From the IMG/VR virus record IMGVR_UViG_3300017783_000001: 64,000 nt of DNA; one strand, given 5' to 3'. Within the stretch, counting starts at the first letter, position 1; each line of letters opens with the position of its first letter. Both the position numbers and the translations under genes were made by a program. The notes under the pieces are model-generated. The model ran no database searches, was not told where the DNA came from, and saw only the letters and a program-made list of their open reading frames with translations. Origin of the DNA: a virus. This document shows positions 1-64,000 of the stretch, one piece after another.

Positions 1-388
1 ATTCTGCTTCTGTTTGATGTAAACCTTCTAAAATTTGAATAAACAAAGTTTCTTTTTTTACTTTGGATAGATTTTGGTCTGCACCTTTTACGAAATGCCA
101 AAGTCTCTTTGCTTCGGAATCAAGGAAAGTGTGTTCAGTACCTACAGGCGCTTCATTTGGAAGATATGGTGGGTTACCTTTTGGTAAGTCCCATTGTATT
201 TTCGGGTCAAATGCACCTTTTAGTATTTGTCTCAAAGAGACACTATCATACTGGCGTAGGATTTCTGTCTTCTTTGCCTTGTCTTTTGCATTGTTAACTT
301 TAGTTAGGATTTCGTGGTAAGTGAGAGCCATAGATGAAGAAGACATTGCTGCCATTTTCATACTTTGATTTATATTTTCATTTGCCAT
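1..388 (-). CDS. Conserved T4-like hypothetical protein downstream of rnh (truncated by window edge)
   Basis: Read manually: ATG at 388 after a GAGG SD; MANENINQSM...LKGAFDPKIQWDLPKGNPPY...; open to the window edge; absent from the ORF track. Confidence 0.75.
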   Translation of the reverse strand, partial: MANENINQSMKMAAMSSSSMALTYHEILTKVNNAKDKAKKTEILRQYDSVSLRQILKGAFDPKIQWDLPKGNPPYLPNEAPVGTEHTFLDSEAKRLWHFVKGADQNLSKVKKETLFIQILEGLHQTEAE

Positions 389-414
389 TTCATTTTCCTC
401 TTAATATTGCAATA

Positions 415-1278
415 TTAAAAATCATTAATGTGTTCAATCAACGATTTCAGTTTATTATCTATAAAGTAAGGTAGTAGTTTGGACCTACTTGGTACTTCAT
501 AGTCGTTATAGCTATTTATAATAGATTCTACCATAGCGTTAGGTATCTGGTCTAGGTCTATCAACTTCTTATTCCTATTGTAATATTTCTTTGTTTCTGA
601 ACCTAGTGGTATATCGTCAATCTGCGACCACTCTTCTAGTTTCTTCTTTGTAATAGGACTTTGTTTTGTCTTTGTAATAAAGACATCATCTGCTGATAGG
701 ATATTAGGTATTCCGTCTGACCTATCGCCTTTGATAATCTGTTCGTGTAAGTATCTAGTTGGATTATCTTCAACAACCATATGTTTCTGTATTGGACTAT
801 ATTGACTTACATTACTATACTTCTGTAATTGTTTGAAGTCTTTATCGCCTGATATAATTAGATACTTGTCTTCTGTCTGCATTTTAACAATGGTAGCGAT
901 AATATCATCTGCTTCTGCATTGTCAATAGCGATTACTTTGTAAGGAAAGTTCTCTTTTAATTCTTCTTTGATTTCCCATATGAGATTAAATAGGTTATCC
1001 CAATCGTTTGTACTCTCTTCTCTACTTGTCTTACGACTTGCTTTGTATTGAGGAAAGAAGTCTCGTCTCCAAGGATTACCACTATCACAAGCAAGTACTA
1101 AATCTTTTCCGTATTCACTACTAAACTTTCTAATGTATCCTTTAATTGAATTACATACCATATATCTAACCATTTCTTTGTTGGCAATACCTTGTTGATT
1201 GCCTTTCTGGTAAGATACTCTACTCATTTGTGCCATCAGATTACTAATAAGCACTTGGTGTAAATCAACTATAATCAT
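415..1278 (-). CDS. rnh: T4-like RNase H / 5'-3' exonuclease
   Basis: MIIVD, LACD, WRRDFFPQYKASR, EADDIIA, ISGDKDFKQL, GDRSDGIPN motifs. Confidence 0.95.
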   Translation of the reverse strand: MIIVDLHQVLISNLMAQMSRVSYQKGNQQGIANKEMVRYMVCNSIKGYIRKFSSEYGKDLVLACDSGNPWRRDFFPQYKASRKTSREESTNDWDNLFNLIWEIKEELKENFPYKVIAIDNAEADDIIATIVKMQTEDKYLIISGDKDFKQLQKYSNVSQYSPIQKHMVVEDNPTRYLHEQIIKGDRSDGIPNILSADDVFITKTKQSPITKKKLEEWSQIDDIPLGSETKKYYNRNKKLIDLDQIPNAMVESIINSYNDYEVPSRSKLLPYFIDNKLKSLIEHINDF

Positions 1279-1544
1279 TATGCACTTCTTCTACTTGCTT
1301 CTAATTTTGCTTTTGCAGCTGCTCTCTTCTTTTCTATTTTAAGAGCTTGTCTTACTTTTCTACCAATAGGTATCATAATACTATGACACATTTCTTTACC
1401 TTTTTTACTGATATATTCAACACTTATCATTCTGTCTTTGAAGTCGTTTTGAACAGACATAGTTGCCTTCTTCAAACTCATTGCTTCTTTTTCTTTTTCG
1501 TCACCTGCTTCATTCCAAAACTTAAATATTCTCATTTTTGCCAT
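1278..1544 (-). CDS. Hypothetical basic protein
   Basis: 88 aa, translationally coupled to rnh. Confidence 0.7.
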   Translation of the reverse strand: MAKMRIFKFWNEAGDEKEKEAMSLKKATMSVQNDFKDRMISVEYISKKGKEMCHSIMIPIGRKVRQALKIEKKRAAAKAKLEASRRSA

Positions 1545-1748
1545 TTATATATCCGTCCTTACTATATGTTTTCTCAATTCTTTTACAAAAAATTCTACCT
1601 TGTCAATGTATTCAATTAATGTTTTATCTGTTATGTAATGCTGTTTCTCTTTTAGTTTATCATATTCTTTTAATGGTATCTGCACCATAGGACTAGGTGC
1701 TGGTACTTCATTCTCAAAAGATTTGTCAACTGAATTATCGTCTGTCAT
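1545..1748 (-). CDS. Hypothetical protein
   Basis: 67 aa, AAGGA SD. Confidence 0.7.
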   Translation of the reverse strand: MTDDNSVDKSFENEVPAPSPMVQIPLKEYDKLKEKQHYITDKTLIEYIDKVEFFVKELRKHIVRTDI

Positions 1749-1770
1749 ATATTCCTTTTTAAGTTAAAAT

Positions 1771-1852
1771 GTGGAGGCGAGTTCCACTCTCGCTTTCCTC
1801 GCCTCACACAACTCTATGTAAGCATCCCGCTAGGTAATCTTACTATTGAGTT
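1771..1852 (-). terminator. Two tandem stem-loops; the second is terminator-like
   Basis: AACUC/GAGUU plus GUAAG/CUUAC stem, then GAGGCGAG/CUCGCCUC stem followed by AUUUU. Confidence 0.5.
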
Positions 1853-1854
1853 CA

Positions 1855-2157
1855 TTATGCTGTGTAAGCGACTTGTTTGCCGAATACAGCATTGATACCA
1901 GCAGCGATTACTGCTTTTGATGGTGTACCAACTCTATATGAAACGCCTTTAGATGACCTATTTTCATAAATCATTAAACCTTCGTTTCTTAATTTACCAA
2001 CCATTGCAGCCGGTGATTTAAGGTCGTATGTGTTTCTCAATTGTTTCCAAGAAACATCTGAACCTTTGTTGAAAAGATTTCTAATCTTTTCTGTTTTTGA
2101 TAGCTTAGTTCTAGCCATAGTTTTATCTCCTTTAGATAATTTAAAAATGTTAAACAT
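1855..2157 (-). CDS. Small basic winged-HTH-like DNA-binding protein
   Basis: KTEKIRNLF...AAMVGKLRNEGLMIY...SYRVG pattern; two in-frame starts, each with an AAGGAG SD. Confidence 0.6.
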   Translation of the reverse strand: MFNIFKLSKGDKTMARTKLSKTEKIRNLFNKGSDVSWKQLRNTYDLKSPAAMVGKLRNEGLMIYENRSSKGVSYRVGTPSKAVIAAGINAVFGKQVAYTA

Positions 2158-2266
2158 AATTGTTTAACCTCCTTTTCAAGTTTGATTTTAATGTCTTGTC
2201 TGACAACTTGCTATGGTCTATCGCATTATAATGGTATTCCATAGACAAATTCCTTATTAAGTACTC

Positions 2267-2295
2267 ATTATACACTAACTCGTATAGCTTGTCAA
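2267..2295 (-). promoter_or_regulatory. Sigma70-type early promoter
   Basis: TTGACA-N17-TATAAT, perfect consensus. Confidence 0.85.
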
Positions 2296-2307
2296 GCACT
2301 AAATTCA

Positions 2308-2901
2308 TTACTTCTGTGGTCCTTCAGGATCCGGGTCTGGAAAATCGCCGTGTAAATCGTCATCATCTTCCGGTCCTTCTTGTCCTGGGTAATCTGGTGT
2401 AAAATCAAAATTTTCTGTAAACTGGAACATACCATTGTTCCTATCGTTTAGTTCATCTGATACATCTTTGTTTAGAGGTCTGGTAGTCATTGTTATCTCA
2501 TCTGACATATTCGCATATTCAATACGAGCAGTAACCACACCTTTCTTATTCATCTTCAATTTAACAGCATAGTCTACTACCTTTTGAATAGGGTGTGCTA
2601 TATTAAATTGTCTGTACAAGAGACCTCGTACAGCGTCCATTGACATTGCAAGGTCTTTTGTAAATACATCTTGTTTAGTATCTAATCCCATTTGTACAAA
2701 TCTTCTTATCAAATCTAATCCGATTTCATCTGTCGCTGTTTCTACAAACTTTGCAGCTTGATAGTCTCGCATTTTCTCTTGTGCCTTTGGGTCAACATCA
2801 ACACGCTTCTTTGCCATCTTATTTTCTGGAAATAAAATTACATTCTCATAATCATTCTTTTTATCATCACTCACTAATCTTATTCCCTTTGAAGTCAACA
2901 A
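2308..2901 (-). CDS. Hypothetical protein with acidic C-terminus
   Basis: 197-aa ORF; true start may be the GTG near 2874. Confidence 0.75.
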   Translation of the reverse strand: MLTSKGIRLVSDDKKNDYENVILFPENKMAKKRVDVDPKAQEKMRDYQAAKFVETATDEIGLDLIRRFVQMGLDTKQDVFTKDLAMSMDAVRGLLYRQFNIAHPIQKVVDYAVKLKMNKKGVVTARIEYANMSDEITMTTRPLNKDVSDELNDRNNGMFQFTENFDFTPDYPGQEGPEDDDDLHGDFPDPDPEGPQK

Positions 2902-3175
2902 GTCCTTGCTTGTTATAATGTTCTATCAACTGATTATAACCGCCAACTAACTCGTCATTGATTTTAATTTGAGGCATTGACCTAACATTTTTACCTATGT
3001 CTTTTATCATTGCCTCAGGACTTTCAAACTCTTTCAAGTTTTTTTCTTCATATTTGAAACCAAGGCCTTTAATTAAGGCCTTAGCTTTAACACAAAATGG
3101 ACAATTGTCTTTTGTGTAGACAACTATACTATTCGCTTTTGCCATCTTTTTTTGCCTTTGCTGTGTCTTCAACAC
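2867..3175 (-). CDS. nrdC: Glutaredoxin
   Basis: CPFC active site, SMPQI, VGGY; probable start MAKANS. Confidence 0.9.
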   Translation of the reverse strand: MLKTQQRQKKMAKANSIVVYTKDNCPFCVKAKALIKGLGFKYEEKNLKEFESPEAMIKDIGKNVRSMPQIKINDELVGGYNQLIEHYNKQGLVDFKGNKISE

Positions 3176-3779
3176 TTTTGAAGGCTTCAGCAGCTTTTAG
3201 TTTAAGTTTATGACTATCAACAATTTCTGCAATTGTGTAATCGTACATTTTATTAAACTCACCAAGTGGTAGTCTTAAACCTATCCACGCTCTATAGTAA
3301 CCGTTCTTTGTTCTAGTTACCTCTTGTGCAAAGATTTCATATCCTCTCACTGGTGTATTCGCAATGACATTTACCATCGCTGTTTCTACTTCTGTAACCA
3401 CGGTCTTAACATTTGTTTTACCTATTTCGGTTACAAAGATTTTCGCCTTCTTGTTCATTTCACCTGCAACAATATCAGCCATTTCTGCTTTCGCAATCAA
3501 CTTCGCTTTCTCAATCGCAAGTTCTAATGATGGTGATACACTAGTACCAACTCCGAAGATACAAGTCTTCTCATCATCATCTGTTTTGACAATGCCATTG
3601 TTTGCCCACATAGATATGTCGCAATGTTTAGCATTATCAAAGTCCGCCATATACCAAGACGGCACTTCGTTAACTAACTTGTCTGTCTCTTGCTTAATTT
3701 TATAAGTCTTTGACGAACAAGCATTTAGGCCAATTATTAGAACGCCTAAAAGTCCTATCTTCATTATGTTTTTATACAT
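3129..3779 (-). CDS. LPP20-like lipoprotein
   Basis: Lipobox LNAC, VPSWY, GVGTS, LAIEKAKLIAKAEMA. Confidence 0.7.
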   Translation of the reverse strand: MYKNIMKIGLLGVLIIGLNACSSKTYKIKQETDKLVNEVPSWYMADFDNAKHCDISMWANNGIVKTDDDEKTCIFGVGTSVSPSLELAIEKAKLIAKAEMADIVAGEMNKKAKIFVTEIGKTNVKTVVTEVETAMVNVIANTPVRGYEIFAQEVTRTKNGYYRAWIGLRLPLGEFNKMYDYTIAEIVDSHKLKLKAAEAFKSVEDTAKAKKDGKSE

Positions 3780-3927
3780 TGTTTTTCACACTCCTAACTA
3801 CATTATATAACATTTCACTCAACTTGTCAATAAGCTGGTTTTCCTCAACATATGCAACAACATCCGTTGTAGACATACCTGTTATTAACATAAAAAGGAG
3901 GCCTAATATGATTATATTTTTAATCAT
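3772..3927 (-). CDS. Small membrane protein (51 aa)
   Basis: Read manually: MIKNIIILGLLFMLITG...; fills the gap between flanking ORFs. Confidence 0.6.
   Translation of the reverse strand: MIKNIIILGLLFMLITGMSTTDVVAYVEENQLIDKLSEMLYNVVRSVKNNV
3802..3830 (-). promoter_or_regulatory. Sigma70-type promoter for the lipoprotein/glutaredoxin genes
   Basis: TTGACA-N17-TATAAT. Confidence 0.8.
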
Positions 3928-4511
3928 TATCTTCTCTCCCAATTACCCTCATTTGTTAAACACGCTCTTCCGAAGGATTTGAAGGCGTGTGAAGGTTGAG
4001 AATACAACCTACAATATTCTGGAGCATTCATATCTTTATAATAGAAAGCTGCAAATAGTTCCCAATAACCAGGTTTCTTTGCTTTCTCTAACTCTATCAT
4101 TTTCTCCAGTTCTTTAATTCTTTCTTTGTCTGTTCTACCGTGTTCAGTATCAGCACATTCCATAATTTCTTCTTTTACAATAGTCTTATCGTCTAATTCT
4201 CTTATAACAATCTTAATGAAACACCATTGACCGTCTCTTTCAAATCTATCTAAAACTTTTGAAGAAAGTATACCATTGTCTTCATTGTGTTTCCATTCTT
4301 TTAATTTCTGTTCTACCTTTTCGTGTGTATCAGATATATATACTTTGTCTACAGGAGCACTATTTACTTGGCTCTCTTCTTTGTAAGTAATAGGTTTAGG
4401 TAAGATTTCTTTAACAAACAAATCTTCATCTACTGCATATGCAATGTTTGTAAAAAATACAACTAATGCAATCATAGTCATATATAAAGTTATTCTCAAA
4501 GGTGTCATCAT
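3927..4511 (-). CDS. Exported protein with C-terminal CRxY...GRAC..xGxW module
   Basis: Signal peptide (AYA); Cys pairs resembling the 17-kDa antigen C-terminus. Confidence 0.65.
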   Translation of the reverse strand: MMTPLRITLYMTMIALVVFFTNIAYAVDEDLFVKEILPKPITYKEESQVNSAPVDKVYISDTHEKVEQKLKEWKHNEDNGILSSKVLDRFERDGQWCFIKIVIRELDDKTIVKEEIMECADTEHGRTDKERIKELEKMIELEKAKKPGYWELFAAFYYKDMNAPEYCRLYSQPSHAFKSFGRACLTNEGNWERR

Positions 4512-4738
4512 TTTATACTCTTTCTCATTTCTGTTTGATTGTTTACAAATACTCTAATAAGCCTTGATACATCTACTTCGTATGGTTTAAAACTTTTAGG
4601 GTCTGTAAATTTGACTTTCAAATCATTAACAGGTCTTATTATTGTTCCGTGTTCATCAACAACAACGGCGTCATCTGTATTTTTTCTCCAGTCGTGTGAA
4701 GAATAAACTTGCTTTGCCATTATCGTTTCTCCACCCAT
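4508..4738 (-). CDS. Hypothetical protein
   Basis: 76 aa; probable start MAKQVY. Confidence 0.65.
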   Translation of the reverse strand: MGGETIMAKQVYSSHDWRKNTDDAVVVDEHGTIIRPVNDLKVKFTDPKSFKPYEVDVSRLIRVFVNNQTEMRKSIK

Positions 4739-5298
4739 CTACCATCAGGCATTTGGCATACAACTCCAAACCTTGTATCAATATCATTGTTTGCGATACC
4801 AACAACAGGCCAAGAGTTCTTAATATTAAAACTACTTTCGTACTCTTTACAGATAATAGGACCTTGTGCATAACTTCTGTTAATCTTTATAGTACCATTA
4901 CTACCTGTTTTACTATTTAACCAATTACTATAACTTGCACTACCAGGACCATTGTTTAAATGGTCTACAAATACTGCATTGTGTAAATCATAATCACTAT
5001 CATATAGTAATTCAGCACCGGCAAATGCACCTACTACAGCACACGCAGCCGCCACATAAGGGTCTTGTGATAAAAGTTCTACACAAGTCATAGCACCTGT
5101 AGTACCACCGACTACTGCACCTAAATGACTTCTGTTAAAATTAAATCCTTTAGTGTTGTTCACATCTTGGTGTTTTGTACTACAGGCACCAAGTGTAAAA
5201 CTAATTACTAAAATCAAAATTATTTTTTCTAATTTCATCACATACCTTTCTTTGGTTTTTACTATCAATAATACAGAAGTCTTGTGCCGTATTATCAA
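4720..5298 (-). CDS. Glycine-zipper lipoprotein, RT0821/17-kDa surface antigen-like
   Basis: Lipobox LGAC (start MKLEK), glycine zipper GAVVGG..GAFAG, W.N..TG..G, CKEY, C.MPDGRW. Confidence 0.8.
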   Translation of the reverse strand: MIIRHKTSVLLIVKTKERYVMKLEKIILILVISFTLGACSTKHQDVNNTKGFNFNRSHLGAVVGGTTGAMTCVELLSQDPYVAAACAVVGAFAGAELLYDSDYDLHNAVFVDHLNNGPGSASYSNWLNSKTGSNGTIKINRSYAQGPIICKEYESSFNIKNSWPVVGIANNDIDTRFGVVCQMPDGRWVEKR

Positions 5299-5407
5299 CT
5301 ACATATTTTTTTCTCATATCATTATCTTTCCACCAGACCTCAGCTCTCGCTGTTATAGGTCTGATTAAGAAAGTGCCGTCATTGGCAGAAGTTAGATGAA
5401 AATCCAT
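5201..5407 (-). CDS. Hypothetical protein
   Basis: Likely starts at MDFHLTS; the longer track ORF overlaps the upstream gene. Confidence 0.6.
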   Translation of the reverse strand: MDFHLTSANDGTFLIRPITARAEVWWKDNDMRKKYVVDNTAQDFCIIDSKNQRKVCDEIRKNNFDFSN

Positions 5408-5411
5408 CTGA

Positions 5412-5657
5412 CTACTTAACTCCAAACAACGATTTAAGTTGTGCCCAATTTTGAGCAGTTTGCTGTTTTGCATTTGCCCAACTTTCAGCTTGATATTCTT
5501 TTGTCTTCTCAACTTCGTTAGTTAAGAAAACGACTACTTTGCCTGGCATTTCAACTACTGCATTACCAAACTCTTGTGGTGTTATAGTCTTTGTCTCATT
5601 CGCATTGGCACTTGATATGCCAAATACGATTACGCATAATATAAGTATCTTGTTCAT
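5412..5657 (-). CDS. Small exported protein
   Basis: Signal peptide ending ANA. Confidence 0.7.
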   Translation of the reverse strand: MNKILILCVIVFGISSANANETKTITPQEFGNAVVEMPGKVVVFLTNEVEKTKEYQAESWANAKQQTAQNWAQLKSLFGVK

Positions 5658-6022
5658 ACTTTCCTTCCCATTGTTTTAATATCAGCAATGTCTACAACTT
5701 GGTAGTTACCTTTGTTGTATGCAATACTAATTGTTTTTCCTGCAGGTAATTTAGGTTTCAATACCTCTCTCTTCGTAGCACCTGCAATAATATTATTACT
5801 ACAAGGTATTGAAGGTCTTACTGAATAGTCAGGAAAAGGATAACCTTTAAACTCGTTAATCACTCTACCTTGACTATCTAACTTAACTCCGATAGACTTC
5901 AACCATTTCAAATGTTTTGTTCTTGCTATCTGGTTTCGCATATCTTTAGTTAAGTAAGTCGCTTTTGTCTTTGCCATATTGTTTACTCTCAAATGCTTTT
6001 TGTTCTGCATAAGTTTTACCAA
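5654..6022 (-). CDS. Hypothetical basic protein
   Basis: AYNKGNYQV C-terminal motif typical of marine T4-like early proteins; probable start MAKTKA. Confidence 0.7.
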   Translation of the reverse strand: MVKLMQNKKHLRVNNMAKTKATYLTKDMRNQIARTKHLKWLKSIGVKLDSQGRVINEFKGYPFPDYSVRPSIPCSNNIIAGATKREVLKPKLPAGKTISIAYNKGNYQVVDIADIKTMGRKV

Positions 6023-6260
6023 ACACTTTTAAATAGAAGTGGTCTCTAGGATTAGGTGCCTGATATGCAAGTATCAAATTATCAAATTGTGTTTGTTTGA
6101 TACCTATATTTCTCATAGAAGAAGGATGTTCTTTCTTCAATGATTTCATTTCTTTTAAGAAAGCAATACGATTGTCGTATTTCTCTTTCTTACCTTTTTG
6201 GTCTTTGATTGTCGCCGTCTTAAATTCACTAAACATCATTTCTTTTGTGTATGTAAACAT
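5946..6260 (-). CDS. Hypothetical protein
   Basis: 104 aa, GGAGG SD, directly downstream of a promoter. Confidence 0.75.
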   Translation of the reverse strand: MFTYTKEMMFSEFKTATIKDQKGKKEKYDNRIAFLKEMKSLKKEHPSSMRNIGIKQTQFDNLILAYQAPNPRDHFYLKVFGKTYAEQKAFESKQYGKDKSDLLN

Positions 6261-6293
6261 AATTAAGTCCTCCCATTTTCATTAATTGATATA

Positions 6294-6322
6294 ATAGTAT
6301 CACAAACCTGATTAGTTGTCAA
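6294..6322 (-). promoter_or_regulatory. Sigma70-type promoter
   Basis: GCTTGACA-N17-TACTAT. Confidence 0.75.
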
Positions 6323-6360
6323 GCTGCCAATAAACCCACATTTTACACTATTTTTAGGAA

Positions 6361-6408
6361 AAACGAGGGGCCTAGAGGGCGCTGTAGAGGGTTTGGGATA
6401 GTCCCGTG
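6361..6408. repeat. GC-rich four-G-tract element, copy 1 (copy 2 at 54561-54608)
   Basis: aaacgaGGGGcctagaGGGcgctgtagaGGGtttGGGatagtcccgtg; aligns ungapped with copy 2. Confidence 0.8.
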
Positions 6409-6431
6409 TATGATTGCTCATTGGGATTTTA

Positions 6432-6671
6432 CTACTTTTTTGCACTTTTCTTCTTCTTTCTTTTTCCAGTCAAGTAATGTACTTGCTGTTTCTTTTTAAA
6501 TTTAAGAGGTAATTCCATCTGACTATTCTTTTCAGATTTTCTAATATAACTCTTAATATTCTTCATTAAGTTATTACATATCTTTCTACAAGATGATAAC
6601 TCAATGAGCATATAAACCATACCGCCTCCTACAATAGAAAGTAATATGATTGTAAACATAGCGTCTTGCAT
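6432..6671 (-). CDS. Hypothetical membrane-anchored basic protein
   Basis: N-terminal TM, Lys-rich tail. Confidence 0.65.
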   Translation of the reverse strand: MQDAMFTIILLSIVGGGMVYMLIELSSCRKICNNLMKNIKSYIRKSEKNSQMELPLKFKKKQQVHYLTGKRKKKKSAKK

Positions 6672-6680
6672 ATTGTCTCC

Positions 6681-6893
6681 TTATCTTATATCGTCAAAAG
6701 GATCATTTGCTAAATCTCCTAATGGCATTTTGTTAGTGTCTTTTGGTGCATATTCAGCTTCAAAGTCTGCGACTTCTTTTTCTCTATATGCAATACCTTC
6801 ATCAACCTTCTTAATGGCCATTGGTACATTGCCACTTTGAAGTTGGTCTTTGATTTCTTTTAGTTCTTCAATGACCGTCATTACATCAATCAT
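6681..6893 (-). CDS. Hypothetical protein
   Basis: 70 aa, part of an early small-gene cluster. Confidence 0.7.
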   Translation of the reverse strand: MIDVMTVIEELKEIKDQLQSGNVPMAIKKVDEGIAYREKEVADFEAEYAPKDTNKMPLGDLANDPFDDIR

Positions 6894-6898
6894 TTTTT

Positions 6899-7189
6899 CT
6901 ACTTACCCTCTTTGCTATCGTTTTCTAAATTGATACTAATATCTATATCACTCTTATTCTTCTCGGTCAGGTTGTCTTCAATCTGACTAAAATAACACCA
7001 GTGTGTTCCTGTCTCTCCTGAATAGGTAACAGCACCTGTATAGTTTAAATCTGTATCATATGTTTGGGCATTCAAACTTGTGTCGTTCTCAGCCGCAATA
7101 TCAGTTTTTTCTGTTGCGATACCGATATTAATTATCTCGCCAGTTCTTCCGTGATTACCTAAAATTGTATCTCCTACATTAATTATCAT
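6899..7189 (-). CDS. Hypothetical protein (SH3/KOW-like N-terminus)
   Basis: INVGDTI...GRTGEI. Confidence 0.65.
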   Translation of the reverse strand: MIINVGDTILGNHGRTGEIINIGIATEKTDIAAENDTSLNAQTYDTDLNYTGAVTYSGETGTHWCYFSQIEDNLTEKNKSDIDISINLENDSKEGK

Positions 7190-7610
7190 TCTTATATCCT
7201 CCTACTAGTTTATTCAAATGTTTGTGTTCATATTGTTGTGTTAACATTGGTGCAAAATCGTATTTAAAGAATTGTCTACCATTCCATAGTTGACCATAAT
7301 CGTTAAATAAAGCGTTGTCTTTATCTATAACAACATCTTCACCAAATACATCTTCGTAAGTTTCATAATACTTGTCGCCGTGTATCATTTCAACTTTACT
7401 ACTACCTGTAGCGTTTACAGCACTTTCTGTATAGTGTTTGTCGCAATAGGTTTTAATTCTTTTTTGAAATTCTTTGTCGTTTAGTCTATTCAACTGACTT
7501 AAAGGAACATTTCTAAAGATAGTGTGATAGATGTGGAAGTATTCCATATCTTCTTCATCATAGTATTCAATACCGTAAACTAAATTTAAACTAGAACCTT
7601 TTGTCATCAT
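7179..7610 (-). CDS. Hypothetical protein
   Basis: 143-aa ORF. Confidence 0.7.
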   Translation of the reverse strand: MMTKGSSLNLVYGIEYYDEEDMEYFHIYHTIFRNVPLSQLNRLNDKEFQKRIKTYCDKHYTESAVNATGSSKVEMIHGDKYYETYEDVFGEDVVIDKDNALFNDYGQLWNGRQFFKYDFAPMLTQQYEHKHLNKLVGGYKNDN

Positions 7611-7683
7611 TATGATAGTACCTTTCTCAATAGTATTATTATAGTCATCATTGTAAACATCATTATAAAAAAACTAGTAATCA

Positions 7684-7824
7684 TTAAGTCAACCTCACCA
7701 AGATTATTACTTGTAAAACTAAAATTGCAATCGGTATGATAGTTCTAATAAATTCCATAGTGTGATTGTATTCGTCTAGTTTTCTCTCAAATTTATTTCT
7801 TTTTTTATCTTTATAATTTTTCAT
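7684..7824 (-). CDS. Small C-terminally anchored membrane protein (46 aa)
   Basis: Read manually: MKNYKDKKRNKFERKLDEYNHTMEFIRTIIPIAILVLQVIILVRLT; TAATG coupling. Confidence 0.6.
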   Translation of the reverse strand: MKNYKDKKRNKFERKLDEYNHTMEFIRTIIPIAILVLQVIILVRLT

Positions 7825-8030
7825 TAAGCGAATAAACCTGAATTGTTTTCAGCAGTTTCTATTACTTCATCAACATTGTACTCATCAATTGACATCAAGT
7901 CAATACCATCTGTTTTTAAGATTTCAGATTTACATTTGTTGTAGTCAATATCACCTTTAGTATATTTCTCTAAAAGTTTGTCTACTGCTTTTTCAGCTTC
8001 GTCCCAATAGTATTGCATTACTTTACTCAT
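7824..8030 (-). CDS. Hypothetical protein
   Basis: 68 aa, AAGGAG SD, first gene after a promoter. Confidence 0.75.
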   Translation of the reverse strand: MSKVMQYYWDEAEKAVDKLLEKYTKGDIDYNKCKSEILKTDGIDLMSIDEYNVDEVIETAENNSGLFA

Positions 8031-8082
8031 AGTGTGGTTCTCCTTTGTTATTTAATTGTTCTTTTGTCTTATTCATACTCAT

Positions 8083-8125
8083 ATAATACATCATTTCGCA
8101 ATCATTGTCAAGCAAAAAACGAGCA
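8083..8125 (-). promoter_or_regulatory. Sigma70 promoter with upstream TGCTC box
   Basis: TGCTC-N7-GCTTGACA-N17-TATTAT. Confidence 0.8.
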
Positions 8126-8130
8126 TATTA

Positions 8131-8412
8131 TTAAAATAAATACCCTAATTTATAACATATTCCAACGATTGAAACGATAGAAAGTGTCAAATTTGTGATT
8201 ATTAAGGATAGTTCTTTCCACATAATACCTACGATACACCATATCAACCCTCCTAGCACCATTACTAGAGGGCCTAAAGGGTATATTCCAAGTGAATTAA
8301 TACCTGTTCCAAGTATCAAAGTGAAGGTTCCTAACCATTTTAGTGTGTTTTGTATAGTGTGTTTTTTCATCATATATACATAATACCATACTTTTAATAG
8401 TATGTCAAGCAC
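8131..8412 (-). CDS. Small 3-TM membrane protein (PnuC/SemiSWEET half-like)
   Basis: Three hydrophobic helices; probable start MMKKHT. Confidence 0.6.
   Translation of the reverse strand: MLDILLKVWYYVYMMKKHTIQNTLKWLGTFTLILGTGINSLGIYPLGPLVMVLGGLIWCIVGIMWKELSLIITNLTLSIVSIVGICYKLGYLF
8380..8408 (-). promoter_or_regulatory. Sigma70-type promoter
   Basis: GCTTGACA-N17-TATTAT. Confidence 0.75.
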
Positions 8413-8457
8413 TTTTTTGGTTATTTTTGAAGTTTTTTTGTTGATTTTACTGACTTT

Positions 8458-8703
8458 TTAGATAAGCCAGTTGTACATTGCTCTCATAGATAGTAGTAAA
8501 TACATCAATTCCATCAATGCTCTAGGATAATCTTTATCTCTATATCCAAACCAGACCCACATCATACACGCTATAATTGATAAAAACCAACCTAGCCATT
8601 GTGTGTCTACATTTGCTTCTGATAAGATGAATACGGAAGAAACTGCGATTGCAAGTCCTATCCACCTGTCTTTATTTTTTATCTTTTTCCATATACTGGT
8701 CAT
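8458..8703 (-). CDS. Small 3-TM membrane protein, PnuC-like
   Basis: W-rich helices, GW......W...G, C-terminal MYNW as in PnuC-like families. Confidence 0.6.
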   Translation of the reverse strand: MTSIWKKIKNKDRWIGLAIAVSSVFILSEANVDTQWLGWFLSIIACMMWVWFGYRDKDYPRALMELMYLLLSMRAMYNWLI

Positions 8704-9250
8704 AGCCGCCCCTCACTATAAAATAACTATCTACTATGTCGGTAACAGGATTTTTGAGAGTTTGTTGGTCTAAATGTTCCATAAGATTTACACCTGTTTC
8801 CTCGTAAAACTTATCGTACATTTTCTCTTTGTCTGCGTTTCCTTTACCTGTAGCAAGTTTCTTTACTACGCTAGGCACTACGGTATCAAACTTGATACCT
8901 TTCTTGTATAACTTATGTTTTAATAAACCAGTATTTTCTGCAAGGTTAAATACTCTACCTTTACTACCAAATGAGTAATCTTCAATAAACACTCTAGGAT
9001 TTATTGTATGTCCTACACTCTTACTGAATACCCAATCACTAATTTTATCGTGTCGTTCTTGTTCAGTATTCCATTCAGGCATAAGATTTCCTACTATCTT
9101 ACCATCTAAAAATACACCTTCATATTTCTTAACGGTTGTTAAGTAGTAAAACTTACAATTCTGTAATGGGTCGTCTACTAATGGTCGTTCATCAACAACA
9201 CATACAGCAGGACAAGTTAATGAGTAATCAATTCCAATTATCTTCGTCAT
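8672..9250 (-). CDS. RuvC-like Holliday junction resolvase
   Basis: IIGIDYS, FIEDY, KKLATGKGNADK, DIVDS. Confidence 0.85.
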   Translation of the reverse strand: MTKIIGIDYSLTCPAVCVVDERPLVDDPLQNCKFYYLTTVKKYEGVFLDGKIVGNLMPEWNTEQERHDKISDWVFSKSVGHTINPRVFIEDYSFGSKGRVFNLAENTGLLKHKLYKKGIKFDTVVPSVVKKLATGKGNADKEKMYDKFYEETGVNLMEHLDQQTLKNPVTDIVDSYFIVRGGYDQYMEKDKK

Positions 9251-9398
9251 CTGTGGTATCCTCTGTTAAAACATCATCTTCAGGTTCGTCTATTGAGCCT
9301 CCACAAAACGGACAAGTTATTGGTTCCAGTTCGTCATTTTTCCACGATATTGTAAACTCCTCTTCGCAATGAGGACATTCGTATTTTGCTTTTTCCAT
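9228..9398 (-). CDS. Zinc-ribbon protein (56 aa)
   Basis: Read manually: CPHC...CPFCG plus an acidic tail; coupled to the nrdB stop. Confidence 0.8.
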   Translation of the reverse strand: MEKAKYECPHCEEEFTISWKNDELEPITCPFCGGSIDEPEDDVLTEDTTDDEDNWN

Positions 9399-10501
9399 TA
9401 TAATTTAAATTTCTTAAACTGGTCTTTTTCAACATCTTGTTTGATACCACCGATAACATAACTTTCTATTTCTGTCTCTTGTGGTGCGTTTTGTAAACTT
9501 CTGCTGTTAAACCAATGTTCAGTCCACGGTAAAGGATTAGCATTACCTTGTTCATAGATTGGTTTAATACCAATTGCTTTCATTCTTTTGTTTGCTGTCC
9601 ATTCTACATAATTGTGTAATAACTTTTCAGAAAGTCCTACCATAGAACCTTTTGAGAATAGATATGTTGCCCAACGCTTCTCTTCTTCTACTGCGTCTTT
9701 GTACATTTGTTCAACAAACTTTTCATTATTTTTTATAACCTTATTCATAACCTTATCGTTTTCAGGACCACGATAGTTATTAATAATTCTTTGTGATACG
9801 GCAAGGTGTTGTGATTCGTCTCTAGCAATAAAAGAGATAATCTTTGCACTACCTTCCATAAGTTTTAGTTCACCAAATGCAAAACTACAAGCAAAAGAAA
9901 CATAAAATCTTAAACCTTCTAATATGTTTACGGTTACAAGTGTTCTCCATAGTTTTTCTTTTAAATCATACTCATCAACTTTATTACCTAATTGATGTTT
10001 CATACCTGTAGTGATAAAGTCATCATAGGCATTGGTTACTGATTTACTTCTTCGTTCAATCTTTTCATCTGTTATAATAGTATCAAATATTTCTGCTGGG
10101 TCTGAATACAAGTTCTTAATAATGTATGTATAACTTCTACTATGAATTGTTTCCATAAAGTCCCAGGTTACAATACAGCCTTCTAGTTCTGGTAATGATA
10201 CGAAAGGTAAAAACGCAAGACACGGACCTCTACCTTGTACACTATCTAACATAGTTTGATATTTTAGATTAGATGTAAAGATAAACTTCTGTTCTGGTCT
10301 TAATGCTGACCAATCAGACCTGTCTTTCTGCAAAGATACTTCTTCAGGTCTCCAGAAAAAACCTAATTGTTGTTGTGTAAGTTTATCAAAGATAGGATAT
10401 TTCATATTATCGTATCTTTGAACCTGTAGTTCCTCACCAAAAAACATAGGTTGTTTAGTGTAGTCTATTGATTTTCCTTTATTGAATACCGTATTGCTCA
10501 A
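9398..10501 (-). CDS. nrdB: Ribonucleotide reductase class Ia beta subunit
   Basis: FWRPEEV, ETIHSRSY, EGLRFYVSF, DESQH, QETEI. Confidence 0.97.
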   Translation of the reverse strand: MSNTVFNKGKSIDYTKQPMFFGEELQVQRYDNMKYPIFDKLTQQQLGFFWRPEEVSLQKDRSDWSALRPEQKFIFTSNLKYQTMLDSVQGRGPCLAFLPFVSLPELEGCIVTWDFMETIHSRSYTYIIKNLYSDPAEIFDTIITDEKIERRSKSVTNAYDDFITTGMKHQLGNKVDEYDLKEKLWRTLVTVNILEGLRFYVSFACSFAFGELKLMEGSAKIISFIARDESQHLAVSQRIINNYRGPENDKVMNKVIKNNEKFVEQMYKDAVEEEKRWATYLFSKGSMVGLSEKLLHNYVEWTANKRMKAIGIKPIYEQGNANPLPWTEHWFNSRSLQNAPQETEIESYVIGGIKQDVEKDQFKKFKL

Positions 10502-10520
10502 TTTTATTTCCTCTTATTCT

Positions 10521-12887
10521 TTAAATATTACAAGCTTCACATTCACCGTCATCTTCTACGACAGGAACCGAAACTTCTGTTTGTGTGTCTTGTAAGACAT
10601 TCTTGTTTTGCTCTGGTTGAAGATTAACACTACCTACGATTTGTTCATCATAAGTCATAGGGTGCATAGGTTCATCTTCTTTCTTACCGTCATAAGTGTT
10701 TTGATAGTAAGATGTTTTCCAACCATACTTATATGTATTTAACAAGTCTTGTGCCATTGTAGATACAGGAACTTGGTTTTCTTCAAAAAGTTCTGGATTG
10801 TATGACCAGTTACCTGATATACCTTGGTCAAAATACTTCTGCATTACTGCAACGATATTTATATAACCTTCATTACTCTTCATATCCCATAATAAAGTAT
10901 AGTTATTCTTTAGTCTTGCATAGTCAGGTACAACTTGTTTCAATGTACCTTTCTTACTCTTCTTAACTGATAGATAATCTCTAGGTGGTTCAATGCCGTT
11001 TGTAGCATTGGAAACCACGCTAGATGATTCAGAAGGCATTTGAGCGGAGAGAGTGCTGTGTCTTAGCCCATATTGCATAATATCTTTTCTTAATGCTTCC
11101 CAATCAAAGCTGAGTTTACGATTTACAATCTCATCAACTTCTTTTTTGTAAGTATCAATAGGTAAGATACCATCTGAATATTTTGTCCTGTCAAAGTAAT
11201 CACACTTTGTTTTTTCTTTTGCAATTTCATTACTTGCTTTCAACAGGTAGTATTGGAAACTTTCTGTTAGTTTATCAACTTCTTTCCACGCCAGCTTTTG
11301 GTCATAATTAAAACCTTTCTTCGCTAGATAATGTGCAAGTCCGATATAACCAATACCTAAACTTCTTCGTGCCTTTGTAGAGATTTCAGCAGCTCTTACT
11401 GGATACTTCTGATGGTCTATAATCTCTTCTAATGCTCTTACTGATAAGTCGCATAAACTTTCTAACTCATCTAAATTCTTTAATAGTCCTACATTGATTG
11501 CACTTAAAATACATAATGCGATTTCACCATCACCATCTATATGTTCAATAGGGTCTGTAGGTAATGTAATTTCTTGGCATAGATTAGACATATTAACTTT
11601 GTCTTTAAAAGAAGAGTGAGAGTTAGCGTGGTCAATATTCATAATGTACATACGACCTGTTTCTGCTCTTTCTTTTAATAAGTCCATAAACAATTTTTGT
11701 GTACTTACTTTCTTTCTAAAAATCTTTGTATCTTTCTCATACTTCTTGTACAACTCATCAAACTCTGGTGTACCGAAAGCGTCATAAAGACCTGGTGTTT
11801 CGTGTGGAGAAAATAATGTCATTTCTTCATCATTAATAAATCTCTCGTAAAATAGTTTTGATAATTGAATTGAGTAATCTAATTTTCTAACTCTATTATC
11901 TTCACTACCTTTGTTATTCTTTAGAACAATAATGTCTTCTATTTCTTTATGCCAGATAGGAAAGTGTACCGTAGCACAACCACCTCTTACACCGTTTTGT
12001 GTACAAGATTTTACGGTTGCTTCAAACTTCTTTAAGAAAGGAACAACACCTGTATGTGCAACTTCACCACCTCTAATTCTACTATTGATACCTCTAATAC
12101 GACCTGCATTGATACCTATACCTGCTCTTTGTGCTGTGTAATAACCAATCGCTGTATCACTGCTAAAGATACTAGGAAGACTATCTGCAACATCTACAAG
12201 TACACAACTAGCATATTGTTTCATAGGGGTTCTAACACCCGCCATAACAGGCGTAGGAATGTTTATCTTAAATTGTGAGATAGCATTGTAATACTTTTTA
12301 ATATATGATAATCTTTTGTTTTTTGGATACTTCGCAAAGATTGTAGCCGCAATCATCATATACATAAATTGTGGTGTCTCAAAGATTGTACCACTACTTC
12401 TGTCTTGTACAAGATACTTATCCATAACTTGTCTTAATCCAGCATATGTAAAATTATAATCTCTATCGTGGTCAATCATAGTATTCATTCTATCAAAGTC
12501 ACCTTCATCATATTGTACTAAAATGTCTTCGTCATAGACACCTAACTTTACACACTTCTTTGTGTGAGCAAACAAATGAGGATGGTCCCATAGTTTACCA
12601 TTGATACTTTTTCTTAAACTATAAAGAAGAAGTCTACTTGCAACATATTGATAGTTTGGATATTCTAATGAGATTAAGTCTGAAGCAGACCTAATTAAAA
12701 TCTGTTGTATTTGGTCTGTAGGAATATTATCATAAAATTGTAAACCACTATTCATTTCAACTTGACTTGATGAAACACCTTTTATATCTTCACAAGCATA
12801 TTCTACCATATCGTGTATCTTGTCAATATTCAAAGGCTCTTGTCCACGCCCATTTCTTTTTATAACATTAATTTGTTTTTCAGTCAT
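10521..12887 (-). CDS. nrdA: Ribonucleotide reductase class Ia alpha subunit
   Basis: ATP cone, PTPVMAG, ASCVL, SNLCQEI, C-terminal CEAC. Confidence 0.97.
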   Translation of the reverse strand: MTEKQINVIKRNGRGQEPLNIDKIHDMVEYACEDIKGVSSSQVEMNSGLQFYDNIPTDQIQQILIRSASDLISLEYPNYQYVASRLLLYSLRKSINGKLWDHPHLFAHTKKCVKLGVYDEDILVQYDEGDFDRMNTMIDHDRDYNFTYAGLRQVMDKYLVQDRSSGTIFETPQFMYMMIAATIFAKYPKNKRLSYIKKYYNAISQFKINIPTPVMAGVRTPMKQYASCVLVDVADSLPSIFSSDTAIGYYTAQRAGIGINAGRIRGINSRIRGGEVAHTGVVPFLKKFEATVKSCTQNGVRGGCATVHFPIWHKEIEDIIVLKNNKGSEDNRVRKLDYSIQLSKLFYERFINDEEMTLFSPHETPGLYDAFGTPEFDELYKKYEKDTKIFRKKVSTQKLFMDLLKERAETGRMYIMNIDHANSHSSFKDKVNMSNLCQEITLPTDPIEHIDGDGEIALCILSAINVGLLKNLDELESLCDLSVRALEEIIDHQKYPVRAAEISTKARRSLGIGYIGLAHYLAKKGFNYDQKLAWKEVDKLTESFQYYLLKASNEIAKEKTKCDYFDRTKYSDGILPIDTYKKEVDEIVNRKLSFDWEALRKDIMQYGLRHSTLSAQMPSESSSVVSNATNGIEPPRDYLSVKKSKKGTLKQVVPDYARLKNNYTLLWDMKSNEGYINIVAVMQKYFDQGISGNWSYNPELFEENQVPVSTMAQDLLNTYKYGWKTSYYQNTYDGKKEDEPMHPMTYDEQIVGSVNLQPEQNKNVLQDTQTEVSVPVVEDDGECEACNI

Positions 12888-12899
12888 CTATTTCTCCTA

Positions 12900-13910
12900 C
12901 TATGCTTTTCTATAATTTGTTAAAACTTGTTTCGCTGATAATTTTGAATATGTGTTGATACTTATAATCTCTTGTAGTTGTACTTTAGATACACCTGTCA
13001 TAATTAAGTCATTAACATCTTTGAGTTGTATATCTTCTGGCCAAATAAAAATGTTGTAACCTAAATCAATTATCTTTTCCATTCGTTTAATTATTTCTTT
13101 GTTTCTCGGTTCGTTATCAAATATATATGTCACCTTTTCAGGATTATATTTACTATCTAGCGTCAAATCAGCGCCGCCGGCTGCAATACTATTTTCAATA
13201 AACAAACTATCAATAGGACCTTCTACAACATAAATGTGTTGTGCAAAGTTTACTCTTTCTAATCCGAATATCTTATCTTTGTCTTCGTCTAACTTAATGG
13301 TTACATACTTTGGTGTCTCTTTACCAAAGGCACGACCTTGATAGGCGAATATTTTACCGTCTGTATCATAGAACGGTATCACTAGTCTTGGATGGTCATA
13401 CTTACTAGTGTTGTATTTACGAGGTGCGATTTTGTGTGCCCACTCGTAAAACTTATGACATAAGAAAAGTTTGTCAAAATACTTTTCAGGTATCATTCTC
13501 TTCTCCACATACTCTCGTACTGGATGTTTGTCTTCTAAATTTGATATTGCCGTAAGTTCAGATATGTAGTCATTCTCTATCTTTAACTTCGGTTTAAAAT
13601 CAAACTTAAACTCTGGTTTTGGTGTCGCTGGTGCGTCCGACTTATATCTTTCTAATAGATATTTTTCATAGACTTTTGGGTCTATGTGTTTTAGAAAGTT
13701 AGCGAGGTTCTGACCCATACCACAATTGTGGCATTTGAAAAACATATCGTTTTTCTTACGGTAGAAATAACCTCTGGACTTTAGTTTGGACTTTTGACTA
13801 TCACCACAATGGGGACATCTAAAGTTAAATAGATAGTCACCTTTTTTCTTAAAATGACCTAGTCGGGCCGAGATTTCGTTGATGAATTTTAAATCTGTAT
13901 AACTTGACAT
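12900..13910 (-). CDS. gp61: DNA primase
   Basis: RCPHCGDS, CHNCG zinc finger, VEGPIDS, FDNEPRN, KDVND. Confidence 0.95.
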   Translation of the reverse strand: MSSYTDLKFINEISARLGHFKKKGDYLFNFRCPHCGDSQKSKLKSRGYFYRKKNDMFFKCHNCGMGQNLANFLKHIDPKVYEKYLLERYKSDAPATPKPEFKFDFKPKLKIENDYISELTAISNLEDKHPVREYVEKRMIPEKYFDKLFLCHKFYEWAHKIAPRKYNTSKYDHPRLVIPFYDTDGKIFAYQGRAFGKETPKYVTIKLDEDKDKIFGLERVNFAQHIYVVEGPIDSLFIENSIAAGGADLTLDSKYNPEKVTYIFDNEPRNKEIIKRMEKIIDLGYNIFIWPEDIQLKDVNDLIMTGVSKVQLQEIISINTYSKLSAKQVLTNYRKA

Positions 13911-13938
13911 TTAGCACTCTTTAATTAATATAGTACAC

Positions 13939-13967
13939 ATCATACTATATCTTATGCTATTTGTCAA
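13939..13967 (-). promoter_or_regulatory. Sigma70-type promoter for primase/nrdAB
   Basis: GCTTGACA-N17-TATGAT. Confidence 0.75.
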
Positions 13968-13971
13968 GCAC

Positions 13972-14448
13972 CTATGATACTTTCATTAATTCTACAACTA
14001 ATGGGAAATTTCTTGCTAAAATGAAACCTATTACTATAGAACCACCGATTATTAAGTACTTCCACTTCTCTAGCATATTTACCTTTTCTCCTAGAGAGTT
14101 CTTAATACTTCGTATTTCGTTCATAATACGCTTTTCAGTCATATCTATATTATCTTTTAGTTGTCTATATCTCGCTTCAGTATCTTCTTGTCTGTCCTTT
14201 AACTTTGAGAAGATAATCTCATCTAATTTTTCTGCTTGGTTTAACTTTTCTTCGTGTACAGCTAACATTGATTTAATACCACTACTGATATTAGTTAACT
14301 TGTCAATCGCTGTGTCTAGTCTTTTATGTACCATATTGCTCTGTTGAAGTTCCGATTTCAACACCTCTATACTCGTACGGTTATCGTACACTTCTTTAGA
14401 TAGTGAAGTTATGGTTGCCCTTGTTTCACCGTTTCCTGTTGTAGACAT
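13972..14448 (-). CDS. Coiled-coil protein with C-terminal TM (holin-like topology candidate)
   Basis: Heptad repeats; LEKWKY followed by a TM helix. Confidence 0.6.
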   Translation of the reverse strand: MSTTGNGETRATITSLSKEVYDNRTSIEVLKSELQQSNMVHKRLDTAIDKLTNISSGIKSMLAVHEEKLNQAEKLDEIIFSKLKDRQEDTEARYRQLKDNIDMTEKRIMNEIRSIKNSLGEKVNMLEKWKYLIIGGSIVIGFILARNFPLVVELMKVS

Positions 14449-14472
14449 AGCGACTTATTCTCCCAAAGTCAA

Positions 14473-14805
14473 TTAACCCGCTAGCGGATTTTTTGCTTTT
14501 AATTTAAGTTCTTGGATTTGTAGTTTTAAGACTTCAATTTCTTTCTCGTTTACTTTTGTTTGTGTTTTGTTCTTTTGTACACTACCAGAAATATCAGCAG
14601 GTATATTACCTTCTAATTCTGTAATCTTAATTTCTAATGCTTTAATTGATTCTTGTAGAGGTGCAATATTAACACCTTTTCTTTCTTCTAATGCGTTCAT
14701 TTTAGTAGTCAATTCTCCGTATTTAACGAATCCACCACCAATAGCAACTACGGCTGCGATTAAAGCTGCCACACTTGCCAAGTTATCTTTTAATTGTTTT
14801 ATCAT
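14473..14805 (-). CDS. N-terminal TM coiled-coil protein
   Basis: TM LASVAALIAAVVAIGGGF; C-terminal NPLAG. Confidence 0.7.
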   Translation of the reverse strand: MIKQLKDNLASVAALIAAVVAIGGGFVKYGELTTKMNALEERKGVNIAPLQESIKALEIKITELEGNIPADISGSVQKNKTQTKVNEKEIEVLKLQIQELKLKAKNPLAG

Positions 14806-16589
14806 AGTTGTTTCCTTAATTGTTCTAGTTCAATTTTTAGTCTGTTTTCCTCAGTCTTAATTCTGTCTAACTCAATTCGTTGACTAGTCAGCGGGTCGTT
14901 ATCAGTATATTTTGCTAAGGTTACACCTTTATATATTTGTGTTTGTTCTATATTTAGTTGATTAAAGAAATCTACATTACCATCAGGAAGTTGAGTAGAA
15001 GAGTAAAAGGACTGATTTTTATATGAAGACATATCAGGAGCGTTATCACTCATTGCCTTTAGTGTTATAAATTGTACTGCTTTTACTTTCTGGTCTACCG
15101 TCATTAATGTATTCTCTAATTTCTTAATAATCTTTTCTACTTTGGCACTTATGCTGCTTGCGATATTCTTCTCATCTCCGCTATCAACATCTGTTTCCTT
15201 TGTTGTGCCAGTCTCATCTGCATCCAATTTTTCTTCATTTGTCTTCTCCGTCTCCTCTCCTTCTGCTTTCTTATCTTCGTCCATAGAAGATTCAGTTGAC
15301 TTCTCTTCTGTGTTCTCACTTGCCTCAGGTTCACTCTCACTACTTGTCTCATCTTCTTTAGTAGTCTCGGTGTTATTAGGTTTTGGTTCAGTTGAATTTG
15401 AATTACTTGCATTTGATTCCTCTTGTTTAGGTTCGTTTTCTATTTTAGGTTCACCTGATTGTTTAGGTTCCTCTTTGATAGTCTCTTCTTCTAAATTAGA
15501 TTTCTTTGCTACAACATTATTTTCCTCCATTTTAGGTTCTTTTACTTTAGGTTCTGGAGCAACATTAAGTTCCTCCTTCATCATATTACCTACTTCTTCA
15601 AAAAATTGTTCTTCTGTTATATTCTCTTCAACGAGAGCAGTATTAAATTCTTGTACTAAATTTTCCTTTACGATTATCTGTTTAAATTGTTCAATTACCA
15701 TAGTTTCTAGTTGCTTCATTTCTATAGCAGGTGCTTTAAATTCTTCTATTTTAATTTCTTCTCTTTGTATTCTAGGAGGTGCAATTTGTACATTAACTTC
15801 AGGTGTAAATAGTTGTACCTCTTTAAATACTTCTGTCAATGCTGTTTGTGATTCTTCTATCTGCGTATTTGCTGATGATATATTAGTTGTTTGTTCTTCT
15901 GTTAATTGTTGAAAATTTATATCTGTTAGAGTAGCAGTTAGACTTGCACCTAATAAGTTAGGTCCTACTGAAGCAGTTGCACTAGAGTTGTTACCATCTA
16001 TACCTTGCCATTTCCAATCCCAATTTCTTGCACCTGTTCCGTTGTGAGTAATTGTATCGCTATATGTATATGAGTTAGAACCGTAACCGGCGTCATTGTT
16101 TCTAGTTATAGAAGTAGTCGCAAGTACATTGTTGTTGGCGTCTAGTATTTTTAATGTTGTTGAAAAACTATCTTGTCCGTTAGTTGCTGAACCACAACGA
16201 CTACTAGAACCTATCCATTCGCAATTCTGCACTTCTGTAAGTGAATTAAGTGATAGACCACCATCTAAACTATCAGCAGTTATATTAAACTGACCACCGT
16301 TTTGTTTTTCTGTAGTTATACCAACTAGTGAACCATTGGCAGTAATATTACCAGTTCCTTTTGCTTCTAGTTCGTTTTGAAATGCTTGTATACCACTATC
16401 AATGGTAAAACCTGAACCACTACCTACCTTATCAGGTGTGTGAGAGTCTTGTGTATTCTGATAACTAGATTGTCCATCGCCTGCGTTAGGTAATAGATTA
16501 CCAGTTGTTGCTGTTTCTGCCTTAATCTCGTTTACGGAAATTATAAGGATTAAGGTCGTCAGCAAGTTTATCACATTTAAACCACGCAT
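14802..16589 (-). CDS. Large exported protein: beta-rich N-domain plus long acidic linker
   Basis: Signal peptide, Gly/Asn/Thr-rich domain with a Cys pair, E/K/S/T low-complexity region. Confidence 0.75.
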   Translation of the reverse strand: MRGLNVINLLTTLILIISVNEIKAETATTGNLLPNAGDGQSSYQNTQDSHTPDKVGSGSGFTIDSGIQAFQNELEAKGTGNITANGSLVGITTEKQNGGQFNITADSLDGGLSLNSLTEVQNCEWIGSSSRCGSATNGQDSFSTTLKILDANNNVLATTSITRNNDAGYGSNSYTYSDTITHNGTGARNWDWKWQGIDGNNSSATASVGPNLLGASLTATLTDINFQQLTEEQTTNISSANTQIEESQTALTEVFKEVQLFTPEVNVQIAPPRIQREEIKIEEFKAPAIEMKQLETMVIEQFKQIIVKENLVQEFNTALVEENITEEQFFEEVGNMMKEELNVAPEPKVKEPKMEENNVVAKKSNLEEETIKEEPKQSGEPKIENEPKQEESNASNSNSTEPKPNNTETTKEDETSSESEPEASENTEEKSTESSMDEDKKAEGEETEKTNEEKLDADETGTTKETDVDSGDEKNIASSISAKVEKIIKKLENTLMTVDQKVKAVQFITLKAMSDNAPDMSSYKNQSFYSSTQLPDGNVDFFNQLNIEQTQIYKGVTLAKYTDNDPLTSQRIELDRIKTEENRLKIELEQLRKQL

Positions 16590-16644
16590 ATACTATTACT
16601 CCTGTATAAATTGTTAACCATATTAATGTTTCCATAGTGTGTCC

Positions 16645-17424
16645 TTATTTTGATTTATTTACTTTCTTTTCAAGTTTCTCAACTTTCTTTTCAAGTTTAT
16701 CTGCGTATGCGTCTAACTTCTTATTTTCTTTTCTTATCTCATTAGCGATAGCAGTTTGTTCAGTTAATTGGTAATTTAAAGACTTGTCTTTTTCACTAGT
16801 CTTTGTTAATTCTTTTTCTTTGTTCTCTATGACTTTTAGTTTCTCAACATATAAATCATAGTCTGGTCTTAACTTATCGTATTTGTTCCATTGTGCTTGT
16901 GCTTCTGAACCAATCTTACCTTGATATGGGCAAGGTGTTCCGGAATGTATCATTGCTTCAAACACTCTAGGATCCTGACACAATATAGAAACAGCAGCGA
17001 CCTTCATACCTAGGTCATTTAAGACTTTACTTAATTTAATTCGTTCACAATTTTCGTCTCTTATGTGAGCACCAAGTGATAATCCGATACCAGGATATTG
17101 TAACCCACCAGACATACCCATAACGCAAACATCTTGCGACATAGCACTCATAGAGGGCGCTGAGGCAGTATTCTGTTGGTCTCTTATGTTTGAGTTGTTG
17201 TTTGTGGTTGCGTTAGTCGTACTTGTGGTATTACTAGACGAACCATCTTGGTAAGTAGTTGTTTCTTCCTGTGAATATCCACCTGTGATTGTAGTATTAC
17301 TTCCCGTAGAATTTGAGAGAGTATTTGTAGTCGCTCCAGATGATGTCGTATCAGACCAAACAGGACTTGTAGTGAGTCCTAGCATAATGAAACATACTAT
17401 AAAAAGATTAAATAATCTATCCAT
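16645..17424 (-). CDS. Exported Cys-rich protein
   Basis: Signal peptide, Thr/Asn-rich region, DVC...DENCER...LCQDPRV...GTPCP, coiled-coil tail. Confidence 0.75.
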   Translation of the reverse strand: MDRLFNLFIVCFIMLGLTTSPVWSDTTSSGATTNTLSNSTGSNTTITGGYSQEETTTYQDGSSSNTTSTTNATTNNNSNIRDQQNTASAPSMSAMSQDVCVMGMSGGLQYPGIGLSLGAHIRDENCERIKLSKVLNDLGMKVAAVSILCQDPRVFEAMIHSGTPCPYQGKIGSEAQAQWNKYDKLRPDYDLYVEKLKVIENKEKELTKTSEKDKSLNYQLTEQTAIANEIRKENKKLDAYADKLEKKVEKLEKKVNKSK

Positions 17425-17455
17425 TGTGTGTGTCCTTGAGTATGTTCTATATTAT

Positions 17456-17463
17456 TATTTATA
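17456..17463 (-). promoter_or_regulatory. T4-type late promoter
   Basis: TATAAATA about 30 nt upstream of the ORF. Confidence 0.75.
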
Positions 17464-17531
17464 GAGAAGGCACATTCTAAATGGTTGTTTTCGTGGGAAA
17501 AATTTGACACAGGGAGGTGTCAGTTATTTGA

Positions 17532-18011
17532 CTAGAGTTTTCCTTGACTAATTGCTAACCATATCAAACCACCTATTGTGGCTGCGACTAGAAGTATTAG
17601 TAAAGTGATGGCGATACCATCTAATATGTTGCGTTGCAACTCCTTTTGTGCATAGATTTCCTTTTCTCTTTGAGCTCTTATCTTTCTACGCATATCCGTA
17701 AGTTCTTTCCAGGTATTAGGACCAAACCTGAAGTTTAAAAGAGTTCTCAACTCTTTCTCTTGTTCCATTATTTTCTTTTCGTGTAATAGTAATTGTAGAG
17801 ATTCTTCTTCTACAGAACCTGCCTGAAATAACTTTTTGAATATAGGAGGTTTCTTATTGTGTTCTTGTGCTTTGCGTATATCTGCTACAGCAGTATACCA
17901 CTTTCCCATTTGTTTGAAAGTATGTTCAGCTTCTTGGCCTAATGCGACTGCTCTGGTTACTGCTTTGTATGCTGATGTTGCCATTGCTATGGCAGAAATA
18001 GGGTCTATCAA
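17532..18011 (-). CDS. Hypothetical protein with C-terminal TM
   Basis: MIDPISAIA start, C-terminal hydrophobic helix. Confidence 0.7.
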   Translation of the reverse strand: MIDPISAIAMATSAYKAVTRAVALGQEAEHTFKQMGKWYTAVADIRKAQEHNKKPPIFKKLFQAGSVEEESLQLLLHEKKIMEQEKELRTLLNFRFGPNTWKELTDMRRKIRAQREKEIYAQKELQRNILDGIAITLLILLVAATIGGLIWLAISQGKL

Positions 18012-18071
18012 TGTCCTTATACCTTATGCTAAAGTTTTATAGTCATAAAGTACAATTCAATTCAGATACTA

Positions 18072-18437
18072 CTATTTATCTTTTTTCTCTTCAGGTTCGT
18101 AATATTTTTTATACTCATCTAATAATCTATTAGTCTTTACCATATGATTTCTAATCTGAGCAAAGTTCTTTGCAATGAGTTGATAGTCAGCGTCTGTTAA
18201 ACCAAACAACACAGGGTCTATACCTGCTTCTTCTAACTTCTTAAATACTTCTTCTGCATTTTCAGAAGTAATAATAATCCACTTAATCTGTTCTAGTTCA
18301 GGTGGTGTTGGTTTATCTAAATTTAGTTTTGCTCTTTCTACTTCTGTTTTAAAGATGTCTAACTTCTTAACAGAAGAACAACCACTAACTGCGATTGCAA
18401 GTATTAAAACTAAAAGTATATTTTTAATATTGTACAT
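18072..18437 (-). CDS. Outer-membrane spanin (Rz1-like lipoprotein)
   Basis: Lipobox VSGC, Pro-rich segment, C-terminal helix ending YYE; overlaps the i-spanin. Confidence 0.75.
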   Translation of the reverse strand: MYNIKNILLVLILAIAVSGCSSVKKLDIFKTEVERAKLNLDKPTPPELEQIKWIIITSENAEEVFKKLEEAGIDPVLFGLTDADYQLIAKNFAQIRNHMVKTNRLLDEYKKYYEPEEKKDK

Positions 18438-18897
18438 AATTTGGATTCGCTATTGATGGACATTCAGAATTAATTTCACTCTTTTTAGTTGCTTTAATTT
18501 CCTTGTCTGTAAGAGGAGAACCCATAGCGATTTCAATACATCTAGTAGCATTTGCACTACCTTTGTTAACTATTCTCTCTATTACTTTTGTTTTCTCTAC
18601 AGCAAGTTTACCAATGTCTCGTTGTTTTTTATTAAACCTTTTGTCAAGGTCGGTTAAGTCTTTCTTTAGGGCACTCACCAGAACATTCATTTGTTTGTTC
18701 GCTTCTAGTATTTTACCAAAGTCTTCTTTTTGTTGTTTGATTACAGCCTTTTGGTCGTTAACTGCTTCTTCTAACTTGATTTGATTTGCTTTCAATATCT
18801 CATTGTCTGCTTTCAACTTATAAACATAAGCTGCACCACCGGCTAGTCCTGCAATCAATATACCTGCCATAATCATTTTTGCACCACCGAATATCAT
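18424..18897 (-). CDS. Inner-membrane spanin (Rz-like)
   Basis: N-terminal TM, coiled coil, two C-terminal Cys. Confidence 0.75.
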   Translation of the reverse strand: MIFGGAKMIMAGILIAGLAGGAAYVYKLKADNEILKANQIKLEEAVNDQKAVIKQQKEDFGKILEANKQMNVLVSALKKDLTDLDKRFNKKQRDIGKLAVEKTKVIERIVNKGSANATRCIEIAMGSPLTDKEIKATKKSEINSECPSIANPNYVQY

Positions 18898-18901
18898 ATT
18901 A

Positions 18902-19009
18902 TTATCTCCAGAATTTTAATTTACTTGTTAATTCTGCTAGGTCTTCAAACTTTTCGTTTACATACCAACCTAAAACAAAACCAACTATAAGTCCTATTGT
19001 TAAAAACAT
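18902..19009 (-). CDS. Small membrane protein (35 aa)
   Basis: Read manually: MFLTIGLIVGFVLGWYVNEKF... Confidence 0.6.
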   Translation of the reverse strand: MFLTIGLIVGFVLGWYVNEKFEDLAELTSKLKFWR

Positions 19010-19341
19010 TATTTTTTACCTCTTAATTTTACTTGTTCTACTTTCACTTTTGCTATTTCATCTTCTAGTTTATTAATTTTCTTTACTAACATAGGAAACT
19101 TTTGTATTAGTTTCTCTTCTTTAGAAAGAACATCTAAATCGTATCTCTTGGCTGCCCAACTATAACACTTATCTACTTTCTTGTAAAACCAGATACCCAT
19201 TTTAGTTTTCTTAAACCAGGCATTAGTAGATTGTCCTACTATGGCACCCATAGCAGATTTTATTAAAAAGAACCACATATTATTTTTTCGCCTGTGGTTT
19301 TGCACCTCGTGGAGCGCTTGAGTTGATTGCCCAACGACCAA
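19009..19341 (-). CDS. Hypothetical protein
   Basis: Probable start MWFFLIK. Confidence 0.65.
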   Translation of the reverse strand: MVVGQSTQALHEVQNHRRKNNMWFFLIKSAMGAIVGQSTNAWFKKTKMGIWFYKKVDKCYSWAAKRYDLDVLSKEEKLIQKFPMLVKKINKLEDEIAKVKVEQVKLRGKK

Positions 19342-19783
19342 ACATTCTCACACTATAGTAAGCAGATTTAATTTTCCACTTAGGAACTGAAGGTTCTGAA
19401 TTTTCCATACCTTGTCTGAATATCTTATCTGCTATACTTCTATATAGTTCTCTTTGTTTCTTTGTAGATATGATACCTTCTTTAAATGCACCGTTAATTT
19501 TTTCGTATAAAATGTCGTGTATTACAGCTGCTCTTGCAACATCAAATGGAGCAATAAATGCCCAACATATTCTTGGTACACTTGCAAGGTCTGTTATATA
19601 ATTTTTTGGTACCGTAATTGTTGCTGTATTTTTTCCATTATCAATAACATCTACGCTACATTCTTTCAACATTTCTACTTCTGTATTATCTAAATCATCT
19701 GATTTAAACCTTAGCGCTTTATTTAATACCCAGTTTCTTGGTGGTAAAAATATTGCGTCTAATAATCCGTTAAAACTACTCAT
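19280..19783 (-). CDS. DUF1353 family protein
   Basis: VPKNYITDLASVPR, AAVIHDILY, ADKIF, VRMFG. Confidence 0.85.
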   Translation of the reverse strand: MSSFNGLLDAIFLPPRNWVLNKALRFKSDDLDNTEVEMLKECSVDVIDNGKNTATITVPKNYITDLASVPRICWAFIAPFDVARAAVIHDILYEKINGAFKEGIISTKKQRELYRSIADKIFRQGMENSEPSVPKWKIKSAYYSVRMFGRWAINSSAPRGAKPQAKK

Positions 19784-20366
19784 TGTTATCCTCTCGTTTA
19801 ACTATTTTTAAGTTCTTTGTTTTCTTATCTTGTTTTATTCCGTGTCTAGGATCCTTGTTGGCTTGTAAACCAATCTTCCTGCTAGGTCGTGTTGCACTAA
19901 CTGGAGGAGTATCTCCTAAACTTGGTATTGGGTTAAGTGAACCATAAGAACCTTGACCGATACTACCAAAGGCACTATCAGTTAATTTTGCTTTTTCTAA
20001 AATTGATTTTTTTTGTTCACCTACGACAAACTCTGGTTCGTTTTTACCGTATGTTAATTCGTCTACAATAACATCTAGTCTATCTAATTGGTCTAATACA
20101 CTATTCAGTACAGCGTTATTGTTATCTTTGTTCTCTTTAATCTTTGTACCAAGTCTAGTTAGAACATCTTTCTTTTTTTTCTTATCTTGTACAGCGTCAG
20201 GTGGCATAGATACTCCACCGTGTGCAACTGCATTAGCAGGCGCTTCTTCTGGAACACAATTAGGTACAACTCGGTCACCTTTCTTTTTAGTGCCGACTTG
20301 TTTGTAACCTGTCCAACAAGCTTCCCATACATCTTTAAATTCTTTTAATTTTTTATCTTCGCTCAT
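19776..20366 (-). CDS. Probable internal head protein
   Basis: EFKDVWE-ACWTGYKQVG...VPNCVPEE-APANAV modules typical of T4-like core proteins. Confidence 0.6.
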   Translation of the reverse strand: MSEDKKLKEFKDVWEACWTGYKQVGTKKKGDRVVPNCVPEEAPANAVAHGGVSMPPDAVQDKKKKKDVLTRLGTKIKENKDNNNAVLNSVLDQLDRLDVIVDELTYGKNEPEFVVGEQKKSILEKAKLTDSAFGSIGQGSYGSLNPIPSLGDTPPVSATRPSRKIGLQANKDPRHGIKQDKKTKNLKIVKREDNNE

Positions 20367-20946
20367 CTAAATAGTCTCCAGGAACATATATTTCTTGCAT
20401 ATCTTTACCGTACTTCATCTTATATATATCTAAACCTAACACCGTGGAATCAGGTGTAAGTTCTTCTAAAGTAAAGACATCTGTACCTTTAGGTAAAAAT
20501 TCTTCGCCAGTAAATAGTTCTTCTTTTAATTGATAACTTCCAACTTTTAAAGTTGAATCTGTAAAGTACTCTTCATTAAGAGACATAGAATAAACTAATT
20601 CGTTCTTCTCTTTTAATATCTTAACAAGTGTACTCTCTATGTTCTTACCTTGGTCTAAAGCAAACTCTTTATCTTCTTTTAGTAATAAACCTAATGCAAC
20701 AGCAAATGAACCTATCTTACCACCTAATCCTACTCTACCTAGTATTCTTTTTAAGTTGAATACAAATCTATGTAGCATTGTGTAAGATGATTTTTCTGCA
20801 CCTGTTTTTAATAGTCTATATGGTTTAAGTACTTTACCATCTGCGTCTATAATACCTGTTTTAAACGCTGCTTGGTTCTTAAACGGAGTAACCAATAATT
20901 TAATTACTCTATAAGCTATTAATAAATCTACTGCTCTACTTGCCAT
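20353..20946 (-). CDS. Conserved T4-like late protein
   Basis: AVDLLIAYRVIKLLVTPF...GIIDADG...HRFVFNLKR. Confidence 0.7.
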   Translation of the reverse strand: MASRAVDLLIAYRVIKLLVTPFKNQAAFKTGIIDADGKVLKPYRLLKTGAEKSSYTMLHRFVFNLKRILGRVGLGGKIGSFAVALGLLLKEDKEFALDQGKNIESTLVKILKEKNELVYSMSLNEEYFTDSTLKVGSYQLKEELFTGEEFLPKGTDVFTLEELTPDSTVLGLDIYKMKYGKDMQEIYVPGDYLDERR

Positions 20947-21308
20947 TATAGTTTCTCTAACTCCTGTTTAACATATTCGTCTTCTGTCAGTTCATTTAGT
21001 TCCGACGGATACAAATAGTTTAGGTATTTAAAAACAGACTTTAGGATTGGCCAATACTTCGTATCATTTTTATATAACAATAAAGTTATACAGGCATCCG
21101 TACCGAAAACATTTTGTAGTACGATAATATGATTTGTTACCAACCTAATTTTTAATAGGCTCGTAGTTTCATATTTCCGAAACAATCTTTTGAGATATTT
21201 AAATCTCTTTATATCATCCCAAAATTCTTTTTCAGTTTCAAATGTCGGATTATCATAATGCTTTTGTGCATATAATAACCAATTCTTATCGGTTATCTGT
21301 TTGAACAT
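20946..21308 (-). CDS. Conserved T4-like hypothetical protein
   Basis: YAQKHYDNP, DIKRFKYLKRL, RLVTNHII..NVFG. Confidence 0.75.
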   Translation of the reverse strand: MFKQITDKNWLLYAQKHYDNPTFETEKEFWDDIKRFKYLKRLFRKYETTSLLKIRLVTNHIIVLQNVFGTDACITLLLYKNDTKYWPILKSVFKYLNYLYPSELNELTEDEYVKQELEKL

Positions 21309-21318
21309 TAACTTACGC

Positions 21319-21741
21319 CTATTTTAATTTAGCGTAAACCTTTGATGAACCGTTAGACAATGTTTCGTACTTAACTTCTAATTTTAAGTTATCAATACCA
21401 GGACCATTATCTACTACTACATCTTCAGGTTTCGTTTCAGTTGTTTTACCGTATGTACCACCGAATTGTTTTACTTCACCAGATACCGTTCCAGCGTCAC
21501 CTTCTAATTTCATAGGTGAAATGTCTAAACCAATTCTCATTAACTTTTCTCTTAATGAATCAACTGCTTGTTGTGGTTTGATATATTCCATATCTGCAAC
21601 CGAACCAACAAATGCGTTAACTCTTTTAAGTACATTAGGGTCTTTCAAATTTGCTGTACCGATATTACTATCTTCAGCAGCATTTGATGTAGCTGTTCCG
21701 ACCATCTTGTCTTCTTTTATGTGTTCTTTAAAAGTTTTCAT
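21319..21741 (-). CDS. Probable internal head protein with capsid-targeting-like N-terminus
   Basis: MKTFKEHIKE, close to the T4 CTS MKTYQEFIAE. Confidence 0.65.
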   Translation of the reverse strand: MKTFKEHIKEDKMVGTATSNAAEDSNIGTANLKDPNVLKRVNAFVGSVADMEYIKPQQAVDSLREKLMRIGLDISPMKLEGDAGTVSGEVKQFGGTYGKTTETKPEDVVVDNGPGIDNLKLEVKYETLSNGSSKVYAKLK

Positions 21742-21891
21742 TTATTCCTCTTTTTCTTTTTTATTATCTTTTTTAGTACCAGGTACTAAATCTTCTTCAA
21801 ATTCATTAAGGTCATTTTCAGTATTAACCTCGTTTGGGTTAACCGTTAAAATCTCTTGTAAAGTATTTGACTTTTCAGTTATTTTATCCAT
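21742..21891 (-). CDS. Small acidic peptide (49 aa)
   Basis: Read manually: MDKITEKSNTLQEIL...DLNEFEE. Confidence 0.55.
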   Translation of the reverse strand: MDKITEKSNTLQEILTVNPNEVNTENDLNEFEEDLVPGTKKDNKKEKEE

Positions 21892-22126
21892 TTGGTTGTT
21901 CCTCTACAGCGGGTGTTAACTCTTTTTCTGCTTCTCTTAATGTCAAATCGCTATCTGCTTTTCGCATTAACTTTTCTAGTACTTGTACTGCACCGTGCAA
22001 AGCATTTAAACGAGACTTTGTACTTGCTAGTTCATTCTCTAGTTTGTTAACACTTTCAGTTAGTGTTTCTCTTTCTTTAAATAGTTGATTATATTCTTTC
22101 TCAACTACGCCAAGTGATATAGCCAT
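21884..22126 (-). CDS. Small coiled-coil protein
   Basis: Heptads, LNALHGAVQVL. Confidence 0.7.
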   Translation of the reverse strand: MAISLGVVEKEYNQLFKERETLTESVNKLENELASTKSRLNALHGAVQVLEKLMRKADSDLTLREAEKELTPAVEEQPNG

Positions 22127-22153
22127 AATTATTTCTCCTCAAATTAATTAATA

Positions 22154-22603
22154 TTATGCGAGTGTAGCACCATTATGTGCAATTACATTCCATTTAGAAT
22201 TTTTAAATAAACAAGTTACCGTTTCACCTTCACCATCTAAAGAGATAGTTGAATATCCTCTTAAATTATCTGGTGTAATAGTGATGGCGTTACCACCAGT
22301 ACCTACTGCAATAATTGTTTTAATCATTCCGTTAGTACCATCTGCCATTGAAAGTGCTGTTGCACCGCCAGATTGGTCTACTTCTGTAATTGCTGATGTT
22401 GTGTTAATCGCTGTACTAGTAGAAGTTAATGCTTCACTAGTTGATGTCAATCCGATAAAAGTTGGGATGTTATTAAAAACATCTTTCGCTGTTACCTTTT
22501 TATTAATTGGTGTATTTGAAGGGTCATCAACAATATGGAATAAATCCTCTACTGCCAATGATGTGCCTAGGTTATCTAGGGCTGTAATTTTCTTGTCTGC
22601 CAT
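22154..22603 (-). CDS. Virion structural/fibre protein
   Basis: MADKKITAL start typical of T4-like fibre/decoration proteins; late promoter upstream. Confidence 0.7.
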   Translation of the reverse strand: MADKKITALDNLGTSLAVEDLFHIVDDPSNTPINKKVTAKDVFNNIPTFIGLTSTSEALTSTSTAINTTSAITEVDQSGGATALSMADGTNGMIKTIIAVGTGGNAITITPDNLRGYSTISLDGEGETVTCLFKNSKWNVIAHNGATLA

Positions 22604-22671
22604 TTTTGTTCTCCTATAATTCCACTAATTGTGGTAAACTACTGCGTACATCATATACGCACCATTAATAC

Positions 22672-22679
22672 TATTTATA
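22672..22679 (-). promoter_or_regulatory. T4-type late promoter
   Basis: TATAAATA. Confidence 0.75.
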
Positions 22680-22684
22680 CAAAT

Positions 22685-22711
22685 AAAAAAGGGGACCACA
22701 AAGGATCCCCT
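22685..22711 (-). terminator. Rho-independent terminator
   Basis: AGGGGAUC-CUUUGU-GGUCCCC followed by a U6 tract. Confidence 0.85.
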
Positions 22712-22743
22712 AATATTGTTAATTTTATTGTTCTTATTATCTA

Positions 22744-23322
22744 TTACGCAACAGCAGTAATTGTTCCTGCGCCAGAACCAGCAGCAGCTGATATAGCGAC
22801 AGCAGCAGCACTTGAAGCAACCGTATCAGTAATAGTTCCACCTGCTAAAGCGACATTCTGAGCCGCAATAGATAGTACATCATCTGCACTAATAGTTGAA
22901 CCACCTGCACCTACAACTAATGTAAATGTTACCGTGTTAGCAGTTGCAGCCGATTTCGTCAATGTTAATGACGCAGCTGAACCACCACCTGCTTGTGAGT
23001 TGGTTACTGCGATTGTAGGCGAACCTGCAACCGTTATTTGTTCGTTATAGTTTACCGTTACCGATAAAGTACCACCAGCAGATACATCAAATTCTGATAT
23101 ATCCCATTCAGTTGATGAAATTGTAGCGGCAGCTAATGCTGTTGCTAATCCACCAATTGCGACTAGTACTTCAGGAGTAGCGGAAGTATTTCCGTTTCCA
23201 GTTCTAGCAGACCCTGCTCTTACAACCCAACCTTTTTCATTAGCAAAAACTTCTGCTTTTTCAGTTGTAGTAAGATTTTTAGGTTTACTTTCATCACTGG
23301 AGCTTGATCCCCATAAACTCAT
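22744..23322 (-). CDS. Virion structural protein, Ig-like (head decoration-like)
   Basis: MSLWG...EVLVAIG N-domain plus an Ala/Thr-rich beta domain; monocistronic late unit. Confidence 0.7.
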   Translation of the reverse strand: MSLWGSSSSDESKPKNLTTTEKAEVFANEKGWVVRAGSARTGNGNTSATPEVLVAIGGLATALAAATISSTEWDISEFDVSAGGTLSVTVNYNEQITVAGSPTIAVTNSQAGGGSAASLTLTKSAATANTVTFTLVVGAGGSTISADDVLSIAAQNVALAGGTITDTVASSAAAVAISAAAGSGAGTITAVA

Positions 23323-23369
23323 AGTATCTCTCCTTATTAATTTAAGTTAACTTAATGATTAATCGTTTA

Positions 23370-23377
23370 TATTTATA
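23370..23377 (-). promoter_or_regulatory. T4-type late promoter
   Basis: TATAAATA. Confidence 0.75.
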
Positions 23378-23384
23378 AGATTGA

Positions 23385-23981
23385 CTATTTAAAACCAAGT
23401 TTCTTCAATTCAGAAATCGTTTTAGCAGTACTAGTATGATGAATACCTATACCACCTCTTGCTCTAAACTGATTGATGTTTTTAATATAGTCGTCAATTA
23501 GAATTGTTGGCATACCACCAACTTTAGCAAAATTCTGTTTTTCTCTTCGTTTTACTAAATTCACTTTACTACCGGACATACCTAATTTTGTTCTAGCCCA
23601 TTTTGATTTGCCAGGAATACAACTAGGATCCGAAGTCTGTTCTACATAAGCAGATAAGATATGTGGGTCATACTTTGATATGAAAGACCAAAGTCTTTGA
23701 CCACCTGGATTCCAAGGTAATGTAGACCAGAAATTTTTAGTCTGCATTATTGGTTGCCACTTATCTCTTATTGTTTTAAATTTCTTTCTAGGTTCTAATG
23801 CCCATTGTGATAGAGGCATTTTAACTGCCTTTTGTGCAGCTTGTTCAAAATTACATAGGACTCCGTCCATATCACAATAGATACGAGGCAACTTCTTATT
23901 GTCTTGTCTAAATGCTTCGTTTTTTAATGATAGTTTTTTGACTTGATGTACAACATCACTTCGGAGTTCTTTGAATTTCAT
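23385..23981 (-). CDS. HAD-family 5'(3')-deoxyribonucleotidase-like phosphatase
   Basis: DMDGVL motif I, ILIDD motif IV, GGIGIHH. Confidence 0.85.
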   Translation of the reverse strand: MKFKELRSDVVHQVKKLSLKNEAFRQDNKKLPRIYCDMDGVLCNFEQAAQKAVKMPLSQWALEPRKKFKTIRDKWQPIMQTKNFWSTLPWNPGGQRLWSFISKYDPHILSAYVEQTSDPSCIPGKSKWARTKLGMSGSKVNLVKRREKQNFAKVGGMPTILIDDYIKNINQFRARGGIGIHHTSTAKTISELKKLGFK

Positions 23982-24012
23982 AGTGTTTTATATCCTTTTT
24001 TCATTATGCTTT

Positions 24013-24055
24013 ATATTAACACATTTCTATAGCTTTGTCAAGCACAAAATGAGCA
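24013..24055 (-). promoter_or_regulatory. Sigma70 promoter with upstream TGCTC box
   Basis: TGCTC-N7-GCTTGACA-N17-TAATAT. Confidence 0.75.
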
Positions 24056-24066
24056 AAAAGATGTAA

Positions 24067-24387
24067 TTATGTTGTATAATCTATCTTAGGATTAACATCA
24101 ATCTTGTCTGATTTACTTGCGTTTAATGTAGTTTTCTTTTCAGGTTCTTTTGACTTGATGTTCATAGGGTCTTTAGGTTCTTGTGATTTAGGTAGAACCG
24201 TATCTCCGGACATATCTTTATTTGTGTTATCTTCTTTCTTTGCTCTTAATTTTGCAAGGTCAGAACCATCAATCTTACCGTTATTGTTCTTATCTAATTT
24301 TTGTTGTTTCGGAGATAACTTCTCTTGCATTACTGCAGCTGTTATCGCTTCTTCAACTGAACCAGGTTTACTTTTTAAATATGACAT
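24067..24387 (-). CDS. EF-hand-containing prohead-core-like protein
   Basis: DKNNNGKIDGSDL loop after the VMQE site. Confidence 0.7.
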   Translation of the reverse strand: MSYLKSKPGSVEEAITAAVMQEKLSPKQQKLDKNNNGKIDGSDLAKLRAKKEDNTNKDMSGDTVLPKSQEPKDPMNIKSKEPEKKTTLNASKSDKIDVNPKIDYTT

Positions 24388-24388
24388 A

Positions 24389-26353
24389 TTAGCTTCCTTT
24401 TACTTTAGCGGCAAGGTCTTTGTCTGCCCCACCCCAAGTTCCACTTGATTTAGTTATAAATGAATTTACTCTAGCAAACGCCCATTGGTGTTGACTAGCC
24501 CCAGGTCTATGTCCACCTTTCCAGGCAGCCATTCCTCTATCGTATACTTTCTTTAGAATACCATATGGCATTCCAGATTTTTCTGCTTTGTTTTTTAATC
24601 CTTCAATTGCTTCATACATTTCTTTTGCAGGATGATTTTTGTTTTCAATGTTAAGTTTCTTCTTAACCATATTAGTAGCAGTTCCGTATCTAACACTATC
24701 GCCTTTCTTACCGTAAGCGTCTTTAAATTTCTTCTTCGGTAATTCATCAGCCATTTTATGTACTTGTTTGATTTGACCTTTAGTCATATCAGTATCTTCT
24801 TTTTTCTCTTTATTCTTTGGTTCTTTATATCCATTTGCGAAAGCAGCTTTTCTTTGTGCGTCTGAAGCAAAGCCTTCGTTAGTTCTTTGTAATACTTTTT
24901 GAACATCTGGATGGTCAGATAAACCTTTTGCGATTTTTTCAATTGCCTTAATGGCACCTGTCATATCGCCACCTTTATATCTCTTATCGTTTGCAACGCC
25001 ATATGCCATTTTGATTTGTTGTGAAGTAAATGTAGCTTCTGAAATAACTTCTTCTTTTACATTTTTCTTTTGTTTATCTCTTAATATCTTTTGTGCTAAT
25101 CCAACTTGTAATGGAACTTCTCCTGTATCAGGATTTGGTTCTGGTTTGATTGCTTTATTCTTTTCGTTTTCTAATTTTGTTTTTAACATATGTATCTGGT
25201 CTTTAAGAGCGTCTACATCAACTTTAGGTTCATCTTTCTTCTCTTTCTTCAAGTCTTTAAACTTAATCTTACCAGATTCAACTTCACCATTTTCTGTTTC
25301 TTCTGTAAACTTAACTGGTGCTAATACCGTACCGTGTGTTTTTGGGTCTAGTACTACCATCATTTCTTGTCCTGGTGTAGTCTTCTTATAATCTTTATTA
25401 ATCTTTTTGAAATTTGCTTTACTGATTTCAACAGGACCTTTACCAGTATATTTGTAATCTCTACCAGCAAGTACTGCCTCTTCAATTTTACTTTCAGTCT
25501 TTAAGTGAGACCTAGTTGCTAATTGCATATCTAAAATTTTTCTCATATTACCTTTTAGTTCAATACCACCAGGTACATCTGATACTTTTAATCCGTGTTG
25601 TTTTGCAAGTGAAACCATATTTGATTTCTCTTTTTCATTTGTGAAACCTTTAATAGTTCCTGTACCTTCGTTTAATTCGTCTTCTTCTTTAGTTAGTATT
25701 CTAGTGTCTGGGAAGTTATCCATTACTTTTTTATGGATTGCTTCTACATCTTTTGCACTATCAATTCTAACTTCTGAACCAGATTTAGAAATTTCTCCAC
25801 CACCTGTTTTACCTTTAAACATATTTGCAATCTTACTTGCTTCACCACCGTTCTTTGCCATATACTCTACATAATCAGTATATTCTAAAATAACTTGGTC
25901 CCAAGATTTGTTTTCAAATGCTGAAAGTTTTACACCTTTAGGTACTTTGATACCTTTTTGTATCATACGACTAACTGCCATTGCTGAAATAAAAGGAATG
26001 TCTGCTTTGAAGAGTTTAGGAAGTTGTGCGTCTGCAATTTTGTCAAAGATGTTTCTTAACTGATTTGCTCTTGCGATAGATATTCTCTTACCTGCAAGAC
26101 TAGCATATTCTGCTTTTAACTTTTTGATTTGTTGGTCTGTAAATTCAACCAGTTGTTCTTCCTTGATGTCTTCTTCACCTAGAATAGTTTTAACGGTTGC
26201 AACAGGCAACTTCATTTGTTTTGCAATGTCTTCAGCTGATTTACCTTGGTCAAAAAGAGTAGCAATAGTCTTCATCTTGCCTTCGTCAATCTGAATATCG
26301 TTTGCCCACACCTCTTCTAGTGCTTCTCTCATTGTTTGTGTATATCTTGTCAT
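24389..26353 (-). CDS. Modular internal head protein / probable polyprotein (C-terminal DUF5824-like domain)
   Basis: Short basic modules separated by L/I/V-x-E; C-terminal RGMAAW...QWAFARVNSF. Confidence 0.65.
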   Translation of the reverse strand: MTRYTQTMREALEEVWANDIQIDEGKMKTIATLFDQGKSAEDIAKQMKLPVATVKTILGEEDIKEEQLVEFTDQQIKKLKAEYASLAGKRISIARANQLRNIFDKIADAQLPKLFKADIPFISAMAVSRMIQKGIKVPKGVKLSAFENKSWDQVILEYTDYVEYMAKNGGEASKIANMFKGKTGGGEISKSGSEVRIDSAKDVEAIHKKVMDNFPDTRILTKEEDELNEGTGTIKGFTNEKEKSNMVSLAKQHGLKVSDVPGGIELKGNMRKILDMQLATRSHLKTESKIEEAVLAGRDYKYTGKGPVEISKANFKKINKDYKKTTPGQEMMVVLDPKTHGTVLAPVKFTEETENGEVESGKIKFKDLKKEKKDEPKVDVDALKDQIHMLKTKLENEKNKAIKPEPNPDTGEVPLQVGLAQKILRDKQKKNVKEEVISEATFTSQQIKMAYGVANDKRYKGGDMTGAIKAIEKIAKGLSDHPDVQKVLQRTNEGFASDAQRKAAFANGYKEPKNKEKKEDTDMTKGQIKQVHKMADELPKKKFKDAYGKKGDSVRYGTATNMVKKKLNIENKNHPAKEMYEAIEGLKNKAEKSGMPYGILKKVYDRGMAAWKGGHRPGASQHQWAFARVNSFITKSSGTWGGADKDLAAKVKGS

Positions 26354-26367
26354 CTTATATTTCTCTC

Positions 26368-26649
26368 CTAAAATTCCTTTATTTCTATAATTAGTCTACC
26401 TTCACCTTTGTGTACTCTATGAAATGTTTCCTTTGGTATATCAAAAACATCTCCTACTTTCATAATGACTGGGAGTTTATTATCCATTTGTAATTTCCAA
26501 TTAACTCCTGCAATAATTCTTATCGTTCTATTTCGTCTATCTCGGTGCCAAACTAAATTCTCTTCTTTGGCGTCTTGTCCGAAACTCCGTTGAAAGAAAT
26601 CGTCCGTTTTTGTTTCGTCCGGTCTTTCATCATAAAATTCCATTGTCAA
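26368..26649 (-). CDS. Cupin-fold protein
   Basis: LVWHRD, W.LQ.DN.LP, IPKETFHRV. Confidence 0.75.
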   Translation of the reverse strand: MTMEFYDERPDETKTDDFFQRSFGQDAKEENLVWHRDRRNRTIRIIAGVNWKLQMDNKLPVIMKVGDVFDIPKETFHRVHKGEGRLIIEIKEF

Positions 26650-26652
26650 CTC

Positions 26653-27192
26653 CTACCAGTAAAAGTTACCCCCACCCGATAGTCCTAATGACTTCGCATA
26701 ACGAGGTAAGTTGCAAGCCCAATAGGCAGCACTTGTTTTATCTTTTTGTTGGTCGCACTTATGACGAGCAGCAAAAGATTTTCTGGCTTGTTTGTCGTTT
26801 AACTTAACTCTTAAACCAGTAGTGTCTCCCCAAGTAACCTTCTTAATCTTATCTCCGTCCTTTACAAAAACATAAAACTTTTTAGGTCCACCTTTTTTTG
26901 GTTTATTTAAAGGCGGATTCTTTTCGTCTTCTTCTTGTATCGGACAATCTAAAGGTACTTTCATACCTTCATATTCAGCAAATTCTCCAATGTCTGTTTC
27001 TAATAAAGTTCTATCCCATTCACTTTCGCATTGTAATAGACCTTCATTAAACATATGTCTTGCTTCTCTAAACAAGGCATAAAACTCTTCGCTATGTACT
27101 CTATATATGTTCTCAGCAAGAGGTATGCTATTCTCAATATGATAGTTTAACGAGACCGTTATCTTATCTGCATAATCACTAAATCTTAACAT
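26653..27192 (-). CDS. Two-domain late protein with C-terminal DUF6321-like domain
   Basis: KKFYVFV, ARKSFAARHKCD, AYWAC; PIQE junction. Confidence 0.65.
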   Translation of the reverse strand: MLRFSDYADKITVSLNYHIENSIPLAENIYRVHSEEFYALFREARHMFNEGLLQCESEWDRTLLETDIGEFAEYEGMKVPLDCPIQEEDEKNPPLNKPKKGGPKKFYVFVKDGDKIKKVTWGDTTGLRVKLNDKQARKSFAARHKCDQQKDKTSAAYWACNLPRYAKSLGLSGGGNFYW

Positions 27193-30103
27193 ATTCTTTA
27201 AAAGATTGTACTTTCAATCTCTCCTCCATTTTTTTCACAGCGTCATTCAATTCTACTTGATATTCTTCTCCGTATCGTTTCTTATATTTATCAATAGTCT
27301 CACTTGAAGAAGCCCATTTCTGTATATCTTCTTGGTTTATTGTCTCTGGACTCGTTTCTGCACGCTGTCCTGGGGTTACTCTTTTAGTATGGTCTGCATA
27401 ATCTTTACCTATCTCGTAAGATTCTTTACCATACATTTGTTGATATTTCTTTGTATGTACACTAGTAGTTGTCTTTGCGTCTTTATCTCCTGGTGCAGCT
27501 TTGTAATCTTTATCATTATCTGATTTATTATATTTTTGTTTAGAAAAGTGTTTTGCTCTTTTTTCTTTTTCACCTTTCTTCATATCTTTGTAATACTTTT
27601 TAGGTTGTGTACCTTTTTTAGATTTTACATCTTTATCTTGTGGTAATTTCTTACCATATTCTTCATTCATTTTGACTTCCGTTTCTGATACTGCTTCAAA
27701 ACCATAGTCTACATTTAAATTAATTTCGTGTAATTTAGTTTCATCTATGTTAGTCTGTGGAATACAATTCCATATCCAACATTTATGTAAGTTAGAATTA
27801 TTGTCTTCTAATACAACATAGTTTGTACTTCTACGAATTACTTTACCTGTAATCTCTTGTTCTTGGTCTTCAACACTATCGTTTATGTTAAATAGTTGTT
27901 CACGGATATACAAGTCTCTTAAATGCCATTTAGTAAAGCTTTCAACACTAGCGATAGGTTGATATGTTCCGATACCTGGTCCAGTATAACCTGCAGCCAA
28001 GTTCATTCCTTTTCTAATTAATCCAAATAGTTTATCTTTATCTCTAAAAGATGTAGGTAGACCTTGTTTAAAAGATTTAAGGTCATTAGATTGAGCCGCA
28101 GCTCTCATTTTACTTGCTGACATTCCCATAGCGCCTTCAGCGTCTGGGTCTCTTTCGCCAGCAGATACGATATTGATTTTATCAAACTCGTAATTTGTTC
28201 CTCTTGCTTGTACACCGTTGTACTTGTTTAGTAGTGTTTCAAATTCTCTTACTCTATCTGAACCAACTACCATTGTTATTTCGTTTGCTTTGCCATTTAA
28301 TTTATTAACAACTTCAATTGCTGTTCTAGCACCAGTAATTTGTTTTATCTTACTTGCGTGTCTAGGAAACATAGATTTCATAACTCTAATCTTGTCGTTA
28401 ACTTTTAATGGATTTTTCTTTGGGTCTTGCGAACCACTTGGCACAATGAGATAATCATTAGCACCTACAGACGCCACTTTGTTAATTAACTTTTCGTGGC
28501 CTATCGTTGGTGGATTAAATCTACCAAATGTAAATGCGATATGTTTTTTAGGTGTGCCTACTGCTTCAGTTTTTAGACTATCAATTTCTTTATCGGTAAC
28601 TATACCGTCATCTAAAATCTTCTTGCACTTCTTAAAGAAAGTAATGTAATGATATTTCTCTAACATCTTATAGATTACATTTTTAGGTAATCTGTTTTTA
28701 ATACTATACTTTCTGATTTCGTCTGGCGACATATCTGTATCAAACGCACTTCTTCTTTCTGCGTCAACACCGTCACCAATCTTTATTATGTCCTCTATAT
28801 CAGTTTCTATTTCTTCTAACTTACTCTCTACTCTTGCTTGTAAGTTTTCTATATCGTCAGGACTTAATTCTTTTAATTCGTCATAGTCAACAATGTCTCT
28901 TTTTAGTTCACCTTTGACTACATCTATTTCTTGTACTTTCTTATTGAAGTCAGCAATATAATCATCAACATTAAAAGTAAAATCTTCAGGTCTTTTAACA
29001 AATACATTTCTTGTAATTGAAAATACTGCGTCTGCTTTTTTCTCTTGGTCTTTATATGTTGCTTCATCGGTTACAAAATAATAGTTAATAGGATGTTTTG
29101 TACCAGGTATTAATTTACCTTGTATGTTATTTGGATTCTTTGATGAAAGATATTGTAAAGATAGTCTTTCTCTTTCTGCAACTCTTTCACTTTCAGGTAC
29201 ATCAAATAATACATTGATGTCTAGGTCTGCGTCATTTCTATATCTATGTGTTAGAATAGAACCAATCAAACCATACTTAATAACTGGAAATTCTTTTTCA
29301 AATACTTTGATTTGGTCTTGTATTTGTTTTACTACACTTGCTTTTATTTTAGGATTATTTGTATCTGCATTATCAAATACAGCAGGTGCATATGTTTTTC
29401 TAGGAATGTCAATAATACTTTCCTGAATATCTACCATATTGATTAACTTATCTGCAATCTTTACAGACATTGTATGGTCAGATGGATAGTGCCAACCTGC
29501 AACAACTCTACCATAACCACATTCATCAGCAAGTTCTATTAGATTATCTTTATGTTTAGGATATAATTTACCATAGTATTCTGCAATTAGTCTACTTTGT
29601 AAACTATGACCAGATGGATATGCTGGTGTCTTCATACTATCAGAAATTAATTCCATACTATCAAAATCCATATTCATTTCTTTTGCAAGTTCATATGGTC
29701 TTGGTCTTTGAAATTTGTTTTTGTAATGTCTAACTACACCACTACCTGCTTTCTTTAATTCAGATATATCTTTCTTATCATATTCTAAATTATATTTCAT
29801 TAGGTATGCTTCAATACCATAAAATGTTTCTTGGTCGTGGTTCTTTACGCTTTCTACAACTGCACTATTTCTTTGTTTAAATAGTTCAGTCATCATTTCT
29901 AATTCTCTTTTAGTTTCAGGACTATCATTTTCAGAAGGTGCTTTAACATCTATTTTTTTCCAGTCACCAACAATATTCTGTACAGGTTTGTTGTCAACTT
30001 TAGGGTGTGTTAAATCATTCAAGTCTTCTGCTACAGACTTGCACTTCTTTAATAGTTCTTTAACATAGTCCATTCTATGTTTCTTTTGAAAATTATCTGG
30101 CAT
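27179..30103 (-). CDS. Multidomain enzyme: PAP2 phosphatase + Pol-beta-type nucleotidyltransferase + HxGH cytidylyltransferase/NMNAT-like domain + basic C-terminal modules
   Basis: KNKFQRPRP / YPSGHS / GRVVAGWHYPSD; IGSILT...DADLD; FGRFNPPTIGH, VGSDR, MSASKMR. Confidence 0.85.
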   Translation of the reverse strand: MPDNFQKKHRMDYVKELLKKCKSVAEDLNDLTHPKVDNKPVQNIVGDWKKIDVKAPSENDSPETKRELEMMTELFKQRNSAVVESVKNHDQETFYGIEAYLMKYNLEYDKKDISELKKAGSGVVRHYKNKFQRPRPYELAKEMNMDFDSMELISDSMKTPAYPSGHSLQSRLIAEYYGKLYPKHKDNLIELADECGYGRVVAGWHYPSDHTMSVKIADKLINMVDIQESIIDIPRKTYAPAVFDNADTNNPKIKASVVKQIQDQIKVFEKEFPVIKYGLIGSILTHRYRNDADLDINVLFDVPESERVAERERLSLQYLSSKNPNNIQGKLIPGTKHPINYYFVTDEATYKDQEKKADAVFSITRNVFVKRPEDFTFNVDDYIADFNKKVQEIDVVKGELKRDIVDYDELKELSPDDIENLQARVESKLEEIETDIEDIIKIGDGVDAERRSAFDTDMSPDEIRKYSIKNRLPKNVIYKMLEKYHYITFFKKCKKILDDGIVTDKEIDSLKTEAVGTPKKHIAFTFGRFNPPTIGHEKLINKVASVGANDYLIVPSGSQDPKKNPLKVNDKIRVMKSMFPRHASKIKQITGARTAIEVVNKLNGKANEITMVVGSDRVREFETLLNKYNGVQARGTNYEFDKINIVSAGERDPDAEGAMGMSASKMRAAAQSNDLKSFKQGLPTSFRDKDKLFGLIRKGMNLAAGYTGPGIGTYQPIASVESFTKWHLRDLYIREQLFNINDSVEDQEQEITGKVIRRSTNYVVLEDNNSNLHKCWIWNCIPQTNIDETKLHEINLNVDYGFEAVSETEVKMNEEYGKKLPQDKDVKSKKGTQPKKYYKDMKKGEKEKRAKHFSKQKYNKSDNDKDYKAAPGDKDAKTTTSVHTKKYQQMYGKESYEIGKDYADHTKRVTPGQRAETSPETINQEDIQKWASSSETIDKYKKRYGEEYQVELNDAVKKMEERLKVQSFKEYVKI

Positions 30104-30767
30104 TTCTTTTCTTCGCTAGTTCTTGTTCTATCCATTTCTTTGCGACATAATTTTGAACAGGTTTTCTAACGAGTCCTCTAATTCGTGTGTAAACTTTGTT
30201 AAGTGTATCTTCACTTGCATTATTATTATCAACTACAATCATACTACCAGTACCAAATAGATTTTGAAATCTACCTATATTACTTTGTACAACATTCCAA
30301 CTCTTCGTTGCAATATTTACAGGCACGGTTCTAGTTCTAACTTTGTTTCTTTGTAATGCAACTTCTAAACTTGTATTTACAAACATCATATAAGTATCGT
30401 AACCTAACATTCTTAACATACTTCTTTGTTTATTAATAATATCATAGTCTCTACCTGTGGCGTCAATGACAAGACCTAATCTATTTCTAATATATAAGTC
30501 CATCTGGTCGCCTGTAATTTGTTTTGCTCTCGCTCTTAATGGGTCTCTTTGACCTGCTTCTTTATCTGGCATTTTTAATGAGAGACCTGCCTTCTTTAAA
30601 TACATTTCAAATCTGACATCTGAATTAACTAATTTTAAACCCATACCAGCAGTTGTTCTATTGGTAACATATGACTTACCAGAACCAGGACCACCTGCTA
30701 AAAAGAACGCTTTGAATATACCTGGGTCGTAAACGCCTTCTTGTATTATGTGTTTAAAAGTTTTCAT
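30093..30767 (-). CDS. P-loop kinase (AAA_33 / zeta-toxin / polynucleotide-kinase-like)
   Basis: GGPGSGKS, NSD, LVIDATG, ALQRNKVR.R lid; N-terminus MKTFKHIIQE. Confidence 0.8.
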   Translation of the reverse strand: MKTFKHIIQEGVYDPGIFKAFFLAGGPGSGKSYVTNRTTAGMGLKLVNSDVRFEMYLKKAGLSLKMPDKEAGQRDPLRARAKQITGDQMDLYIRNRLGLVIDATGRDYDIINKQRSMLRMLGYDTYMMFVNTSLEVALQRNKVRTRTVPVNIATKSWNVVQSNIGRFQNLFGTGSMIVVDNNNASEDTLNKVYTRIRGLVRKPVQNYVAKKWIEQELAKKRNAR

Positions 30768-31060
30768 ACTTTGTATAGAGTATACTTTAAAGTTAACTCT
30801 TCTCCTTCTTTTATATCTTCTAGTGTTTGTACATAATATTTTCCATCAACTTCTATCTTTTGACAATTAGGTTTATCACTATGATTTAAAAAACCACCAA
30901 GTGGTGTTCTATAAATTTCTCTACCCATAGTCAAATGAGAGATACCTAAATCTGTCATCTTATCAATTGTTGCTGTTGCAAATAAACCAAAACCTTCTAT
31001 TGGCGATAACTTTATTGTTATATTATCAGGTAAAGGTCTATACTTATCTGTCATCTCCAC
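30764..31060 (-). CDS. Minimal SET-domain methyltransferase
   Basis: GFGLFA, FLNHSDKPNC, DIKEGEELTLKY. Confidence 0.85.
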   Translation of the reverse strand: MEMTDKYRPLPDNITIKLSPIEGFGLFATATIDKMTDLGISHLTMGREIYRTPLGGFLNHSDKPNCQKIEVDGKYYVQTLEDIKEGEELTLKYTLYKV

Positions 31061-31361
31061 TACCTTGTATTTTGTTTCTTTCTTGTCTATCTTTTAATTT
31101 TTGTAAATTTAATTGTGCGATTGTATCTAAATCAATATCTAAATCTCTCGCAAGTGCTGATATGTACCATAACACATCACCTAATTCTTTTTTCATATCT
31201 TCTTTAAATGTAGGACTTGCACCGTCTCTAATATTCTTTTTAACTTTTTCTGCGACTTCACCTGCTTCACCACATAATCCTAATGCAGGATAAGTTACCT
31301 TACTTGCAAGTGGATAAATTGCTGTGTTTGCAGCTAGAGTTTGGTATTCATTAAATTGCAT
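31044..31361 (-). CDS. mazG: MazG-like NTP pyrophosphohydrolase
   Basis: LGLCGEAGEVAEKVKK, KELGDVLWY. Confidence 0.9.
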   Translation of the reverse strand: MQFNEYQTLAANTAIYPLASKVTYPALGLCGEAGEVAEKVKKNIRDGASPTFKEDMKKELGDVLWYISALARDLDIDLDTIAQLNLQKLKDRQERNKIQGSGDDR

Positions 31362-31950
31362 TTTCTATCTCCTTAATAATGTCTTTCGCAATATCTCCAG
31401 GTTCTTTTCCTTCAGCTTTGATAGATATAAACCCAGGTCTTTTTTTGTAATGTTCAATGGCAGGTCCTGTTTCTTTTTTGTATAACTGGATTCTATCATT
31501 AATAATATCTGGCTTATCATCTTTTCTTCCTCTCTTTGTAAGTCTTCTAATAACTTCTTCATTACTCACATCAAGGAATACAACAACATCATAAGCGATA
31601 CCATTTTTTTCCATATCTCTTACTTGTTGCATATATCTAGGATAACCATCTAACACATAACCTTTTGAAGCGTCTTTCTCTTGTAATGCTTTCTTCACTA
31701 ATTTTAAAACTATATCGTTAGGTGCAAACTTACCTTGGTCTAATAAGTTCTTAATCTTTTGTCCTTCAGGACCACCTTTATCAATTTCTTTTCTTAATAA
31801 ACCACCTGGGTAAATATGTTTGATACCAAAGTGTCTTATAATGTATTCACTATAAGTTGATTTACCACTTCCTGGTCCACCCATTATAATAACTCTAGTT
31901 TGTTTTGCTTCGTTCAAAAAATTGAATAGATATTGTTTAAATGTATCCAT
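31351..31950 (-). CDS. adk: Adenylate kinase
   Basis: GGPGSGKST, LDGYPR, RGRKDD; N-terminus MDTFKQYLFNFLNE. Confidence 0.88.
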   Translation of the reverse strand: MDTFKQYLFNFLNEAKQTRVIIMGGPGSGKSTYSEYIIRHFGIKHIYPGGLLRKEIDKGGPEGQKIKNLLDQGKFAPNDIVLKLVKKALQEKDASKGYVLDGYPRYMQQVRDMEKNGIAYDVVVFLDVSNEEVIRRLTKRGRKDDKPDIINDRIQLYKKETGPAIEHYKKRPGFISIKAEGKEPGDIAKDIIKEIENAI

Positions 31951-31951
31951 A

Positions 31952-33166
31952 CTAACCTTTCACCCAATCTTTTGCAATCGTAAAGTTTGCTCTACTAAAT
32001 TCTAATCTGTCTACAAGTTTAACTACATTACCAATCTTATCTGTTGCAACATAACCTTCAGGTGATGTTACCTTAAAACCATTATCGGTTTTTAAAAAGT
32101 GTCCGATAGATTGTATCTGTGCTATTTTTCTTACTACAATGTTTTTGCAATTCTGTAATGTGATGTATGTTGCAATTGCGAAATATAAAGATTGTTTATT
32201 TCTTTGAATAAATTTTATGTTATCTGCTTTTGCTTTAATATAAGGTGCTTTACCTTTTTCTGTTTTTCTATTATCTATTTCTTTGTCAATGAAACTTGTA
32301 TAGTATGGTTCAAAACCATCTACTAGTTGTTTAACACTACCCATACCTTGTGTACCTCTAACGATACTATTGAAATATGTTTTAATTTTAAAACCTACAC
32401 TTAACTCGTCTCTACTATCAAACTGATTTAACATAGGTCCTGCTTTAGATAAACTACCTTGTGCCATTCTTAACTGAGCATTGAATTGTGAAACTTCAGC
32501 ACGATTGAAACTTGCACTACCACTAGCGTCTTTGTATTCTGCACTTGGTACCCATACACTACCACTTCTGATTCCTCTAACATATCCAAAGTTAGCATTT
32601 AATTCTGACATTTTATTACCAACATATTGAGTATGAAACACTATGCCCATTCTAGCACGAGCAATCTTACGACCGACAGCACTATTAACAGGCATAGCAT
32701 ATGTTATAGTATTAGGAGTAAAGGTAATCATTGATTGTCCGTCAATGTTATTCACTTTCTTATCTTCATTAGTAAAGAGACAATCACCTTGGACAATGCC
32801 TCTTATACCTAATTTTTTCAATTCTCTTAATGCAACTTCTAATTTTGCACCAACACCACCTGGGTGATTTCTTCTTATGTCTGCTGAAGTGTAATTGATT
32901 TTAGGAGTTTTATTGAATACAGATTTTGTACCGACAAAGAATTTGCCGTTTTCAGGATTAGTTCCACATACTATCGCAGGAGCGCCGTCCCACTTAACGG
33001 TTACATTTACTCTATTGCTAACATTACCTGTTAACATTTTCTGCAAAGATTGTAAGAACGCTATTGCGTTTCTACCGCCTTTGGCACCGTTATTAATTAT
33101 TTCGTCTTCTAAATGCTCAAGGTGTGTGTTCGTACCCGAGCTAGAATATCCTTTAAAACTAAACAT
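31952..33166 (-). CDS. DUF6267-like protein with RNA-ligase/covalent nucleotidyltransferase motifs
   Basis: HLEHLED, KWDG (motif I), QGD, EGYV (motif IV), VKLV (motif V). Confidence 0.7.
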   Translation of the reverse strand: MFSFKGYSSSGTNTHLEHLEDEIINNGAKGGRNAIAFLQSLQKMLTGNVSNRVNVTVKWDGAPAIVCGTNPENGKFFVGTKSVFNKTPKINYTSADIRRNHPGGVGAKLEVALRELKKLGIRGIVQGDCLFTNEDKKVNNIDGQSMITFTPNTITYAMPVNSAVGRKIARARMGIVFHTQYVGNKMSELNANFGYVRGIRSGSVWVPSAEYKDASGSASFNRAEVSQFNAQLRMAQGSLSKAGPMLNQFDSRDELSVGFKIKTYFNSIVRGTQGMGSVKQLVDGFEPYYTSFIDKEIDNRKTEKGKAPYIKAKADNIKFIQRNKQSLYFAIATYITLQNCKNIVVRKIAQIQSIGHFLKTDNGFKVTSPEGYVATDKIGNVVKLVDRLEFSRANFTIAKDWVKG

Positions 33167-33236
33167 TTTTGTCCTTCATTTTTTCCATATACAAATAAAC
33201 TATCCATTAATATAAATCTTCACTTCGTTGTGCTAC

Positions 33237-33244
33237 TATTTATA
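33237..33244 (-). promoter_or_regulatory. T4-type late promoter heading the 33.2 to 24 kb block
   Basis: TATAAATA. Confidence 0.75.
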
Positions 33245-33248
33245 AGTC

Positions 33249-34667
33249 TTATGACACCTTAACAAAGAAAGAAGATAAATCAGTACTAGAAGCTGCGTAT
33301 TTTATAATATCCGTACATACATTATTTCTTTGTGTTGATGTTGCACTCATCATAGTATCTAAAAATAGTAGACACATATTCTTACTGAATATAAAACTAC
33401 CACCTTTATCTAAACATTGTTTGATAAACGGTTTAACATCTACTGGATTCTTCGCATACTTCTTATATAGGACATACATATCATTTAACTTGACTTGACT
33501 ACTTGGTGTTTCTTTCCAACCAGATAATAAGCCTTGTGAACCTATAGATTTTCGTATGTGTTTCTCACAATAGAAATTTAAATTACCACCACCGATTTTA
33601 CCACCGGCAGCACTCAATCCTTTTATCTCTCCTTGCCAAGATGAAGAAGAGTTAAATGCTCTAAACTGAACATTCGCACTACCCATATTCATATACATAT
33701 CAATTGAAGAAAAGAAATCGTTATTTTTTCCAAATACATAATTCTTATAAGCGTGTGATACTAACTTCACTCTTTCAGGAGCATTGTACTCTTCTAACTT
33801 AACGGTACTACCTAATTTCTTTAGAGAGATACCTAGTAAGAAAGTTCTAGGAGTATTTAATCTACCTGCTTTGTCTAATACTGCTTGATTTAGTATTCCC
33901 CAATCTTGCTTAAACATTGCAAGAGGATCCGAACCTGGTGTCATTGTAGTCATCCATATATCACCTGGATTCCATTTATCATCTGAAAAACTACCTGGTG
34001 CTAATGGTGCTCTACCATCTTTCTGTGCCATTTGTTTATCTATTTTTATTACTTCTTTTTTAGCTGCATATACTTTACCCATAAAAGTACTGCCTCTATG
34101 AAAGTAAACACCACCTGTAACCTTTGATGAATACTTTTTATAAATTTCGTTTGCTGTTTTTATAAATGTACCACTTTCAATCCAATCTGATGGTACTCTA
34201 TCTTTAAATGCTGTATAAGCAACGGTAGCCTGTACATAACGAGAAGCCTTTTCCATATTGGCGTCTGTAATGTCTGATAACTTTAGTGGACCTTTTTTAA
34301 CATTAAATGCTAATGAACAATAATAACATTGTCCACTTTCAGTAATTGCGGTCACAGCTGCACCACCACCTGAACCACCTCCACCACCAAATAGTGGTGA
34401 CTTATAAATTTGTGTAAGAGATATTTCTTCTATCTTACTTCCTGTAGAAGATTTGACTTGAATAACACAAGGCCAAGCATTAGGTTTTGATACAATTGCG
34501 ATACCTTCTAGTTTACGACCACTAGATGTTTTACCTTCAACAAATCTTTCTTTGTTGTTAATCATTAATTGTACAATTTCAAAACGAGACTTACCAGCAT
34601 ACTTACCATTCTTGGCTGCATATGGTTTATTATCTCTTATAAAATCGTTCTTCGTAAAAACTGCCAT
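33249..34667 (-). CDS. PD-(D/E)xK restriction-endonuclease-like protein
   Basis: TESGQC helix, KWNPGDIW, LGISLKK. Confidence 0.6.
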   Translation of the reverse strand: MAVFTKNDFIRDNKPYAAKNGKYAGKSRFEIVQLMINNKERFVEGKTSSGRKLEGIAIVSKPNAWPCVIQVKSSTGSKIEEISLTQIYKSPLFGGGGGSGGGAAVTAITESGQCYYCSLAFNVKKGPLKLSDITDANMEKASRYVQATVAYTAFKDRVPSDWIESGTFIKTANEIYKKYSSKVTGGVYFHRGSTFMGKVYAAKKEVIKIDKQMAQKDGRAPLAPGSFSDDKWNPGDIWMTTMTPGSDPLAMFKQDWGILNQAVLDKAGRLNTPRTFLLGISLKKLGSTVKLEEYNAPERVKLVSHAYKNYVFGKNNDFFSSIDMYMNMGSANVQFRAFNSSSSWQGEIKGLSAAGGKIGGGNLNFYCEKHIRKSIGSQGLLSGWKETPSSQVKLNDMYVLYKKYAKNPVDVKPFIKQCLDKGGSFIFSKNMCLLFLDTMMSATSTQRNNVCTDIIKYAASSTDLSSFFVKVS

Positions 34668-34695
34668 TGTTAATTCTCCATTTATATTCTCTCTT

Positions 34696-34724
34696 ATACT
34701 ACTACATATTTATTGATTTGTCAA
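34696..34724 (-). promoter_or_regulatory. Sigma70-type promoter immediately after tRNA-Arg
   Basis: GCTTGACA-N17-TAGTAT. Confidence 0.65.
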
Positions 34725-34726
34725 GC

Positions 34727-34803
34727 TGGCGACCTCGGCAGGACTTGAACCTGCAACATCCAGTTTAGAAGACTGGTGCTCTATCCAGTTGAGCTACGAG
34801 GCC
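34727..34803 (-). tRNA. tRNA-Arg(UCU)
   Basis: GGCCTCG/CGAGGTC acceptor stem, CCAGT-CTTCTAA-ACTGG anticodon arm, GTTCAAGTC T-loop, encoded CCA. Confidence 0.95.
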
Positions 34804-34814
34804 ATACTCCAGAT

Positions 34815-34899
34815 TGGTGCCACCGACCGGACTTGAACCGGTAAGGATTACTCCGACGGATTTTAAGTCCGTTGTGTTTACCAATTTCACCACGGTGGC
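34815..34899 (-). tRNA. tRNA-Leu(UAA)
   Basis: GCCACCG/CGGTGGC acceptor stem, ACGGA-CTTAAAA-TCCGT anticodon arm, long variable arm, encoded CCA. Confidence 0.95.
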
Positions 34900-34907
34900 G
34901 AAACTGA

Positions 34908-35210
34908 TTAAGCGGCTATTGTTTGTTGTGCGATAACCATATCAACTGCCTTTTCCCATAGTTTAGTTGCACCGTCATAAGTGTCAAAACCTTCTTCATC
35001 TGCAAAGTCCATAGTTGAAGAAGACATAACACCGTCAATAGGCATTGTATGATTGGTAATGATTTTAGCGATAGTCTCTACTTTCGCTGTGTTGTAGATA
35101 AGACCTTGTTCGGTAGTTATTTCAAGTTCACCATTGTTAGCAGACAAGAAATTGATTGGGTCGTTTGAGTTAGTGTTTGGAAAATTCATAGTATATCCTT
35201 CTTTCATCAT
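34908..35210 (-). CDS. Hypothetical protein
   Basis: Probable start MNFPNT; SSTMDF motif. Confidence 0.7.
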   Translation of the reverse strand: MMKEGYTMNFPNTNSNDPINFLSANNGELEITTEQGLIYNTAKVETIAKIITNHTMPIDGVMSSSTMDFADEEGFDTYDGATKLWEKAVDMVIAQQTIAA

Positions 35211-35223
35211 TGATTATGTATAT

Positions 35224-35266
35224 ACTATAACACACGCATAGCGTAGTGTCAAGCAAAAAACGAGCA
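35224..35266 (-). promoter_or_regulatory. Sigma70 promoter with TGCTC box (drives the ORF and tRNAs)
   Basis: TGCTC-N7-GCTTGACA-N17-TATAGT. Confidence 0.8.
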
Positions 35267-35286
35267 AAAAGTAAAAAAAAATGAAT

Positions 35287-35598
35287 TTATTTTGGTTGCA
35301 TTTCACAAAGAAAATGAGGTATGCCTCCGTTAACTTCCCATACTCTTTCTTTATTCTGAAATCTAACTAGTGACCTAGCATCCTTTTCAAAAAAGAAGTC
35401 TTTGACAATAACATTAGTAGGTTTTTCTATTACTCTCCAGTAAATCTTACCTCTCTTCTTAATCATTGTCTTTGTGTAGTGTAGTTTTTCGCCAGGCTCT
35501 AACCGTCTACTTTGTTTTTGTTTTGTTGGTTTTGTATTTTTTCTAGGCATAAGTTTATACTTTAAAATCTGAAAATTTGTCGTAAGGGTCTTCAGCAA
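35287..35598 (-). CDS. Conserved hypothetical protein
   Basis: Probable start MPRKN; GGIPHFL C-terminus. Confidence 0.65.
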   Translation of the reverse strand: MLKTLTTNFQILKYKLMPRKNTKPTKQKQSRRLEPGEKLHYTKTMIKKRGKIYWRVIEKPTNVIVKDFFFEKDARSLVRFQNKERVWEVNGGIPHFLCEMQPK

Positions 35599-36937
35599 AT
35601 TCTTTCTCCTGATTAGCGTCTACAATGTTTTGTGCTTTTTGCTCTACATCATACAATCTCATCTTACTTCTATCAACGCCAATAATAAAACTACGATTGA
35701 TTGAGGGATCGCTATATCTGTTCTTCAATTGTTTTACTTTCATTTGATTAAGACTATCTAACTCTTCGTTAGTCATCAAAGCAAACATAAAGTCAGCAGT
35801 AGCAGGTAGACCAAAACTTTCAGAAGTATCTTCTAATCCAATATCAGTAGATACAAAACCACTTCTTGTTGTTTGTGTAGCAGTAAATATAGGTAATTTA
35901 AATTCTACTGCAAGACCTCTTAACTCTTCTGCAATTGCTTTGATATAGAAATAAGATGATATGTTACCACCTTTAAATCTACTTGAAGCACATATGTTAA
36001 GATAATCTATGAATACAACATCAGGTTTAAAACTTTTCTTTAATGCAAGTTCATTTAATAATCCTTTAAAGTGTCCACTATGAGCAGACGCTGTAGGATA
36101 TTCTTTTACGATTAATGTACCAGGACTTTTTGCTTTTAACTTTTTAATTCTATCATCAAACATATCTTTAGGTAAAGCGTGTAAGTCATCTGTGGTAACA
36201 TCTAATAAATTACTATCAATTCTTTCTGCGATTCTTTCTTCTGCCATCTCCATTGTAATGTATAAAACATTCTTACCTTCAAGTAATGAAGTAGCAGCGA
36301 GGTGACACATAAACAAAGATTTACCTACACCAGTACCGGCAAGACATACATTCAATGTCTTCTGTGGCACACCGCCTTTAGTTATTCTATTGAAATATTG
36401 TAAATCAAAAGGAAGTCTTAATTCTTTCCTATGGTAATAATCAAATCTATCATCTGCATCCCCAATGTAATCGTGCCCAATGTGATTATCAAAAGACACA
36501 GCAAGAGCTTCAGATAAAATTGAAGGAATGGCCTCCGCATTTCTTTCCTTGTCTTTTCCATCCAAGATTTTAATGCCGTTAAGTACTGCATTGTTTACCG
36601 CCTTGTCTTTACAGAATTTCTCCGTAGTGTCAAACAACCATTGTATATCACTCTCTTGTGGAGTTAATCCGTTTATTGTTGTTTTAATAGCCTTAAACTC
36701 TTCCTCGTTAATATCTTTACGATTGTTTAATTCTATAATCAAGGTCTCTTTTGTAGGAAGATTATTATATTTAGTTATGAAATCATAGATTGATGTAAAT
36801 AAAAGTTTATCACTTCTTGTGCCAAAGTATTCATCTTTTAAAAACGGCAATACCTTTCTAGTATATTCTTCATTGAATATTAAGTTTGTCAGTATTGTGT
36901 CTTCAAGTCTATTTGTCATCAAGGATTGTTCCGTCAT
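35555..36937 (-). CDS. gp41: Replicative DNA helicase
   Basis: LAGTGVGKS, EMAEE, IDYL, IAEELRGLA, SESFGLPATAD, LKNRY. Confidence 0.97.
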   Translation of the reverse strand: MTEQSLMTNRLEDTILTNLIFNEEYTRKVLPFLKDEYFGTRSDKLLFTSIYDFITKYNNLPTKETLIIELNNRKDINEEEFKAIKTTINGLTPQESDIQWLFDTTEKFCKDKAVNNAVLNGIKILDGKDKERNAEAIPSILSEALAVSFDNHIGHDYIGDADDRFDYYHRKELRLPFDLQYFNRITKGGVPQKTLNVCLAGTGVGKSLFMCHLAATSLLEGKNVLYITMEMAEERIAERIDSNLLDVTTDDLHALPKDMFDDRIKKLKAKSPGTLIVKEYPTASAHSGHFKGLLNELALKKSFKPDVVFIDYLNICASSRFKGGNISSYFYIKAIAEELRGLAVEFKLPIFTATQTTRSGFVSTDIGLEDTSESFGLPATADFMFALMTNEELDSLNQMKVKQLKNRYSDPSINRSFIIGVDRSKMRLYDVEQKAQNIVDANQEKEFAEDPYDKFSDFKV

Positions 36938-37226
36938 TTATTCTCTCATCTAAAAGTTCAATTAATATATCACCAATATACACTAAAAATGCTTCTTTGT
37001 CAATATCCAAGTCAAGTTCTTCTGGTTTCTTTAATAGAGTCCATTCAAACTGCAAAGGCAACTTACCATCTGCGTTTTCTTCTTTTGCAAATTGTACTTT
37101 GCCGTACTTGTATATAACATCTTTGTACTTACCTTCAACGATTTTTATACAACTATAATCGTCTCCTGGTCTTTGTGCAAAAGTGTATCTTTTATCCGTA
37201 GAGGAATTTTCTTTTTGTTGCTTCAT
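36909..37226 (-). CDS. gp40: Head vertex assembly chaperone-like protein
   Basis: Position between uvsX and gp41; [15 protein letters not shown]. Confidence 0.6.
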
Positions 37227-38205
37227 CTATCTTCTCTAATATCTCTTTTGTAAAGTACTCTTCTGGATTGTCAATGATTGTTTTACCAAACACTTTCTTA
37301 CCATCAGGTGTTTCAATTCTAGTAGATACTTTTTTGAAGATACCTTCATCAACAGCAATATCTAATAGTCCATAGTATTTGTCTAAACCTTTTGTATAAG
37401 TTAACAATACATCAATTATAGCATTCTCTTTTGTTAACCTTGACTTATAGTTTTTACAATGAATAATATTACCGACAACTTCTGTGCCGTCTTTTACTTT
37501 TCTCTTTGATAGATAAACAATATTACTAGCGGCGTATTTCAATCCTGAACCACCACCCATTTCTTTTTGAGGGAACATAGAACCAATAACATCATAAGTG
37601 TGATTGGTCATAATCATAGGAATATTTGCTTTACCAAGTTTTAATGTTAAAACTCTAAATGTAGATTTGACAATTTGACTTCTTGTCATATCTCTTGTTT
37701 CTTTACCGTCAGCAGTATCTTCCATTTCTTTTGTAGTAGATAACATACCTAAACTATCTAATACAAACATAATAGGTTTTCTAGCACTCTCTGGTTGTTC
37801 TAGGTACTTGTCTACTACTTTGATTGCTTGTGCTCTAAATTCTTGTACGGTTGCAACTGGTACAACTACAAATCTTTTACTATCAATGCCTCTATCTTCA
37901 ATCATATTTTTAGATACGGCACTTTCACTTTCAAAGTAAATAACACCTGCGTCTTTATCTGATTCTAAAAAATGTTTACAGATACCTAATGCGAAAAATG
38001 TTTTACCTGTAGCAGCTTCACCTGCGATAGCAGTAATCTTATTACCTGGCATACCACCATATATACTGCCTGATAGTAAGGCATTTAATGAATAACAACC
38101 TGTATCAACAAAATTTGATACATCACCAGCATCCACACCTTCACTTGCAAGTGTGGCATATTCATTGCCAGTTTCTTTTATTATATCTTTTAAAAAATCA
38201 CTCAT
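37192..38205 (-). CDS. uvsX: RecA-like recombinase
   Basis: [26 protein letters not shown]. Confidence 0.95.
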
Positions 38206-38229
38206 AGATTACTCCATTCAATTATCTAC

Positions 38230-38258
38230 ATTGTATACTAATATAGCTTATTTGTCAA
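38230..38258 (-). promoter_or_regulatory. Sigma70-type promoter
   Basis: TTGACA-N17-TACAAT. Confidence 0.75.
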
Positions 38259-38305
38259 CAGCCTGTTTTGTTTTTTTATGACTAGGCTTGTATACTTCAT
38301 TCTTA

Positions 38306-39538
38306 TCATAAAAAGTTTTCTAATGTACCTTTTCTACTACCAGAGAAGAAGTCATAATCCTTAGGACCAAAACACCAAACATTCTCAATATACTTCATTG
38401 CCATAAATTCGTTTAGTTCTTCTTTAGTTTTAAACTTTGCATTTCCTTGAGGTCGTTGCATAATAACCATACCGATTTGACCTAAAAACTTTTCTCTATG
38501 TCTATTTATTAACTCATCACTTGACCTATATCTTACATTCTTAATCTTTGGATCCATAATGTTAACTAACATAAACTTTGATTTGTTCATAGTCTTTTCT
38601 GCAACAGGTAAATAGAAGTCGTCTCTCCACTTCTCATATTCATTGAATTTAAACCACGATTGATTTTCTTCTTTCTCACCACCTTTATTATATTGTTCAG
38701 TACTAAAGTATGGTGGACTTGTAAAGGCACAATCTATATCTGGTAATTCATCATAAGGCAAATCTTCTGCACCACAATTATATATCTTAACTTTTTTATT
38801 AGGAAAGAATTTGCTATACTCTTCAATCTGTTTCATATATTGTTTATATGTGTTAGGGTTTGGGTCGCAACCATAATACTCTTCTGCATTACTACTAAAG
38901 AAACCTGCAAGTCTATCACCCCAACCACAAGAAGTATCTAGTACCGTTCTTGCCTTTGTCATATCATATAAAGTTTTTGCAACAACAGGTTTAAATTGTG
39001 TTGCAATATATGTACCTAATCTAAAGGCACTCATATATGTACCTTCTTTTAAATGTCGTTCACTATTAATACCACGCCAGATAGGACCTAGACAACGCCA
39101 TACATCTTTTGCATTACCATTTTGCCATACATCTATAGGTGCTTTGAAACCATAACTACTACAATTTAATCTTAAATGTTGATGAAAATAATTAGATGAT
39201 ATATTATATGTACTAGGAGCGTCAATCAATCCTAGACCATACTTATCAAAACCATATTCATAATCATCATACTTCTCAAATACTTTCTTTTCAATCTGTT
39301 CTTTAGGCGTACATATCTTTGAAGTATCAAACTTTGATAAGTCAATAATACTTTTTCTCATATCTTCATATGATATTTGTTTGAGAGGAAACTTTGGTCT
39401 TTCAGTAGCAATATATTCTGCTAGTAATTCTCTAAATTTTTCTTTACCTAGTTCTTCTGTCCATCTATCAAACTGGATAGTGTCCATAATAGGCAAACCG
39501 TTTTCATCAGCGTATTGTTTAAGGTCTAGGGTCTTCAT
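38306..39538 (-). CDS. Amino (N4-C/N6-A) DNA methyltransferase
   Basis: LDTSCGWGDR (motif I), FTSPPYF (motif IV). Confidence 0.85.
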   Translation of the reverse strand: MKTLDLKQYADENGLPIMDTIQFDRWTEELGKEKFRELLAEYIATERPKFPLKQISYEDMRKSIIDLSKFDTSKICTPKEQIEKKVFEKYDDYEYGFDKYGLGLIDAPSTYNISSNYFHQHLRLNCSSYGFKAPIDVWQNGNAKDVWRCLGPIWRGINSERHLKEGTYMSAFRLGTYIATQFKPVVAKTLYDMTKARTVLDTSCGWGDRLAGFFSSNAEEYYGCDPNPNTYKQYMKQIEEYSKFFPNKKVKIYNCGAEDLPYDELPDIDCAFTSPPYFSTEQYNKGGEKEENQSWFKFNEYEKWRDDFYLPVAEKTMNKSKFMLVNIMDPKIKNVRYRSSDELINRHREKFLGQIGMVIMQRPQGNAKFKTKEELNEFMAMKYIENVWCFGPKDYDFFSGSRKGTLENFL

Positions 39539-39591
39539 TATTCCACATCATTAATAAAATTATTGGTATTAAAAATATAATTATTAGTGTT

Positions 39592-39620
39592 AATATACTA
39601 TAAAAATACATCATTGTCAA
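39592..39620 (-). promoter_or_regulatory. Sigma70-type promoter for the methylase
   Basis: GCTTGACA-N17-TATATT. Confidence 0.65.
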
Positions 39621-40213
39621 GCACCCATACCTGGCCAACCTTCACTTAATCCAAGGTCTTCCCATTTAGTATTACTCTCTTGTACATTTAGGTAAGGAAA
39701 CTCACCATTGAGTAATTTATATTCATCTACATAACTTTTTTCTATCGTATGATAATCTACACTAATGTAATGATATTGATAGTCACCATTCATTTTTTGT
39801 ATTTGGACTTTAACTTCTGGTAGATTATAATAATAAACTTCTATTGTTTTACCTGCTTTGACTTGTTGATTGATATAGTTCCATACTGCATAAGTTCTTT
39901 TAGAATTACCTTCTCTAAAACCACCTAGATAAGCATTGATTGTACCTTCAATACCACCTTTAGTTTGACTACCACCAATCTTAACTATTTTATCATCACA
40001 AGTAATAATGTATATTTTACCACAGGAATTTTGTCGTTCTTGTTTTGATACTGCAAACTTAACTTTCAATGGTGTTTCTGGTAGATGTAAATAACCTGGG
40101 TCTTTATATATCTGTCCTAAACATAACCAGTTGTCTAGTTTTAATTGTTGAATTTTATTTTTCTTTGCATATCCTAATTGTTCGGCAAGAGCATTCATAC
40201 TTCGTTCCCCCAA
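39617..40213 (-). CDS. GIY-YIG nuclease (Hpy188I/EndoII-like)
   Basis: GKIYII..D.KIVKIG, conserved E in TIEK, FPYLN. Confidence 0.65.
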   Translation of the reverse strand: MGERSMNALAEQLGYAKKNKIQQLKLDNWLCLGQIYKDPGYLHLPETPLKVKFAVSKQERQNSCGKIYIITCDDKIVKIGGSQTKGGIEGTINAYLGGFREGNSKRTYAVWNYINQQVKAGKTIEVYYYNLPEVKVQIQKMNGDYQYHYISVDYHTIEKSYVDEYKLLNGEFPYLNVQESNTKWEDLGLSEGWPGMGA

Positions 40214-40734
40214 CTATCCCAACCTTCTCTCTTCTGTCTTGCAAAGAGTTCAATGTATGGACCGTTTAATAAGTTTTCAATATGTGTATACATTATATCT
40301 GGTTTCTTACTATGTCGTTCTCTTTGTGATACGACTAATTGTGGTACTGATTTAGATTTTCTTTTAGGTTTACCTTTAGTTGCAAGTAAACACATTTCAG
40401 GATTACCTCTAGTCCAATATCCTAAACCTGTAAAGAAACCTAGTTTATTCTTATTTGTTTTTGCCCAAGTAAATCCTACCGTCTTATACTGAAAACCCCA
40501 GGCGTCTATTACATCAAATGCTAAATCTAAACTATGGTCAACAACCCACATCAATAAAGTACAATTGTCATCTGCAATATCTTTTACTGGTAAGTCTGTT
40601 ATATCTTTAAGTTCTAAAGTCTGATAGTGTTGACTAGGATTTCTGTCATCACCTTTCGGACTAAACGATTTAAAAGACCACGGTGGGTCTGCATAGATTA
40701 CACTATACTTTTTTTTCGGTAAGTTTATACTCAA
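40195..40734 (-). CDS. MT-A70 family adenine methyltransferase
   Basis: IYADPPW, LLMW, WGFQY, HSKKP, IELFAR, GWDSWGNE. Confidence 0.92.
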   Translation of the reverse strand: MSINLPKKKYSVIYADPPWSFKSFSPKGDDRNPSQHYQTLELKDITDLPVKDIADDNCTLLMWVVDHSLDLAFDVIDAWGFQYKTVGFTWAKTNKNKLGFFTGLGYWTRGNPEMCLLATKGKPKRKSKSVPQLVVSQRERHSKKPDIMYTHIENLLNGPYIELFARQKREGWDSWGNEV

Positions 40735-41200
40735 AATTTTGCGTCTCTTTGTTAATTAATATTTGTTTTGCACCATTACGAATATGAAAGTGTGTTGCCA
40801 TAGGTGTAAGAGGTGATAATGTTACCACTCTTTCAATGTGATTTGCTTTTGCATATTCTAATACCTTATTAATAATCTCTTTACCTGCACCTCGTTTACG
40901 AGACCATACCGTGTATGCAATAGCATTTCGTTTCTCGTTCTTTAGGTCTGCAAGTTCAGACATCATATCTAATTCTTTTACACTTGTAGGAATATCATTT
41001 GTAAACGCAATACAAATAATGCCTTCAATCTCTTCATTATATTTTAAACCAAATATCTTTCTACCTTTAGTAATACGCCAACCTAATGTTAGTTCAGGTC
41101 TTACTGGATCCTCTGATACATCAATGTCATCTAACTCTACTAGTTCAGTTCCATTAACCCATCTAAAAAAATCATCTGTCTTATCTTTAAAAAATTTCAT
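40703..41200 (-). CDS. GNAT-fold-like conserved phage protein
   Basis: DPVRP, YTVWSRKRGAG, VTLSP, FHIRNGA. Confidence 0.55.
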   Translation of the reverse strand: MKFFKDKTDDFFRWVNGTELVELDDIDVSEDPVRPELTLGWRITKGRKIFGLKYNEEIEGIICIAFTNDIPTSVKELDMMSELADLKNEKRNAIAYTVWSRKRGAGKEIINKVLEYAKANHIERVVTLSPLTPMATHFHIRNGAKQILINKETQNFEYKLTEKKV

Positions 41201-41202
41201 CT

Positions 41203-41340
41203 TTAACTCATAGTTGCTATTTTAATTAATATACAAGATAACAAAAACGCTGGTGTTGTAATTCTTGTATATGCTATTGTTCTTCCAAGATTGTAACCAA
41301 TCAATAAACATAACCATATCGTAAATAAATCGTATGGCAT
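41203..41340 (-). CDS. Small membrane protein (45 aa)
   Basis: Read manually; TAATG coupling to gp43. Confidence 0.5.
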   Translation of the reverse strand: MPYDLFTIWLCLLIGYNLGRTIAYTRITTPAFLLSCILIKIATMS

Positions 41341-43832
41341 TATCCGAAAAATTGTTCCAAACTTGCTTGTGGTTCAGCGTGCCAACCTATCGCACCAAGA
41401 ATAAATCTCATTGGGTCTAGGAATGTTTTTTCAAACTGCACCTCGTAATCTATATAGTCTTGCAACTTAAACTCTCTAGGTAATGTGGACAAATAAGCAC
41501 ACACATTAAACTTGAAAGGATTAGGTTCTTTCAACAATATAAATTTGATTTTATCACCTTCTTGTATCAACGGATACCTTTGGTCTAAATTCTGATTTTT
41601 CAAATGCCAATTATAAATCAAACTACCTTTGATATGAATAGGTGTACCTTTGATGAATATATCACTTGAAGATGAGTACTTTCTCAAATTATTACAACTT
41701 CTAGGAAATGCAATTTGTTCAGGTTCGTACTTCTTATAAATTTCTTTGAAATCTGAAATGTAATTATGTAATGCGTCTTCATCTTTATTCATAATCAATC
41801 TGATTGCTTCTTTAATTGCAACACGACAAACTTCTGGTGTTGAAGATTTTACTGCTTCAATACCCATAATCTTTAGTTTAGGTTCTTCAAAACGGAAACC
41901 TTCTTCATCTAGCACATTCAACATATATCTTTTCTTGGCAGTCCAGATACCTTTGTCTGCGATAACTTCTCGTTTCATAACCATCTTCTGTTGAAACGCA
42001 TTTGTATAACCTGCGACTTCTTCAAAACACTTTTCAATAAATGGTTCAATCTTACCTTTTGCAACCTTATCAACAAAGTTTAGTTTCTGTTCTTTAGTTT
42101 TATCTTTACAAAACTTATCTACTAATTTGTCTAGGCACAAATAGATACTATCAGTATCAGAAGCAACAATATAATCAATCTTATCTTTTGTTTGTAATAT
42201 ATCATTTACATATTTGTTGACTTGTTGTTCAACATACTGAATAATAAACTGACCAGCAGTTGTAATTGCTGACGCTTGATTGACATTGTAAAATCTAAAA
42301 TACTGATTACCGATTGCACCATAAGCACTATTCAATGAAATCTTTTTTGCCCATTGAATATTATGACAACGAGATATTTCTTTCTCATAGATTGGGTCTT
42401 TTGTTTTTTGAAATTCTTTCTTTGCCTGAAATTCTAATTGTTTGTAATGTACTCTATCATTATACATACCTTCCATAATCTTCGGTAAGAAACCTTGACT
42501 ATCTGTTTTAAACATTGCACCGTTAGGTGTAATAGTTGCACCTTGTGTTTGTAAATGTGTAAGAGGTGTAGCGTGTTTTAATAACTTGTCTACAGATATA
42601 CCATTAGGTTTAACACCAATCATCTTTTCAGGACTAATATTATATTGCATAATCAAATGAGGATATAGTGAGTTAATATCAAACGATACAATCCATTTGT
42701 GTTGACCAACTTGTGGTGTCTTAACATATGCACCGACATATTTCTCTTCTTTAATATTATCAGTACGAGGAGGAATATGTACATTGTCTTTTAATAGATG
42801 ATTGTAAATTAATGTATCCCAAAGTCTAACTTCTGAAAACACATCTGTATAATTGACTTTTGCCTCATAGGCCATAGTCATAATCAATTCAATCAATCTT
42901 AACTTATCTTCTAGTTTATCAACGAGTTCAACATCTTTAATATTGTACTCAACGAAAGATTGAAAATCATTCTTATACCACTCTCTAAAAGTTTCATATG
43001 GATTATTATCTTTACCATCACCACCTAATTCTACCTTTGCGATATAATCAAGTTTATAACTTTCTTGTCTAGTCGGAATAAATTTTATGTACAAGTCTAG
43101 GTAATCTAAATTAGATATACCTGTAATCTTAAATATTGTTTGTTGTCTACCTCTAACGGTTAGTTTCTCTTCTTCAATCAAACCCCAAGGCGATAGTTTA
43201 TTAATAACTTTATCACCTACAAGTCTTTTAGTTCTATTACATAGATATGGTATATCAAAAAATTTAGTATTCCAACCTGTAATAACATCAGGATAATTCT
43301 TCATCCAGAATTTGAAAAACTCCATTAACAATTGTTTTTCATTAGCACATTCTACATAGGTAACATTATCTTGTTTGACAAGAAATGGTTTAGTACCCCA
43401 AGTAATAATTTGTTTGTTAGATTGATTTTTAATTGTAAGACAAATAATTTCTTCTGTCGGATTTTCTACATCAGGAAAACCACCTTCAGCAGTTGTTTCA
43501 ATATCAATTGTAAAGATTTTAATTAAACTTTTATCAAACTCAATTTGTTTTGGATATTCTTTACTGATATATTGAAAGTGCCATCTATCATTACCATATA
43601 GTGGACTATTAGAAGTTGCATAACTTCTTTTAAATTCTCTTGCTTTTGAAATACTTTCAAAGGTAATAGGTTTTAGATTGTTGCCTTGTAAAGTTTTATG
43701 ATTAGTTTCTTCTTGTGTTTGTGCATACATTGTAGGTCTAAAAGAAACCTTTTCTTTAAACTCTTGTCCGTCGTATATACCACGAACCAACAATTTACCT
43801 CTATGTTCAACTACATCTTTATAAAAATTCAC
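41340..43832 (-). CDS. gp43: Family B DNA polymerase
   Basis: DIET exonuclease I, SFDINSLYP, KISLNSAYG, ASDTDS, KKRY; no intein. Confidence 0.98.
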   Translation of the reverse strand: MNFYKDVVEHRGKLLVRGIYDGQEFKEKVSFRPTMYAQTQEETNHKTLQGNNLKPITFESISKAREFKRSYATSNSPLYGNDRWHFQYISKEYPKQIEFDKSLIKIFTIDIETTAEGGFPDVENPTEEIICLTIKNQSNKQIITWGTKPFLVKQDNVTYVECANEKQLLMEFFKFWMKNYPDVITGWNTKFFDIPYLCNRTKRLVGDKVINKLSPWGLIEEEKLTVRGRQQTIFKITGISNLDYLDLYIKFIPTRQESYKLDYIAKVELGGDGKDNNPYETFREWYKNDFQSFVEYNIKDVELVDKLEDKLRLIELIMTMAYEAKVNYTDVFSEVRLWDTLIYNHLLKDNVHIPPRTDNIKEEKYVGAYVKTPQVGQHKWIVSFDINSLYPHLIMQYNISPEKMIGVKPNGISVDKLLKHATPLTHLQTQGATITPNGAMFKTDSQGFLPKIMEGMYNDRVHYKQLEFQAKKEFQKTKDPIYEKEISRCHNIQWAKKISLNSAYGAIGNQYFRFYNVNQASAITTAGQFIIQYVEQQVNKYVNDILQTKDKIDYIVASDTDSIYLCLDKLVDKFCKDKTKEQKLNFVDKVAKGKIEPFIEKCFEEVAGYTNAFQQKMVMKREVIADKGIWTAKKRYMLNVLDEEGFRFEEPKLKIMGIEAVKSSTPEVCRVAIKEAIRLIMNKDEDALHNYISDFKEIYKKYEPEQIAFPRSCNNLRKYSSSSDIFIKGTPIHIKGSLIYNWHLKNQNLDQRYPLIQEGDKIKFILLKEPNPFKFNVCAYLSTLPREFKLQDYIDYEVQFEKTFLDPMRFILGAIGWHAEPQASLEQFFG

Positions 43833-44197
43833 TACACACTCTCCATACTTCTCAAATATATTTTCAAATTGTTATGTTTCTTTTCTAACATAACATTACA
43901 ACCTAGTCTGGAATACATTCTATCATATTCCATATTCATTTCTAATATCTCATTTTCTAAACTATTATACTCTACTCTTCCTACTTTGTCAATATCCTCT
44001 CGTATATTAATATGACAAGTACCACAAGCAGTACACCCACCACAATCGCCTGGTACTTCATCAATCGTAGGTTCGGCAAATGTTCTTGCCGCCTCCATAA
44101 TTGTATAACCTGTAGGTACTATAACTTGTTGTGTCTTGCCGTTCTTACTTATGAAGTTAATAGTTATAGTATCCTTTGTTTGGATACTATCACTCAT
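43832..44197 (-). CDS. 2Fe-2S ferredoxin (ISC/adrenodoxin type)
   Basis: CGGCTACGTCH...SRLGC. Confidence 0.9.
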   Translation of the reverse strand: MSDSIQTKDTITINFISKNGKTQQVIVPTGYTIMEAARTFAEPTIDEVPGDCGGCTACGTCHINIREDIDKVGRVEYNSLENEILEMNMEYDRMYSRLGCNVMLEKKHNNLKIYLRSMESV

Positions 44198-44496
44198 TAA
44201 GTTATTAAACCTGGTCCAGTTAAAATTTTAGAAACTGATTGTTCATATGACGCAAGTAAATCCTGTTTAGGTTCTACTACCGTTATAATCTTATCATCTT
44301 TAAATTTTATTTCTTCTGTTTCTGCATACGGAATGTATGTGAACATACCAAATTTAATTGCTTCGCCTGGTTTAGGCGCTGATGTTGGATAAATGATGTA
44401 AGGTTTTTTAACAACTACTTCACCATTGCCTTGACTGAAATCGCCAATTATATCTTCACCTGTAATTATTCGTACTATCTTTATATTTTTTTGCAT
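44197..44496 (-). CDS. Sm-like conserved T4-like protein
   Basis: IKIVRIITGEDII, PYA, EPKQDL..Y. Confidence 0.7.
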   Translation of the reverse strand: MQKNIKIVRIITGEDIIGDFSQGNGEVVVKKPYIIYPTSAPKPGEAIKFGMFTYIPYAETEEIKFKDDKIITVVEPKQDLLASYEQSVSKILTGPGLIT

Positions 44497-44520
44497 AATA
44501 TCTCCATTATATATTAGTTG

Positions 44521-46014
44521 TTAGTCTTTGTCAATAGGTGGTAATCGTTTTGATAAAACAAATGTTCTATTAGGATTAACAGACGCATTGAATAATCTGA
44601 TTACTTCTCTATTTAGTAATACATCTGAACCAGACCTTGGTCGTTGGTCAAGTCCAAATTCTATATCAGGATATGTGAAACCGTTAAAGGTAAGTGGTAA
44701 TTGAATTGTTGTTCTAGTTTCTGATGGTTCTTCACCTTCTGCATTAGCACGAAAGACTTTACTCTCCCCGTACTTCGGTGCTGAATATGTCTTACCATTA
44801 TACTTCCAGGTTACCTTTTTACCTTCTACTTTAATATTTTCAGCGTGCATTGAACAAGCGTGAGCACCGTTACCAGTATCCATTTTTGCTCTCATCTTAC
44901 CGATGTCGCCTACTTCTATTGTTTCTAACCAACCTACTTCTGAAATAGATTGTCTGTCCCAATTCTTTCTTTCTGATAACCATTTAATTAAGTTAGTTAC
45001 CAGTTTATCTCCTTTGATTGCACCACTATTTTCTGGATCCGAATAGAAGTCTTTATAAACATATCCTTCGTATTCTGCACCAGTACCAGGTGAACCATTG
45101 ACTTCTAATACATAAGGTTTTCCTTTGTGTATAATGTGGTCAACTCCACATAGATACGCCTTGGACGCCCTGCTGGCTCGTAGTATGATGTCTATTTCCT
45201 CGTCTTTCAACTTATAAGGAACAGCGTCAGCACCTCTATGTGTATTAGTTCTAAAATCGTCTGAGCCTTGAATTCTTTTTGTACTTGCAAAGATTTTATT
45301 ATCTACTACAAATGTTCTAATGTCAAAATCACTTGGCATAAATTCTTGTATTAACAATTCTGCACCGTGTTTCCATAGTGCCTGAATAGTTGATACTAGT
45401 CCGTCATAACTATCTACCTTTACAACACCGATACCTTGTGTACCAGTTAATGACTTTAAGATTACAGGAAACTTATCTACACCACCAATTAATTCTAATG
45501 CGTCATCTATATTTTTTTCGTTAGATATAAATGCTGTTTTAGGTGTTGGTATACCAAACTTCTCAAATAGTAAAGCAGAAGTAAGTTTGTTATTACAAGT
45601 TAACATTGCGTTTCTTGTATTACACATAAATGAACCAGAGTTTTGAAAAGCAGAAACGATTGATAAACCACTTTCATCTTCTACAGAACCTGCTCTAGTA
45701 ATACAAACGGTATCTTTACCTATAAATGTATATTCAGTATCTTTACCATCAAAATTATAAACGGTTAAAGTATTTTTTTCTTCGTCTTTACCTGTGATAA
45801 TAGCGTGTCTAGTTTCAATAACTATACACTTAATCTTTAATTTTTCGCAAGCGTCATTGATTAACTTAACCGTCAGTTCTTTACTTTCCTTACCACCAAC
45901 TTTTCTCTTCTTCAAGTCAGGATTAGTTTTAGTAATTACTGCAATTGTGATTGGTTTGTTTTCTCTATCTAAAGTTTGTTCAGATAAGAAATCGGTAAAG
46001 TTTTGTACTTGCAT
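44521..46014 (-). CDS. RimK-family ATP-grasp ligase fused to a RimB-like retropepsin protease
   Basis: IPTPKT, GTQGIGV, IQEF, DIR, FRTNTHRG, GVD, LEVNGSPG; C-terminal AKMDTGNG...LLNR. Confidence 0.88.
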   Translation of the reverse strand: MQVQNFTDFLSEQTLDRENKPITIAVITKTNPDLKKRKVGGKESKELTVKLINDACEKLKIKCIVIETRHAIITGKDEEKNTLTVYNFDGKDTEYTFIGKDTVCITRAGSVEDESGLSIVSAFQNSGSFMCNTRNAMLTCNNKLTSALLFEKFGIPTPKTAFISNEKNIDDALELIGGVDKFPVILKSLTGTQGIGVVKVDSYDGLVSTIQALWKHGAELLIQEFMPSDFDIRTFVVDNKIFASTKRIQGSDDFRTNTHRGADAVPYKLKDEEIDIILRASRASKAYLCGVDHIIHKGKPYVLEVNGSPGTGAEYEGYVYKDFYSDPENSGAIKGDKLVTNLIKWLSERKNWDRQSISEVGWLETIEVGDIGKMRAKMDTGNGAHACSMHAENIKVEGKKVTWKYNGKTYSAPKYGESKVFRANAEGEEPSETRTTIQLPLTFNGFTYPDIEFGLDQRPRSGSDVLLNREVIRLFNASVNPNRTFVLSKRLPPIDKD

Positions 46015-46463
46015 TATTGACCTTCATTTGAAACTGCTTTATCTTCTGTTTTTTCATCTAACTTTTTACCAATATTATATTTGGCAGATAGATTCCACTC
46101 TTTCTTTTCTTTGAAAGGTAGTACTTTGATTTGTGATAAAGGTGCTTTGGTTGTAGCGTCCTCTGGTTTCACTATAGTTATTAAGTTCCAGTCAGTAAGT
46201 AATACTGCAATAGTATTTCTTCTCTGGATATCATTGTCGGTCAAGGTTGCTTTCTTACCATCAAGGGCAAATAATTCTTTGAAGTGTACAATATAGTACT
46301 TACCTTGTTTGTGTAATATGTGGCAACTTTGAAATAGTGTTTTGTCTTTACGACTAGCAACACCAATTCTTGTTAGTGTTTCTCTTACTTTTAGGAAATC
46401 GTCAGGCTGCTTGATTGTAACCTCTAGCATATCTTCCGGTGACCATTTTACATTGTCTGTCAT
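46014..46463 (-). CDS. regA: Translational repressor
   Basis: DDFLKVRETLTRIGVAS, QSCHILHKQGKYYIVHFKELF. Confidence 0.97.
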   Translation of the reverse strand: MTDNVKWSPEDMLEVTIKQPDDFLKVRETLTRIGVASRKDKTLFQSCHILHKQGKYYIVHFKELFALDGKKATLTDNDIQRRNTIAVLLTDWNLITIVKPEDATTKAPLSQIKVLPFKEKKEWNLSAKYNIGKKLDEKTEDKAVSNEGQ

Positions 46464-46855
46464 TTTCTTTTTCTCCCACCCTTATTTAAGGATTTTTTTA
46501 TATGTTCAATATCGTTTTTAGTCAATATGCTTAGAGCGGTTTTAGCTTTCTCATTACTATAGCCATAATACTCTTTTACATAGTCTAAATCTTTAAGCTT
46601 TTCTGCTTTCATCCATTTCGCAAAACGCTTTTTCTTTCTTACTATATTTAGTAAAAAATGATATTGCATATTATTGGGAAGAAAATGATACCCATTCATT
46701 TCGTTGGCAGCGATTAAGGTATCATAATGATAAGATAAACACTTGTTTACTATAAACGCAGGATACTTCTTTTCCCAAGTCAAGTCTTCGGTGTTCATCA
46801 CATCCTGTTTAGTAAAGTTAATACTATTCAGGTATTCTTTGAGTTCGTAAGCCAT
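46460..46855 (-). CDS. gp62: Clamp loader small subunit
   Basis: YPAFIVN, ANEMN, KEYYGYSNEKA. Confidence 0.93.
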   Translation of the reverse strand: MAYELKEYLNSINFTKQDVMNTEDLTWEKKYPAFIVNKCLSYHYDTLIAANEMNGYHFLPNNMQYHFLLNIVRKKKRFAKWMKAEKLKDLDYVKEYYGYSNEKAKTALSILTKNDIEHIKKSLNKGGRKRK

Positions 46856-47799
46856 TATTTAAACTTACAATTTGCCATTATCTCGGTAAGACAAGCGACC
46901 ATATTGATTTCTTGGTCTGCGACAAAAGCCGCCTTGTACTGATAACCAGCGATAACTAAAACTGCCTGTGGTATAGATTTAGGATCAAGTGCTTTCTGCA
47001 ATACTTCGTATATATTACGGAACATACTTGTAGGTTCTTTATCTATGTTTTGAATAACCCACTTTCGCATATCATTAAATCTTTTTTCTTTTAATGTAGC
47101 GACTAGTTCTTTGTTATTTGCTTCAGATAATGTAAATAAAATACCACTATCAATCTTACCTCTTACAGAATATCTTTGAAGTTCATTGATAGTCCGTCTG
47201 AAATCAGGAAAGTATTTAATAATAAGTTCTGCCAAAACTTTCTTATCAAAAGGAATAGATTGTTCATCTAATACTTTACCTAATCTAATCATCATAGCGT
47301 CAGCACACTTCTTCTTTTGTCCGTTGACAATTTTAAAGTCTACTACCGTACAACGACTATGTAATGGTGGTATGATTTTGTTTTTGAAATTACAAGTTAG
47401 AATAAATCTACAATTGTTATGGAATTCTTCCATAAATGCTCTCATTGCAGGTTGTACAGAATCAGCATTTGTATAATCTGCTTCATCTATAATAACTACT
47501 TTATGATTAGCGTCTTCTGTTAAAGACACCGTACTTGCAAAGTTCTTAATTTTAGTTCTTAATGTATCAATTTGTCTACCTTCATCTGAACCATTGATGA
47601 TAAGATAATCACATTTTAACTCTTCACATAAGGCACGAGCAACCGTTGTCTTACCTGTACCTGCTGTACCTGATAAGAGTAGATTTGGTATCTCGCCTTG
47701 TTTTAAAAAGTTTTGAAAAGTTGATTTTATATCTTCTGGTAAGATACACTCTTCAATTTTCTTCGGTCGGTATTTCTCAACCCACAAAAAGTCTGCCAT
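46855..47799 (-). CDS. gp44: Clamp loader large subunit
   Basis: LWVEKYRP, GTGKTT, IIDEAD, LHSRC, PDFRR. Confidence 0.97.
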   Translation of the reverse strand: MADFLWVEKYRPKKIEECILPEDIKSTFQNFLKQGEIPNLLLSGTAGTGKTTVARALCEELKCDYLIINGSDEGRQIDTLRTKIKNFASTVSLTEDANHKVVIIDEADYTNADSVQPAMRAFMEEFHNNCRFILTCNFKNKIIPPLHSRCTVVDFKIVNGQKKKCADAMMIRLGKVLDEQSIPFDKKVLAELIIKYFPDFRRTINELQRYSVRGKIDSGILFTLSEANNKELVATLKEKRFNDMRKWVIQNIDKEPTSMFRNIYEVLQKALDPKSIPQAVLVIAGYQYKAAFVADQEINMVACLTEIMANCKFK

Positions 47800-47922
47800 A
47801 ATATATTCTCCATAATTTAAATTGTACCTTGTAATAGATTAAGTACAAGTGATAACGCTATCAAAAAGCAAGCGATACCACTTACACCAATTACATACTT
47901 GATTGCGATTTTAACTTTACTA

Positions 47923-48591
47923 TTAAAATTCACTTTCAGGCTCTAATGCAATCCAGTATTGTACTGGTCTTGTTCTATTAACAAAATGTGAAATCTTTTG
48001 TTTTGAGATTGCCACATCATAGTCATCTGATAACATTTTAAAGTTTTCTGCTTTGAAGAACGCTTTAAATGTTTTGTCAGTAGTGCCTACTTGGATATCA
48101 AACTTGTTAGAAGCTTTATTCTTTCTGTCTTCTGCAACAAGTGTCATATTTTTACCATCACCAACAACTGAAATGTCAGGTAAGTTAAGAGTAACCACAC
48201 CTTTCATTAATCTCTCCATATCTGCTTTCTTAAATAAGAAAGATACTTCTGTATCTGGCATAGAGATTGTTTTGGTAGGTGCAACGATAACAGATTCATC
48301 AGCAAAAGTATATTTACTTTGTGACCTTCCGTCTTTACCAGAAATACCTACACTAGAACCACCATTGAATTTTAAGTTAGGTGTCTCAAATAAGTCAACC
48401 GTTCTTAAAAACTCTGGTAAGTCATAGATTGCAAACTGCTGGTCAAAGTCTTCTTTAATATCTGCTGTTGCTAGAATATTTTTCATAGTAGAAATTGTAT
48501 TTAATTTCTTACCAGGTTTAATCAAAATATTCTGATTTATATTTGCAAAGTTTTTAAGCAATGCAAGCGTGTCGTTAGATAAGTTCATCAT
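47923..48591 (-). CDS. gp45: Sliding clamp
   Basis: LKNFANIN, FAIYDLPEFL, YWIALE. Confidence 0.95.
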   Translation of the reverse strand: MMNLSNDTLALLKNFANINQNILIKPGKKLNTISTMKNILATADIKEDFDQQFAIYDLPEFLRTVDLFETPNLKFNGGSSVGISGKDGRSQSKYTFADESVIVAPTKTISMPDTEVSFLFKKADMERLMKGVVTLNLPDISVVGDGKNMTLVAEDRKNKASNKFDIQVGTTDKTFKAFFKAENFKMLSDDYDVAISKQKISHFVNRTRPVQYWIALEPESEF

Positions 48592-48617
48592 ATATTCTCC
48601 TTTGTCATTATTAGAAC

Positions 48618-48646
48618 ATTATATATCATAGTATCGTCTTTGTCAA
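48618..48646 (-). promoter_or_regulatory. Sigma70-type promoter for the replication operon
   Basis: TTGACA-N17-TATAAT. Confidence 0.85.
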
Positions 48647-48650
48647 TAGC

Positions 48651-49196
48651 CTATTCACTTTGTCGTAAATAGTCTAACATCTTCTCTGGAGTTGTTTCTT
48701 CATAAGGGTCGTCATCTTTTCCTTCATTGTTGATACCTGCTTCTTGGAACCATTTCTCAACAACGCCGTTATTAATAACTGCCATATATCTCCAACTTCT
48801 ATTACCGAAACCTAAATGGTTCTTACCAATTAGCATTCCCATAAATCTTGTAAAGTTTCCAGAACCATCTGGAATGAATTTTACTTTTTCAATGCCCATA
48901 TGGTCTGCCCAGGCATTCATTACAAAACTATCATTTACTGAAATACAATAAACTTCATCTATTGTAAACTTTGTGATAGTATCATATAGTTCTTCAAACC
49001 CTGGCAACTGCTGACTTGAACAAGTCGGAGTAAATGCACCAGGTAGACTGAATAATACAACTCTTTTATTTTTGAAATAATCGTTTGTTGTCTTATTCAA
49101 CCATTGACCACCGATAGCACAACCGCCATCAGTTTCTACTTCGTCACCTTCTCTTACTCTAAAAGTGACCTTTGGTATCTTCATTTCATTTTTCAT
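48651..49196 (-). CDS. Peroxiredoxin (Prx5 type)
   Basis: PGAFTPTCS, SVND.FVM.AW, RSWRY. Confidence 0.93.
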   Translation of the reverse strand: MKNEMKIPKVTFRVREGDEVETDGGCAIGGQWLNKTTNDYFKNKRVVLFSLPGAFTPTCSSQQLPGFEELYDTITKFTIDEVYCISVNDSFVMNAWADHMGIEKVKFIPDGSGNFTRFMGMLIGKNHLGFGNRSWRYMAVINNGVVEKWFQEAGINNEGKDDDPYEETTPEKMLDYLRQSE

Positions 49197-49249
49197 ATTA
49201 TTCCTTTTGTAATTCTCTATAATATAACATAACTAAACAATTAAGTCAA

Positions 49250-49292
49250 TAGGCGATGGTTGAATTCTATCTGGCGCACTTCCCATCGCCTA
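49250..49292 (-). terminator. Perfect 10-bp stem with a large loop downstream of hsp20
   Basis: UAGGCGAUGG/CCAUCGCCUA, abutting the TTGACT -35 of the prx promoter. Confidence 0.55.
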
Positions 49293-49350
49293 TGTAAACC
49301 GTTCTCCTTTGTGTATGTTATTAAGTAATATCCGAATCTAATTCTGCGAC

Positions 49351-49797
49351 TTACTTAATTTTGATTGTTCTAGGTTTTTTACTATCTGGAACAATCTTCT
49401 CTAAACTGACTTTTAAAAGTCCGTCTTTGAGTTCAGCACCTTTGATTTCTACATCATCAGCGATTGTGAAAGACCTACTAAAATGTCTTTTCGCAATACC
49501 TTTGTGTAAAACTTCAGGTCCTTTTTTATCACTCTCTTCTTTATGTAAAGATTTGATAGATAAAACACTATCAGCATAATCAACAGAAACATCTGATTTA
49601 GAATATCCTGCTAATGCTAATTCAATATCGTAAGTAAAGTCTCCAGTCTTTACGATATTATATGGTGGAAAGTTTGGGACTCTATTACCGAAGTCTGTAG
49701 TATCTAACATAGTTTCAAAACTATTAAATACATCATCAAACCCTACGGTCATAGGTCTTAAATTGTTAAAAAATGAAATTGCTCTGTGATTGGTCAT
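49351..49797 (-). CDS. hsp20: Small heat shock protein (IbpA-like)
   Basis: FPPYNI, IELALAG, HKGIA.R.F.RSF, A.LKDGLL. Confidence 0.95.
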   Translation of the reverse strand: MTNHRAISFFNNLRPMTVGFDDVFNSFETMLDTTDFGNRVPNFPPYNIVKTGDFTYDIELALAGYSKSDVSVDYADSVLSIKSLHKEESDKKGPEVLHKGIAKRHFSRSFTIADDVEIKGAELKDGLLKVSLEKIVPDSKKPRTIKIK

Positions 49798-49860
49798 TAT
49801 GAACCTCCTTATTAGTAAGCAAAGTTAATGTTAAGAGAACCCATTATGGCGTTCTCATAG
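49798..49860 (-). promoter_or_regulatory. ROSE-like RNA thermometer in the hsp20 5' UTR
   Basis: 5' hairpin GAGAAC/GUUCUC, then AACUUUGCUUA-CUAA-UAAGGAGGUU: UUGCU paired to the SD with a bulged G. Confidence 0.75.
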
Positions 49861-49861
49861 T

Positions 49862-49893
49862 TATTTATATAATCATTATATCTCATTTGTCAA
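49862..49893 (-). promoter_or_regulatory. Overlapping late (TATAAATA) and sigma70 (-35 TTGACA) promoter of hsp20
   Basis: TTGACA at 49888-93, TATAAATA at 49862-69. Confidence 0.7.
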
Positions 49894-49911
49894 GTCTTTC
49901 AAATAAATTAA

Positions 49912-50095
49912 GTGGTGGTTTCTTTTAATTGTGTACCACCAAAACAATCAGCGCTTTAGGTTCAGAATTTAGAGAGCAGAACCAGAGGTAACTTAATACC
50001 TAACTTACTCTAGCGACACCGTATTTAATGTTCTATCTACATTGGGTAATTACGGCACCCTATATCCTCTAATAGGTCTTATGAATTGCCTATCA
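49912..50095 (-). ncRNA. Candidate multi-stem structured RNA between rpsU and hsp20
   Basis: About six stems, with G-U pairs that work only on the minus strand; 3' GGUGGU/ACCACC hairpin with a possible pseudoknot. Confidence 0.55.
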
Positions 50096-50138
50096 GTATT
50101 ATATATACACTCACAATCGGTGAGGAGGATAATTCCAT

Positions 50139-50348
50139 CTAAAAGCCTCTTTGTGCTTTTAATTTCTTTTGTTTCTTCTTCCAGGCAGCAGCCATTTCTT
50201 TATTCTTACGGATCCTTTTATCACTAGGTTTCTCGTAATATTGTCTTTGGCGTATCTCCTTGACTAGTCCTTCTTTAGCAACTTTTTTCTTAAGCACTCT
50301 CATTGCTTGTTCCAAGTTACCATTACGAACGGTTACAAGTATACTCAA
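50139..50348 (-). CDS. rpsU: Ribosomal protein bS21
   Basis: VRNGNLEQAMRVLKKK..KEG...R..YEKPS. Confidence 0.92.
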   Translation of the reverse strand: MSILVTVRNGNLEQAMRVLKKKVAKEGLVKEIRQRQYYEKPSDKRIRKNKEMAAAWKKKQKKLKAQRGF

Positions 50349-50350
50349 AC

Positions 50351-50650
50351 TTATTTACCTCCTTTCAAGGTATTGTCTTCACTACTCATTAATAATATAA
50401 CATAATGGATTGCTTTCAGCAAATCCTTTCTGTTTCTTCCTGCTTTCTTACCATACCTGCAAAGATACTTAATAGCATTTGCTTGGCAAAAATCTTTATC
50501 TACATTCAAGTGTCTTAACATATCTTGCACTTGAAAACCATCTTTGGTTGTACTATAATGTTCACCATATGTGCTTTCAACATATGTTTTAATTTCTTTT
50601 ATAATTTTATCTTCATTGTATTTCATAATGTACCTTCTATTTATATTCAA
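50351..50650 (-). CDS. DUF3310-like protein
   Basis: STYGEHY, FCQANAIKYLCRYGKK, DLLKAIHY; probable start MKYNE. Confidence 0.8.
   Translation of the reverse strand: MNINRRYIMKYNEDKIIKEIKTYVESTYGEHYSTTKDGFQVQDMLRHLNVDKDFCQANAIKYLCRYGKKAGRNRKDLLKAIHYVILLMSSEDNTLKGGK
50638..50645 (-). promoter_or_regulatory. T4-type late promoter for the DUF3310-rpsU unit
   Basis: TATAAATA just downstream of a terminator. Confidence 0.65.
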
Positions 50651-50661
50651 ATTACTAGTGT

Positions 50662-50693
50662 AAAAAATGGAGAGAGGCCACTACACCTCTCCC
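50662..50693 (-). terminator. Rho-independent terminator after the AAA ATPase
   Basis: GGAGAGG/CCUCUCUCC stem followed by a U6 tract. Confidence 0.75.
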
Positions 50694-50719
50694 CAAGGAC
50701 CACACTATGAATAGATTTA

Positions 50720-52003
50720 TTAGACGAAGTCCTCTTCGGATTCGTCATCTTCCTCACTATCATTGGACATCATTTGTTCCTTTAATGCTGTGTCTTTCTG
50801 CTCTTGAGCAATACTCTCGGCAGTAGCACCGGCATCCACTTTCGTGTACAAGTCAACAAAAGAAGCTTTTGTATCGTTATCAAATCTATTAGTACATAGT
50901 TCAATCGCCTTCATCTTATTTCCAAAGATTGAATAAGCTTGTACAATGTGTACTAATCTTCTTGTACTGATAATCTCATCAACCCCACCGTCAAAGTAGG
51001 TCTTTCTGATTACATCAGCCCAAGTTGATAACTTCTCAACATACTGAACATCTTTCTTACCTGATTGAGCAAGAGTGTTGTTAAGTATTTTTTGTTCAGT
51101 TTTAGCAGATGGATACTGCTGTTCAAAGGTAACTGGAAATCTTTCTAGGAAAGCTTCGTTCAGTATGTTAGTACCGATAAACTTACCATCATCACTTCCT
51201 TGACCTTTAGTATTAGCAGTAGCGACTACATTGAAACCAGCACTTGGTTTAACGAATTTGTTAATCTTCTTAACATAAACTCCGTTACCTTCAAGGATTG
51301 GTTGTAGACACATAATCTTGTTAGAAGCAAGGTCAACTTCATCAAGGAGCAATATTGCACCTCTCTCCATCGCCTCAATAACAGGACCATTCTGCCAAAC
51401 GGTTTGACCGTCTCTTAATCTGTAACCTCCAAGTAAATCATCTTCATCGGTTTCAATTGTAATGTTTACTCTTATCAGTTCTCTCTTTGCCTCAGCGGCA
51501 GCTTGAACAACTGAAAAAGTTTTACCATTACCAGATAGACCGGTTATGAATATTGGATAAAATTGTTTTGACTTAACAATGTTTCTAACATCAGGATGAT
51601 TTCCGAAAGGAACGAAAGTAGCGTCTTTGTTCGGAACAAGGTTATCAACTAAAGACGAAACAACATACGCAGCTTCAGAAACTTTAGTAGTCTCTTCAAC
51701 TTTTGGTATTGTTGGTGTTTCAGTTGCCTTATCATTTAAGACATTAGGCATTGTAATTGGAGTAGCAGTTGGCACTTCGCCATTCGTAGGAATCTTATAA
51801 GTTCCTCTGCCTACTCTTAACTCTGGATTCCTAACTAACCATTGTGGTTTGAAATTCATACCGAGAGATTTAGATACTGATAATAATTCTGCATTATCTA
51901 AAGTATCTTTTTTCGGAAACATCTTTGTACAAGCGTTTACGAATTCTTGTTGTTTTTCATTTAGTGTTATCATAGTGTTTTCCTTTTGTTTCATTTTATA
52001 CAA
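50720..52003 (-). CDS. MoxR/CobS-like AAA+ ATPase
   Basis: GLSGNGKT, DEDDLLGG, LLDEVD, TANTKG, AFLERF; probable start 51973. Confidence 0.9.
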   Translation of the reverse strand: MYKMKQKENTMITLNEKQQEFVNACTKMFPKKDTLDNAELLSVSKSLGMNFKPQWLVRNPELRVGRGTYKIPTNGEVPTATPITMPNVLNDKATETPTIPKVEETTKVSEAAYVVSSLVDNLVPNKDATFVPFGNHPDVRNIVKSKQFYPIFITGLSGNGKTFSVVQAAAEAKRELIRVNITIETDEDDLLGGYRLRDGQTVWQNGPVIEAMERGAILLLDEVDLASNKIMCLQPILEGNGVYVKKINKFVKPSAGFNVVATANTKGQGSDDGKFIGTNILNEAFLERFPVTFEQQYPSAKTEQKILNNTLAQSGKKDVQYVEKLSTWADVIRKTYFDGGVDEIISTRRLVHIVQAYSIFGNKMKAIELCTNRFDNDTKASFVDLYTKVDAGATAESIAQEQKDTALKEQMMSNDSEEDDESEEDFV

Positions 52004-52005
52004 GT

Positions 52006-52048
52006 ATTATACCACACTTAAAAGCATATGTCAAGCGAAAAGTGAGCA
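52006..52048 (-). promoter_or_regulatory. Sigma70 promoter with TGCTC box
   Basis: TGCTC-N7-GCTTGACA-N17-TATAAT. Confidence 0.85.
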
Positions 52049-52093
52049 TTTTTTCATTTTTTTTTACTAAGGTTTTCAACGATTTCTCCCCCA

Positions 52094-54421
52094 TTAGGCA
52101 ACCTGTCTGATAAATTTACTTAACAGCACTCTGGATACCGTTCTGGATTTCATTGATTTGGTAAATATTCTCTTAATATCACCTTTCTTAGCGTCTTCTT
52201 TTAACTCATTAAGGTCAGAATTTTGTACTGACATATCCTTACCATTAATAAGATAAAATTCATTGTAACCGTTTTGAGATACAGCAACTGATTTGTTTTT
52301 TGAAAACTCTTTTTTCAATTGCATTGTTTTTTGTTCTCTCAAAGACCAATCTTTTATGTGTTCAAGTCCAAGGTATCTTTCAAACTCCCAACTTCTTCTA
52401 GTCTTAACAATAAAGAAACCGATAGTTGTAATACCATATTTCTTTTTAAGTCCTTGAAGTAATAAAGCAGTTGTATTACCTTTAGTCTTAATATACTTAC
52501 TACCAATTTTTAGTAATGCTGTCTTACCGTAACCGTCTCTTTTGACAGCAAGTCCATCTTCTGTATTAGTGTAAGTAGACTTGTTATCATTATTTGAGTG
52601 ACCATCGGTCAATGTAATTAATGACATTTTTTCTACTTGATACTTTTGTTTGAACATTGGAATAATCTTATTCATTGCAGCCAAACTTTCATTCAACGGT
52701 GTAGAAGAAAGACAAAATGCTCTTGGAGGATATAGATACTCAACATATCCGTCTCTTCTCCAGTTTCTATTATCTGAATAATGTTTAGCATATGACCACA
52801 AGAACATCATAGATTGCTCAAGGTCTGTTTTCTTTAATGTATGAGAAGCAACTTCTACTAGATTAAAGTCATCAAAGTGAGCGTTACCAACATTATAATT
52901 AAATGACTTTCTTGCTTTTCTAATTTCGTCTCTTTTCATCCAGTTGTAATCATCATCACTATCAATCTTGTCAGCAAAGAAATAAACTTTGAATGGAATA
53001 TTGATTTGTTTTACAAACCAAACTAGTTGACATAATTGTTCAACCGTTTTGTCAATAATAGGTGCCATACTTCCTGACCAATCAAGTAATAAAATCATAC
53101 CGTGGTTTTTAGCGTCAGGAATAACAGACATTCTTTTGAAAATATCTTCTGAAAATTTGTAGTCTTTTAGTTTAAGAGGATCCAAGATACCAGTTTTATC
53201 GGTAGTCATTCTCTTATAACCATCAGCAGACTTTTTCATTTCAAATTCTTTTACAAGGTACTGAATAGTTTTTTTACTATCTCTATGGAATGTTTTAAAT
53301 CTTTCCATATTGTCTTTATATGTGTGAGTATAGTTTTGAGCATTTTTAATATTTCTATTTAACCATTGTTTAGTTGGAATAATAATGTCATCAAGGTTAC
53401 TATCAGGTAAAGTCATATATGAATAACCTCTATGTTCGGTATTCACATAATCTTTTTTAGTATTCTGTTCGGCACTCTCACTAGTAATAGACTTCAAAGG
53501 CATATTGATTTTTACATCTTTACCACCTGCACCGTCTGGATTAGCGTGTTGGTCTTTTACACTAGAAGATTTATCTTCTTTGTCTTCGCCGTCTCCGTTG
53601 TTCTTGTTTTCTCCGTCTTCTGATTTTGATGAGTTGTCTCCTTCTTCTTTTGAAGATTTGTTTCCGTCTTGTTTATTTTCTCCACTCTCCGTCTCTTCGT
53701 TAGATTGGTCAGACGATTGAGATTGAGAAGGTGATTGTGAATTTCCATCAGTTTCTTGTTCCTTTTCTTTTTGTCCGTATGCTTTCACTAGAGGGTGATT
53801 ATCAAAGTCAGGAAGTTTAGATAAATTCTCGTTCATCTTCTTCTGCCAATCAGCAAGTCTCTTAGCAAGTTCAACAACATCTTTGTAAGTTTTAATTTTT
53901 TCTACTTCAGCAAACCAAGTCTTATCAATATCTGATAAATCAAATGATAATGTTTCAGATGATTTGTAAAAAAGGTTAATCTTGTCAATTAACATTAAGT
54001 CTGTATTTAAATTTTTGTCTGAACAACCAAAGAAGTTATCAGCCCATAAGATTTTGAAACCGTCTTGGTAGTCGGCAACTACACCAGGATATTGTTTCTT
54101 AATAATTTTGTCAATTCTGCAATCTTCTAATACATTGATATAATCTCTAATATCACCATTCTCTTCTACTGATTTTTTCCAACCTTTTTGAGGAGTATGT
54201 AAAGCGTGGGCAACTTCGTGGGCAATCAACATATCGTAAACTGCACCTTTTGGATTTTTGAAAACTGGAATAGTAAGTACCCTATCTTCTAAATTAAAAG
54301 AAGCGGTCTGTACATTGTCGTGTTGTACTTGTAGATTTTCTGTTGCTAATAATTTAGCAAGTCCTGATTTTGCGTCAAAATTTATAGTAGTGTTTTTCAT
54401 TAGTGTTGCCTTTTGTTTCAT
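52094..54421 (-). CDS. HExxH metallopeptidase-like + acidic linker + VWA protein (CobT-like partner of the AAA ATPase)
   Basis: HEVAHALHT, NVLED.RI, MIDAS DWSGSM, STPL, TDG. Confidence 0.85.
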   Translation of the reverse strand: MKQKATLMKNTTINFDAKSGLAKLLATENLQVQHDNVQTASFNLEDRVLTIPVFKNPKGAVYDMLIAHEVAHALHTPQKGWKKSVEENGDIRDYINVLEDCRIDKIIKKQYPGVVADYQDGFKILWADNFFGCSDKNLNTDLMLIDKINLFYKSSETLSFDLSDIDKTWFAEVEKIKTYKDVVELAKRLADWQKKMNENLSKLPDFDNHPLVKAYGQKEKEQETDGNSQSPSQSQSSDQSNEETESGENKQDGNKSSKEEGDNSSKSEDGENKNNGDGEDKEDKSSSVKDQHANPDGAGGKDVKINMPLKSITSESAEQNTKKDYVNTEHRGYSYMTLPDSNLDDIIIPTKQWLNRNIKNAQNYTHTYKDNMERFKTFHRDSKKTIQYLVKEFEMKKSADGYKRMTTDKTGILDPLKLKDYKFSEDIFKRMSVIPDAKNHGMILLLDWSGSMAPIIDKTVEQLCQLVWFVKQINIPFKVYFFADKIDSDDDYNWMKRDEIRKARKSFNYNVGNAHFDDFNLVEVASHTLKKTDLEQSMMFLWSYAKHYSDNRNWRRDGYVEYLYPPRAFCLSSTPLNESLAAMNKIIPMFKQKYQVEKMSLITLTDGHSNNDNKSTYTNTEDGLAVKRDGYGKTALLKIGSKYIKTKGNTTALLLQGLKKKYGITTIGFFIVKTRRSWEFERYLGLEHIKDWSLREQKTMQLKKEFSKNKSVAVSQNGYNEFYLINGKDMSVQNSDLNELKEDAKKGDIKRIFTKSMKSRTVSRVLLSKFIRQVA

Positions 54422-54432
54422 TTAATATATAC

Positions 54433-54483
54433 ATAATACCATAGTTCGTAGCATATGTCAAGCACTTTCCGAGCATTATGCTC
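54433..54483 (-). promoter_or_regulatory. Sigma70 promoter with TGCTC box inside a GAGCA-TAA-TGCTC palindrome
   Basis: GAGCATAATGCTC-N7-GCTTGACA-N17-TATTAT. Confidence 0.8.
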
Positions 54484-54560
54484 ATTTTTTTCACTTTTTT
54501 TATCCGTATGGAATATAGGGTTTTGTGTATATCTTATCAATTTCTGCTAAAATCGTCAAA

Positions 54561-54608
54561 AAACGAGGGGCTAGGAGGGCGGACAAGAGGGTTTAGGGAG
54601 CTCCCGTG
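54561..54608. repeat. GC-rich four-G-tract element, copy 2
   Basis: aaacgaGGGGctaggaGGGcggacaagaGGGtttaGGGagctcccgtg. Confidence 0.8.
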
Positions 54609-54628
54609 AGTGTTAGTATCTGCCGGAT

Positions 54629-55777
54629 TTAGGGTTTTTGTAGTATAAAGACTGGCTCGTATTTAGCGCCACTCTCTTGTGATGATAGTTGAAGCTTGTA
54701 TGTATCAGTATGTTTGAAGCCTTCCTCAACTGCGATTCGCACCGTATCGTCTTCAAAGGTTTTATGTGATTTGATATTCGCTACATTCAATCCCATAAAC
54801 TTACCTGGTTTCAATCCTTGATAAACATTCTTAATAGTCTCTCGTAAGAAGCCATTGTTCCAATCTTCGTTAGTGCTGAAGTTTTTAAATGATTGTTCAG
54901 CGTCATCACTATATTGTTCCCAATTGAAATACGGTGGACTTGTAAATGCAAAGTCTAGTGTATTCTCTTTAGGTTTAAATGTTTCACTACCTTGTTTATT
55001 TAAGAAGTAGTGTCTATTAGGATTAGCGTGATTTGCTTTAATTTCTGTTAGTCCTTTAAATGTCAATGTCGCTGGGTCTGTACCTACATAGTTAATATCT
55101 GAAATCATTGCACCAAGTATACGACCACCATAACCCATACTCATATCCCAGACTAGTTCTCCAGGTTGCATAAAGTTTTGATATAAACAAGCAGCTGCTG
55201 TTGGTCTGAAATTAGATACACATTGAGTACCTGTATATCTTCTTAATAGACTTCGCATTGTACTTTCTGCTTTGTGTTTTGCTTGGTCGCTTGTATGTGT
55301 CTCATTACCATAGATGTCATATGAAATAGGTTTCAATTGATTTACTGAATACTTACCAAAGAAAGAACCAGTTAATAGTTTCTTAATACCTTTCTTAAAG
55401 TGTTCTTCGTTCTCATATATCTCCATAGGAGTTTTCATCTTACCACATCTAATACCAAAACTATGTGGCATATAAGACCAAGCAAGTGATAGACCTTCTT
55501 GGTGTGGTTTGATTACTTTATCTTGTGTCAATAAATCTTTACAATTTACAGCAGATAGTTTAGCAAACTTTTCTTTTCTCCATTGTTCGTCTACAGAATA
55601 ATAAGGAAAGCCTCTAGTCTGCCAATACTCATAGACTTCATCTATGTTTCTTTCTAGTTCAGCTTCATCGGTTACAACACCTTTGAGATTACCTTTACTT
55701 GTGATATTCTCTTCGCCTTGTATGTCAACAAACGCTTCTAGTGAAGCACTACCTTTTGTATCTGTAAGTTTTTTCAT
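54629..55777 (-). CDS. Amino DNA methyltransferase (same family as 38306-39538)
   Basis: SNFRPTAA, WDMSMGYGGR, FTSPPYF..EQY, LKPG. Confidence 0.85.
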   Translation of the reverse strand: MKKLTDTKGSASLEAFVDIQGEENITSKGNLKGVVTDEAELERNIDEVYEYWQTRGFPYYSVDEQWRKEKFAKLSAVNCKDLLTQDKVIKPHQEGLSLAWSYMPHSFGIRCGKMKTPMEIYENEEHFKKGIKKLLTGSFFGKYSVNQLKPISYDIYGNETHTSDQAKHKAESTMRSLLRRYTGTQCVSNFRPTAAACLYQNFMQPGELVWDMSMGYGGRILGAMISDINYVGTDPATLTFKGLTEIKANHANPNRHYFLNKQGSETFKPKENTLDFAFTSPPYFNWEQYSDDAEQSFKNFSTNEDWNNGFLRETIKNVYQGLKPGKFMGLNVANIKSHKTFEDDTVRIAVEEGFKHTDTYKLQLSSQESGAKYEPVFILQKP

Positions 55778-55780
55778 ATT

Positions 55781-56083
55781 CTATTGTCCACTCATATCTG
55801 ATTTACCGGTGCCTTTAGGTCCATTTACTGGAACTTTGTCACCATATTCTACGGTTGCATTGCCGTAGGCTTCTTGTTGTCTTATAGAAGTTAAATCAGG
55901 AAGAGGTGCTGTACCTTTGTCTTTACCGGATTCTACTTCTTGTTTATTAAATCTAGGTTTTCCTGATTTGTCTAAACTGCCGACATTCAATGGAAATCCA
56001 GGTCTTAACTTCTCTACTTTGCCACCTCTTTTTAAAAACTCTTCAACGGTTTCTTTTTTCATAGGTATTTCTTTTTGTACCAC
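55781..56083 (-). CDS. Hypothetical protein
   Basis: VEEFLKRGGKVEKL motif; probable start MKKET. Confidence 0.65.
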   Translation of the reverse strand: MVQKEIPMKKETVEEFLKRGGKVEKLRPGFPLNVGSLDKSGKPRFNKQEVESGKDKGTAPLPDLTSIRQQEAYGNATVEYGDKVPVNGPKGTGKSDMSGQ

Positions 56084-56322
56084 GCATAGAATCTTTTATC
56101 AGTAAAGTATTCTGCAATCGCATTAGCAGGAACTTGGTCACTTCTAATACAATCTGCTACATCCTGATAGTCTGTTATATCTACTTTGTGTTGTGTTTTC
56201 ATTTTCATATTACTTAATGTTATTAGTGTTCTTCTTCTTTTTTCCTTCTCGTAGGATTCGTCCATAATTAGGCCACCCAAACTTATCAGGACTTTCGCCA
56301 ACATATCGCCAACGAATAACAC
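56059..56322 (-). CDS. Hypothetical protein
   Basis: CIRSDQVP motif; probable start MDESY. Confidence 0.65.
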   Translation of the reverse strand: MLFVGDMLAKVLISLGGLIMDESYEKEKRRRTLITLSNMKMKTQHKVDITDYQDVADCIRSDQVPANAIAEYFTDKRFYAWYKKKYL

Positions 56323-56378
56323 CTGTGTTTGGATTCCTTTCGTATATTTTTTCTTTATTTTTATTCATAGTACTTATT

Positions 56379-57074
56379 CTACACTACTTTCCCAAACTTG
56401 TCAAGCAGGTCTAAACGATTAAAGTATGATTTATCAAAAACCTCTTTGTCTAGTTCAACTCCAATATATTGTCTTCTCATTTCTTTTGCAATCCAAGGTA
56501 CAATACCACTACCAGCAAATGGGTCAAATACTATTTGATTCTCTTTTGATAGATAATCAACTATAAGTTTAATAAAATTATCGTTCCACACATATAGATT
56601 GAAAGGACCTTTGATATTACCTAGTCTTTTTGTTTCATATACTAATATATTCTTTAACCAGTCACCACCTCTTTTGATAGTACCTTTCTTTGTAAATACA
56701 AGTGTATGTTGATAATTGAAGTAATACATATCTCTTTTTTCAACAGGTGTATTTCTTACCATTATCTTATAGTCTTTTAATTTAAAACCATTTCTTATCA
56801 TTGCTTGATGATATGTTATATGGTTAGGTAGTATCTCACCATTAATCTTTCTATCTGTTTGAGATATAACTACAAAACCTTCATCTTTCGTAATTCTTGC
56901 CATCTGGTCGCAACTTCTATTTTGAAACTCTTGGTATTGTTCTATGTCTTTACCCCACGGACCTTGTGATATATCAGGTAAACTAGTAAAGGTCAAATCA
57001 ATACTCTTGTCTGCTACTTTAGGAAATATATCAAAAGCGTCACCGTGATGAAACTTATTAACTACATCTTTCAT
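56379..57074 (-). CDS. Beta-class DNA-methylase-like SAM enzyme with atypical motif IV
   Basis: HGDA, IDLTFTSLPD (in place of TSPPY), VFDPFAGSG, YIGVELD. Confidence 0.75.
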   Translation of the reverse strand: MKDVVNKFHHGDAFDIFPKVADKSIDLTFTSLPDISQGPWGKDIEQYQEFQNRSCDQMARITKDEGFVVISQTDRKINGEILPNHITYHQAMIRNGFKLKDYKIMVRNTPVEKRDMYYFNYQHTLVFTKKGTIKRGGDWLKNILVYETKRLGNIKGPFNLYVWNDNFIKLIVDYLSKENQIVFDPFAGSGIVPWIAKEMRRQYIGVELDKEVFDKSYFNRLDLLDKFGKVV

Positions 57075-57610
57075 TTCTTTATCTCCGGTATATAATATGC
57101 AAAGTGTATCAATCTTCTATTCCCACTTCCGTTGTTTGCTCTATGTTCAAATTGAGGCGATTGATTTAACCAGACAAATTGTCCTGGTCTACAGAATATT
57201 CTACACTTACTTACACCATATGGTATGCCATCTTTATCTAAAATGTCTTCACCTGCAATCTCAATATAGTTTTCATTCATATCGTTACCTTCATCTAGGT
57301 ATACTAATATGTTTGAATTAAATTTATCTCCTGCAACAAAGTCATTATGAAATTCATTATTCTCTTTGGTTACTCCGTTCCACAAACCAGGTTCTTCTGT
57401 AAGTTCAAATTTAGGATATGTTTCTGATATAACTTCTTCTAGTTGTTCTTGTACTTTCTTAATCTCTTGTTTACAATTATCAGGTAGTTTTAAGTCTTCA
57501 GGATTGTAATCAATACTAGGAAACTTTACATCATCAAATAGTTGTACATTAATATCTACATCACCTGTATAAAAACCATCTTTAAAAAATGTTGTCATAT
57601 CATACTTCAT
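57071..57610 (-). CDS. 2OG-Fe(II) oxygenase
   Basis: FHND, ILVYLD, FEHRA, RR. Confidence 0.75.
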   Translation of the reverse strand: MKYDMTTFFKDGFYTGDVDINVQLFDDVKFPSIDYNPEDLKLPDNCKQEIKKVQEQLEEVISETYPKFELTEEPGLWNGVTKENNEFHNDFVAGDKFNSNILVYLDEGNDMNENYIEIAGEDILDKDGIPYGVSKCRIFCRPGQFVWLNQSPQFEHRANNGSGNRRLIHFAYYIPEIKK

Positions 57611-58506
57611 TGTATACCTCCGGTTATTTCGTGTACTTCACTTTGATTTAGTCTTCTACCAACACACCAGAATACATTAGTACCTTCATATATGTTTATG
57701 TTCTCGGTCATCCATTTATGTGCTTTTGCTTCGTATAAGTCATCTAACATAAATGATTTTTCTTTAGGATAGTACTCTTCTGAATCCGTGTAGTTAGGAT
57801 TTGTTATCTCCGTTTTCAGAGGAGTACTATAACTAGTTTTAGGTGTGTGAAATTCAAAAGGATAATCATTTTGTTCTATGCCAAAATAACTTCTTATATT
57901 CTTTGTTCTATCAGGTCCTACACCGACACCGATAACTCTTTTTACTTTCTTATTATATTTCTTTAAACCATACATTACTGCTGACATCTGAATACCTACA
58001 CCACAACTCATAACTAAATTGTCTATTTCATCTGGTAAGTTTTGCACTTGTTCGCCATTAGTCTCTAACATCAATTCAGGTTCTTCCATAATCCATTTAT
58101 CAAAAGATGTATAGAAGTATTTTTCTTTTTCTATAATATCTTTTGTTCTCTTTGCAAGTACACTATTGATACCGTGTCCTGCAACTATTCTTATCTCTCC
58201 ACCATAGTATTGTGCAAGGTGCATTATATGGCGTTTTTGTAATGTTTCAGGTTTAGTACCACCAACTGCAAATATTGATTTAAAACCAAACTCTTTTGCA
58301 ACTCTACTGATAACACTAGCGGTAGGACTATGTACTGAAACAGATTGTATAACTCCGTTATTGTGTTCATTTTTTATCCTGTCTTTATATTTTTCAAACA
58401 AGGCAATCGTTTGTCTCATTTTGCCACCATTGACATCACCATATGGAGCAAACAAATCGTCTCGTTTATAATATATATTATCGTATTTTTCTATGGGCGT
58501 CAGCAT
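57607..58506 (-). CDS. PLP-dependent fold-type II enzyme (ACC deaminase/cysteine desulfhydrase-like)
   Basis: YYKRDDL, GGKMR (PLP Lys), SVHSP, SCGVG, LD.LYEAKA. Confidence 0.85.
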   Translation of the reverse strand: MLTPIEKYDNIYYKRDDLFAPYGDVNGGKMRQTIALFEKYKDRIKNEHNNGVIQSVSVHSPTASVISRVAKEFGFKSIFAVGGTKPETLQKRHIMHLAQYYGGEIRIVAGHGINSVLAKRTKDIIEKEKYFYTSFDKWIMEEPELMLETNGEQVQNLPDEIDNLVMSCGVGIQMSAVMYGLKKYNKKVKRVIGVGVGPDRTKNIRSYFGIEQNDYPFEFHTPKTSYSTPLKTEITNPNYTDSEEYYPKEKSFMLDDLYEAKAHKWMTENINIYEGTNVFWCVGRRLNQSEVHEITGGIQ

Positions 58507-59677
58507 TAAATAATTTTCTCACTTTATCATTTGCAACAACATCAATAACTAAATGTGTTCTCCATTCGTCACCATTGTTAATTGCCATATGTGGTTTTCT
58601 AATATCTAGGTACCAGCAACTTCCTTCTTCCATATTAGTCATCACTTTAGTACCTGAAGTAGACCAACTTGTAAACTCTACATCTGGATTTGTTTTGATA
58701 GGTATATGTATTCTCATTAATCTACCATCTGCAATTCCTAGGTCTGGGTCTACTTGGTCTGTATGTCTTTGTAATTCTCCACCACCTGGTTTCAAATTCA
58801 TAAATCTTACTCTATGTATTTCTGTTTCAAATACATCTAATATCTTTTCTACTAGAGGAAACTTCTTACGCCAATCTGTATCTTGTAATTCAAATTGTTC
58901 ATCTTTGTTTTCTTCTTTCCACTTCTTATTCATTTCTACAGGTTTTGTAATAAACTTATAATCAGAAGAATAACCTCTTAATGAGATTGCACTCCAAGAC
59001 TTTGCTTTGTTGTAGTTTGAATAGTGATTAGTAAACTCTACTTCCATATCGTGTAATTGTTTTGCAAGTTGTTTTGTAATATCATCAAACGATACATTCA
59101 TAGGTTTCAATGTATACTTCTCATAGACAGGTATTTTTGGGTGTTGTCTATCTTCTAATACATTACCTGCGTGTCTAAAATAAACTCCTATAATATCTGC
59201 AACTGAATTAAACTTACTACCTACATAATCAAATCCTGTCTCACTTGCGATATGTTTATCAGGACCACTTTCTTCATTAATAAACAACCATACATTATTG
59301 TTAATATATTGTGTATCTTCCATTAATGTTGTAATAATATTTCTTTTATCAAATTCGTCTGTATAACCTAGATGTTTAATATGAATATCGCCAGGTAGTT
59401 TAGTACCTATCAATACACCAGGAAACATAAAGATATTAGATTTAACTTTTACTTGTGAATAGTGAATAAGACCTTTACCTAATAGTTGCAATTCATCTTT
59501 AGATAATGCTTCTGCAATATTGTTCTTCTTAAACTTGCTCATTTCGTGCTGAGCATAGTCATTATAAGAAGTAAATCTTTTTTCTAAATCTTTTAAATAA
59601 TCTATTTGGAATCCTTTTTGCCAAGGTTTACTTTCTGTGGCTGGGACTCCTTCATTGCTTTTTGGTATCGTTTCCAT
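58478..59677 (-). CDS. Asp/Asn beta-hydroxylase-family 2OG oxygenase with GNAT-like N-domain
   Basis: WSAISL, RVRFM.L.PG, HTD, RIHIPI.TN, KPH.A.N, RTHLVID. Confidence 0.8.
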   Translation of the reverse strand: METIPKSNEGVPATESKPWQKGFQIDYLKDLEKRFTSYNDYAQHEMSKFKKNNIAEALSKDELQLLGKGLIHYSQVKVKSNIFMFPGVLIGTKLPGDIHIKHLGYTDEFDKRNIITTLMEDTQYINNNVWLFINEESGPDKHIASETGFDYVGSKFNSVADIIGVYFRHAGNVLEDRQHPKIPVYEKYTLKPMNVSFDDITKQLAKQLHDMEVEFTNHYSNYNKAKSWSAISLRGYSSDYKFITKPVEMNKKWKEENKDEQFELQDTDWRKKFPLVEKILDVFETEIHRVRFMNLKPGGGELQRHTDQVDPDLGIADGRLMRIHIPIKTNPDVEFTSWSTSGTKVMTNMEEGSCWYLDIRKPHMAINNGDEWRTHLVIDVVANDKVRKLFNADAHRKIR

Positions 59678-60474
59678 TTTTTCATCTCCTTTTCTGCCTT
59701 ACGATATGCTAAGTCTAATTTTAGTTTGCTAACTTTCTGAACCATTAACTCACCTTTTTGGTGGTCGTATTCGTGTTGGCATACTCTACTCATCATACCA
59801 TCTAAATGTGCTTCTTTTAAATCTCTATTCTCGTCTTCGTATTTCATAACACATTTACGAGGTCTATTAATACTAACAAATAAAAAAGGAAAAGTCAAGC
59901 AGCCTTCTTTCATTAGTACATCTTCACTACTGGTCTGTATAATTACTGGATTAAAGGCCGCTATCTTCAATCCTTTTTCTATTGATTCGTGGTCTCCTGC
60001 AACAAACATATTGAAAGGTAACCCAATCTGTATCGCACTTAAACCGATACCACCATATTTGTGCATAAGAGCAAACATACCGTCCACAAGTTCTTGTCTA
60101 CTTTTTAGACCATACTCTTCTAGCATTTCATCTTTGAAAGGTGCTACAGGTTGTCTAACTCTTGGATCCTGTGGTGGTAATAATTCGTATTGAAATGATT
60201 TAGGGTCTATACCTTTTCTAATTTCAACATCTTTATTCTTATCTGTCATATCTTCAACAAAGCCTTGGTCTCTTTGTTCATTTAATTTTTTCATAATATC
60301 TTTGTTATCAATCCATTGACCATCTTCTTGTTGTTCAACTTCACCTTTTTTAATCATACCTTCTGCTTGTTTCATCAAGTCATCTTTAAACTTTTCTTCT
60401 TCTGCAACAGACATTCTTTGTCTATCACCTGTATGAACAGCAGTAGTTGGATTATCTTTTAAATCTTTAGACAT
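59602..60474 (-). CDS. def: Peptide deformylase with an N-terminal extension
   Basis: GIGLSAIQ, EGCLTF, QHEYDH. Confidence 0.92.
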   Translation of the reverse strand: MSKDLKDNPTTAVHTGDRQRMSVAEEEKFKDDLMKQAEGMIKKGEVEQQEDGQWIDNKDIMKKLNEQRDQGFVEDMTDKNKDVEIRKGIDPKSFQYELLPPQDPRVRQPVAPFKDEMLEEYGLKSRQELVDGMFALMHKYGGIGLSAIQIGLPFNMFVAGDHESIEKGLKIAAFNPVIIQTSSEDVLMKEGCLTFPFLFVSINRPRKCVMKYEDENRDLKEAHLDGMMSRVCQHEYDHQKGELMVQKVSKLKLDLAYRKAEKEMKKWKRYQKAMKESQPQKVNLGKKDSK

Positions 60475-62182
60475 TTTCTAACCTCGTAAAGTTTTGGTAC
60501 TTTTCAAATTTAATTATATTAGTAAATTTGTCAAACATAATATCTCCTTTATGTGATATGATAAAGACATTTTCTTTTGAAAGTGTAGCGATAATCTTAA
60601 AGAAGTCATCTGTTCCTTGACCATCTAAACTACTATCAAATATCTCATCAAGTATTAATAAATTTGTATTAACGGAGTTTTTCATCTTCGCAATACTTCT
60701 CCAAGTGAATAGTAATGACAAGTCAATTCTCATCTTCTCACCTTCACTAAAATTATTGTAGTTAAAAGAATCCATATGTCTACTCTTAACCGTCTCTTTA
60801 AACTCTTCGTCTAAATGAAAAGATATAAAGAAGTCCATTGATTGTAGGTACTGATTAATAAGTGTATTCATTACTGGAATATACTTCTTAATAATTTGTG
60901 CTCTTGCACCACTATCGTCTACAATCTGTCTTAATACATCAATATATTTCTTCTCTTCAATAACTTCGTCTCGCTCTGCTATTGTCTTAACTAGGTCTTG
61001 CTTCAACTTCAATATCTCTTCTTTGATATTTAGGCCTGAGGCATCCTCTACTTGTAGCAGTTCAATCTCATCTTGTATTCTATCACTATGTCTTTTAATC
61101 TCATCAACACTATGATTAAGTTTTGAAACATTTGTTTCTATAGTTCTAATAGTTTCTGATACTTTATCAAGGTTTAGTATCTTCTCTTCTGTATTAGTAA
61201 TTTCAGTTAATAGTTGTTTATAACCTTCATTAAGTTTATCTACAGCAGCCTTCTCTTCATTGATTTTCTCTTGTTTGAAACTAGGTTCAAGTTCTTGTGT
61301 ACAAACAGGACAATTAGTATTCTCTTCAAAGAATTTTAATGTTCTTTTGTGTGTCTTTAAATTAGTATCAATCTTACTTTCTAGTTTCTGTAATTGAAGA
61401 AACTTACTTTTAGTCGTTTCTTTGTTTTGTAGTTTTAATTTGTTTGTTTCAATTTCGTTATTGAGACTATTGATACGAACCATATAATCTCTTTTACCTT
61501 GTTGTGCTTTCTCTATGTCTTCTTTTTTTCTAGTGATAGCGTCTGTATCTCTACCTTGTAATTCTTCGTAATGTTTCTCTTGTAGATTAACTTTGTTTTC
61601 AATTAAATCTACCTGATGTCTCATTGTGGTAATGTCTTTGGTCAAGTCTTGTTGTTTACTTCTTAACAATAAGTTCATACTTGCAAATACTTTAATGTCT
61701 AGTATCTCTTCAATTACATCCCTACGATAACTTGCTCTCATCTTCATAAATGGTTCATAAGAAGAAGAACCTAAAATTACAACTTGACAAAATGACCTGT
61801 AATTAAGTTTCATTATATTCTGTTCAAGGTACTTTTGATAATCTATAGAAGAAGCATCCTGATTTAATAAAATGCCGTCTTGGTATATTTCAAATATGTT
61901 AGGTTTAATACCTCTTCGTATTTTGTATTTCTTTGGACCAATACTAAAGTAAACTTCAACAACGGTATCAGCATTGTTGATTGTATTAACCATCTGGTCT
62001 TTTTTAATAATTCTAAAAGGTTTGTTAAACAATGCAAAGCATAAAGCGTCAAGTAAAGTTGATTTACCTGAACCATTAGTACCTATGATTAATGTCGTAG
62101 GTGATTCATTTAAGTTTACGCTGATTGGTGTATTACCTGTAGAAAGAAAGTTCTTCCAGGTTATGTTATGAAATATTATCAC
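60467..62182 (-). CDS. gp46: Recombination endonuclease ATPase subunit (Rad50-like)
   Basis: KNFLSTGN, GTNGSGKST, CPVC hook, FSEGEK, LDEIFD, ISH. Confidence 0.97.
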   Translation of the reverse strand: MIIFHNITWKNFLSTGNTPISVNLNESPTTLIIGTNGSGKSTLLDALCFALFNKPFRIIKKDQMVNTINNADTVVEVYFSIGPKKYKIRRGIKPNIFEIYQDGILLNQDASSIDYQKYLEQNIMKLNYRSFCQVVILGSSSYEPFMKMRASYRRDVIEEILDIKVFASMNLLLRSKQQDLTKDITTMRHQVDLIENKVNLQEKHYEELQGRDTDAITRKKEDIEKAQQGKRDYMVRINSLNNEIETNKLKLQNKETTKSKFLQLQKLESKIDTNLKTHKRTLKFFEENTNCPVCTQELEPSFKQEKINEEKAAVDKLNEGYKQLLTEITNTEEKILNLDKVSETIRTIETNVSKLNHSVDEIKRHSDRIQDEIELLQVEDASGLNIKEEILKLKQDLVKTIAERDEVIEEKKYIDVLRQIVDDSGARAQIIKKYIPVMNTLINQYLQSMDFFISFHLDEEFKETVKSRHMDSFNYNNFSEGEKMRIDLSLLFTWRSIAKMKNSVNTNLLILDEIFDSSLDGQGTDDFFKIIATLSKENVFIISHKGDIMFDKFTNIIKFEKYQNFTRLENV

Positions 62183-63240
62183 TTATCTTGCACCTCACTA
62201 TATAAGTCTTTCACTATACTATTCATCTTATTTTTATCTAATTCAGTATCTAAACTATTAATATAATTTTGTAAGAAAGATAATGTATCTTCTCCTTGGT
62301 CCACTATATTAACATCAGCAGTTGAATTGATATTATAACTATCTTCAATAACATTTACTTCGTTTGTGTGTATATCATTATGTAGTCTATCAATAAAGTC
62401 ACCAAACTGGTTGACATCTGTTTTTTCTTCTACAATAACTTTGACAAAACAATCTTCGTATTCACTTATGTCCATATTACTATATGAATTTGTTTTATCA
62501 TTATATATTATCTTCTTAAACATATTGATAGGATTAGGAATTCTTGTTAGTTCTCTTGTATCTGTATCAAAGATATGAAAACCTTTAGGACATTGATAAT
62601 CTGACCAAGTAATCTCGTATTGTGTACCTAGATAAAAGATAGTACCGTTATCTGATTTTCTATGATAGTGACCAGAATATACTTTCTCAAATCTTTTAAA
62701 CAAGTCCATTTCTAAACCGTGTTCTTGGAAGTGTCCTTTGTGCATTTCAAAACCTTTAACTTCAAGGTGCCCCATACATATTTGTGCTTGACTTTCTGAT
62801 ATTGCTTTTAGACTTTCTTCTTCATTCTCTGGACATATCCAAGGTATGAATAGAATAGGCAAACCATCAAACTCAACCGTCTTTGGTTTCTCGTATATAA
62901 ATGGTTCGTTTACACCATCAAAAGTTGTAATTAGTTGTTGCATACTATTAATAGAGTTTGTGTTCTTATAGTATGTGTCGTGGTTACCTAGTATAATATG
63001 TGTATCAATCTTCATATCCCATAGTCTCTTCCAAAACTTATTTTGAAAGTTATGAGCAGTATTAAAGTTAATAAATTTTCTTCTGTCTACTACATCGCCT
63101 AAATGTATTAAGGTTGTGATGTTATTCTCTTCCAAGTATGGAAAAAATATCTCATCATAAAACCGGTTAAAATATTTAATAAATGCAGGACTATCACTTC
63201 TTGCACCGAAGTGAGTGTCGTTCAACAACGCTATTTTCAT
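62179..63240 (-). CDS. gp47: Recombination endonuclease subunit (Mre11-like)
   Basis: DTHFG, LGDVVDRR, GNHD, GHLE, SGHYH. Confidence 0.97.
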   Translation of the reverse strand: MKIALLNDTHFGARSDSPAFIKYFNRFYDEIFFPYLEENNITTLIHLGDVVDRRKFINFNTAHNFQNKFWKRLWDMKIDTHIILGNHDTYYKNTNSINSMQQLITTFDGVNEPFIYEKPKTVEFDGLPILFIPWICPENEEESLKAISESQAQICMGHLEVKGFEMHKGHFQEHGLEMDLFKRFEKVYSGHYHRKSDNGTIFYLGTQYEITWSDYQCPKGFHIFDTDTRELTRIPNPINMFKKIIYNDKTNSYSNMDISEYEDCFVKVIVEEKTDVNQFGDFIDRLHNDIHTNEVNVIEDSYNINSTADVNIVDQGEDTLSFLQNYINSLDTELDKNKMNSIVKDLYSEVQDK

Positions 63241-63242
63241 AA

Positions 63243-63860
63243 TTAAAAGTTCTCTAAATTTATCTTTGCTTTTCTAGTTCTTTTTAGTTTTGCACCTTTA
63301 GGTTTTGCCTCGTAAGGTTCACTTGTTGGTTCTTGGCTTGGTAAGTTCTTTTGTAAGAATTCTGTAAATTGATTTTTAAAGTCTCTATCATCACCTGGTT
63401 GCAAAGTCATATCGTCATAGTTTGCATCCATAATAAGCTTATGTTTGATTGTTGTTTGTTTCTTTTCTTTCTGTATTCGTCTTACAAAGGCATAATAGAT
63501 AATTTGTGTAAAGTATGCAAATGGATTGTTTGACTTCTCTGGATTAAAGTTACCTAGATATTGTAAACAATTCTCAATACCATCTGAAATCATATCGTCT
63601 CTAAAAGTATAATTGATAAAGTTAGGTCTATATGATAAGTGGTTTGCAATCTTTAAAAAACATTCTCCAATGTAATTAGTAACCGGAGGTTGCTTTCTGT
63701 TTCTTGCTTCTGCTTTATTACATTTCTCTTTATACTCTACCATTGCAGCTAGAAACTCTTTGTTATTAACATAGTGTTCCTTCTTCGCCGGTGTTCGTAT
63801 GCGTTTCTTTTTTTCAGGCACTTCGGCCGTTTCAATTTTTTTATTTGTTTTAGTTTTCAT
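63243..63860 (-). CDS. gp55: Late transcription sigma factor
   Basis: HYVNNKEF, NFINYT, MISDGIENC, NPFAYFTQI. Confidence 0.97.
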   Translation of the reverse strand: MKTKTNKKIETAEVPEKKKRIRTPAKKEHYVNNKEFLAAMVEYKEKCNKAEARNRKQPPVTNYIGECFLKIANHLSYRPNFINYTFRDDMISDGIENCLQYLGNFNPEKSNNPFAYFTQIIYYAFVRRIQKEKKQTTIKHKLIMDANYDDMTLQPGDDRDFKNQFTEFLQKNLPSQEPTSEPYEAKPKGAKLKRTRKAKINLENF

Positions 63861-63869
63861 TATGTTCTC

Positions 63870-63898
63870 ACTATACTATATGTTGTTAAATAAGTCAA
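63870..63898 (-). promoter_or_regulatory. Sigma70-type promoter of gp55
   Basis: GCTTGACT-N17-TATAGT. Confidence 0.75.
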
Positions 63899-63933
63899 GC
63901 TCCTAACACTTTTAATTTTGTTGGCACAGGCGC

Positions 63934-63962
63934 TTGACATATCCTGGAACCTATGTTATTAT
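63934..63962 (+). promoter_or_regulatory. Divergent sigma70-type promoter
   Basis: GCTTGACA-N17-TATTAT on the plus strand. Confidence 0.65.
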
Positions 63963-64000
63963 CAGCGTGTCGCTGGGAGAGAATAGAGTCTATAGAGTAG

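Follow-up and report, generated by a model that had tools for sequence, protein, structure and literature searches.

Results

Gene content of the gp41-gp61 block

The window, i.e. the whole 64-kb stretch of DNA analysed here, comes from a marine, pelagimyophage-like phage of the T4 type. The block between the helicase (gp41) and primase (gp61) genes comprises 22 genes in the window and 22 in HTVC008M; a megablast search of the block against a phage collection gave no match. The features considered are listed below (a slash in a sequence follows the Glu of a leader).

19776-20366, minus strand: 196-aa protein, CW-GYKQVG module after ...EFKDVWE
21319-21741, minus strand: 140-aa virus-only protein, leader MKTFKEHIKE, the best T4-like leader in the window
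22744-23322, minus strand: 192-aa 'S-layer domain' homologue with its own TATAAATA at 23377-23370
23385-23981, minus strand: NT5C-like HAD phosphatase (Pfam) with a 32-aa N-terminal extension, a weak candidate
24389-26353, minus strand: 654-aa modular protein, leader MTRYTQTMREALEE/V (residues 1-14), C-terminus corresponding to the second half of DUF5824
26653-27192, minus strand: 179-aa protein starting MLRFSDY, its C-terminal half a phrog_7595 module
27179-30103, minus strand: 974-aa fusion of PAP2, NTP_transf_2 (Pol-beta-type NTase) and CTP_transf_like (HxGH cytidylyltransferase-like) domains (Pfam)
30093-30767, minus strand: P-loop kinase (AAA_33/Zeta_toxin fold; Pfam)
30764-31054, minus strand: 96-aa SET-domain protein (Pfam SET, 7.8e-11), no leader, same operon as DUF6267 and adenylate kinase
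31044-31361, minus strand: MazG pyrophosphohydrolase (Pfam), no leader, same operon as DUF6267 and adenylate kinase
31351-31950, minus strand: short-type adenylate kinase (Adk; Pfam ADK, 8.7e-41)
31952-33166, minus strand: DUF6267 ligase-like protein with a KxDG motif (Pfam, 1.3e-122)
33237-33244, minus strand: predicted late promoter TATAAATA, 71 nt 5' of the DUF6267 start
44521-46014, minus strand, outside the block: RimK ATP-grasp and Zn_protease fusion (Pfam), leader MQVQNFTDFLSE/Q

An earlier reading of the sequence alone (the sequence-only reading) had placed the block behind a late promoter. We confirmed that the TATAAATA octamer at 33244-33237 heads a tightly packed minus-strand operon running from 33166 to 24067, and that it is kept at -75/-78 in all 11 same-clade relatives with enough upstream sequence, while its flanks diverge. 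Eight copies were found on the minus strand of the window (six of them intergenic) and none on the plus strand. Going by this predicted promoter, expression of the operon would be timed to prohead assembly. A late promoter for the block as a whole, as originally claimed, is supported for the operon from 33166 to 24067 but not for the HAD gene, which has an early-type promoter instead (TTGACA-N17-TAATAT at 24041-24013). A literature search for expression timing in Syn9 gave nothing usable.

T4-like N-termini are concentrated in one block

Likeness to the T4 capsid targeting sequence (CTS) was scored over residues 2-7 with BLOSUM62 against the IPI, IPII and IPIII leaders read from NC_000866. Only this T4-template score was fixed beforehand, the regular expression for the motif having been partly adjusted after the data were seen. 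We relied on the score because the stricter expression was modestly enriched in the window alone (3 N-terminal matches versus 0.5 expected, P = 0.015) and non-significant in S-CREM2 alone (3/5, P = 0.095). Among 93 N-termini of the window, the three best belonged to ORF 21319-21741, the P-loop kinase and Adk (scores 25, 21 and 20, respectively; next best 13), all within the gp41-gp61 block. The top four of 197 HTVC008M genes likewise lay in the syntenic block, and the top scorers were thus restricted to one block in both genomes.

Such a resemblance could arise by chance or from the composition of AT-rich gene starts, in which Met-Lys and A-rich codons favour initiation; the leaders do open with the preferred AT-rich codons ATG AAA ACT TTT AAA, and Met-Lys starts are frequent in the window. 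We consider this explanation highly improbable, as only 2 of 11,073 internal 6-mers of window proteins reach a score of 20 (1.8e-4 per 6-mer), none of 90 wrong-strand ORFs scores 15 or more, the matches are limited to one block in two genomes, and the motif also occurs inside fusion proteins, where initiation plays no part. All N-termini quoted in the sequence-only reading were present at the genes named, on the minus strand, and by the T4-template score their likeness to T4 goes beyond chance.

In the leader consensus, position 4 is aromatic, position 7 hydrophobic or aromatic, position 8 Ile or Leu and position 10 Glu. In the T4 CTS, targeting is governed by residues 4 and 7 (Tyr4 and Phe7 in IPIII) and processing by residues 8 and 10 (reviewed in PMC9026906). 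The positions conserved here are these same determinants, and they also match the T4 gp23 cleavage site (F-G-S-F-L-T-E/A, Glu65, read from NC_000866). The kinase, Adk and ORF 21319-21741 all have Phe at residue 4; at residue 7 they have Ile, Tyr and His, respectively (His being the weakest fit), and Phe stands there in most homologues of Adk (MKTFRDF) and of RimK (the latter with an offset of 2). The (I/L)-x-E site is found as I8/E10 in the kinase and ORF 21319-21741 and as L12/E14 in Adk, and is missing from the HAD and DUF6267 proteins of the window. Across the Adk, RimK-fusion and kinase leaders, [ILM]-x-E is retained while the remaining positions drift.

Leaders on individual proteins

In Adk and the kinase, the leader lies at the extreme N-terminus, directly after Met and before the folded part. 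The Adk leader (residues 1-14, DNA 31909-31950) ends F-L-N-E/A and is an addition to the catalytic fold: PDB adenylate kinases align solely from query residue 14-20. The comparison with cellular homologues suggested by the sequence-only reading thus came out as expected, solved cellular Adks being without the leader. All of the best 120 Adk homologues (120/120) carry a leader ending [ILF]-x-E, most commonly MKTFRDFIFE. The kinase leader, MKTFKHIIQE/G (residues 1-10, DNA 30738-30767), also has a conserved site, with E10 and G11 invariant in 14 homologues. In an AF2 model, residues 1-9 have a pLDDT below 50 and the fold begins at about residue 10-11, which suggests that the leader is an unstructured addition to the fold; the confidently modelled E10-G11-x-x-D-P could, however, be kept for the fold rather than for cleavage. 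Foldseek identified the model as a generic P-loop kinase (best matches polynucleotide kinase and Adk), and a sequence search of the kinase against the PDB gave no match.

The first six residues of ORF 21319-21741 (MKTFKE) are identical to those of T4 IPI, and its orthologues begin MKTFKEHLKE or MKSFKDF. The protein is a candidate internal protein; it has no Pfam match and falls in exclusively viral Atlas clusters. Orthologues of the 654-aa protein carry ...EAIAE/V. The leader on the RimK fusion, previously rated weaker, proved well conserved: all but one of the best 120 RimK-fusion homologues have K-F-[KR]-[DE]-[FY]-[IL]-x-E at residues 5-12. Adk and RimK-fusion homologues that keep the leader number in the hundreds and are marine.

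Two of the proposed leaders fared less well. That of the HAD phosphatase is weak, as it shows no L/I-x-E in the window, differs from relative to relative and is absent from the Melnitz homologue, which lacks the extension; the gene also has the early-type promoter described above. The leader of the DUF6267 ligase-like protein is degenerate in the window (MFSFKGY, with the Glu lost), but distant orthologues carry leaders of the type M-x-x-L-K-S-F-I-V-E-E before a conserved NTH motif. The N-terminus of MazG belongs to its domain.

Motif copies in fusion proteins and the prohead protease

We confirmed that the 974-aa protein ends in a leader-like motif (QSFKEYVKI, DNA 27179-27208), which is conserved in orthologues as QSFKEY[VA]K[IV]. 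This copy overlaps the start of the next gene in a different frame; no canonical slippery heptamer for a programmed frameshift was seen by eye at the junction of the 974-aa and 179-aa genes. Residues 522-781 are 41% identical to the orthologous S-SM1 protein GC190. Against PDB sequences this cytidylyltransferase-like domain gave noise alone; its G-R-F-x-P-x-x-x-G-H motif and a weak phrog_3462 match allow us to speculate about an NMN-adenylyltransferase-like role.

In distant relatives, the cytidylyltransferase, other modules and the kinase are joined in fusions of about 1,100-1,300 aa, with the leader motif at the joints. Between the modules of the fusion proteins in L024, L026 and L028, [FY]-E-x-[FYMIV]-[LI]-x-E occurs three to four times, at distances of 130-330 aa, and one such copy sits immediately before the kinase. 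The CW-GYKQVG module of the 196-aa protein recurs in L024 and L028, where it follows F-E-A-Y-L-x-E at a joint, and in relatives the phrog_7595 module stands after leader-like motifs or at the end of fusion proteins. Phages differ in the order of these modules, whose joints bear the motif. The layout of a protease-processed polyprotein, with modules in one frame and repeated site motifs, is therefore present in relatives, whereas the modules of the window are mostly separate genes.

A gp21-type S77 protease (Peptidase_S77) was found in HTVC008M, Melnitz, S-SM1, Syn9, S-CREM2, the fusion-bearing contig G003 and contig G002 (109 kb; kinase 88% identical to that of the window). The sole absence among the related records searched (by one count, six of seven have the protease) was G004, a 27-kb fragment; the 64-kb window itself contains none. 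Putative gp23 sites read A-F-L-G-E in HTVC008M and Q-F-M-T-E in G002.

An alternative explanation is that the motif is a mere protease site (prohead or other) or a recombination linker left by module shuffling, the enzymes being neither retained in the head nor usefully injected. The differing module order with the motif at the joints would fit this, as would the conserved terminal copy of the 974-aa protein, which overlaps, out of frame, with the start of the following gene, and the view that T4 internal-protein genes swap at conserved leaders (Repoila et al. 1994, as cited in PMC9026906). We nevertheless regard it as unlikely. T4 gp21 acts inside the prohead (PMC9026906), so that cleavage implies a location in the head; positions 4, 7, 8 and 10 are conserved at the protein level across homologues of 60-90% divergence, which argues for selection on the peptide; and carrier proteins have been detected in virions.

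Leader-bearing proteins in cyanophage virions

The virion evidence comes from published proteomes of purified virions of two T4-like cyanophages, S-SM1 (PMC3037559) and S-CREM2 (PMC10665884). The two best T4-template scorers among 225 S-SM1 genes, the cytidylyltransferase GC190 (MKKFSAFLNE/A, 25 peptide counts) and GC1455 (7 counts), are both virion proteins, and the products of six genes of the S-SM1 gp41-gp61 block were detected. GC425, the homologue of the 192-aa protein at 22744-23322, is also a virion protein (17 counts). The S-SM1 MazG and the leaderless DUF6267 homologue GC71 were undetected in virions. Four of the five top T4-template scorers of S-CREM2 are virion proteins, compared to a background of 24%. 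Its leader-bearing virion proteins are ORF154 (a cytidylyltransferase, MKNFSSFLTE/A), ORF6, ORF136 and ORF155, and a virion protein annotated as a SAM hydrolase has the leader MKDFDSFLEE. The cytidylyltransferase was undetected in the virion proteomes of S-PM2 and Syn9, which are shallower studies. Our literature search found no paper linking the CTS to these enzymes or proteins, and searching full texts for the phrase 'capsid targeting sequence' retrieved neither PMC3037559 nor PMC10665884.

These data bear on a further possibility, namely that the leader serves as a tag that docks its carriers to an assembly in the cytoplasm (for example a complex for nucleotide synthesis or replication, comparable to the T4 dNTP synthetase complex) and that the enzymes act late in the infected cell. 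Most tagged proteins are indeed nucleotide or phosphoryl-transfer enzymes encoded among replication genes, and the RimK gene belongs to a replication-module operon, where no TATAAATA was found beside it. This seems improbable to us, however, as the same tag is found on proteins of purified S-SM1 and S-CREM2 virions, it agrees position for position with both the T4 CTS and the cleavage site of gp23, the operon has a conserved late promoter, and motif repeats within fusions suit cleavage better than docking.

Discussion

The motif is conserved, specific for one block and absent from cellular Adks; relatives encode an S77 protease, the operon has a late promoter, and leader-bearing proteins were detected in cyanophage virions. 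We therefore consider it likely that the leaders correspond, in marine T4-like phages, to the T4 CTS and load enzymes into the head for injection. A T4-type head-loading tag on several enzymes would mean that the phage probably packs and injects them ready-made. Head packaging is the best explanation of the comparative and published cyanophage proteomic data. We propose that the leader docks its carrier protein on the prohead's scaffolding core and that a gp21-type S77 prohead protease then removes it after (I/L)-x-Glu; the mature cargo would remain in the head and leave together with the DNA at infection, where it might have an early role. The predicted cargo comprises the P-loop kinase, Adk, the 140-aa protein, the 654-aa modular protein and, outside the block, the RimK fusion, with the 974-aa three-enzyme fusion as a probable further member. 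In the long fusions of other lineages, one targeting event followed by cleavage could free several enzymes within the head.

The sequence-only reading had taken the block to be a pre-made enzymatic toolkit packed in the head and delivered ahead of any phage transcription. This is supported in part. The tag, its site, the late promoter and the orthologue in cyanophage virions speak for packaging, and action of the enzymes ahead of phage transcription is an inference; but the predicted payload is a subset of the block rather than all of it, because MazG and the SET protein of the operon have no leader and the cyanophage MazG and leaderless DUF6267 proteins went undetected in S-SM1 virions; the HAD phosphatase, too, is a poor candidate. 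More tentatively, and with somewhat less than even confidence, we suggest that the abundant marine myophages of SAR11, OM43 and picocyanobacteria use the T4-type peptide as a general dock to package and inject a changeable set of enzymes. This set would include Adk, the P-loop kinase, a RimK-type ligase-protease, nucleotidyltransferases of the HxGH and Pol-beta types, and cyanophage proteins annotated as SAM hydrolase and nuclease.

The T4-like myophages that infect SAR11 and picocyanobacteria rank among the most common marine viruses. The usual assumption is that their 'auxiliary metabolic genes' are expressed once the phage has entered the cell. A tag marking capsid-carried enzymes would change how these genes are read and would account for non-structural enzymes in cyanophage virion proteomes. 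If true, it would also give a simple rule by which injected proteins could be predicted from metagenomes through the leader alone, and in slow, nutrient-starved hosts infection would begin with biochemical steps performed by pre-made phage enzymes. The tag could also carry the T4 CTS packaging tool over to new hosts. The prediction is open to test in cultured HTVC008M and Melnitz and in existing cyanophage mass-spectrometry data.

The closest known system is that of the T4 internal proteins IPI, IPII and IPIII, whose CTS is an N-terminal propeptide of 10-19 residues (Mullaney and Black 1996, as cited in PMC9026906 and PMC3012670). Similar to these, ORF 21319-21741 shares its start MKTFKE with IPI, and the leaders have the IPII/IPIII layout (aromatic at 4, hydrophobic at 7, I/L at 8, Glu at 10), a late promoter and, in relatives, a gp21-type protease gene. 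The predicted cargo differs in consisting of enzymes of 200-970 aa (kinases, an ATP-grasp fusion, nucleotidyltransferases) instead of small proteins of the restriction-inhibitor type, the genes lie in one operon between gp41 and gp61, and in some marine lineages the predicted cargo is a multi-module fusion with internal motif copies. T4 Alt, an ADP-ribosyltransferase that is packaged in the head, processed by gp21 and injected, provides a precedent for a packaged, protease-processed enzyme acting at the very start of infection, although its N-terminus (MELITE) is not CTS-like and its chemistry and target are different. The ejection (E) proteins of giant phages such as SPN3US and phiKZ are matured by a prohead protease, according to the accounts in PMC5694885 and PMC10052503; as described there, numerous proteins inside the head, large and multi-domain ones among them, are cut at short Glu-ending motifs and ejected, but they belong to another phage lineage with another motif and are compared here by their published description. 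Finally, the cyanophage virion cytidylyltransferase (S-SM1 T4-GC190, PMC3037559; S-CREM2 ORF154, PMC10665884) is the orthologue of residues 522-781 of the 974-aa protein and has the same gp41-gp61 neighbourhood and leader type, whereas the domain in the window is internal to a larger fusion.

Gene content of the block

All genes of the window lie on the minus strand (G+C about 33%), and the closest cultured relatives, the Pelagibacter phage HTVC008M and the Methylophilales phage Melnitz, are both T4-like Kyanoviridae. The stretch of interest lies between the gp41 helicase gene and the primase and NrdA genes, and HTVC008M and the cyanophages Syn9 and S-SM1 also have a block at the equivalent position. 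The enzyme identities named by the sequence-only reading were borne out by Pfam and PHROGs. By its modelled fold, the kinase is only a generic P-loop kinase.

Flanking genes and Pfam/PHROGs assignments (all minus strand)
35555-36937: gp41 helicase, one flank of the block
31952-33166: DUF6267 protein with KxDG motif
31351-31950: adenylate kinase (Adk), short-type
within the block: MazG
30764-31054: SET protein, 96 aa
30093-30767: P-loop kinase (AAA_33/Zeta_toxin)
27179-30103: 974-aa protein in which PAP2, a Pol-beta-type NTase and an HxGH cytidylyltransferase-like domain are fused
23385-23981: HAD phosphatase, NT5C-like
12900-13910: primase, other flank
10521-12887: NrdA, other flank
44521-46014: RimK and Zn_protease fusion, outside the block

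The SET-domain protein is minimal, is kept in relatives and is encoded between MazG and the kinase. Directly downstream of the block, 14802-17424 encodes two proteins (595 and 259 aa) with signal-peptide-like N-termini, the second preceded by TATAAATA at 17463.

Leaders resembling the T4 capsid-targeting sequence

T4 IPII and IPIII begin with MKTYQEFIAE/A (the slash marks the cut position or its counterpart), the IPI leader starts with MKTFKEF and ends with ITE/A, and the gp23 maturation site is F-G-S-F-L-T-E65/A (all read from NC_000866). In the window, the 140-aa ORF 21319-21741 begins with MKTFKEHIKE and the kinase with MKTFKHIIQE/G. As a single test set beforehand, residues 2-7 of every protein were scored with BLOSUM62 against two T4 leaders. 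ORF 21319 (25), the kinase (21) and Adk (20) were the top three of the 93 window proteins, all inside the block, and the next-best protein scored 13; in HTVC008M, the top four of 197 all fell within the syntenic 22-gene block. Scores of at least 20 were reached by 2 of 11,073 internal 6-mers of window proteins, and none of the 90 wrong-strand ORFs of the window scored 15 or above. We therefore exclude chance or an AT-rich start bias as the source of the resemblance, either being very improbable. The observation of leaders like the T4 capsid-targeting sequence (CTS) on enzymes is confirmed.

According to a review of T4 head assembly (PMC9026906), residues 4 and 7 of the T4 CTS act in targeting and residues 8 and 10 in processing, and the positions conserved in the marine leaders are the same four. 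Among marine metagenome sequences, the 120 Adk homologues that matched best all have a leader (most frequently MKTFRDFIFE) of 9 to 25 residues, always ending in [ILF]-x-E immediately before the first strand. In the 120 top-ranked homologues of the RimK fusion, K-F-[KR]-[DE]-[FY]-[IL]-x-E is conserved with few exceptions, and the leader Glu of the kinase is invariant among 14 homologues. The alignment with adenylate kinases of known structure from cells starts no earlier than residue 14-20, so these enzymes lack the leader. In the AlphaFold model of the kinase, residues 1-9 are predicted to be unstructured and the fold to begin at about residue 10-11. On these two grounds, the leader is an addition to the catalytic core. 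The E-G-x-x-D-P segment of the kinase could be conserved for folding. On one IMG/VR contig (L022:3-1406), a different N-terminal domain of about 250 aa replaces the short leader of the kinase.

Published virion proteomes

Purified S-SM1 virions contained a "cytidylyltransferase" (cluster T4-GC190) with 25 peptide counts (Sullivan et al. 2010, PMC3037559 and supplement). When the clusters were mapped onto the S-SM1 record, six of the detected ones (GC1453, 190, 1454, 1455, 425 and 426) fell between gp41 and gp61, and two of these, GC190 (MKKFSAFLNE/A) and GC1455 (MLSFKELQE), have the highest T4-template scores of the 225 genes of S-SM1. Within the 974-aa protein of the window, the stretch orthologous to GC190 is residues 522-781, and 22744-23322 encodes a homologue of GC425. 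In S-CREM2 (proteome PMC10665884), virion proteins made up four of the five top scorers, compared to 52 of 213 in the background; among these four are a cytidylyltransferase (MKNFSSFLTE/A) and a protein annotated as SAM hydrolase (MKDFDSFLEE). A further virion protein, annotated as nuclease, carries F-A-S-F-M-A-E/A at residues 19-25. The authors of the S-CREM2 study suggested that such enzymes are perhaps encapsidated (PMC10665884); our literature search found no paper tying these cyanophage virion enzymes to the CTS. The cytidylyltransferase was not detected in the shallower S-PM2 and Syn9 virion proteomes.

In S-CREM2, L068-L077 (record positions 3837-13331) form a cluster of virion-detected non-structural proteins: those annotated as SAM hydrolase, nuclease and APH/ChoK-like kinase, together with ORFs 13 and 15, which are small. 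Several carry an F-x-x-F-[LM]-x-E leader, which suggests a second, putative cargo locus.

Fusion proteins in distant relatives

In five more distant IMG/VR relatives (L024, L026, L028, L029 and L032), the kinase forms one module, close to the C-terminus, of a 1,100-1,300-aa protein that begins with the cytidylyltransferase and also contains DUF5824 and a CW-GYKQVG module, the latter a separate gene in the window (19776-20366); several end in a phrog_7595 module. Three to four copies of [FY]-E-x-[FYMIV]-[LI]-x-E stand between modules, one immediately before the kinase, a layout such as a protease-processed head polyprotein would have. A gp21-type S77 protease is encoded on G003, the 53-kb contig with L026, as well as in G002 (a related record with a kinase 88% identical to the window's), HTVC008M, Melnitz, S-SM1, Syn9 and S-CREM2.

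The 974-aa protein ends in QSFKEY[VA]K[IV], shared by orthologues with identities as low as about 70%, and this odd C-terminus, which resembles a joint motif ending at a putative cut position, is explained by the joints of the fusion proteins. The DUF5824 profile crosses such a joint (e.g. L028:892-4830), and in the window it is split between two proteins, the first half falling towards the C-terminus of the 974-aa one (27179-27500) and the second at the C-terminal end of the 654-aa one (24389-24700); DUF5824 therefore resembles a pair of modules more than a single domain. Sister-clade orthologues of the 974-aa protein (L013, L014, L015 and L019, compared with window 29400-30103) are about 785 aa long and lack PAP2; in the lineage of the window, PAP2 appears to be an insertion flanked by the N-terminal KELLKK segment and by ESIIDIP. 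At 27179-27210, two adjacent copies code for the motif in different frames: SFKEY where the 974-aa gene ends and RFSDY 14 nt on, where the next gene begins; this junction showed no canonical slippery site.

Promoters

The placement of the block behind a late promoter held for the operon from DUF6267 to 24067 and failed for the HAD gene, which has an early-type promoter (TTGACA-N17-TAATAT). TATAAATA at 33244-33237 (minus strand) precedes the start of DUF6267 by 71 nt and heads a gap-free run of genes to 24067. The motif is strand-specific in the window (8 copies on the minus strand, none on the plus strand) and recurs at -75/-78 in 11 relatives whose flanking sequence has diverged. Two more late promoters (minus strand) lie upstream of 22744-23322 and of 22154-22603.

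Extent of the proposed cargo and comparison with T4

The proposal of an enzyme toolkit packaged in the head and injected is partly supported and is the best available explanation. The canonical site is absent from the window's HAD and DUF6267 leaders, and MazG and SET are leaderless. The MazG and DUF6267 homologues of S-SM1, both leaderless, were not detected in virions, which fits the leader rule; the cargo would therefore be only part of the block. We consider head targeting plus gp21 processing probable, at about two-thirds, and a functional injected toolkit less so. Carriers of the proposed system are very abundant marine phages. It would be a variant of the T4 internal-protein system, differing from it in that the cargo consists of enzymes and, in relatives, also takes the form of fusion proteins.

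Follow-up and report, generated by a model that had tools for sequence, protein, structure and literature searches.

A three-enzyme fusion protein of marine T4-like phages with putative relics of capsid-targeting tags at its domain junctions

Introduction

The locus examined here raises the question of what a phage protein that joins a phosphatase to two nucleotidyltransferases does, and where it acts. The window (i.e. the whole 64,000-nucleotide stretch of IMG/VR virus record IMGVR_UViG_3300017783_000001) contains one uninterrupted ORF of 974 aa at 27179-30103 on the minus strand, which encodes an enzyme chain of ~110 kDa. A preliminary description of this DNA had proposed three enzyme folds with intact catalytic motifs, joined by cleavage-like junctions.

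Domain architecture of the fusion protein

An uncultured marine T4-like myovirus (Kyanoviridae-type) encodes this protein, a genuine and conserved multi-enzyme with the order soluble class-A PAP2, Pol-beta nucleotidyltransferase (NT) plus helical domain, TxGH adenylyltransferase, beta domain and Lys-rich tail. Catalytic motifs were located in all three enzyme modules, are intact and are conserved in 18 diverse relatives, in agreement with the proposed three folds. The features are as follows, with their evidence in parentheses and arrows marking putative cut sites.

29420..30103, minus strand: PAP2 module, residues 1-228 (Pfam, solved relatives, motifs)
29420..29431, minus strand: junction 1, DIQE↓S, residues 225-228 then S229 (relatives' N-termini)
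28565..29419, minus strand: Pol-beta NT plus helical domain, residues 229-513 (AlphaFold model, fold matches)
28565..28576, minus strand: junction 2, LKTE↓A, residues 510-513 then A514 (236 fused relatives)
27989..28564, minus strand: TxGH Rossmann-type adenylyltransferase, residues 514-705 (Pfam, phrog_395, Foldseek, VIA)
27734..27931, minus strand: small beta domain, residues ~725-790 (model strands, invariant residues)
27179..27673, minus strand: Lys-rich basic tail, residues 811-974 plus stop codon (composition, HTVC008M gp130 homology)

The beta domain has five predicted strands (pLDDT 80-90) and invariant R, Y, G, N, Y and W residues, and is also found in cultured homologues. The tail (22% Lys, pI 9.5) is modelled with low confidence, ends in a conserved C-terminal motif and shares homology with that of HTVC008M gp130. 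At the opposite end, the first ~26 residues (starting MPDNFQKKHR) are not kept among relatives.

Residues 126-215 matched Pfam PAP2 with 36.5 bits against a gathering cut-off of 27.2. All three signature motifs and both catalytic histidines are present (i.e. KNKFQRPRP at 128-136 for KX6RP, PSGH at 163-166 and GRVVAGWHYPSD at 198-209 for (G)RX5HX3D), with Gly in place of the Ser of SRX5HX3D. The closest solved relative is acid phosphatase 7f17 (E 6e-9), and PhoN/PhoC-type enzymes matched with E-values of 1e-4 to 7e-4. No signal peptide or membrane segment was detected in the protein, which has no hydrophobic N-terminal or internal stretch (maximum KD19, a Kyte-Doolittle mean, of 0.79), indicating that the PAP2 module is intracellular or virion-borne and not periplasmic.

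The Pfam NTP_transf_2 match of the NT module (residues 264-314) narrowly missed the 21-bit cut-off with 19.9 bits; among 42 NT relatives of other architecture, 13 matched this family at E <= 0.001, some with >21 bits. The motif LIGS...DADLDI (279-296) contains GS at 281-282 and DxD at 293-295. Across an alignment of 58 sequences (A1), G47 and D61 are invariant and S48 and D59 are at least 90% conserved, while the helical-bundle domain of ~140 residues has invariant R, K, Y, N and E residues. The AlphaFold model (pLDDT 95.3) has a core resembling minimal NTases (1ylq, Z 8.3; 2rff, Z 7.5). With an hG[GS] x9-13 Dh[DE]h motif on what is modelled as the minimal NTase fold, the module appears to be a member of the Pol-beta superfamily. 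Sequence profiles reached no solved family, and the module belongs to a separate, virus-only family of 624 representative clusters, mostly stand-alone proteins of ~290 aa.

The best Foldseek matches of the NT module were ANT(6), LinB, AadA and CdnD, with TM scores of only 0.2-0.3 over the whole module. Two roles raised in the preliminary description, tRNA 3'-end (CCA) repair and that of a CD-NTase, received no specific structural support. CCA-adding enzyme and poly(A) polymerase chains were missing from the top 50 Foldseek or VIA matches of the model; a viral tRNA nucleotidyltransferase gave one match (E 0.08) and a Pfam MTPAP-like match was sub-threshold. CdnD, CdnE and CdnB matched with E-values of 5e-3 to 0.1 and TM ~0.2, and a search of the NT sheet for the third catalytic acid of a CD-NTase found no invariant acidic residue.

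The third module matched Pfam CTP_transf_like (residues 525-625; 36.2 bits against a cut-off of 21) and phrog_395 (E 1e-71). Its motifs are GRFNPPTIGH (527-536), GSDR (614-617) and MSASKMR (661-667), and GSDR, GERDPD and SASK.R are invariant. The first motif reads T-I-G-H and is hence TxGH, not HxGH as initially labelled. The domain was correctly recognized as common in marine T4-like phages, being their 'cytidyltransferase' (552 phage records). The (H/T)xGH motif, ISxxxR-type motif and Rossmann fold place it in the HIGH-motif nucleotidyltransferase superfamily. Foldseek matched NadD (E 3e-6), PPAT, NadM and NMNAT1, and VIA ranked PPAT first (Z 13.6), followed by NadD (12.3) and archaeal NMNAT (11.9). 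NCBIfam equivalogs for NMNAT scored far under their cut-offs (TIGR00482, 22.5 versus 112 bits; TIGR01526, 20.5 versus 341; TIGR01527, 12.6 versus 181), as did the PPAT equivalog TIGR01510 (17.4 versus 103 bits) despite PPAT being the top structural match. An NMNAT-like activity is possible, although the modelled fold ties with PPAT and neither the NMNAT nor the PPAT equivalogs score close to their cut-offs.

Distribution of the fusion

The fusion had been described as unusual. The PAP2 plus Pol-beta N-terminal half indeed has no counterpart among cultured phages, but the fusion is not rare, having >2,500 metagenomic relatives and being common in marine viromes. Architecture counts were 136 proteins for NT alone, 113 for NT-adenylyltransferase and 116 for PAP2-NT-adenylyltransferase. 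Some fusion variants are without PAP2 and others include the neighbouring zeta-toxin-like kinase (i.e. P0009, P0124, P0131 and P0123). Related phages encode NT and adenylyltransferase as separate proteins, and in those relatives that have been cultured the adenylyltransferase is joined to DUF5824 and the p179 domain. Among the 42 NT fusions of other architecture, a Tad6 Thoeris-inhibitor domain occurs once (E 2.5e-34), as does a PARP/Tpt1-like domain.

Operon, partner kinase and virion data on homologues

The gene lies in an operon whose order is kept in 80 related viral loci and whose intergenic gaps between 33166 and 24067 are -17 to +14 nt. The relevant features are:

24067..33166, minus strand: ten-gene operon of DUF6267, adenylate kinase, MazG, SET, kinase, the fusion gene, p179, cupin, p654 (with a C-terminal DUF5824) and p106 (gaps, synteny)
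33237..33244, minus strand: T4-type late-promoter motif TATAAATA (at the operon head, within the 82-nt gap preceding DUF6267)
30093..30767, minus strand: zeta-toxin-like P-loop kinase (overlaps the start of the fusion gene by 11 nt)

TATAAATA has eight matches in the window, all on the coding strand, a total not above chance. Adenylate kinase, MazG and NT5C are neighbours of the fusion gene. DUF6267 had no PDB or NCBIfam match. The kinase, which lies directly upstream of the fusion homologue in 74 of the 80 loci, matched Pfam AAA_33 and Zeta_toxin. By family profile its nearest match is zeta toxin 1gvn (E 8.9e-6), the kinase domain of Pnkp reaching only E 0.08. The kinase N-terminus, MKTFKHIIQE↓G, is tag-like, with invariant E10 and G11.

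Homologues of the adenylyltransferase have been found in the virion proteomes of three cyanophages (PMC9602691), and the S-SCSM1 record annotates ORF91 and ORF90 (a p472 homologue) as virion proteins. A gp21-type protease (Peptidase_S77) scored above cut-off in four of five related contigs.

Domain junctions and putative capsid tags

The T4 internal proteins IPII and IPIII begin with MKTYQEFIAE↓A; capsid-targeting sequences of this type span 10 N-terminal residues, aromatic at positions 4 and 7 and with [LI]-x-E at 8-10. Many unfused NT and adenylyltransferase proteins display the N-terminal pattern M-K-x-F-x-x-F-[LI]-x-E↓A/S, with the cut site [LIV]xE. Tag-like N-termini were present in 22/28 adenylyltransferase-first proteins (79%) and 74/187 NT-first proteins (40%) as compared to a background of 2.0%; carriers include Syn9 gp184, P-SSM4_155, S-SCSM1 ORF91 and Melnitz gene 18, and a homologue from a non-T4-like jumbo phage is without the tag. 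Stand-alone NT proteins start with MKTFKQFLxE↓SIID and PAP2-less relatives with MKTFKESIIDIPR. Positions 4, 7, 8 and 10 of the T4 tag, which experiments have shown to govern targeting and processing (PMC9026906), are matched by the tags of these relatives.

Judged by their sequences, both inter-domain seams of the fusion protein are fossil capsid tags with putative cut sites. Junction 1 (DIQE↓S) fits [LI]xE and coincides with the former N-terminus of the NT module. Among 124 fused proteins, P3 of this junction is F in about half, L or I in about a third and mostly M in the rest, and the F residues count against cleavage. The E and S are also part of ES[IV]xD, a motif conserved within the NT family, so conservation at this seam need not mean cleavage. 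Junction 2 takes the form hydrophobic-x-E↓A in 233 of 236 fused relatives, matches [LIV]xE[ASG] in 61% of them as compared to 6.9% of background windows, and accepts insertions of up to ~110 aa. The protein studied here has KTE↓A at this junction, a minority form (18 proteins) in which a one-residue insertion has placed K at P3; P0009 has LKE↓A. T4 processing needs a hydrophobic P3 residue, and this residue has been lost. Counted over the whole protein, [LI]xE sites show no enrichment (9, versus 9.9 ± 2.8 in shuffles).

The notion of cleavage-like junctions has comparative support at junctions 1 and 2, which coincide with the T4-type tags of unfused proteins, but P3 of junction 2 speaks against it in this protein. 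MNEE (812-815), put forward as a further junction motif, was rejected as it sits in a variable, low-confidence stretch at the start of the tail.

Discussion

Our preferred explanation, held tentatively and at somewhat less than an even chance, is that the protein is late-made, capsid-loaded enzyme cargo that acts on a nucleotide-type small molecule and arose by fusion at tag seams. Seams that are leftovers of capsid address tags suggest that the protein probably travels as enzyme cargo alongside the DNA. Enzymes that are separate, and mostly capsid-tagged, in related phages would have been fused end to end, and the late promoter would drive the gene within its ten-gene operon. The product would probably be taken into the head, either by itself or in the company of the zeta-like kinase that bears a tag. 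The gp21-type prohead protease may cleave it at IQE↓S, and it would enter the cell along with the DNA. Kinase, phosphatase and the two nucleotidyltransferases might then act in sequence on their small molecule, the most likely job being to make or salvage an ADP-containing dinucleotide cofactor by a NadR-like (kinase then NMNAT) or CoA-synthase-like (PPAT then 3'-kinase) logic. A kinase and a phosphatase within one pathway could produce a futile cycle, which counts against this pathway reading. The domains, motifs, folds, distribution, synteny, tag statistics and presence of the protease are observations; packaging, cleavage and, most conjecturally, the substrate are inferred.

It is rather unlikely, on present evidence, that the protein is an unpackaged cytoplasmic auxiliary metabolic enzyme, its fusion serving to channel salvage of the NAD, CoA or nucleotide-sugar type and its seams being functionless leftovers. 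The N-terminus (MPDNFQ...) is not tag-like and the tag pattern is missing from all 121 PAP2-first relatives, which counts against packaging; the degenerate junction 2, the location among nucleotide-metabolism genes beside the replicative helicase and the housekeeping PPAT/NadD fold of the adenylyltransferase are also consistent with a cytoplasmic enzyme. However, hydrophobic-x-E↓A at junction 2 is kept more than a neutral relic should be (233/236), homologues have been detected repeatedly in virions (PMC9602691), the upstream kinase has an invariant tag-like N-terminus and a late-promoter motif stands at the operon head, all of which argue for capsid cargo.

A role as counter-defence effector, by destroying or concealing immune nucleotides of the host or by NMPylation of its proteins, is improbable. 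In such an effector PAP2 would remove phosphate from signal or breakdown molecules, and the ANT/MNT-like NT module would nucleotidylate a hydroxyl of a signal molecule or protein, in line with its resemblance to ANT and LinB (small-molecule O-adenylylation) and to protein-AMPylating MNT antitoxins. Phage phosphatases have a precedent in NAD+-centred counter-defence (bioRxiv 10.64898/2026.01.28.702374). The Tad6 and PARP/Tpt1-like fusions point in this direction but are single cases among 42, no known anti-defence family matched the protein, and the module is near-core and syntenic across the whole phage lineage rather than a variable island gene.

Least probable of all is a kit for healing and sealing RNA (tRNA) ends, with the kinase acting on 5'-OH, PAP2 on 3' or 2',3'-cyclic phosphates, the Pol-beta module on 3' ends (CCA/poly(A)-type) and DUF6267 as ligase: the kinase match to phrog_505 polynucleotide kinase (E 1e-5) and AAA_33, the weak Pfam matches of the NT module to the poly(A)-polymerase palm, KWDG...EGYV...K motifs seen by eye in DUF6267, two tRNA genes 4.6 kb upstream and lysine-rich tails that could bind nucleic acid are outweighed by a kinase profile nearest to that of zeta toxin, which phosphorylates small molecules, the lack of CCA-adding/poly(A) polymerase chains among the top structural matches of the NT model, a DUF6267-T4 Rnl2 probability of 0.3% by hhalign (a weak test with a single-sequence template) and the lack of a role for the PPAT/NMNAT-like domain. 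No PAP2 enzyme is known to act on polynucleotide ends.

Comparison with known systems

T4 IPI-III and Alt share with the unfused NT and adenylyltransferase relatives a 10-residue N-terminus resembling MKTYQEFIAE↓A. They are small basic proteins or an ADP-ribosyltransferase, whereas the fusion protein is a metabolic-type enzyme chain; their tags are N-terminal, whereas its putative tags, recognized here by sequence, are internal and at the seams.

Class A acid phosphatases (PhoN, PhoC and 7f17) have the same three signature motifs and all-helical PAP2 core. They are secreted periplasmic enzymes with a signal peptide, which the phage module lacks, and the latter also differs by its fusion to nucleotidyltransferases and by the Ser to Gly change in SRX5HX3D. 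ANT(6), LinB, AadA, KNTase and MNT resemble the NT module in layout, a GS- and DxD-containing Pol-beta core being succeeded by a helical domain for acceptor binding, but TM over the whole module is just 0.2-0.3 and nothing matches the helical domain specifically.

Zeta toxin and AvrRxo1-type kinases transfer phosphate to hydroxyls of UDP-GlcNAc or NAD. The partner kinase aligns with 1gvn in the Walker A, catalytic Asp region and GTGR, but differs from zeta toxin systems in having no epsilon-type antitoxin, in its phage late operon and tag-like N-terminus, and in its fusion in some relatives. NARP3 provides a phage NAD+ pathway with a NadR-type kinase and NMNAT (PMC13464706). This system combines a NadR-like NMNAT+RNK with a PnuC transporter, whereas the partner kinase is zeta-like and not RNK- or DPCK-like; NAMPT and PnuC were not found in related contigs (PF04973 had no match in five contigs, 28-59% complete). 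PPAT (CoaD) and NMNAT (NadD, NadM, NadR and phage NARP3 Bas30_86) share the Rossmann fold and the (T/H)xGH and S-x-S/T-x-x-R-type motifs with the adenylyltransferase, but sequence likeness is limited to the first motif and equivalogs score 12-25 bits versus 103-341. In being paired with a P-loop kinase, the adenylyltransferase follows the same logic as NadR and CoA synthase.

The marine T4-like 'cytidyltransferase' proteins (i.e. Syn9 gp184, P-SSM4_155, S-SCSM1 ORF91 and HTVC008M gp130) are without the PAP2 and Pol-beta modules, and those of cyanophages have an extra segment of ~80 residues after the tag. They are 37-46% identical to residues ~514-965 of the fusion protein, including the beta domain and tail, and are equally placed downstream of gp41 and DUF6267.

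A single-frame enzyme fusion in a marine T4-like phage

The fusion gene (27179-30103, minus strand) was found to be one open frame of 974 codons. Near-identical 974-aa proteins are present on metagenomic contigs as long as 156 kb, indicating a genuine gene rather than an artefact of assembly. The window is AT-rich (33% GC), has a single coding strand for all genes and encodes a gp41 helicase with 64-66% protein identity to those of the Pelagibacter phage HTVC008M and the Methylophilales phage Melnitz (both Kyanoviridae), indicating that its source is an uncultured myovirus of the marine T4-like type. The gene is one of ten in an operon whose intergenic gaps range from -17 to +14 nt, and shares 11 nt (30093-30103), in a different frame, with the gene for an upstream zeta-toxin-like kinase; in one relative (P0009, 1181 aa) both are in one frame. 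Neighbouring features are as follows.

24389-26353, minus strand: 654-aa protein with a C-terminal DUF5824 (p654), here its own gene
26653-27192, minus strand: p179 domain protein, here its own gene
30764-31060, minus strand: minimal SET-domain protein of 98 aa (Pfam SET, E 8e-11), between MazG and the kinase
34727-34899, minus strand: tRNA-Arg(TCT) and tRNA-Leu(TAA), between the helicase and a 472-aa gene

A TATAAATA motif occurs in the 82-nt gap at the operon head. All eight sites in the window (513, 10856, 17456, 22672, 23370, 33237, 49862 and 50638) are on the coding strand and, from the ORF table, about six of the eight are in short gaps directly before gene starts, resembling T4-type late promoters. 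As the number of sites was not above chance (8 versus 11.4 expected), an excess of late promoters was rejected and only strand and placement are suggestive.

Domains of the fusion

The preliminary description of three fused enzymes with intact catalytic motifs was confirmed by the single frame and by the conservation of these motifs, all of which were kept in relatives at 52-99% identity, arguing from sequence that the domains are not dead. Pfam matches exceeded the cut-offs for PAP2 (residues 126-215) and CTP_transf_like (525-625), and NTP_transf_2 (264-314) fell short of its cut-off (19.9 versus 21 bits). The N-terminal PAP2 module contains all three class-A acid-phosphatase signatures, and its nearest solved structures are soluble acid phosphatases (7f17, E 6e-9, then PhoN/PhoC-type). 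No signal peptide or membrane segment was found in the sequence of this module or of the whole fusion. A membrane lipid phosphatase (BcrC-type) was set aside, as the fusion has no hydrophobic segment and such phage matches were weak.

The nucleotidyltransferase (NT) module (229-513) was modelled at a pLDDT of 95 as a minimal Pol-beta nucleotidyltransferase core, matching minimal nucleotidyltransferases with Z-scores of 8.3 and 7.5, plus a long helical bundle. Foldseek searches with the whole module placed the two-domain antibiotic nucleotidyltransferases ANT(6), LinB and AadA first and CD-NTases next, with TM-scores of only 0.2-0.3. The GS and DxD motifs are invariant or near-invariant across the family alignment, as are several basic or aromatic residues of the helical domain. 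This separate family comprises 624 representative clusters, in which stand-alone proteins of ~290 aa predominate, and is viral wherever the taxon is known.

The adenylyltransferase module corresponds to the protein termed 'cytidyltransferase' in marine T4-like phages (phrog_395, E 1e-71; 552 phage records); its motif, previously given as HxGH, reads T-I-G-H. Fold comparisons were tied between PPAT (Z 13.6), NadD (12.3) and archaeal NMNAT (11.9), and none of the NMNAT and PPAT equivalog models came near its cut-off. Single-sequence and profile searches with the NT and adenylyltransferase modules against solved structures reached no family. In cyanophage adenylyltransferases (L091:1261-2409, L092:1264-2415 and, in S-SCSM1, L085:3683-4912), an additional conserved segment of ~80 residues (..KLGLKHV.YG.Y.D..G..) sits between the N-terminal tag considered below and the catalytic domain; this segment is missing from the fusion. 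The C-terminal part of the fusion consists of a small beta domain, followed by a tail rich in lysine (22% Lys). A weak match of the beta-domain family profile (P0001 ~710-800; window ~27700-27975) to the kinetoplastid mitoribosomal protein mL89 (E 0.008) is probably due to chance.

Distribution and gene order

The fusion of PAP2 to the Pol-beta module had been considered unusual, which holds for cultured phages, where only the C-terminal half is represented, and fails for metagenomes, where >2,500 proteins of similar length have the N-terminal half. Among the fetched proteins, the architectures were NT alone (n=136), NT-adenylyltransferase (n=113) and PAP2-NT-adenylyltransferase (n=116), with 27 of the last also carrying the domain that is encoded downstream by the 179-aa gene. 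Kinase-fused forms were also present (P0009, P0124, P0131 and P0123). The adenylyltransferase C-terminus carries DUF5824 in both HTVC008M gp130 and Melnitz gene 18 (L082:5953-7905, L083:5959-7749), with the p179 domain also present in Melnitz. Elsewhere, NT-family members (P0204, P0183, P0192 and one member of alignment A3) are fused to a PARP/Tpt1-like domain, to DUF5662 (twice), to HEAT or TPR repeats and, in one of 42 cases, to the domain of the Thoeris inhibitor Tad6 (E 2.5e-34); the Tad6-bearing member was not found among ten candidates.

Gene order was near-invariant in 80 related viral loci (i.e. gp41, DUF6267, adenylate kinase, kinase, (PAP2)-NT-adenylyltransferase, p179, p654, NT5C), and the 98-aa SET gene was found in just 14 of the 80. 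DUF6267 adjoins the adenylyltransferase across cyanomyoviruses (e.g. gp183 and gp184 of Syn9). ESM Atlas feature searches with DUF6267 returned only members of its own family or viral clusters without names, and literature searches on DUF6267 and on cyanophage cytidyltransferase function returned nothing functional.

Domain seams and capsid-targeting sequences

Cleavage-like junctions had been proposed at DIQE, LKTE and MNEE. The last (residues 812-815) was discarded, as the stretch is variable and model confidence is low, and a general enrichment of [LI]xE was rejected, with 9 motifs observed in the fusion versus 9.9 expected. The other two, junction 1 (DIQE/S, 225-229) and junction 2 (LKTE/A, 510-514), coincide with remnants of capsid tags. 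The T4 internal proteins IPII and IPIII start with the capsid-targeting sequence MKTYQEFIAE/A, in which loading is directed by residues 4 and 7 and gp21 cleavage by residues 8 and 10; an Asp in place of residue 10 prevents cleavage and leaves loading unaffected (PMC9026906). Similar N-termini were observed on unfused relatives of both transferases, i.e. MKKFSEFLSE/A on stand-alone adenylyltransferases (including Syn9 gp184, P-SSM4_155, S-SCSM1 ORF91 and Melnitz gene 18) and MKTFKQFLxE/SIID on stand-alone NT proteins; PAP2-less relatives start MKTFKESIIDIPR. A simple tag pattern fitted 79% of adenylyltransferase-first and 40% of NT-first proteins versus 2.0% of background windows. A homologue from a non-T4-like jumbo phage has no tag.

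The seam of PAP2 fusions reads ..KTFKE/SIIDIPR, degenerated in the window's protein to DIQE/SIIDIPR. At junction 2, hydrophobic-x-E/A is kept in 233 of 236 fused proteins and the canonical [LIV]xE[ASG] occurs in 61% versus 6.9% of background; KTE/A is a minority form arising from a one-residue insertion. These tag look-alikes and the junction conservation therefore indicate that the seams are fossils of tags from once-separate proteins. Junction 1 (IQE/S) agrees with the T4 cleavage rule whereas junction 2 (KTE/A) does not, and E-S at junction 1 falls within a motif conserved in the NT family, so cleavage need not be the reason why it is kept.

Three other proteins of the window start with tag look-alikes, i.e. 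a 140-aa protein (21319-21741, minus strand; MKTFKEHIKE/D), adenylate kinase (31351-31950, minus strand; MDTFKQYLFNFLNE/A) and a 497-aa protein (44521-46014, minus strand; MQVQNFTDFLSE/Q). A strict tag pattern matched 2 of 87 window ORFs, about the chance rate, and the case for tags therefore comes from family-wide conservation and not from this count. The literature search found no paper tying capsid-targeting sequences to this enzyme family.

Possible packaging of the fusion

There is good support for a modular enzyme fusion, the unfused relatives of which bear a T4-type capsid-targeting tag at a frequency far above background. Packaging and cleavage of the fusion itself is plausible. Homologues of the adenylyltransferase were detected by proteomics in virions of S-SCSM1 and two other cyanophages (PMC9602691), and the S-SCSM1 record assigns ORF91 and its neighbours to the virion. 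The 472-aa protein upstream of the operon (phrog_1462; 33249-34667, minus strand) is a homologue of S-SCSM1 ORF90 (L085:2322-3656; 29% identity, E 9e-30), a virion protein by record annotation. A gp21-type protease is encoded in four of five related contigs. The kinase starts MKTFKHIIQE/G, with E10 and G11 invariant in its family. Neither the fusion nor any of its 121 PAP2-first relatives matches the tag pattern at the N-terminus, which counts against packaging of the fusion itself.

Substrate and possible role

The kinase resembles zeta toxin most closely (E 8.9e-6) and shares its Walker A, Asp and GTGR motifs, compared with an E of only 0.08 for the Pnkp kinase domain. Zeta-type kinases transfer phosphate to hydroxyls of UDP-GlcNAc or NAD and are not known to act on polynucleotides. 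The PPAT/NMNAT fold, non-specific phosphatase, ANT-like transferase and neighbouring adenylate kinase, MazG and NT5C favour a small nucleotide-type molecule as the substrate. CoA synthase acts by PPAT then a 3'-kinase. NadR acts by a kinase then NMNAT, the phage version being NARP3 (PMC13464706). By analogy, both logics would fit the fusion plus kinase. Neither NAMPT nor PnuC turned up in five related contigs, all fragments, so this absence says little.

The earlier interpretation, which included tRNA end repair, NAD+ regeneration and countering of host immunity, was supported in part only. A counter-defence role draws on one NT-family fusion to Tad6 and one to a PARP/Tpt1-like domain. A role in RNA end repair would leave the adenylyltransferase without a function and lacks a verified ligase, the premise that DUF6267 is one having been dropped (hhalign probability against T4 Rnl2, 0.3%).

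In the capsid-delivery model, the fusion would enter the prohead, alone or with the tagged kinase, where the prohead protease would cleave it at the fossil tag sites and release the phosphatase and the nucleotidyltransferases. The freed enzymes would be injected with the DNA as a ready-made enzyme set in the first seconds of infection, rebuilding or rewiring an NAD- or CoA-type nucleotide cofactor ahead of phage gene expression. We consider this complete sequence of events unlikely. If true, capsid delivery would pre-empt cofactor-depleting host immunity and provide a general T4-like route from tagged single enzymes to multi-enzyme cargo.

In T4, capsid targeting is known from small internal proteins and from Alt. 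The present comparisons suggest that an abundant ocean-phage lineage puts the same address tag on metabolic-type enzymes (i.e. a kinase, a phosphatase and two nucleotidyltransferases), and that these have repeatedly been joined into longer chains with the protease sites preserved at the seams.

Follow-up and report, generated by a model that had tools for sequence, protein, structure and literature searches.

A candidate phage DNA hypermodification module combining methyltransferase-fold, oxygenase and PLP enzymes

Introduction

The thymidine hypermodification pathways of phages ViI, M6 and PaMx11 are built on a core of 5-HMUDK and AADT (amino acid:DNA transferase), to which PLP decarboxylase, radical SAM, FAD and GNAT tailoring functions are added (Lee et al. 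2018/2021; PMC5889632, PMC8989533). Among these tailoring enzymes, gp226 of Salmonella phage ViI and M6 gp52 were shown biochemically to decarboxylate amino-acid:nucleobase conjugates in DNA (PMC8989533). A second group of phage systems couples a C5-methylase with a TET dioxygenase and further transferases to hypermodify 5mC (Burke et al. 2021; PMC8256090). In phage Mu, the GNAT-fold enzyme Mom makes N6-carbamoylmethyl-adenine. Outside DNA, wybutosine biosynthesis in tRNA-Phe involves acp transfer from SAM by the MTase-fold enzyme TYW2, hydroxylation by a 2OG oxygenase and methylations by TYW3/4. The hydroxylase of this pathway, TYW5, is covered in PMC2938197.

We examined a 64,000-nucleotide stretch (the window) of a marine T4-like phage, IMG/VR record IMGVR_UViG_3300017783_000001, in which an initial annotation had proposed a DNA hypermodification operon at 54629-59677. 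The cassette resembles the ViI-type pathways in that its PLP enzyme is a full-length homologue of gp226, a GNAT-fold tailoring domain is present, tailoring genes assort combinatorially around a core enzyme and the genes lie near replication genes. It differs from them in that no AADT, HMUD2 kinase or ThyA-like hydroxymethylase was detected in the window ORFs tested or in related contigs, the gene most often linked is an SPPY methylase-fold protein, and an AspH-type 2OG oxygenase and an S-x-P-D methylase variant are added, which that work does not report. The target is probably an exocyclic amine rather than C5 of thymine. As in the TET systems, a DNA methylase-fold enzyme is paired with a 2OG/Fe(II) oxygenase. 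However, the methylase here is of the amino (SPPY) type, the oxygenase is AspH or proline-hydroxylase-like rather than TET/JBP, no glycosyltransferase is present, and PLP-containing architectures exist without any oxygenase. Mom, whose sequence relation to the present proteins was not examined, likewise uses a GNAT fold to put an amino-acid-like group on an exocyclic amine of a DNA base, but it is a single protein with no fused oxygenase, methylase partner or PLP enzyme. The wybutosine pathway offers a precedent for the logic proposed below, with SAM enzymes capping the hydroxylated side chain, although its substrate is RNA, its families differ (Trm5-like, JmjC), no PLP decarboxylase is involved and no homology to the present proteins was shown beyond the generic MTase fold.

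Results

Organization of the cassette

The observation made in the initial annotation was confirmed, as seven tightly packed, co-oriented ORFs follow gp55-gp47-gp46-def. The upstream genes def, gp46 (SbcC-like) and gp47 (SbcD-like) were confirmed by Pfam and PHROGs, and gp55 by 77% identity to the late sigma factor of phage Mosig. Two small ORFs (o87 and o100) and a second related cluster at 38306-41200 had not been mentioned in that annotation. The features are as follows:

58478..59677 (minus strand), AspH399, 399 aa: fusion of an N-terminal GNAT-fold domain (about aa 24-173) and a C-terminal AspH-family 2OG/Fe(II) oxygenase (about aa 181-385)
57607..58506 (minus strand), PLP299, 299 aa: fold-type II PLP enzyme, homologue of ViI gp226 / phrog_3650, putative PLP lysine K29
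57071..57610 (minus strand), o179, 179 aa: small probable 2OG/Fe(II) oxygenase
56379..57074 (minus strand), MT231, 231 aa: beta-class PF01555 methylase fold with motif IV SLPD
56376..56404 (minus strand): sigma70-like promoter match, TTGACA-17-TAGAAT
56059..56322 (minus strand), o87, 87 aa: small conserved ORF of unknown function
55781..56083 (minus strand), o100, 100 aa: small Lys/Gly-rich ORF of unknown function
54629..55777 (minus strand), MT382, 382 aa: SPPY methylase-fold protein, proposed entry enzyme
40703..41200 (minus strand), GNAT165: stand-alone GNAT acetyltransferase
38306..39538 (minus strand), MT410: paralogue of MT382 next to uvsX

The def and AspH399 genes overlap by 76 nt, AspH399 and PLP299 by 29 nt, PLP299 and o179 by 4 nt, o179 and MT231 by 4 nt, and o87 and o100 by 25 nt, whereas o100 and MT382 are separated by 3 nt. 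The only real gap, of 56 nt, lies between MT231 and o87. The sigma70-like site found there (11 of 12 matches) could give o87-o100-MT382 their own transcript, but this is a lead only because the region as a whole is not enriched in such sites.

Domain and structural assignments

AspH399 matched PF05118 (E 4.6e-13), and its AF2 model had a pLDDT of 91.7. In a VIA-wide structural comparison, residues 24-173 matched GNATs (2pc1, Z 12.2, 146 aligned, rmsd 3.5) and residues 181-385 matched 2OG oxygenases, including L-Pro cis-4-hydroxylase (4p7x, Z 15.7) and AspH (Z 15.2). The oxygenase fold is closest to amino-acid hydroxylases (Z 15-16), whereas AlkB-type enzymes score Z 10-11 and no TET/JBP chain is among the 50 listed matches. 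The H305/D307/H375 triad is invariant in 28 sequences. The GNAT-fold domain, however, shows no obvious acetyl-CoA loop motif on inspection of the alignment. We identified 693 metagenomic homologues.

PLP299 scored 34.5 bits against PALP, just under the cut-off of 35, but matched phrog_3650 (E 1.8e-36) and showed clear homology to ViI gp226 by hhalign (99.5%, E 1.4e-22, 272 columns) and tblastn (E 6.6e-25). Its K29 aligns with the published PLP lysine K92 of gp226. PLP299 is only about 28% identical to gp226, so its reaction may differ. A tblastn search hit 348 phage records, mostly ViI-like, and more distant family members sit beside a radical SAM gene, as in phage M6.

MT231 matched PF01555 (E 1.1e-19) and has an intact SAM motif (FDPFAGSG), but its motif IV is SLPD instead of (D/N/S)PP(Y/F/W). 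The S-x-P-D pattern is conserved in all orthologues, at 47-98% identity. MT382 is composed of a helical N-terminal part and a class I MTase domain at about aa 185-382 (AF2 pLDDT 82), with motif I D211-x-S-x-G-x-G-G-R and motif IV FTSPPY at 278-283, both invariant in 14 sequences. Its PF01555 match was only 21.9 bits, below the cut-off, and it matched phrog_12517 (E 2.5e-15). The closest VIA-wide structural matches were the tRNA m2G methylases Trm11, TrmN and Trm14 (Z 17.4-18.8) and not DNA methylases, although the Z-scores of the top 50 class I MTases differ by only about 4 units. The only sequence-level PDB hits of the MT382 profile were DNA methylases, and these were weak.

The remaining three ORFs are lineage-specific and were found only in close relatives. 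For o179, an alignment of seven sequences showed that HxD...H...R (FHND...FEH...RR) is kept in the main subfamily, and Atlas neighbours scoring 0.95-0.96 partly carry PF13640. It gave no Pfam hit, so it is a probable 2OG oxygenase only, and it is present in 8 loci only. In 8 related loci, o87 is 63-86% identical, with no family hit above cut-off, and o100 is 49-85% identical, with only a weak sub-threshold SutA-RBD hit.

Recurrence of the cassette in uncultured phages

Absence of co-occurrence in other phages had been put forward in advance as an outcome that would overturn the proposal. On the contrary, the genes co-occur in many other phages, and across about 90 viral contigs the parts assort combinatorially, with the SPPY methylase-fold family the most frequent partner of AspH and PLP. 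Among 28 unique loci with at least 3 kb on both sides, AspH lies near an SPPY-MT in 21, and four of the seven exceptions are loci with AspH alone, among them the distant bacterial homologues. These distant homologues sit next to ECF sigma factors. The AspH and SPPY-MT pair lies next to gp46/47-def, next to gp43/gp44, in a complete 41-kb DTR genome (G005) and in an Acidobacteriota contig. In 27 of 28 unique loci that hold MT231, a PLP299 homologue is also present. The architectures observed were AspH+MT, AspH+PLP+MT231+MT, MT+PLP+MT231 without AspH, and AspH+F14+MT, where F14 is a divergent PLP-family member that keeps the lysine. In two contigs where PLP appears alone locally, the SPPY-MT is elsewhere on the same contig. 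One protein, P0241, is an SPPY-MT–PLP fusion of 829 aa. The genes form a modular set and not a fixed six-enzyme operon, in which AspH, PLP(+MT231) and F14 are interchangeable add-ons.

No cultured phage carries the cassette. The only cultured-phage homologue of the AspH399 family, gp4 of mycobacteriophage LilMcDreamy (blastp 1e-25 to 1e-40), lies directly after gp3, which matches the PF18724 amino acid:DNA transferase family above its cut-off, although this link rests on a single genome. MT382 homologues occur alone in Vibrio, Bacteroides and Staphylococcus phages, and in Vibrio phage 2.058.O the homologue sits among replication genes with no PLP found in the record.

Search for 5-hmdU entry enzymes

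A search for hmdU pathway genes beyond the window had also been suggested beforehand as a check. Profile searches with PF18724 (AADT), PF18747 (HMUD2-type kinase) and PF00303 (ThyA-like) returned no match in related contigs, including the complete G005, which has the MT+AspH pair, and G002, a near-identical 109-kb contig that is 59% complete. The PF18724 search recovered ViI and LilMcDreamy as positive controls. Nothing of the kind was found in 20 further window ORFs or by tblastn, and none of 88 unique loci had a tblastn hit to ViI or LilMcDreamy AADT, kinase or JBP-like proteins. Only 64 kb of the roughly 150-kb genome was read, and kinase and transferase families other than PF18747 and PF18724 were not searched, so that neither such families nor a 5-hmdU route elsewhere in the genome are excluded.

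Discussion

A proposed hypermodification route

We consider it somewhat more likely than not that the cassette is a new, modular pathway that hypermodifies the phage's own DNA after replication, by a route that does not pass through 5-hydroxymethyl-dU and yields an undescribed modification. Fold, motif conservation, homology and gene linkage were shown by the analysis, whereas every step of the following pathway is inferred. MT382, and/or its paralogue MT410, would use SAM to put a group on an exocyclic amino group of a base, for which the FTSPPY signature fits N4 of cytosine best. Because a gp226-type PLP decarboxylase needs a free alpha-amino acid, the group is most simply the 3-amino-3-carboxypropyl (acp) part of SAM, while a plain methyl group remains possible where the methylase occurs alone or with AspH only. 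The AspH-type oxygenase domain would then hydroxylate the side chain, with its fused GNAT-fold domain acylating or binding it, and PLP299 would decarboxylate the appended amino acid to an amine. MT231, whose base-stacking aromatic residue is replaced by Asp, would methylate that amine or act on the adduct rather than on a flipped base. The expected result is DNA that resists host nucleases.

The interpretation in the initial annotation, a different entry chemistry, for example an MTase-fold enzyme installing a methyl or aminocarboxypropyl group, is partly supported. Co-occurrence in other phages, the PLP family whose characterised members decarboxylate amino acids appended to DNA bases, the AADT neighbourhood in LilMcDreamy and the failure to find the searched entry enzymes in the window ORFs tested and in related contigs all support it. 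The combinatorial assortment of the parts, with the SPPY methylase-fold family as the most frequent partner, and the SPPY-MT–PLP fusion also link the cassette to DNA hypermodification, and the closeness of the oxygenase fold to amino-acid hydroxylases favors the proposed route. No modified base has been measured, and it was not shown that the substrate is DNA in this phage, which base is targeted or whether a methyl or an acp group is installed. The solitary MT382 homologues in cultured phages fit an ordinary DNA methylase and weaken the acp idea. The closeness of the MT382 fold to tRNA m2G methylases, its sub-threshold Pfam DNA-methylase match, the position of distant bacterial AspH homologues next to ECF sigma factors and the lack of an obvious acetyl-CoA loop motif in the GNAT-fold domain also count against the proposed route.

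Alternative explanations

Other readings appear unlikely but should be considered. The methylases might be ordinary orphan DNA N4-C/N6-A methyltransferases for restriction evasion that happen to lie in a hypervariable island with unrelated auxiliary genes (2OG oxygenases, a PLP enzyme) acting on host metabolites. The slot between def and the 775-aa peptidase is indeed variable, with phage Mosig carrying MazG plus a DUF4338 protein there, and marine T4-like phages carry many 2OG oxygenases (PMC9599517). Metabolic genes are also inserted in some loci, namely KdsA-like and SHMT in locus L012 and an epimerase and a PAPS reductase in locus L015, and MT382 homologues stand alone in the phages mentioned above. 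However, the same gene families travel together in unrelated genomic contexts and phage types, an MT-PLP fusion exists, the PLP enzyme belongs to a phage-specific family whose characterised members work on DNA, and MT231 has lost the base-stacking aromatic residue in all orthologues. Modification of phage or host tRNA/rRNA, for example an acp or methyl adduct that is then hydroxylated as in wybutosine or acp3U biosynthesis, is about as doubtful. The initial annotation had allowed for tRNA, as well as virion protein, as a substrate. The structural similarity of MT382 to tRNA m2G methylases, the tRNA genes and translation-related genes (def) of the phage and the wybutosine precedent favor this view, whereas the DNA substrates of the PLP family, the embedding of the cassette among replication and recombination genes in several lineages, the weak PDB hits of MT382 to DNA methylases, the narrow range of its structural Z-scores and the clear PF01555 membership of MT231 do not.

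Two further readings are the least likely. The cassette could be only the tailoring half of a classical thymidine hypermodification pathway (5-hmdU, kinase, amino acid:DNA transferase) with its entry genes elsewhere in the genome, as suggested by the gp226-like PLP enzyme, the LilMcDreamy neighbourhood, the partial genome coverage and the kinase and transferase families other than PF18747 and PF18724 that were not searched. The negative searches for PF18724, PF18747 and PF00303 in the 59% complete G002 and the complete G005, and for ViI or LilMcDreamy AADT, kinase or JBP-like proteins in the 88 loci, argue against this, and architectures of MT+PLP+MT231 alone suggest that the set is self-sufficient. 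Alternatively, the enzymes could hydroxylate, acetylate, methylate or decarboxylate a protein, a peptide or a free amino acid during infection, considering that the oxygenase is closest to free-proline hydroxylases and to AspH, a protein hydroxylase, carries a GNAT fold and sits directly after peptide deformylase, and that the distant bacterial homologues are not in DNA-related contexts. Nevertheless, this reading does not explain the constant pairing with PF01555-type or SPPY methylase folds, the gp226-family PLP enzyme or the AADT neighbourhood in LilMcDreamy.

A second related cluster

Finally, a second cluster at 38306-41200 lies outside the cassette. MT410, possibly part of the same system, is 31% identical to MT382 over the MTase domain, and in loci L013, L021 and L060 its orthologue is the methylase adjacent to AspH. 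GNAT165 is a possible accessory, as its homologue follows MT231 in loci L019, L054, L055 and L064. Its neighbours are MT-A70 at 40195-40734 and o198 at 39617-40213.

Organization of the cassette and its genomic setting

In order to place the cassette in its genomic context, the window, which is part of a T4-like phage, was compared with its nearest GenBank relative, Pelagibacter phage Mosig, which shows 59-77% protein identity in gp46, gp47 and gp55. The nearest virus record examined (G001) does not contain the region. The run of genes described in the initial annotation was recovered as seven ORFs that follow the recombination and late transcription genes, all on the minus strand, and its proposal of an operon for hypermodification with a different entry chemistry is partly supported by the results below. 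The genes are as follows:

63243-63860 (-), gp55
62179-63240 (-), gp47
60467-62182 (-), gp46
59602-60474 (-), def, peptide deformylase
58478-59677 (-), AspH399, predicted GNAT-fold and AspH-family 2OG oxygenase fusion
57607-58506 (-), PLP299, putative PLP enzyme
57071-57610 (-), o179, probable small 2OG oxygenase
56379-57074 (-), MT231, PF01555 methylase-fold protein
56059-56322 (-), o87
55781-56083 (-), o100
54629-55777 (-), MT382, SPPY methylase-fold protein

A 775-aa peptidase follows. The genes overlap or abut, with overlaps of 76, 29, 4, 4 and 25 nt and a gap of 3 nt, and the one exception is a 56-nt gap before o87, where a TTGACA-17-TAGAAT match lies. Two near-consensus sigma70-like promoters (11 of 12 matches), one at 54433-54461 (-) before the 775-aa peptidase gene and the other, this same match, at 56376-56404 (-) at the 3' end of MT231, suggest that the cassette is read as two units, although the region as a whole is not enriched in such sites. 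Mosig lacks the whole cassette and instead has MazG plus a DUF4338 protein in that slot, and the DUF4338 protein is not related to MT382.

Domain identification of the cassette proteins

The AF2 model of AspH399 (pLDDT 91.7) showed two domains. Residues 24-173 superpose on GNAT acetyltransferases (2pc1 Z 12.2, 146 aligned, rmsd 3.5; several others at Z 10-11), supporting a GNAT fold. However, no acyl-CoA pyrophosphate-binding loop (Q/R-x-x-G-x-G/A) was evident after beta-4 on inspection of a 28-sequence alignment, no Pfam GNAT hit was obtained and cofactor binding was not modelled, which leaves acyl-CoA use by this domain undecided. Residues 181-385 form a double-stranded beta-helix oxygenase with closest matches to L-proline cis-4-hydroxylase (4p7x, Z 15.7), human AspH (Z 15.2, 167 aligned residues) and a nucleoside-antibiotic hydroxylase (Z 15.0), whereas AlkB-type enzymes score Z 10-11 and no TET/JBP chain is among the 50 listed matches. 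Membership of the AspH family is supported by PF05118 (E 4.6e-13, 49.7 bits against a cut-off of 22.6) and by the iron triad H305, D307 and H375, which is invariant in 28 homologues. No TPR domain is present, and the equally good match to free-proline hydroxylases suggests a small amino-acid-like substrate, although beta-hydroxylation of Asp/Asn in EGF-like protein domains was not assayed.

PLP299 scored just under the PF00291 (PALP) cut-off (34.5 against 35 bits) and gave only weak PDB hits to cysteine synthase and to ACC deaminase (1j0a). These observations alone do not settle its assignment to the fold-type II PLP enzymes, although the lysine in VNGGK (K29) is invariant, phrog_3650 is matched at E 1.8e-36, and ViI gp226 is itself below the PALP cut-off at 30.7 bits. 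The o179 protein has no Pfam hit but keeps an HxD...H...R pattern, its Atlas neighbours partly carry PF13640, and it is probably a small 2OG oxygenase. By hhalign it is not detectably related to the F19 2OG-FeII_Oxy_3 family, nor to PLP299 or its divergent relative F14.

MT231 is a clear PF01555 member (E 1e-19, 71.7 bits against a cut-off of 26.7) with an intact SAM-binding motif I (FDPFAGSG). However, its motif IV reads SLPD instead of (D/N/S)-P-P-(Y/F/W), and all orthologues down to 47% identity have S-x-P-D. MT382 has a helical N-terminal part and a class I methylase domain, with motif I residues D211/G215/G217/R219 conserved and FTSPPY invariant in 14 sequences; the motif IV feature is also present in MT410, its paralogue elsewhere in the window. 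MT382 itself falls below the PF01555 cut-off with 21.9 bits, although relatives at loci L014 (28.6) and L021 (27.1) pass. The best structural neighbours of its model (pLDDT 82) are the tRNA m2G methylases Trm11, TrmN and Trm14 (Z 17.4-18.8), but the top 50 rows span only about 4 Z units, a Foldseek search returned only generic class I methylases, and profile searches gave only weak DNA-methylase hits. Neither the use of DNA as substrate nor the transfer of a methyl group was measured here. A search of NCBIfam gave nothing useful, and no complex was predicted, as no physical binding is claimed.

Comparative genomics reveals a modular system

Homolog searches returned 693 metagenomic proteins related to AspH399 and 950 related to MT382, and single sequence variants were seen on 210 and 294 contigs, respectively, some up to 173 kb long. 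We examined 26 viral loci seeded on AspH, 80 seeded on PLP299 and 12 from MAGs. Failure of the genes to co-occur in other phages had been named beforehand as an outcome that would overturn the proposal; instead, the loci showed a modular system. AspH lies near a member of the SPPY-MT family in 21 of 28 unique loci with at least 3 kb on both sides, and four of the seven exceptions are loci with AspH alone, among them the distant bacterial homologues. The SPPY-MT family has three forms, namely the MT382 type, the MT410 type and a long type of about 520 aa. AspH and the methylase are directly adjacent in loci L012, L021, L022, L024 and L039, and the pair occurs next to gp46/47-def, next to gp43 polymerase and the gp44 clamp loader (L013, L019, L021), in a complete 41-kb genome with terminal repeats (G005), and in a 457-kb Acidobacteriota contig. 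The distant bacterial AspH homologues (24-31% identity) lie beside ECF sigma/SnoaL genes and say nothing about the phage clade.

PLP299 homologues occur as AspH-PLP-MT231(+MT), as MT382-PLP-MT231 without AspH, as MT231-PLP-long MT without AspH, as AspH-PLP-long MT, or apparently alone. In two larger contigs where PLP appears alone, the SPPY-MT is elsewhere on the contig. AspH was not found in five contigs where PLP appears alone, although that search included no positive control, and the neighbours in such loci were mostly of unknown function or looked unrelated (DUF6433, trypsin-like, RuvC-like, MoxR-like). PLP299-family genes lie next to a trypsin-like protease in two unrelated contexts, the P0241 contig described below and locus L070 (5409-9469), where they also lie with a MoxR-like AAA_5 ATPase and a RuvC-like protein; the meaning of this arrangement is unknown. 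Where PLP299 is missing next to AspH, a 251-265-aa family (F14) often takes its place, which is a divergent member of the same PLP family and retains the lysine (hhalign 91.5%, E 8.5e-7). MT231 comes with PLP299 in 27 of 28 unique loci, whereas o179, o87 and o100 are confined to the closest relatives.

A single 829-aa protein, P0241 (JGI sample 3300072015, 9.3-kb contig), fuses a long SPPY-MT to a PLP299-like domain. Its reading frame was not checked at the DNA level. It lies in an integrase-bearing island, between an integrase and a Sel1/trypsin-like gene and next to rpsI, and looks like an integrated element in a bacterium. Metabolic genes are inserted beside the module in some phages, with a KdsA-like DAHP_synth_1 protein and a serine hydroxymethyltransferase in L012 (10243-12212), and an NAD-dependent sugar epimerase and a PAPS reductase in L015 (9118-11499).

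Possible relation to amino-acid adducts on DNA

A tblastn search with PLP299 hit 348 phage records, mostly ViI-like Ackermannviridae, and the hit in Salmonella phage Vi01 is orf00226. The profile comparison with this protein is full length (hhalign 99.5%, E 1.4e-22) and aligns K29 with K92. Lee et al. 2021 showed that ViI gp226 and M6 gp52 are PLP-dependent decarboxylases acting on amino acids appended to thymine in polymeric DNA, and named K92 as the likely Schiff-base lysine (PMC8989533). The feature of a gp226/gp52-type protein is thus present as homology, while the activity of PLP299 itself was not assayed. More distant members of the family (31-33% identity) sit directly after a radical SAM gene, which is the M6 arrangement.

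The only cultured-phage homologue of AspH399 is gp4 of Mycobacterium phage LilMcDreamy (NC_051582, 855-3759 for gp2 to gp4), and gp4 has no other homologue among cultured phages. The preceding gene, gp3, is unannotated but matches PF18724 (amino acid:DNA transferase) above its cut-off, and gp2 is annotated as a queuine tRNA-ribosyltransferase, although Pfam shows only a weak TET/JBP match. Together, these three genes look like an undescribed thymine hypermodification cluster in a cultivable phage. So two different parts of the cassette have their nearest informative relatives in systems that build amino-acid adducts on DNA.

A search for genes of the 5-hmdU route had been suggested as a check, and we looked for the usual entry enzymes. 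The amino acid:DNA transferase profile (PF18724) gave no match in 8 related viral records, including the complete G005 and a 109-kb contig 81-98% identical in these proteins (G002), while ViI and LilMcDreamy were recovered as positive controls. The ThyA-like profile (PF00303) was absent from related records G002-G005, while the control genomes matched, and no hit to the LilMcDreamy JBP-like gp2 was found, although incomplete genomes limit this result and only the window of this phage's own genome was examined. The 5-hmdU kinase 2 profile (PF18747, HMUD2) was likewise absent from 5 related records; as no positive control was run for this family and other kinase or transferase families were not searched, this leaves the presence of a 5-hmdU kinase undecided. 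In the window, an AAA_33/Zeta-toxin-like P-loop kinase (224 aa, 30093-30767) of unknown substrate, which did not match the 5-hmdU kinase family searched, lies in a row with an adenylate kinase (199 aa) and a DUF6267 protein (404 aa) at 30093-33166 (-). Searches by tblastn with the ViI and LilMcDreamy proteins found nothing in the window or in 88 unique loci, and twenty further window ORFs gave replication and nucleotide-metabolism families only.

Proposed pathway and alternative explanations

The homology, motif conservation and gene linkage are results of the analysis, whereas each catalytic step that follows is inferred and none has been shown. The SPPY methylase fold is the partner seen in most architectures, so it is the best candidate for the entry enzyme. 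A gp226-type enzyme needs a free alpha-amino acid, and sets of SPPY-MT, PLP and MT231 exist without any oxygenase; therefore, the amino-acid moiety must come from a SAM-using methylase fold or from the PLP enzyme itself. The simplest source is the aminocarboxypropyl (acp) part of SAM, as in TYW2 of the wybutosine pathway. On that reading, AspH399 would hydroxylate the side chain, which fits its likeness to amino-acid and Asp/Asn beta-hydroxylases, and its GNAT-fold domain would acylate or hold the alpha-amine. PLP299 would decarboxylate the adduct to an aminopropyl group, and MT231 would methylate an aliphatic amine rather than a flipped base, since its stacking aromatic residue is replaced by Asp. 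FTSPPY is the classical N4-cytosine signature and the Vibrio phage homologue of MT382 is annotated that way, so cytosine N4 is the first guess for the target. However, MT382 homologues stand alone in Vibrio, Bacteroides and Staphylococcus phages, as ordinary methylases would, which argues against the acp idea; the context in Aeromonas phage TSW001 is unannotated. A general route of methylation, hydroxymethyl formation by AspH and then amino-acid attachment was considered and rejected as the general route, because PLP, MT231 and SPPY-MT sets exist without AspH.

In its most far-reaching form, which we consider unlikely although the evidence does not rule it out, an SPPY methylase-fold enzyme transfers the 3-amino-3-carboxypropyl group of SAM to an exocyclic amine of a DNA base, and the adduct is then beta-hydroxylated and acylated by the GNAT-AspH fusion, decarboxylated to an aminopropyl group by the gp226-like PLP enzyme and N-methylated by the S-x-P-D methylase. 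This would be the first acp-type DNA modification, and the result would be a family of undescribed cationic bases in abundant ocean phages.

The alternatives considered were ordinary methylases lying beside unrelated auxiliary genes, RNA modification, tailoring for a 5-hmdU route encoded elsewhere, and protein or metabolite tailoring. These remain possible, and taken together they are only a little less likely than not. Each of them fails to explain at least one of three results, namely the gp226 homology, the cross-context linkage and fusion, or the conserved loss of the aromatic residue in MT231.

Phage DNA hypermodifications defeat restriction and CRISPR-type nucleases and have yielded new enzyme chemistry and tools, and all amino-acid-derived adducts characterised so far start from 5-hydroxymethyl-dU. 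The module described here, which is common in ocean viromes, appears to reach an amino-acid-type adduct through a methylase-fold enzyme instead. Phage DNA hypermodification is already known and the probable novelty lies in the entry chemistry, but the assignment of the cassette to hypermodification, like its entry chemistry, is supported so far only by inference from sequence and structure; literature searches found no description of this cassette in the library searched. If confirmed, the module would add a new entry chemistry and probably new bases, would explain part of the many unassigned 2OG oxygenases of marine T4-like phages, and would matter for sequencing and for methylation calling in marine viromes.

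A second cluster of modification-type genes

Beyond the cassette at 54629-59677, the window holds a second cluster (38306-41200, minus strand) between uvsX and the gp43 polymerase:

40703-41200 (-), GNAT165, GNAT (165 aa)
40195-40734 (-), MT-A70 methylase (179 aa)
39617-40213 (-), o198, 198-aa ORF with no family
38306-39538 (-), MT410, SPPY paralogue of MT382

The orthologues of MT410 are the methylases that sit beside AspH in loci L013, L021 and L060, and a GNAT165 homologue follows MT231 in L019, L054, L055 and L064. This cluster may belong to the same system. With MT231 and MT382, the 64-kb window thus holds four amino-methylase-fold genes. The window also carries two tRNA genes, tRNA-Arg(TCT) and tRNA-Leu(TAA), at 34727-34899 (-).
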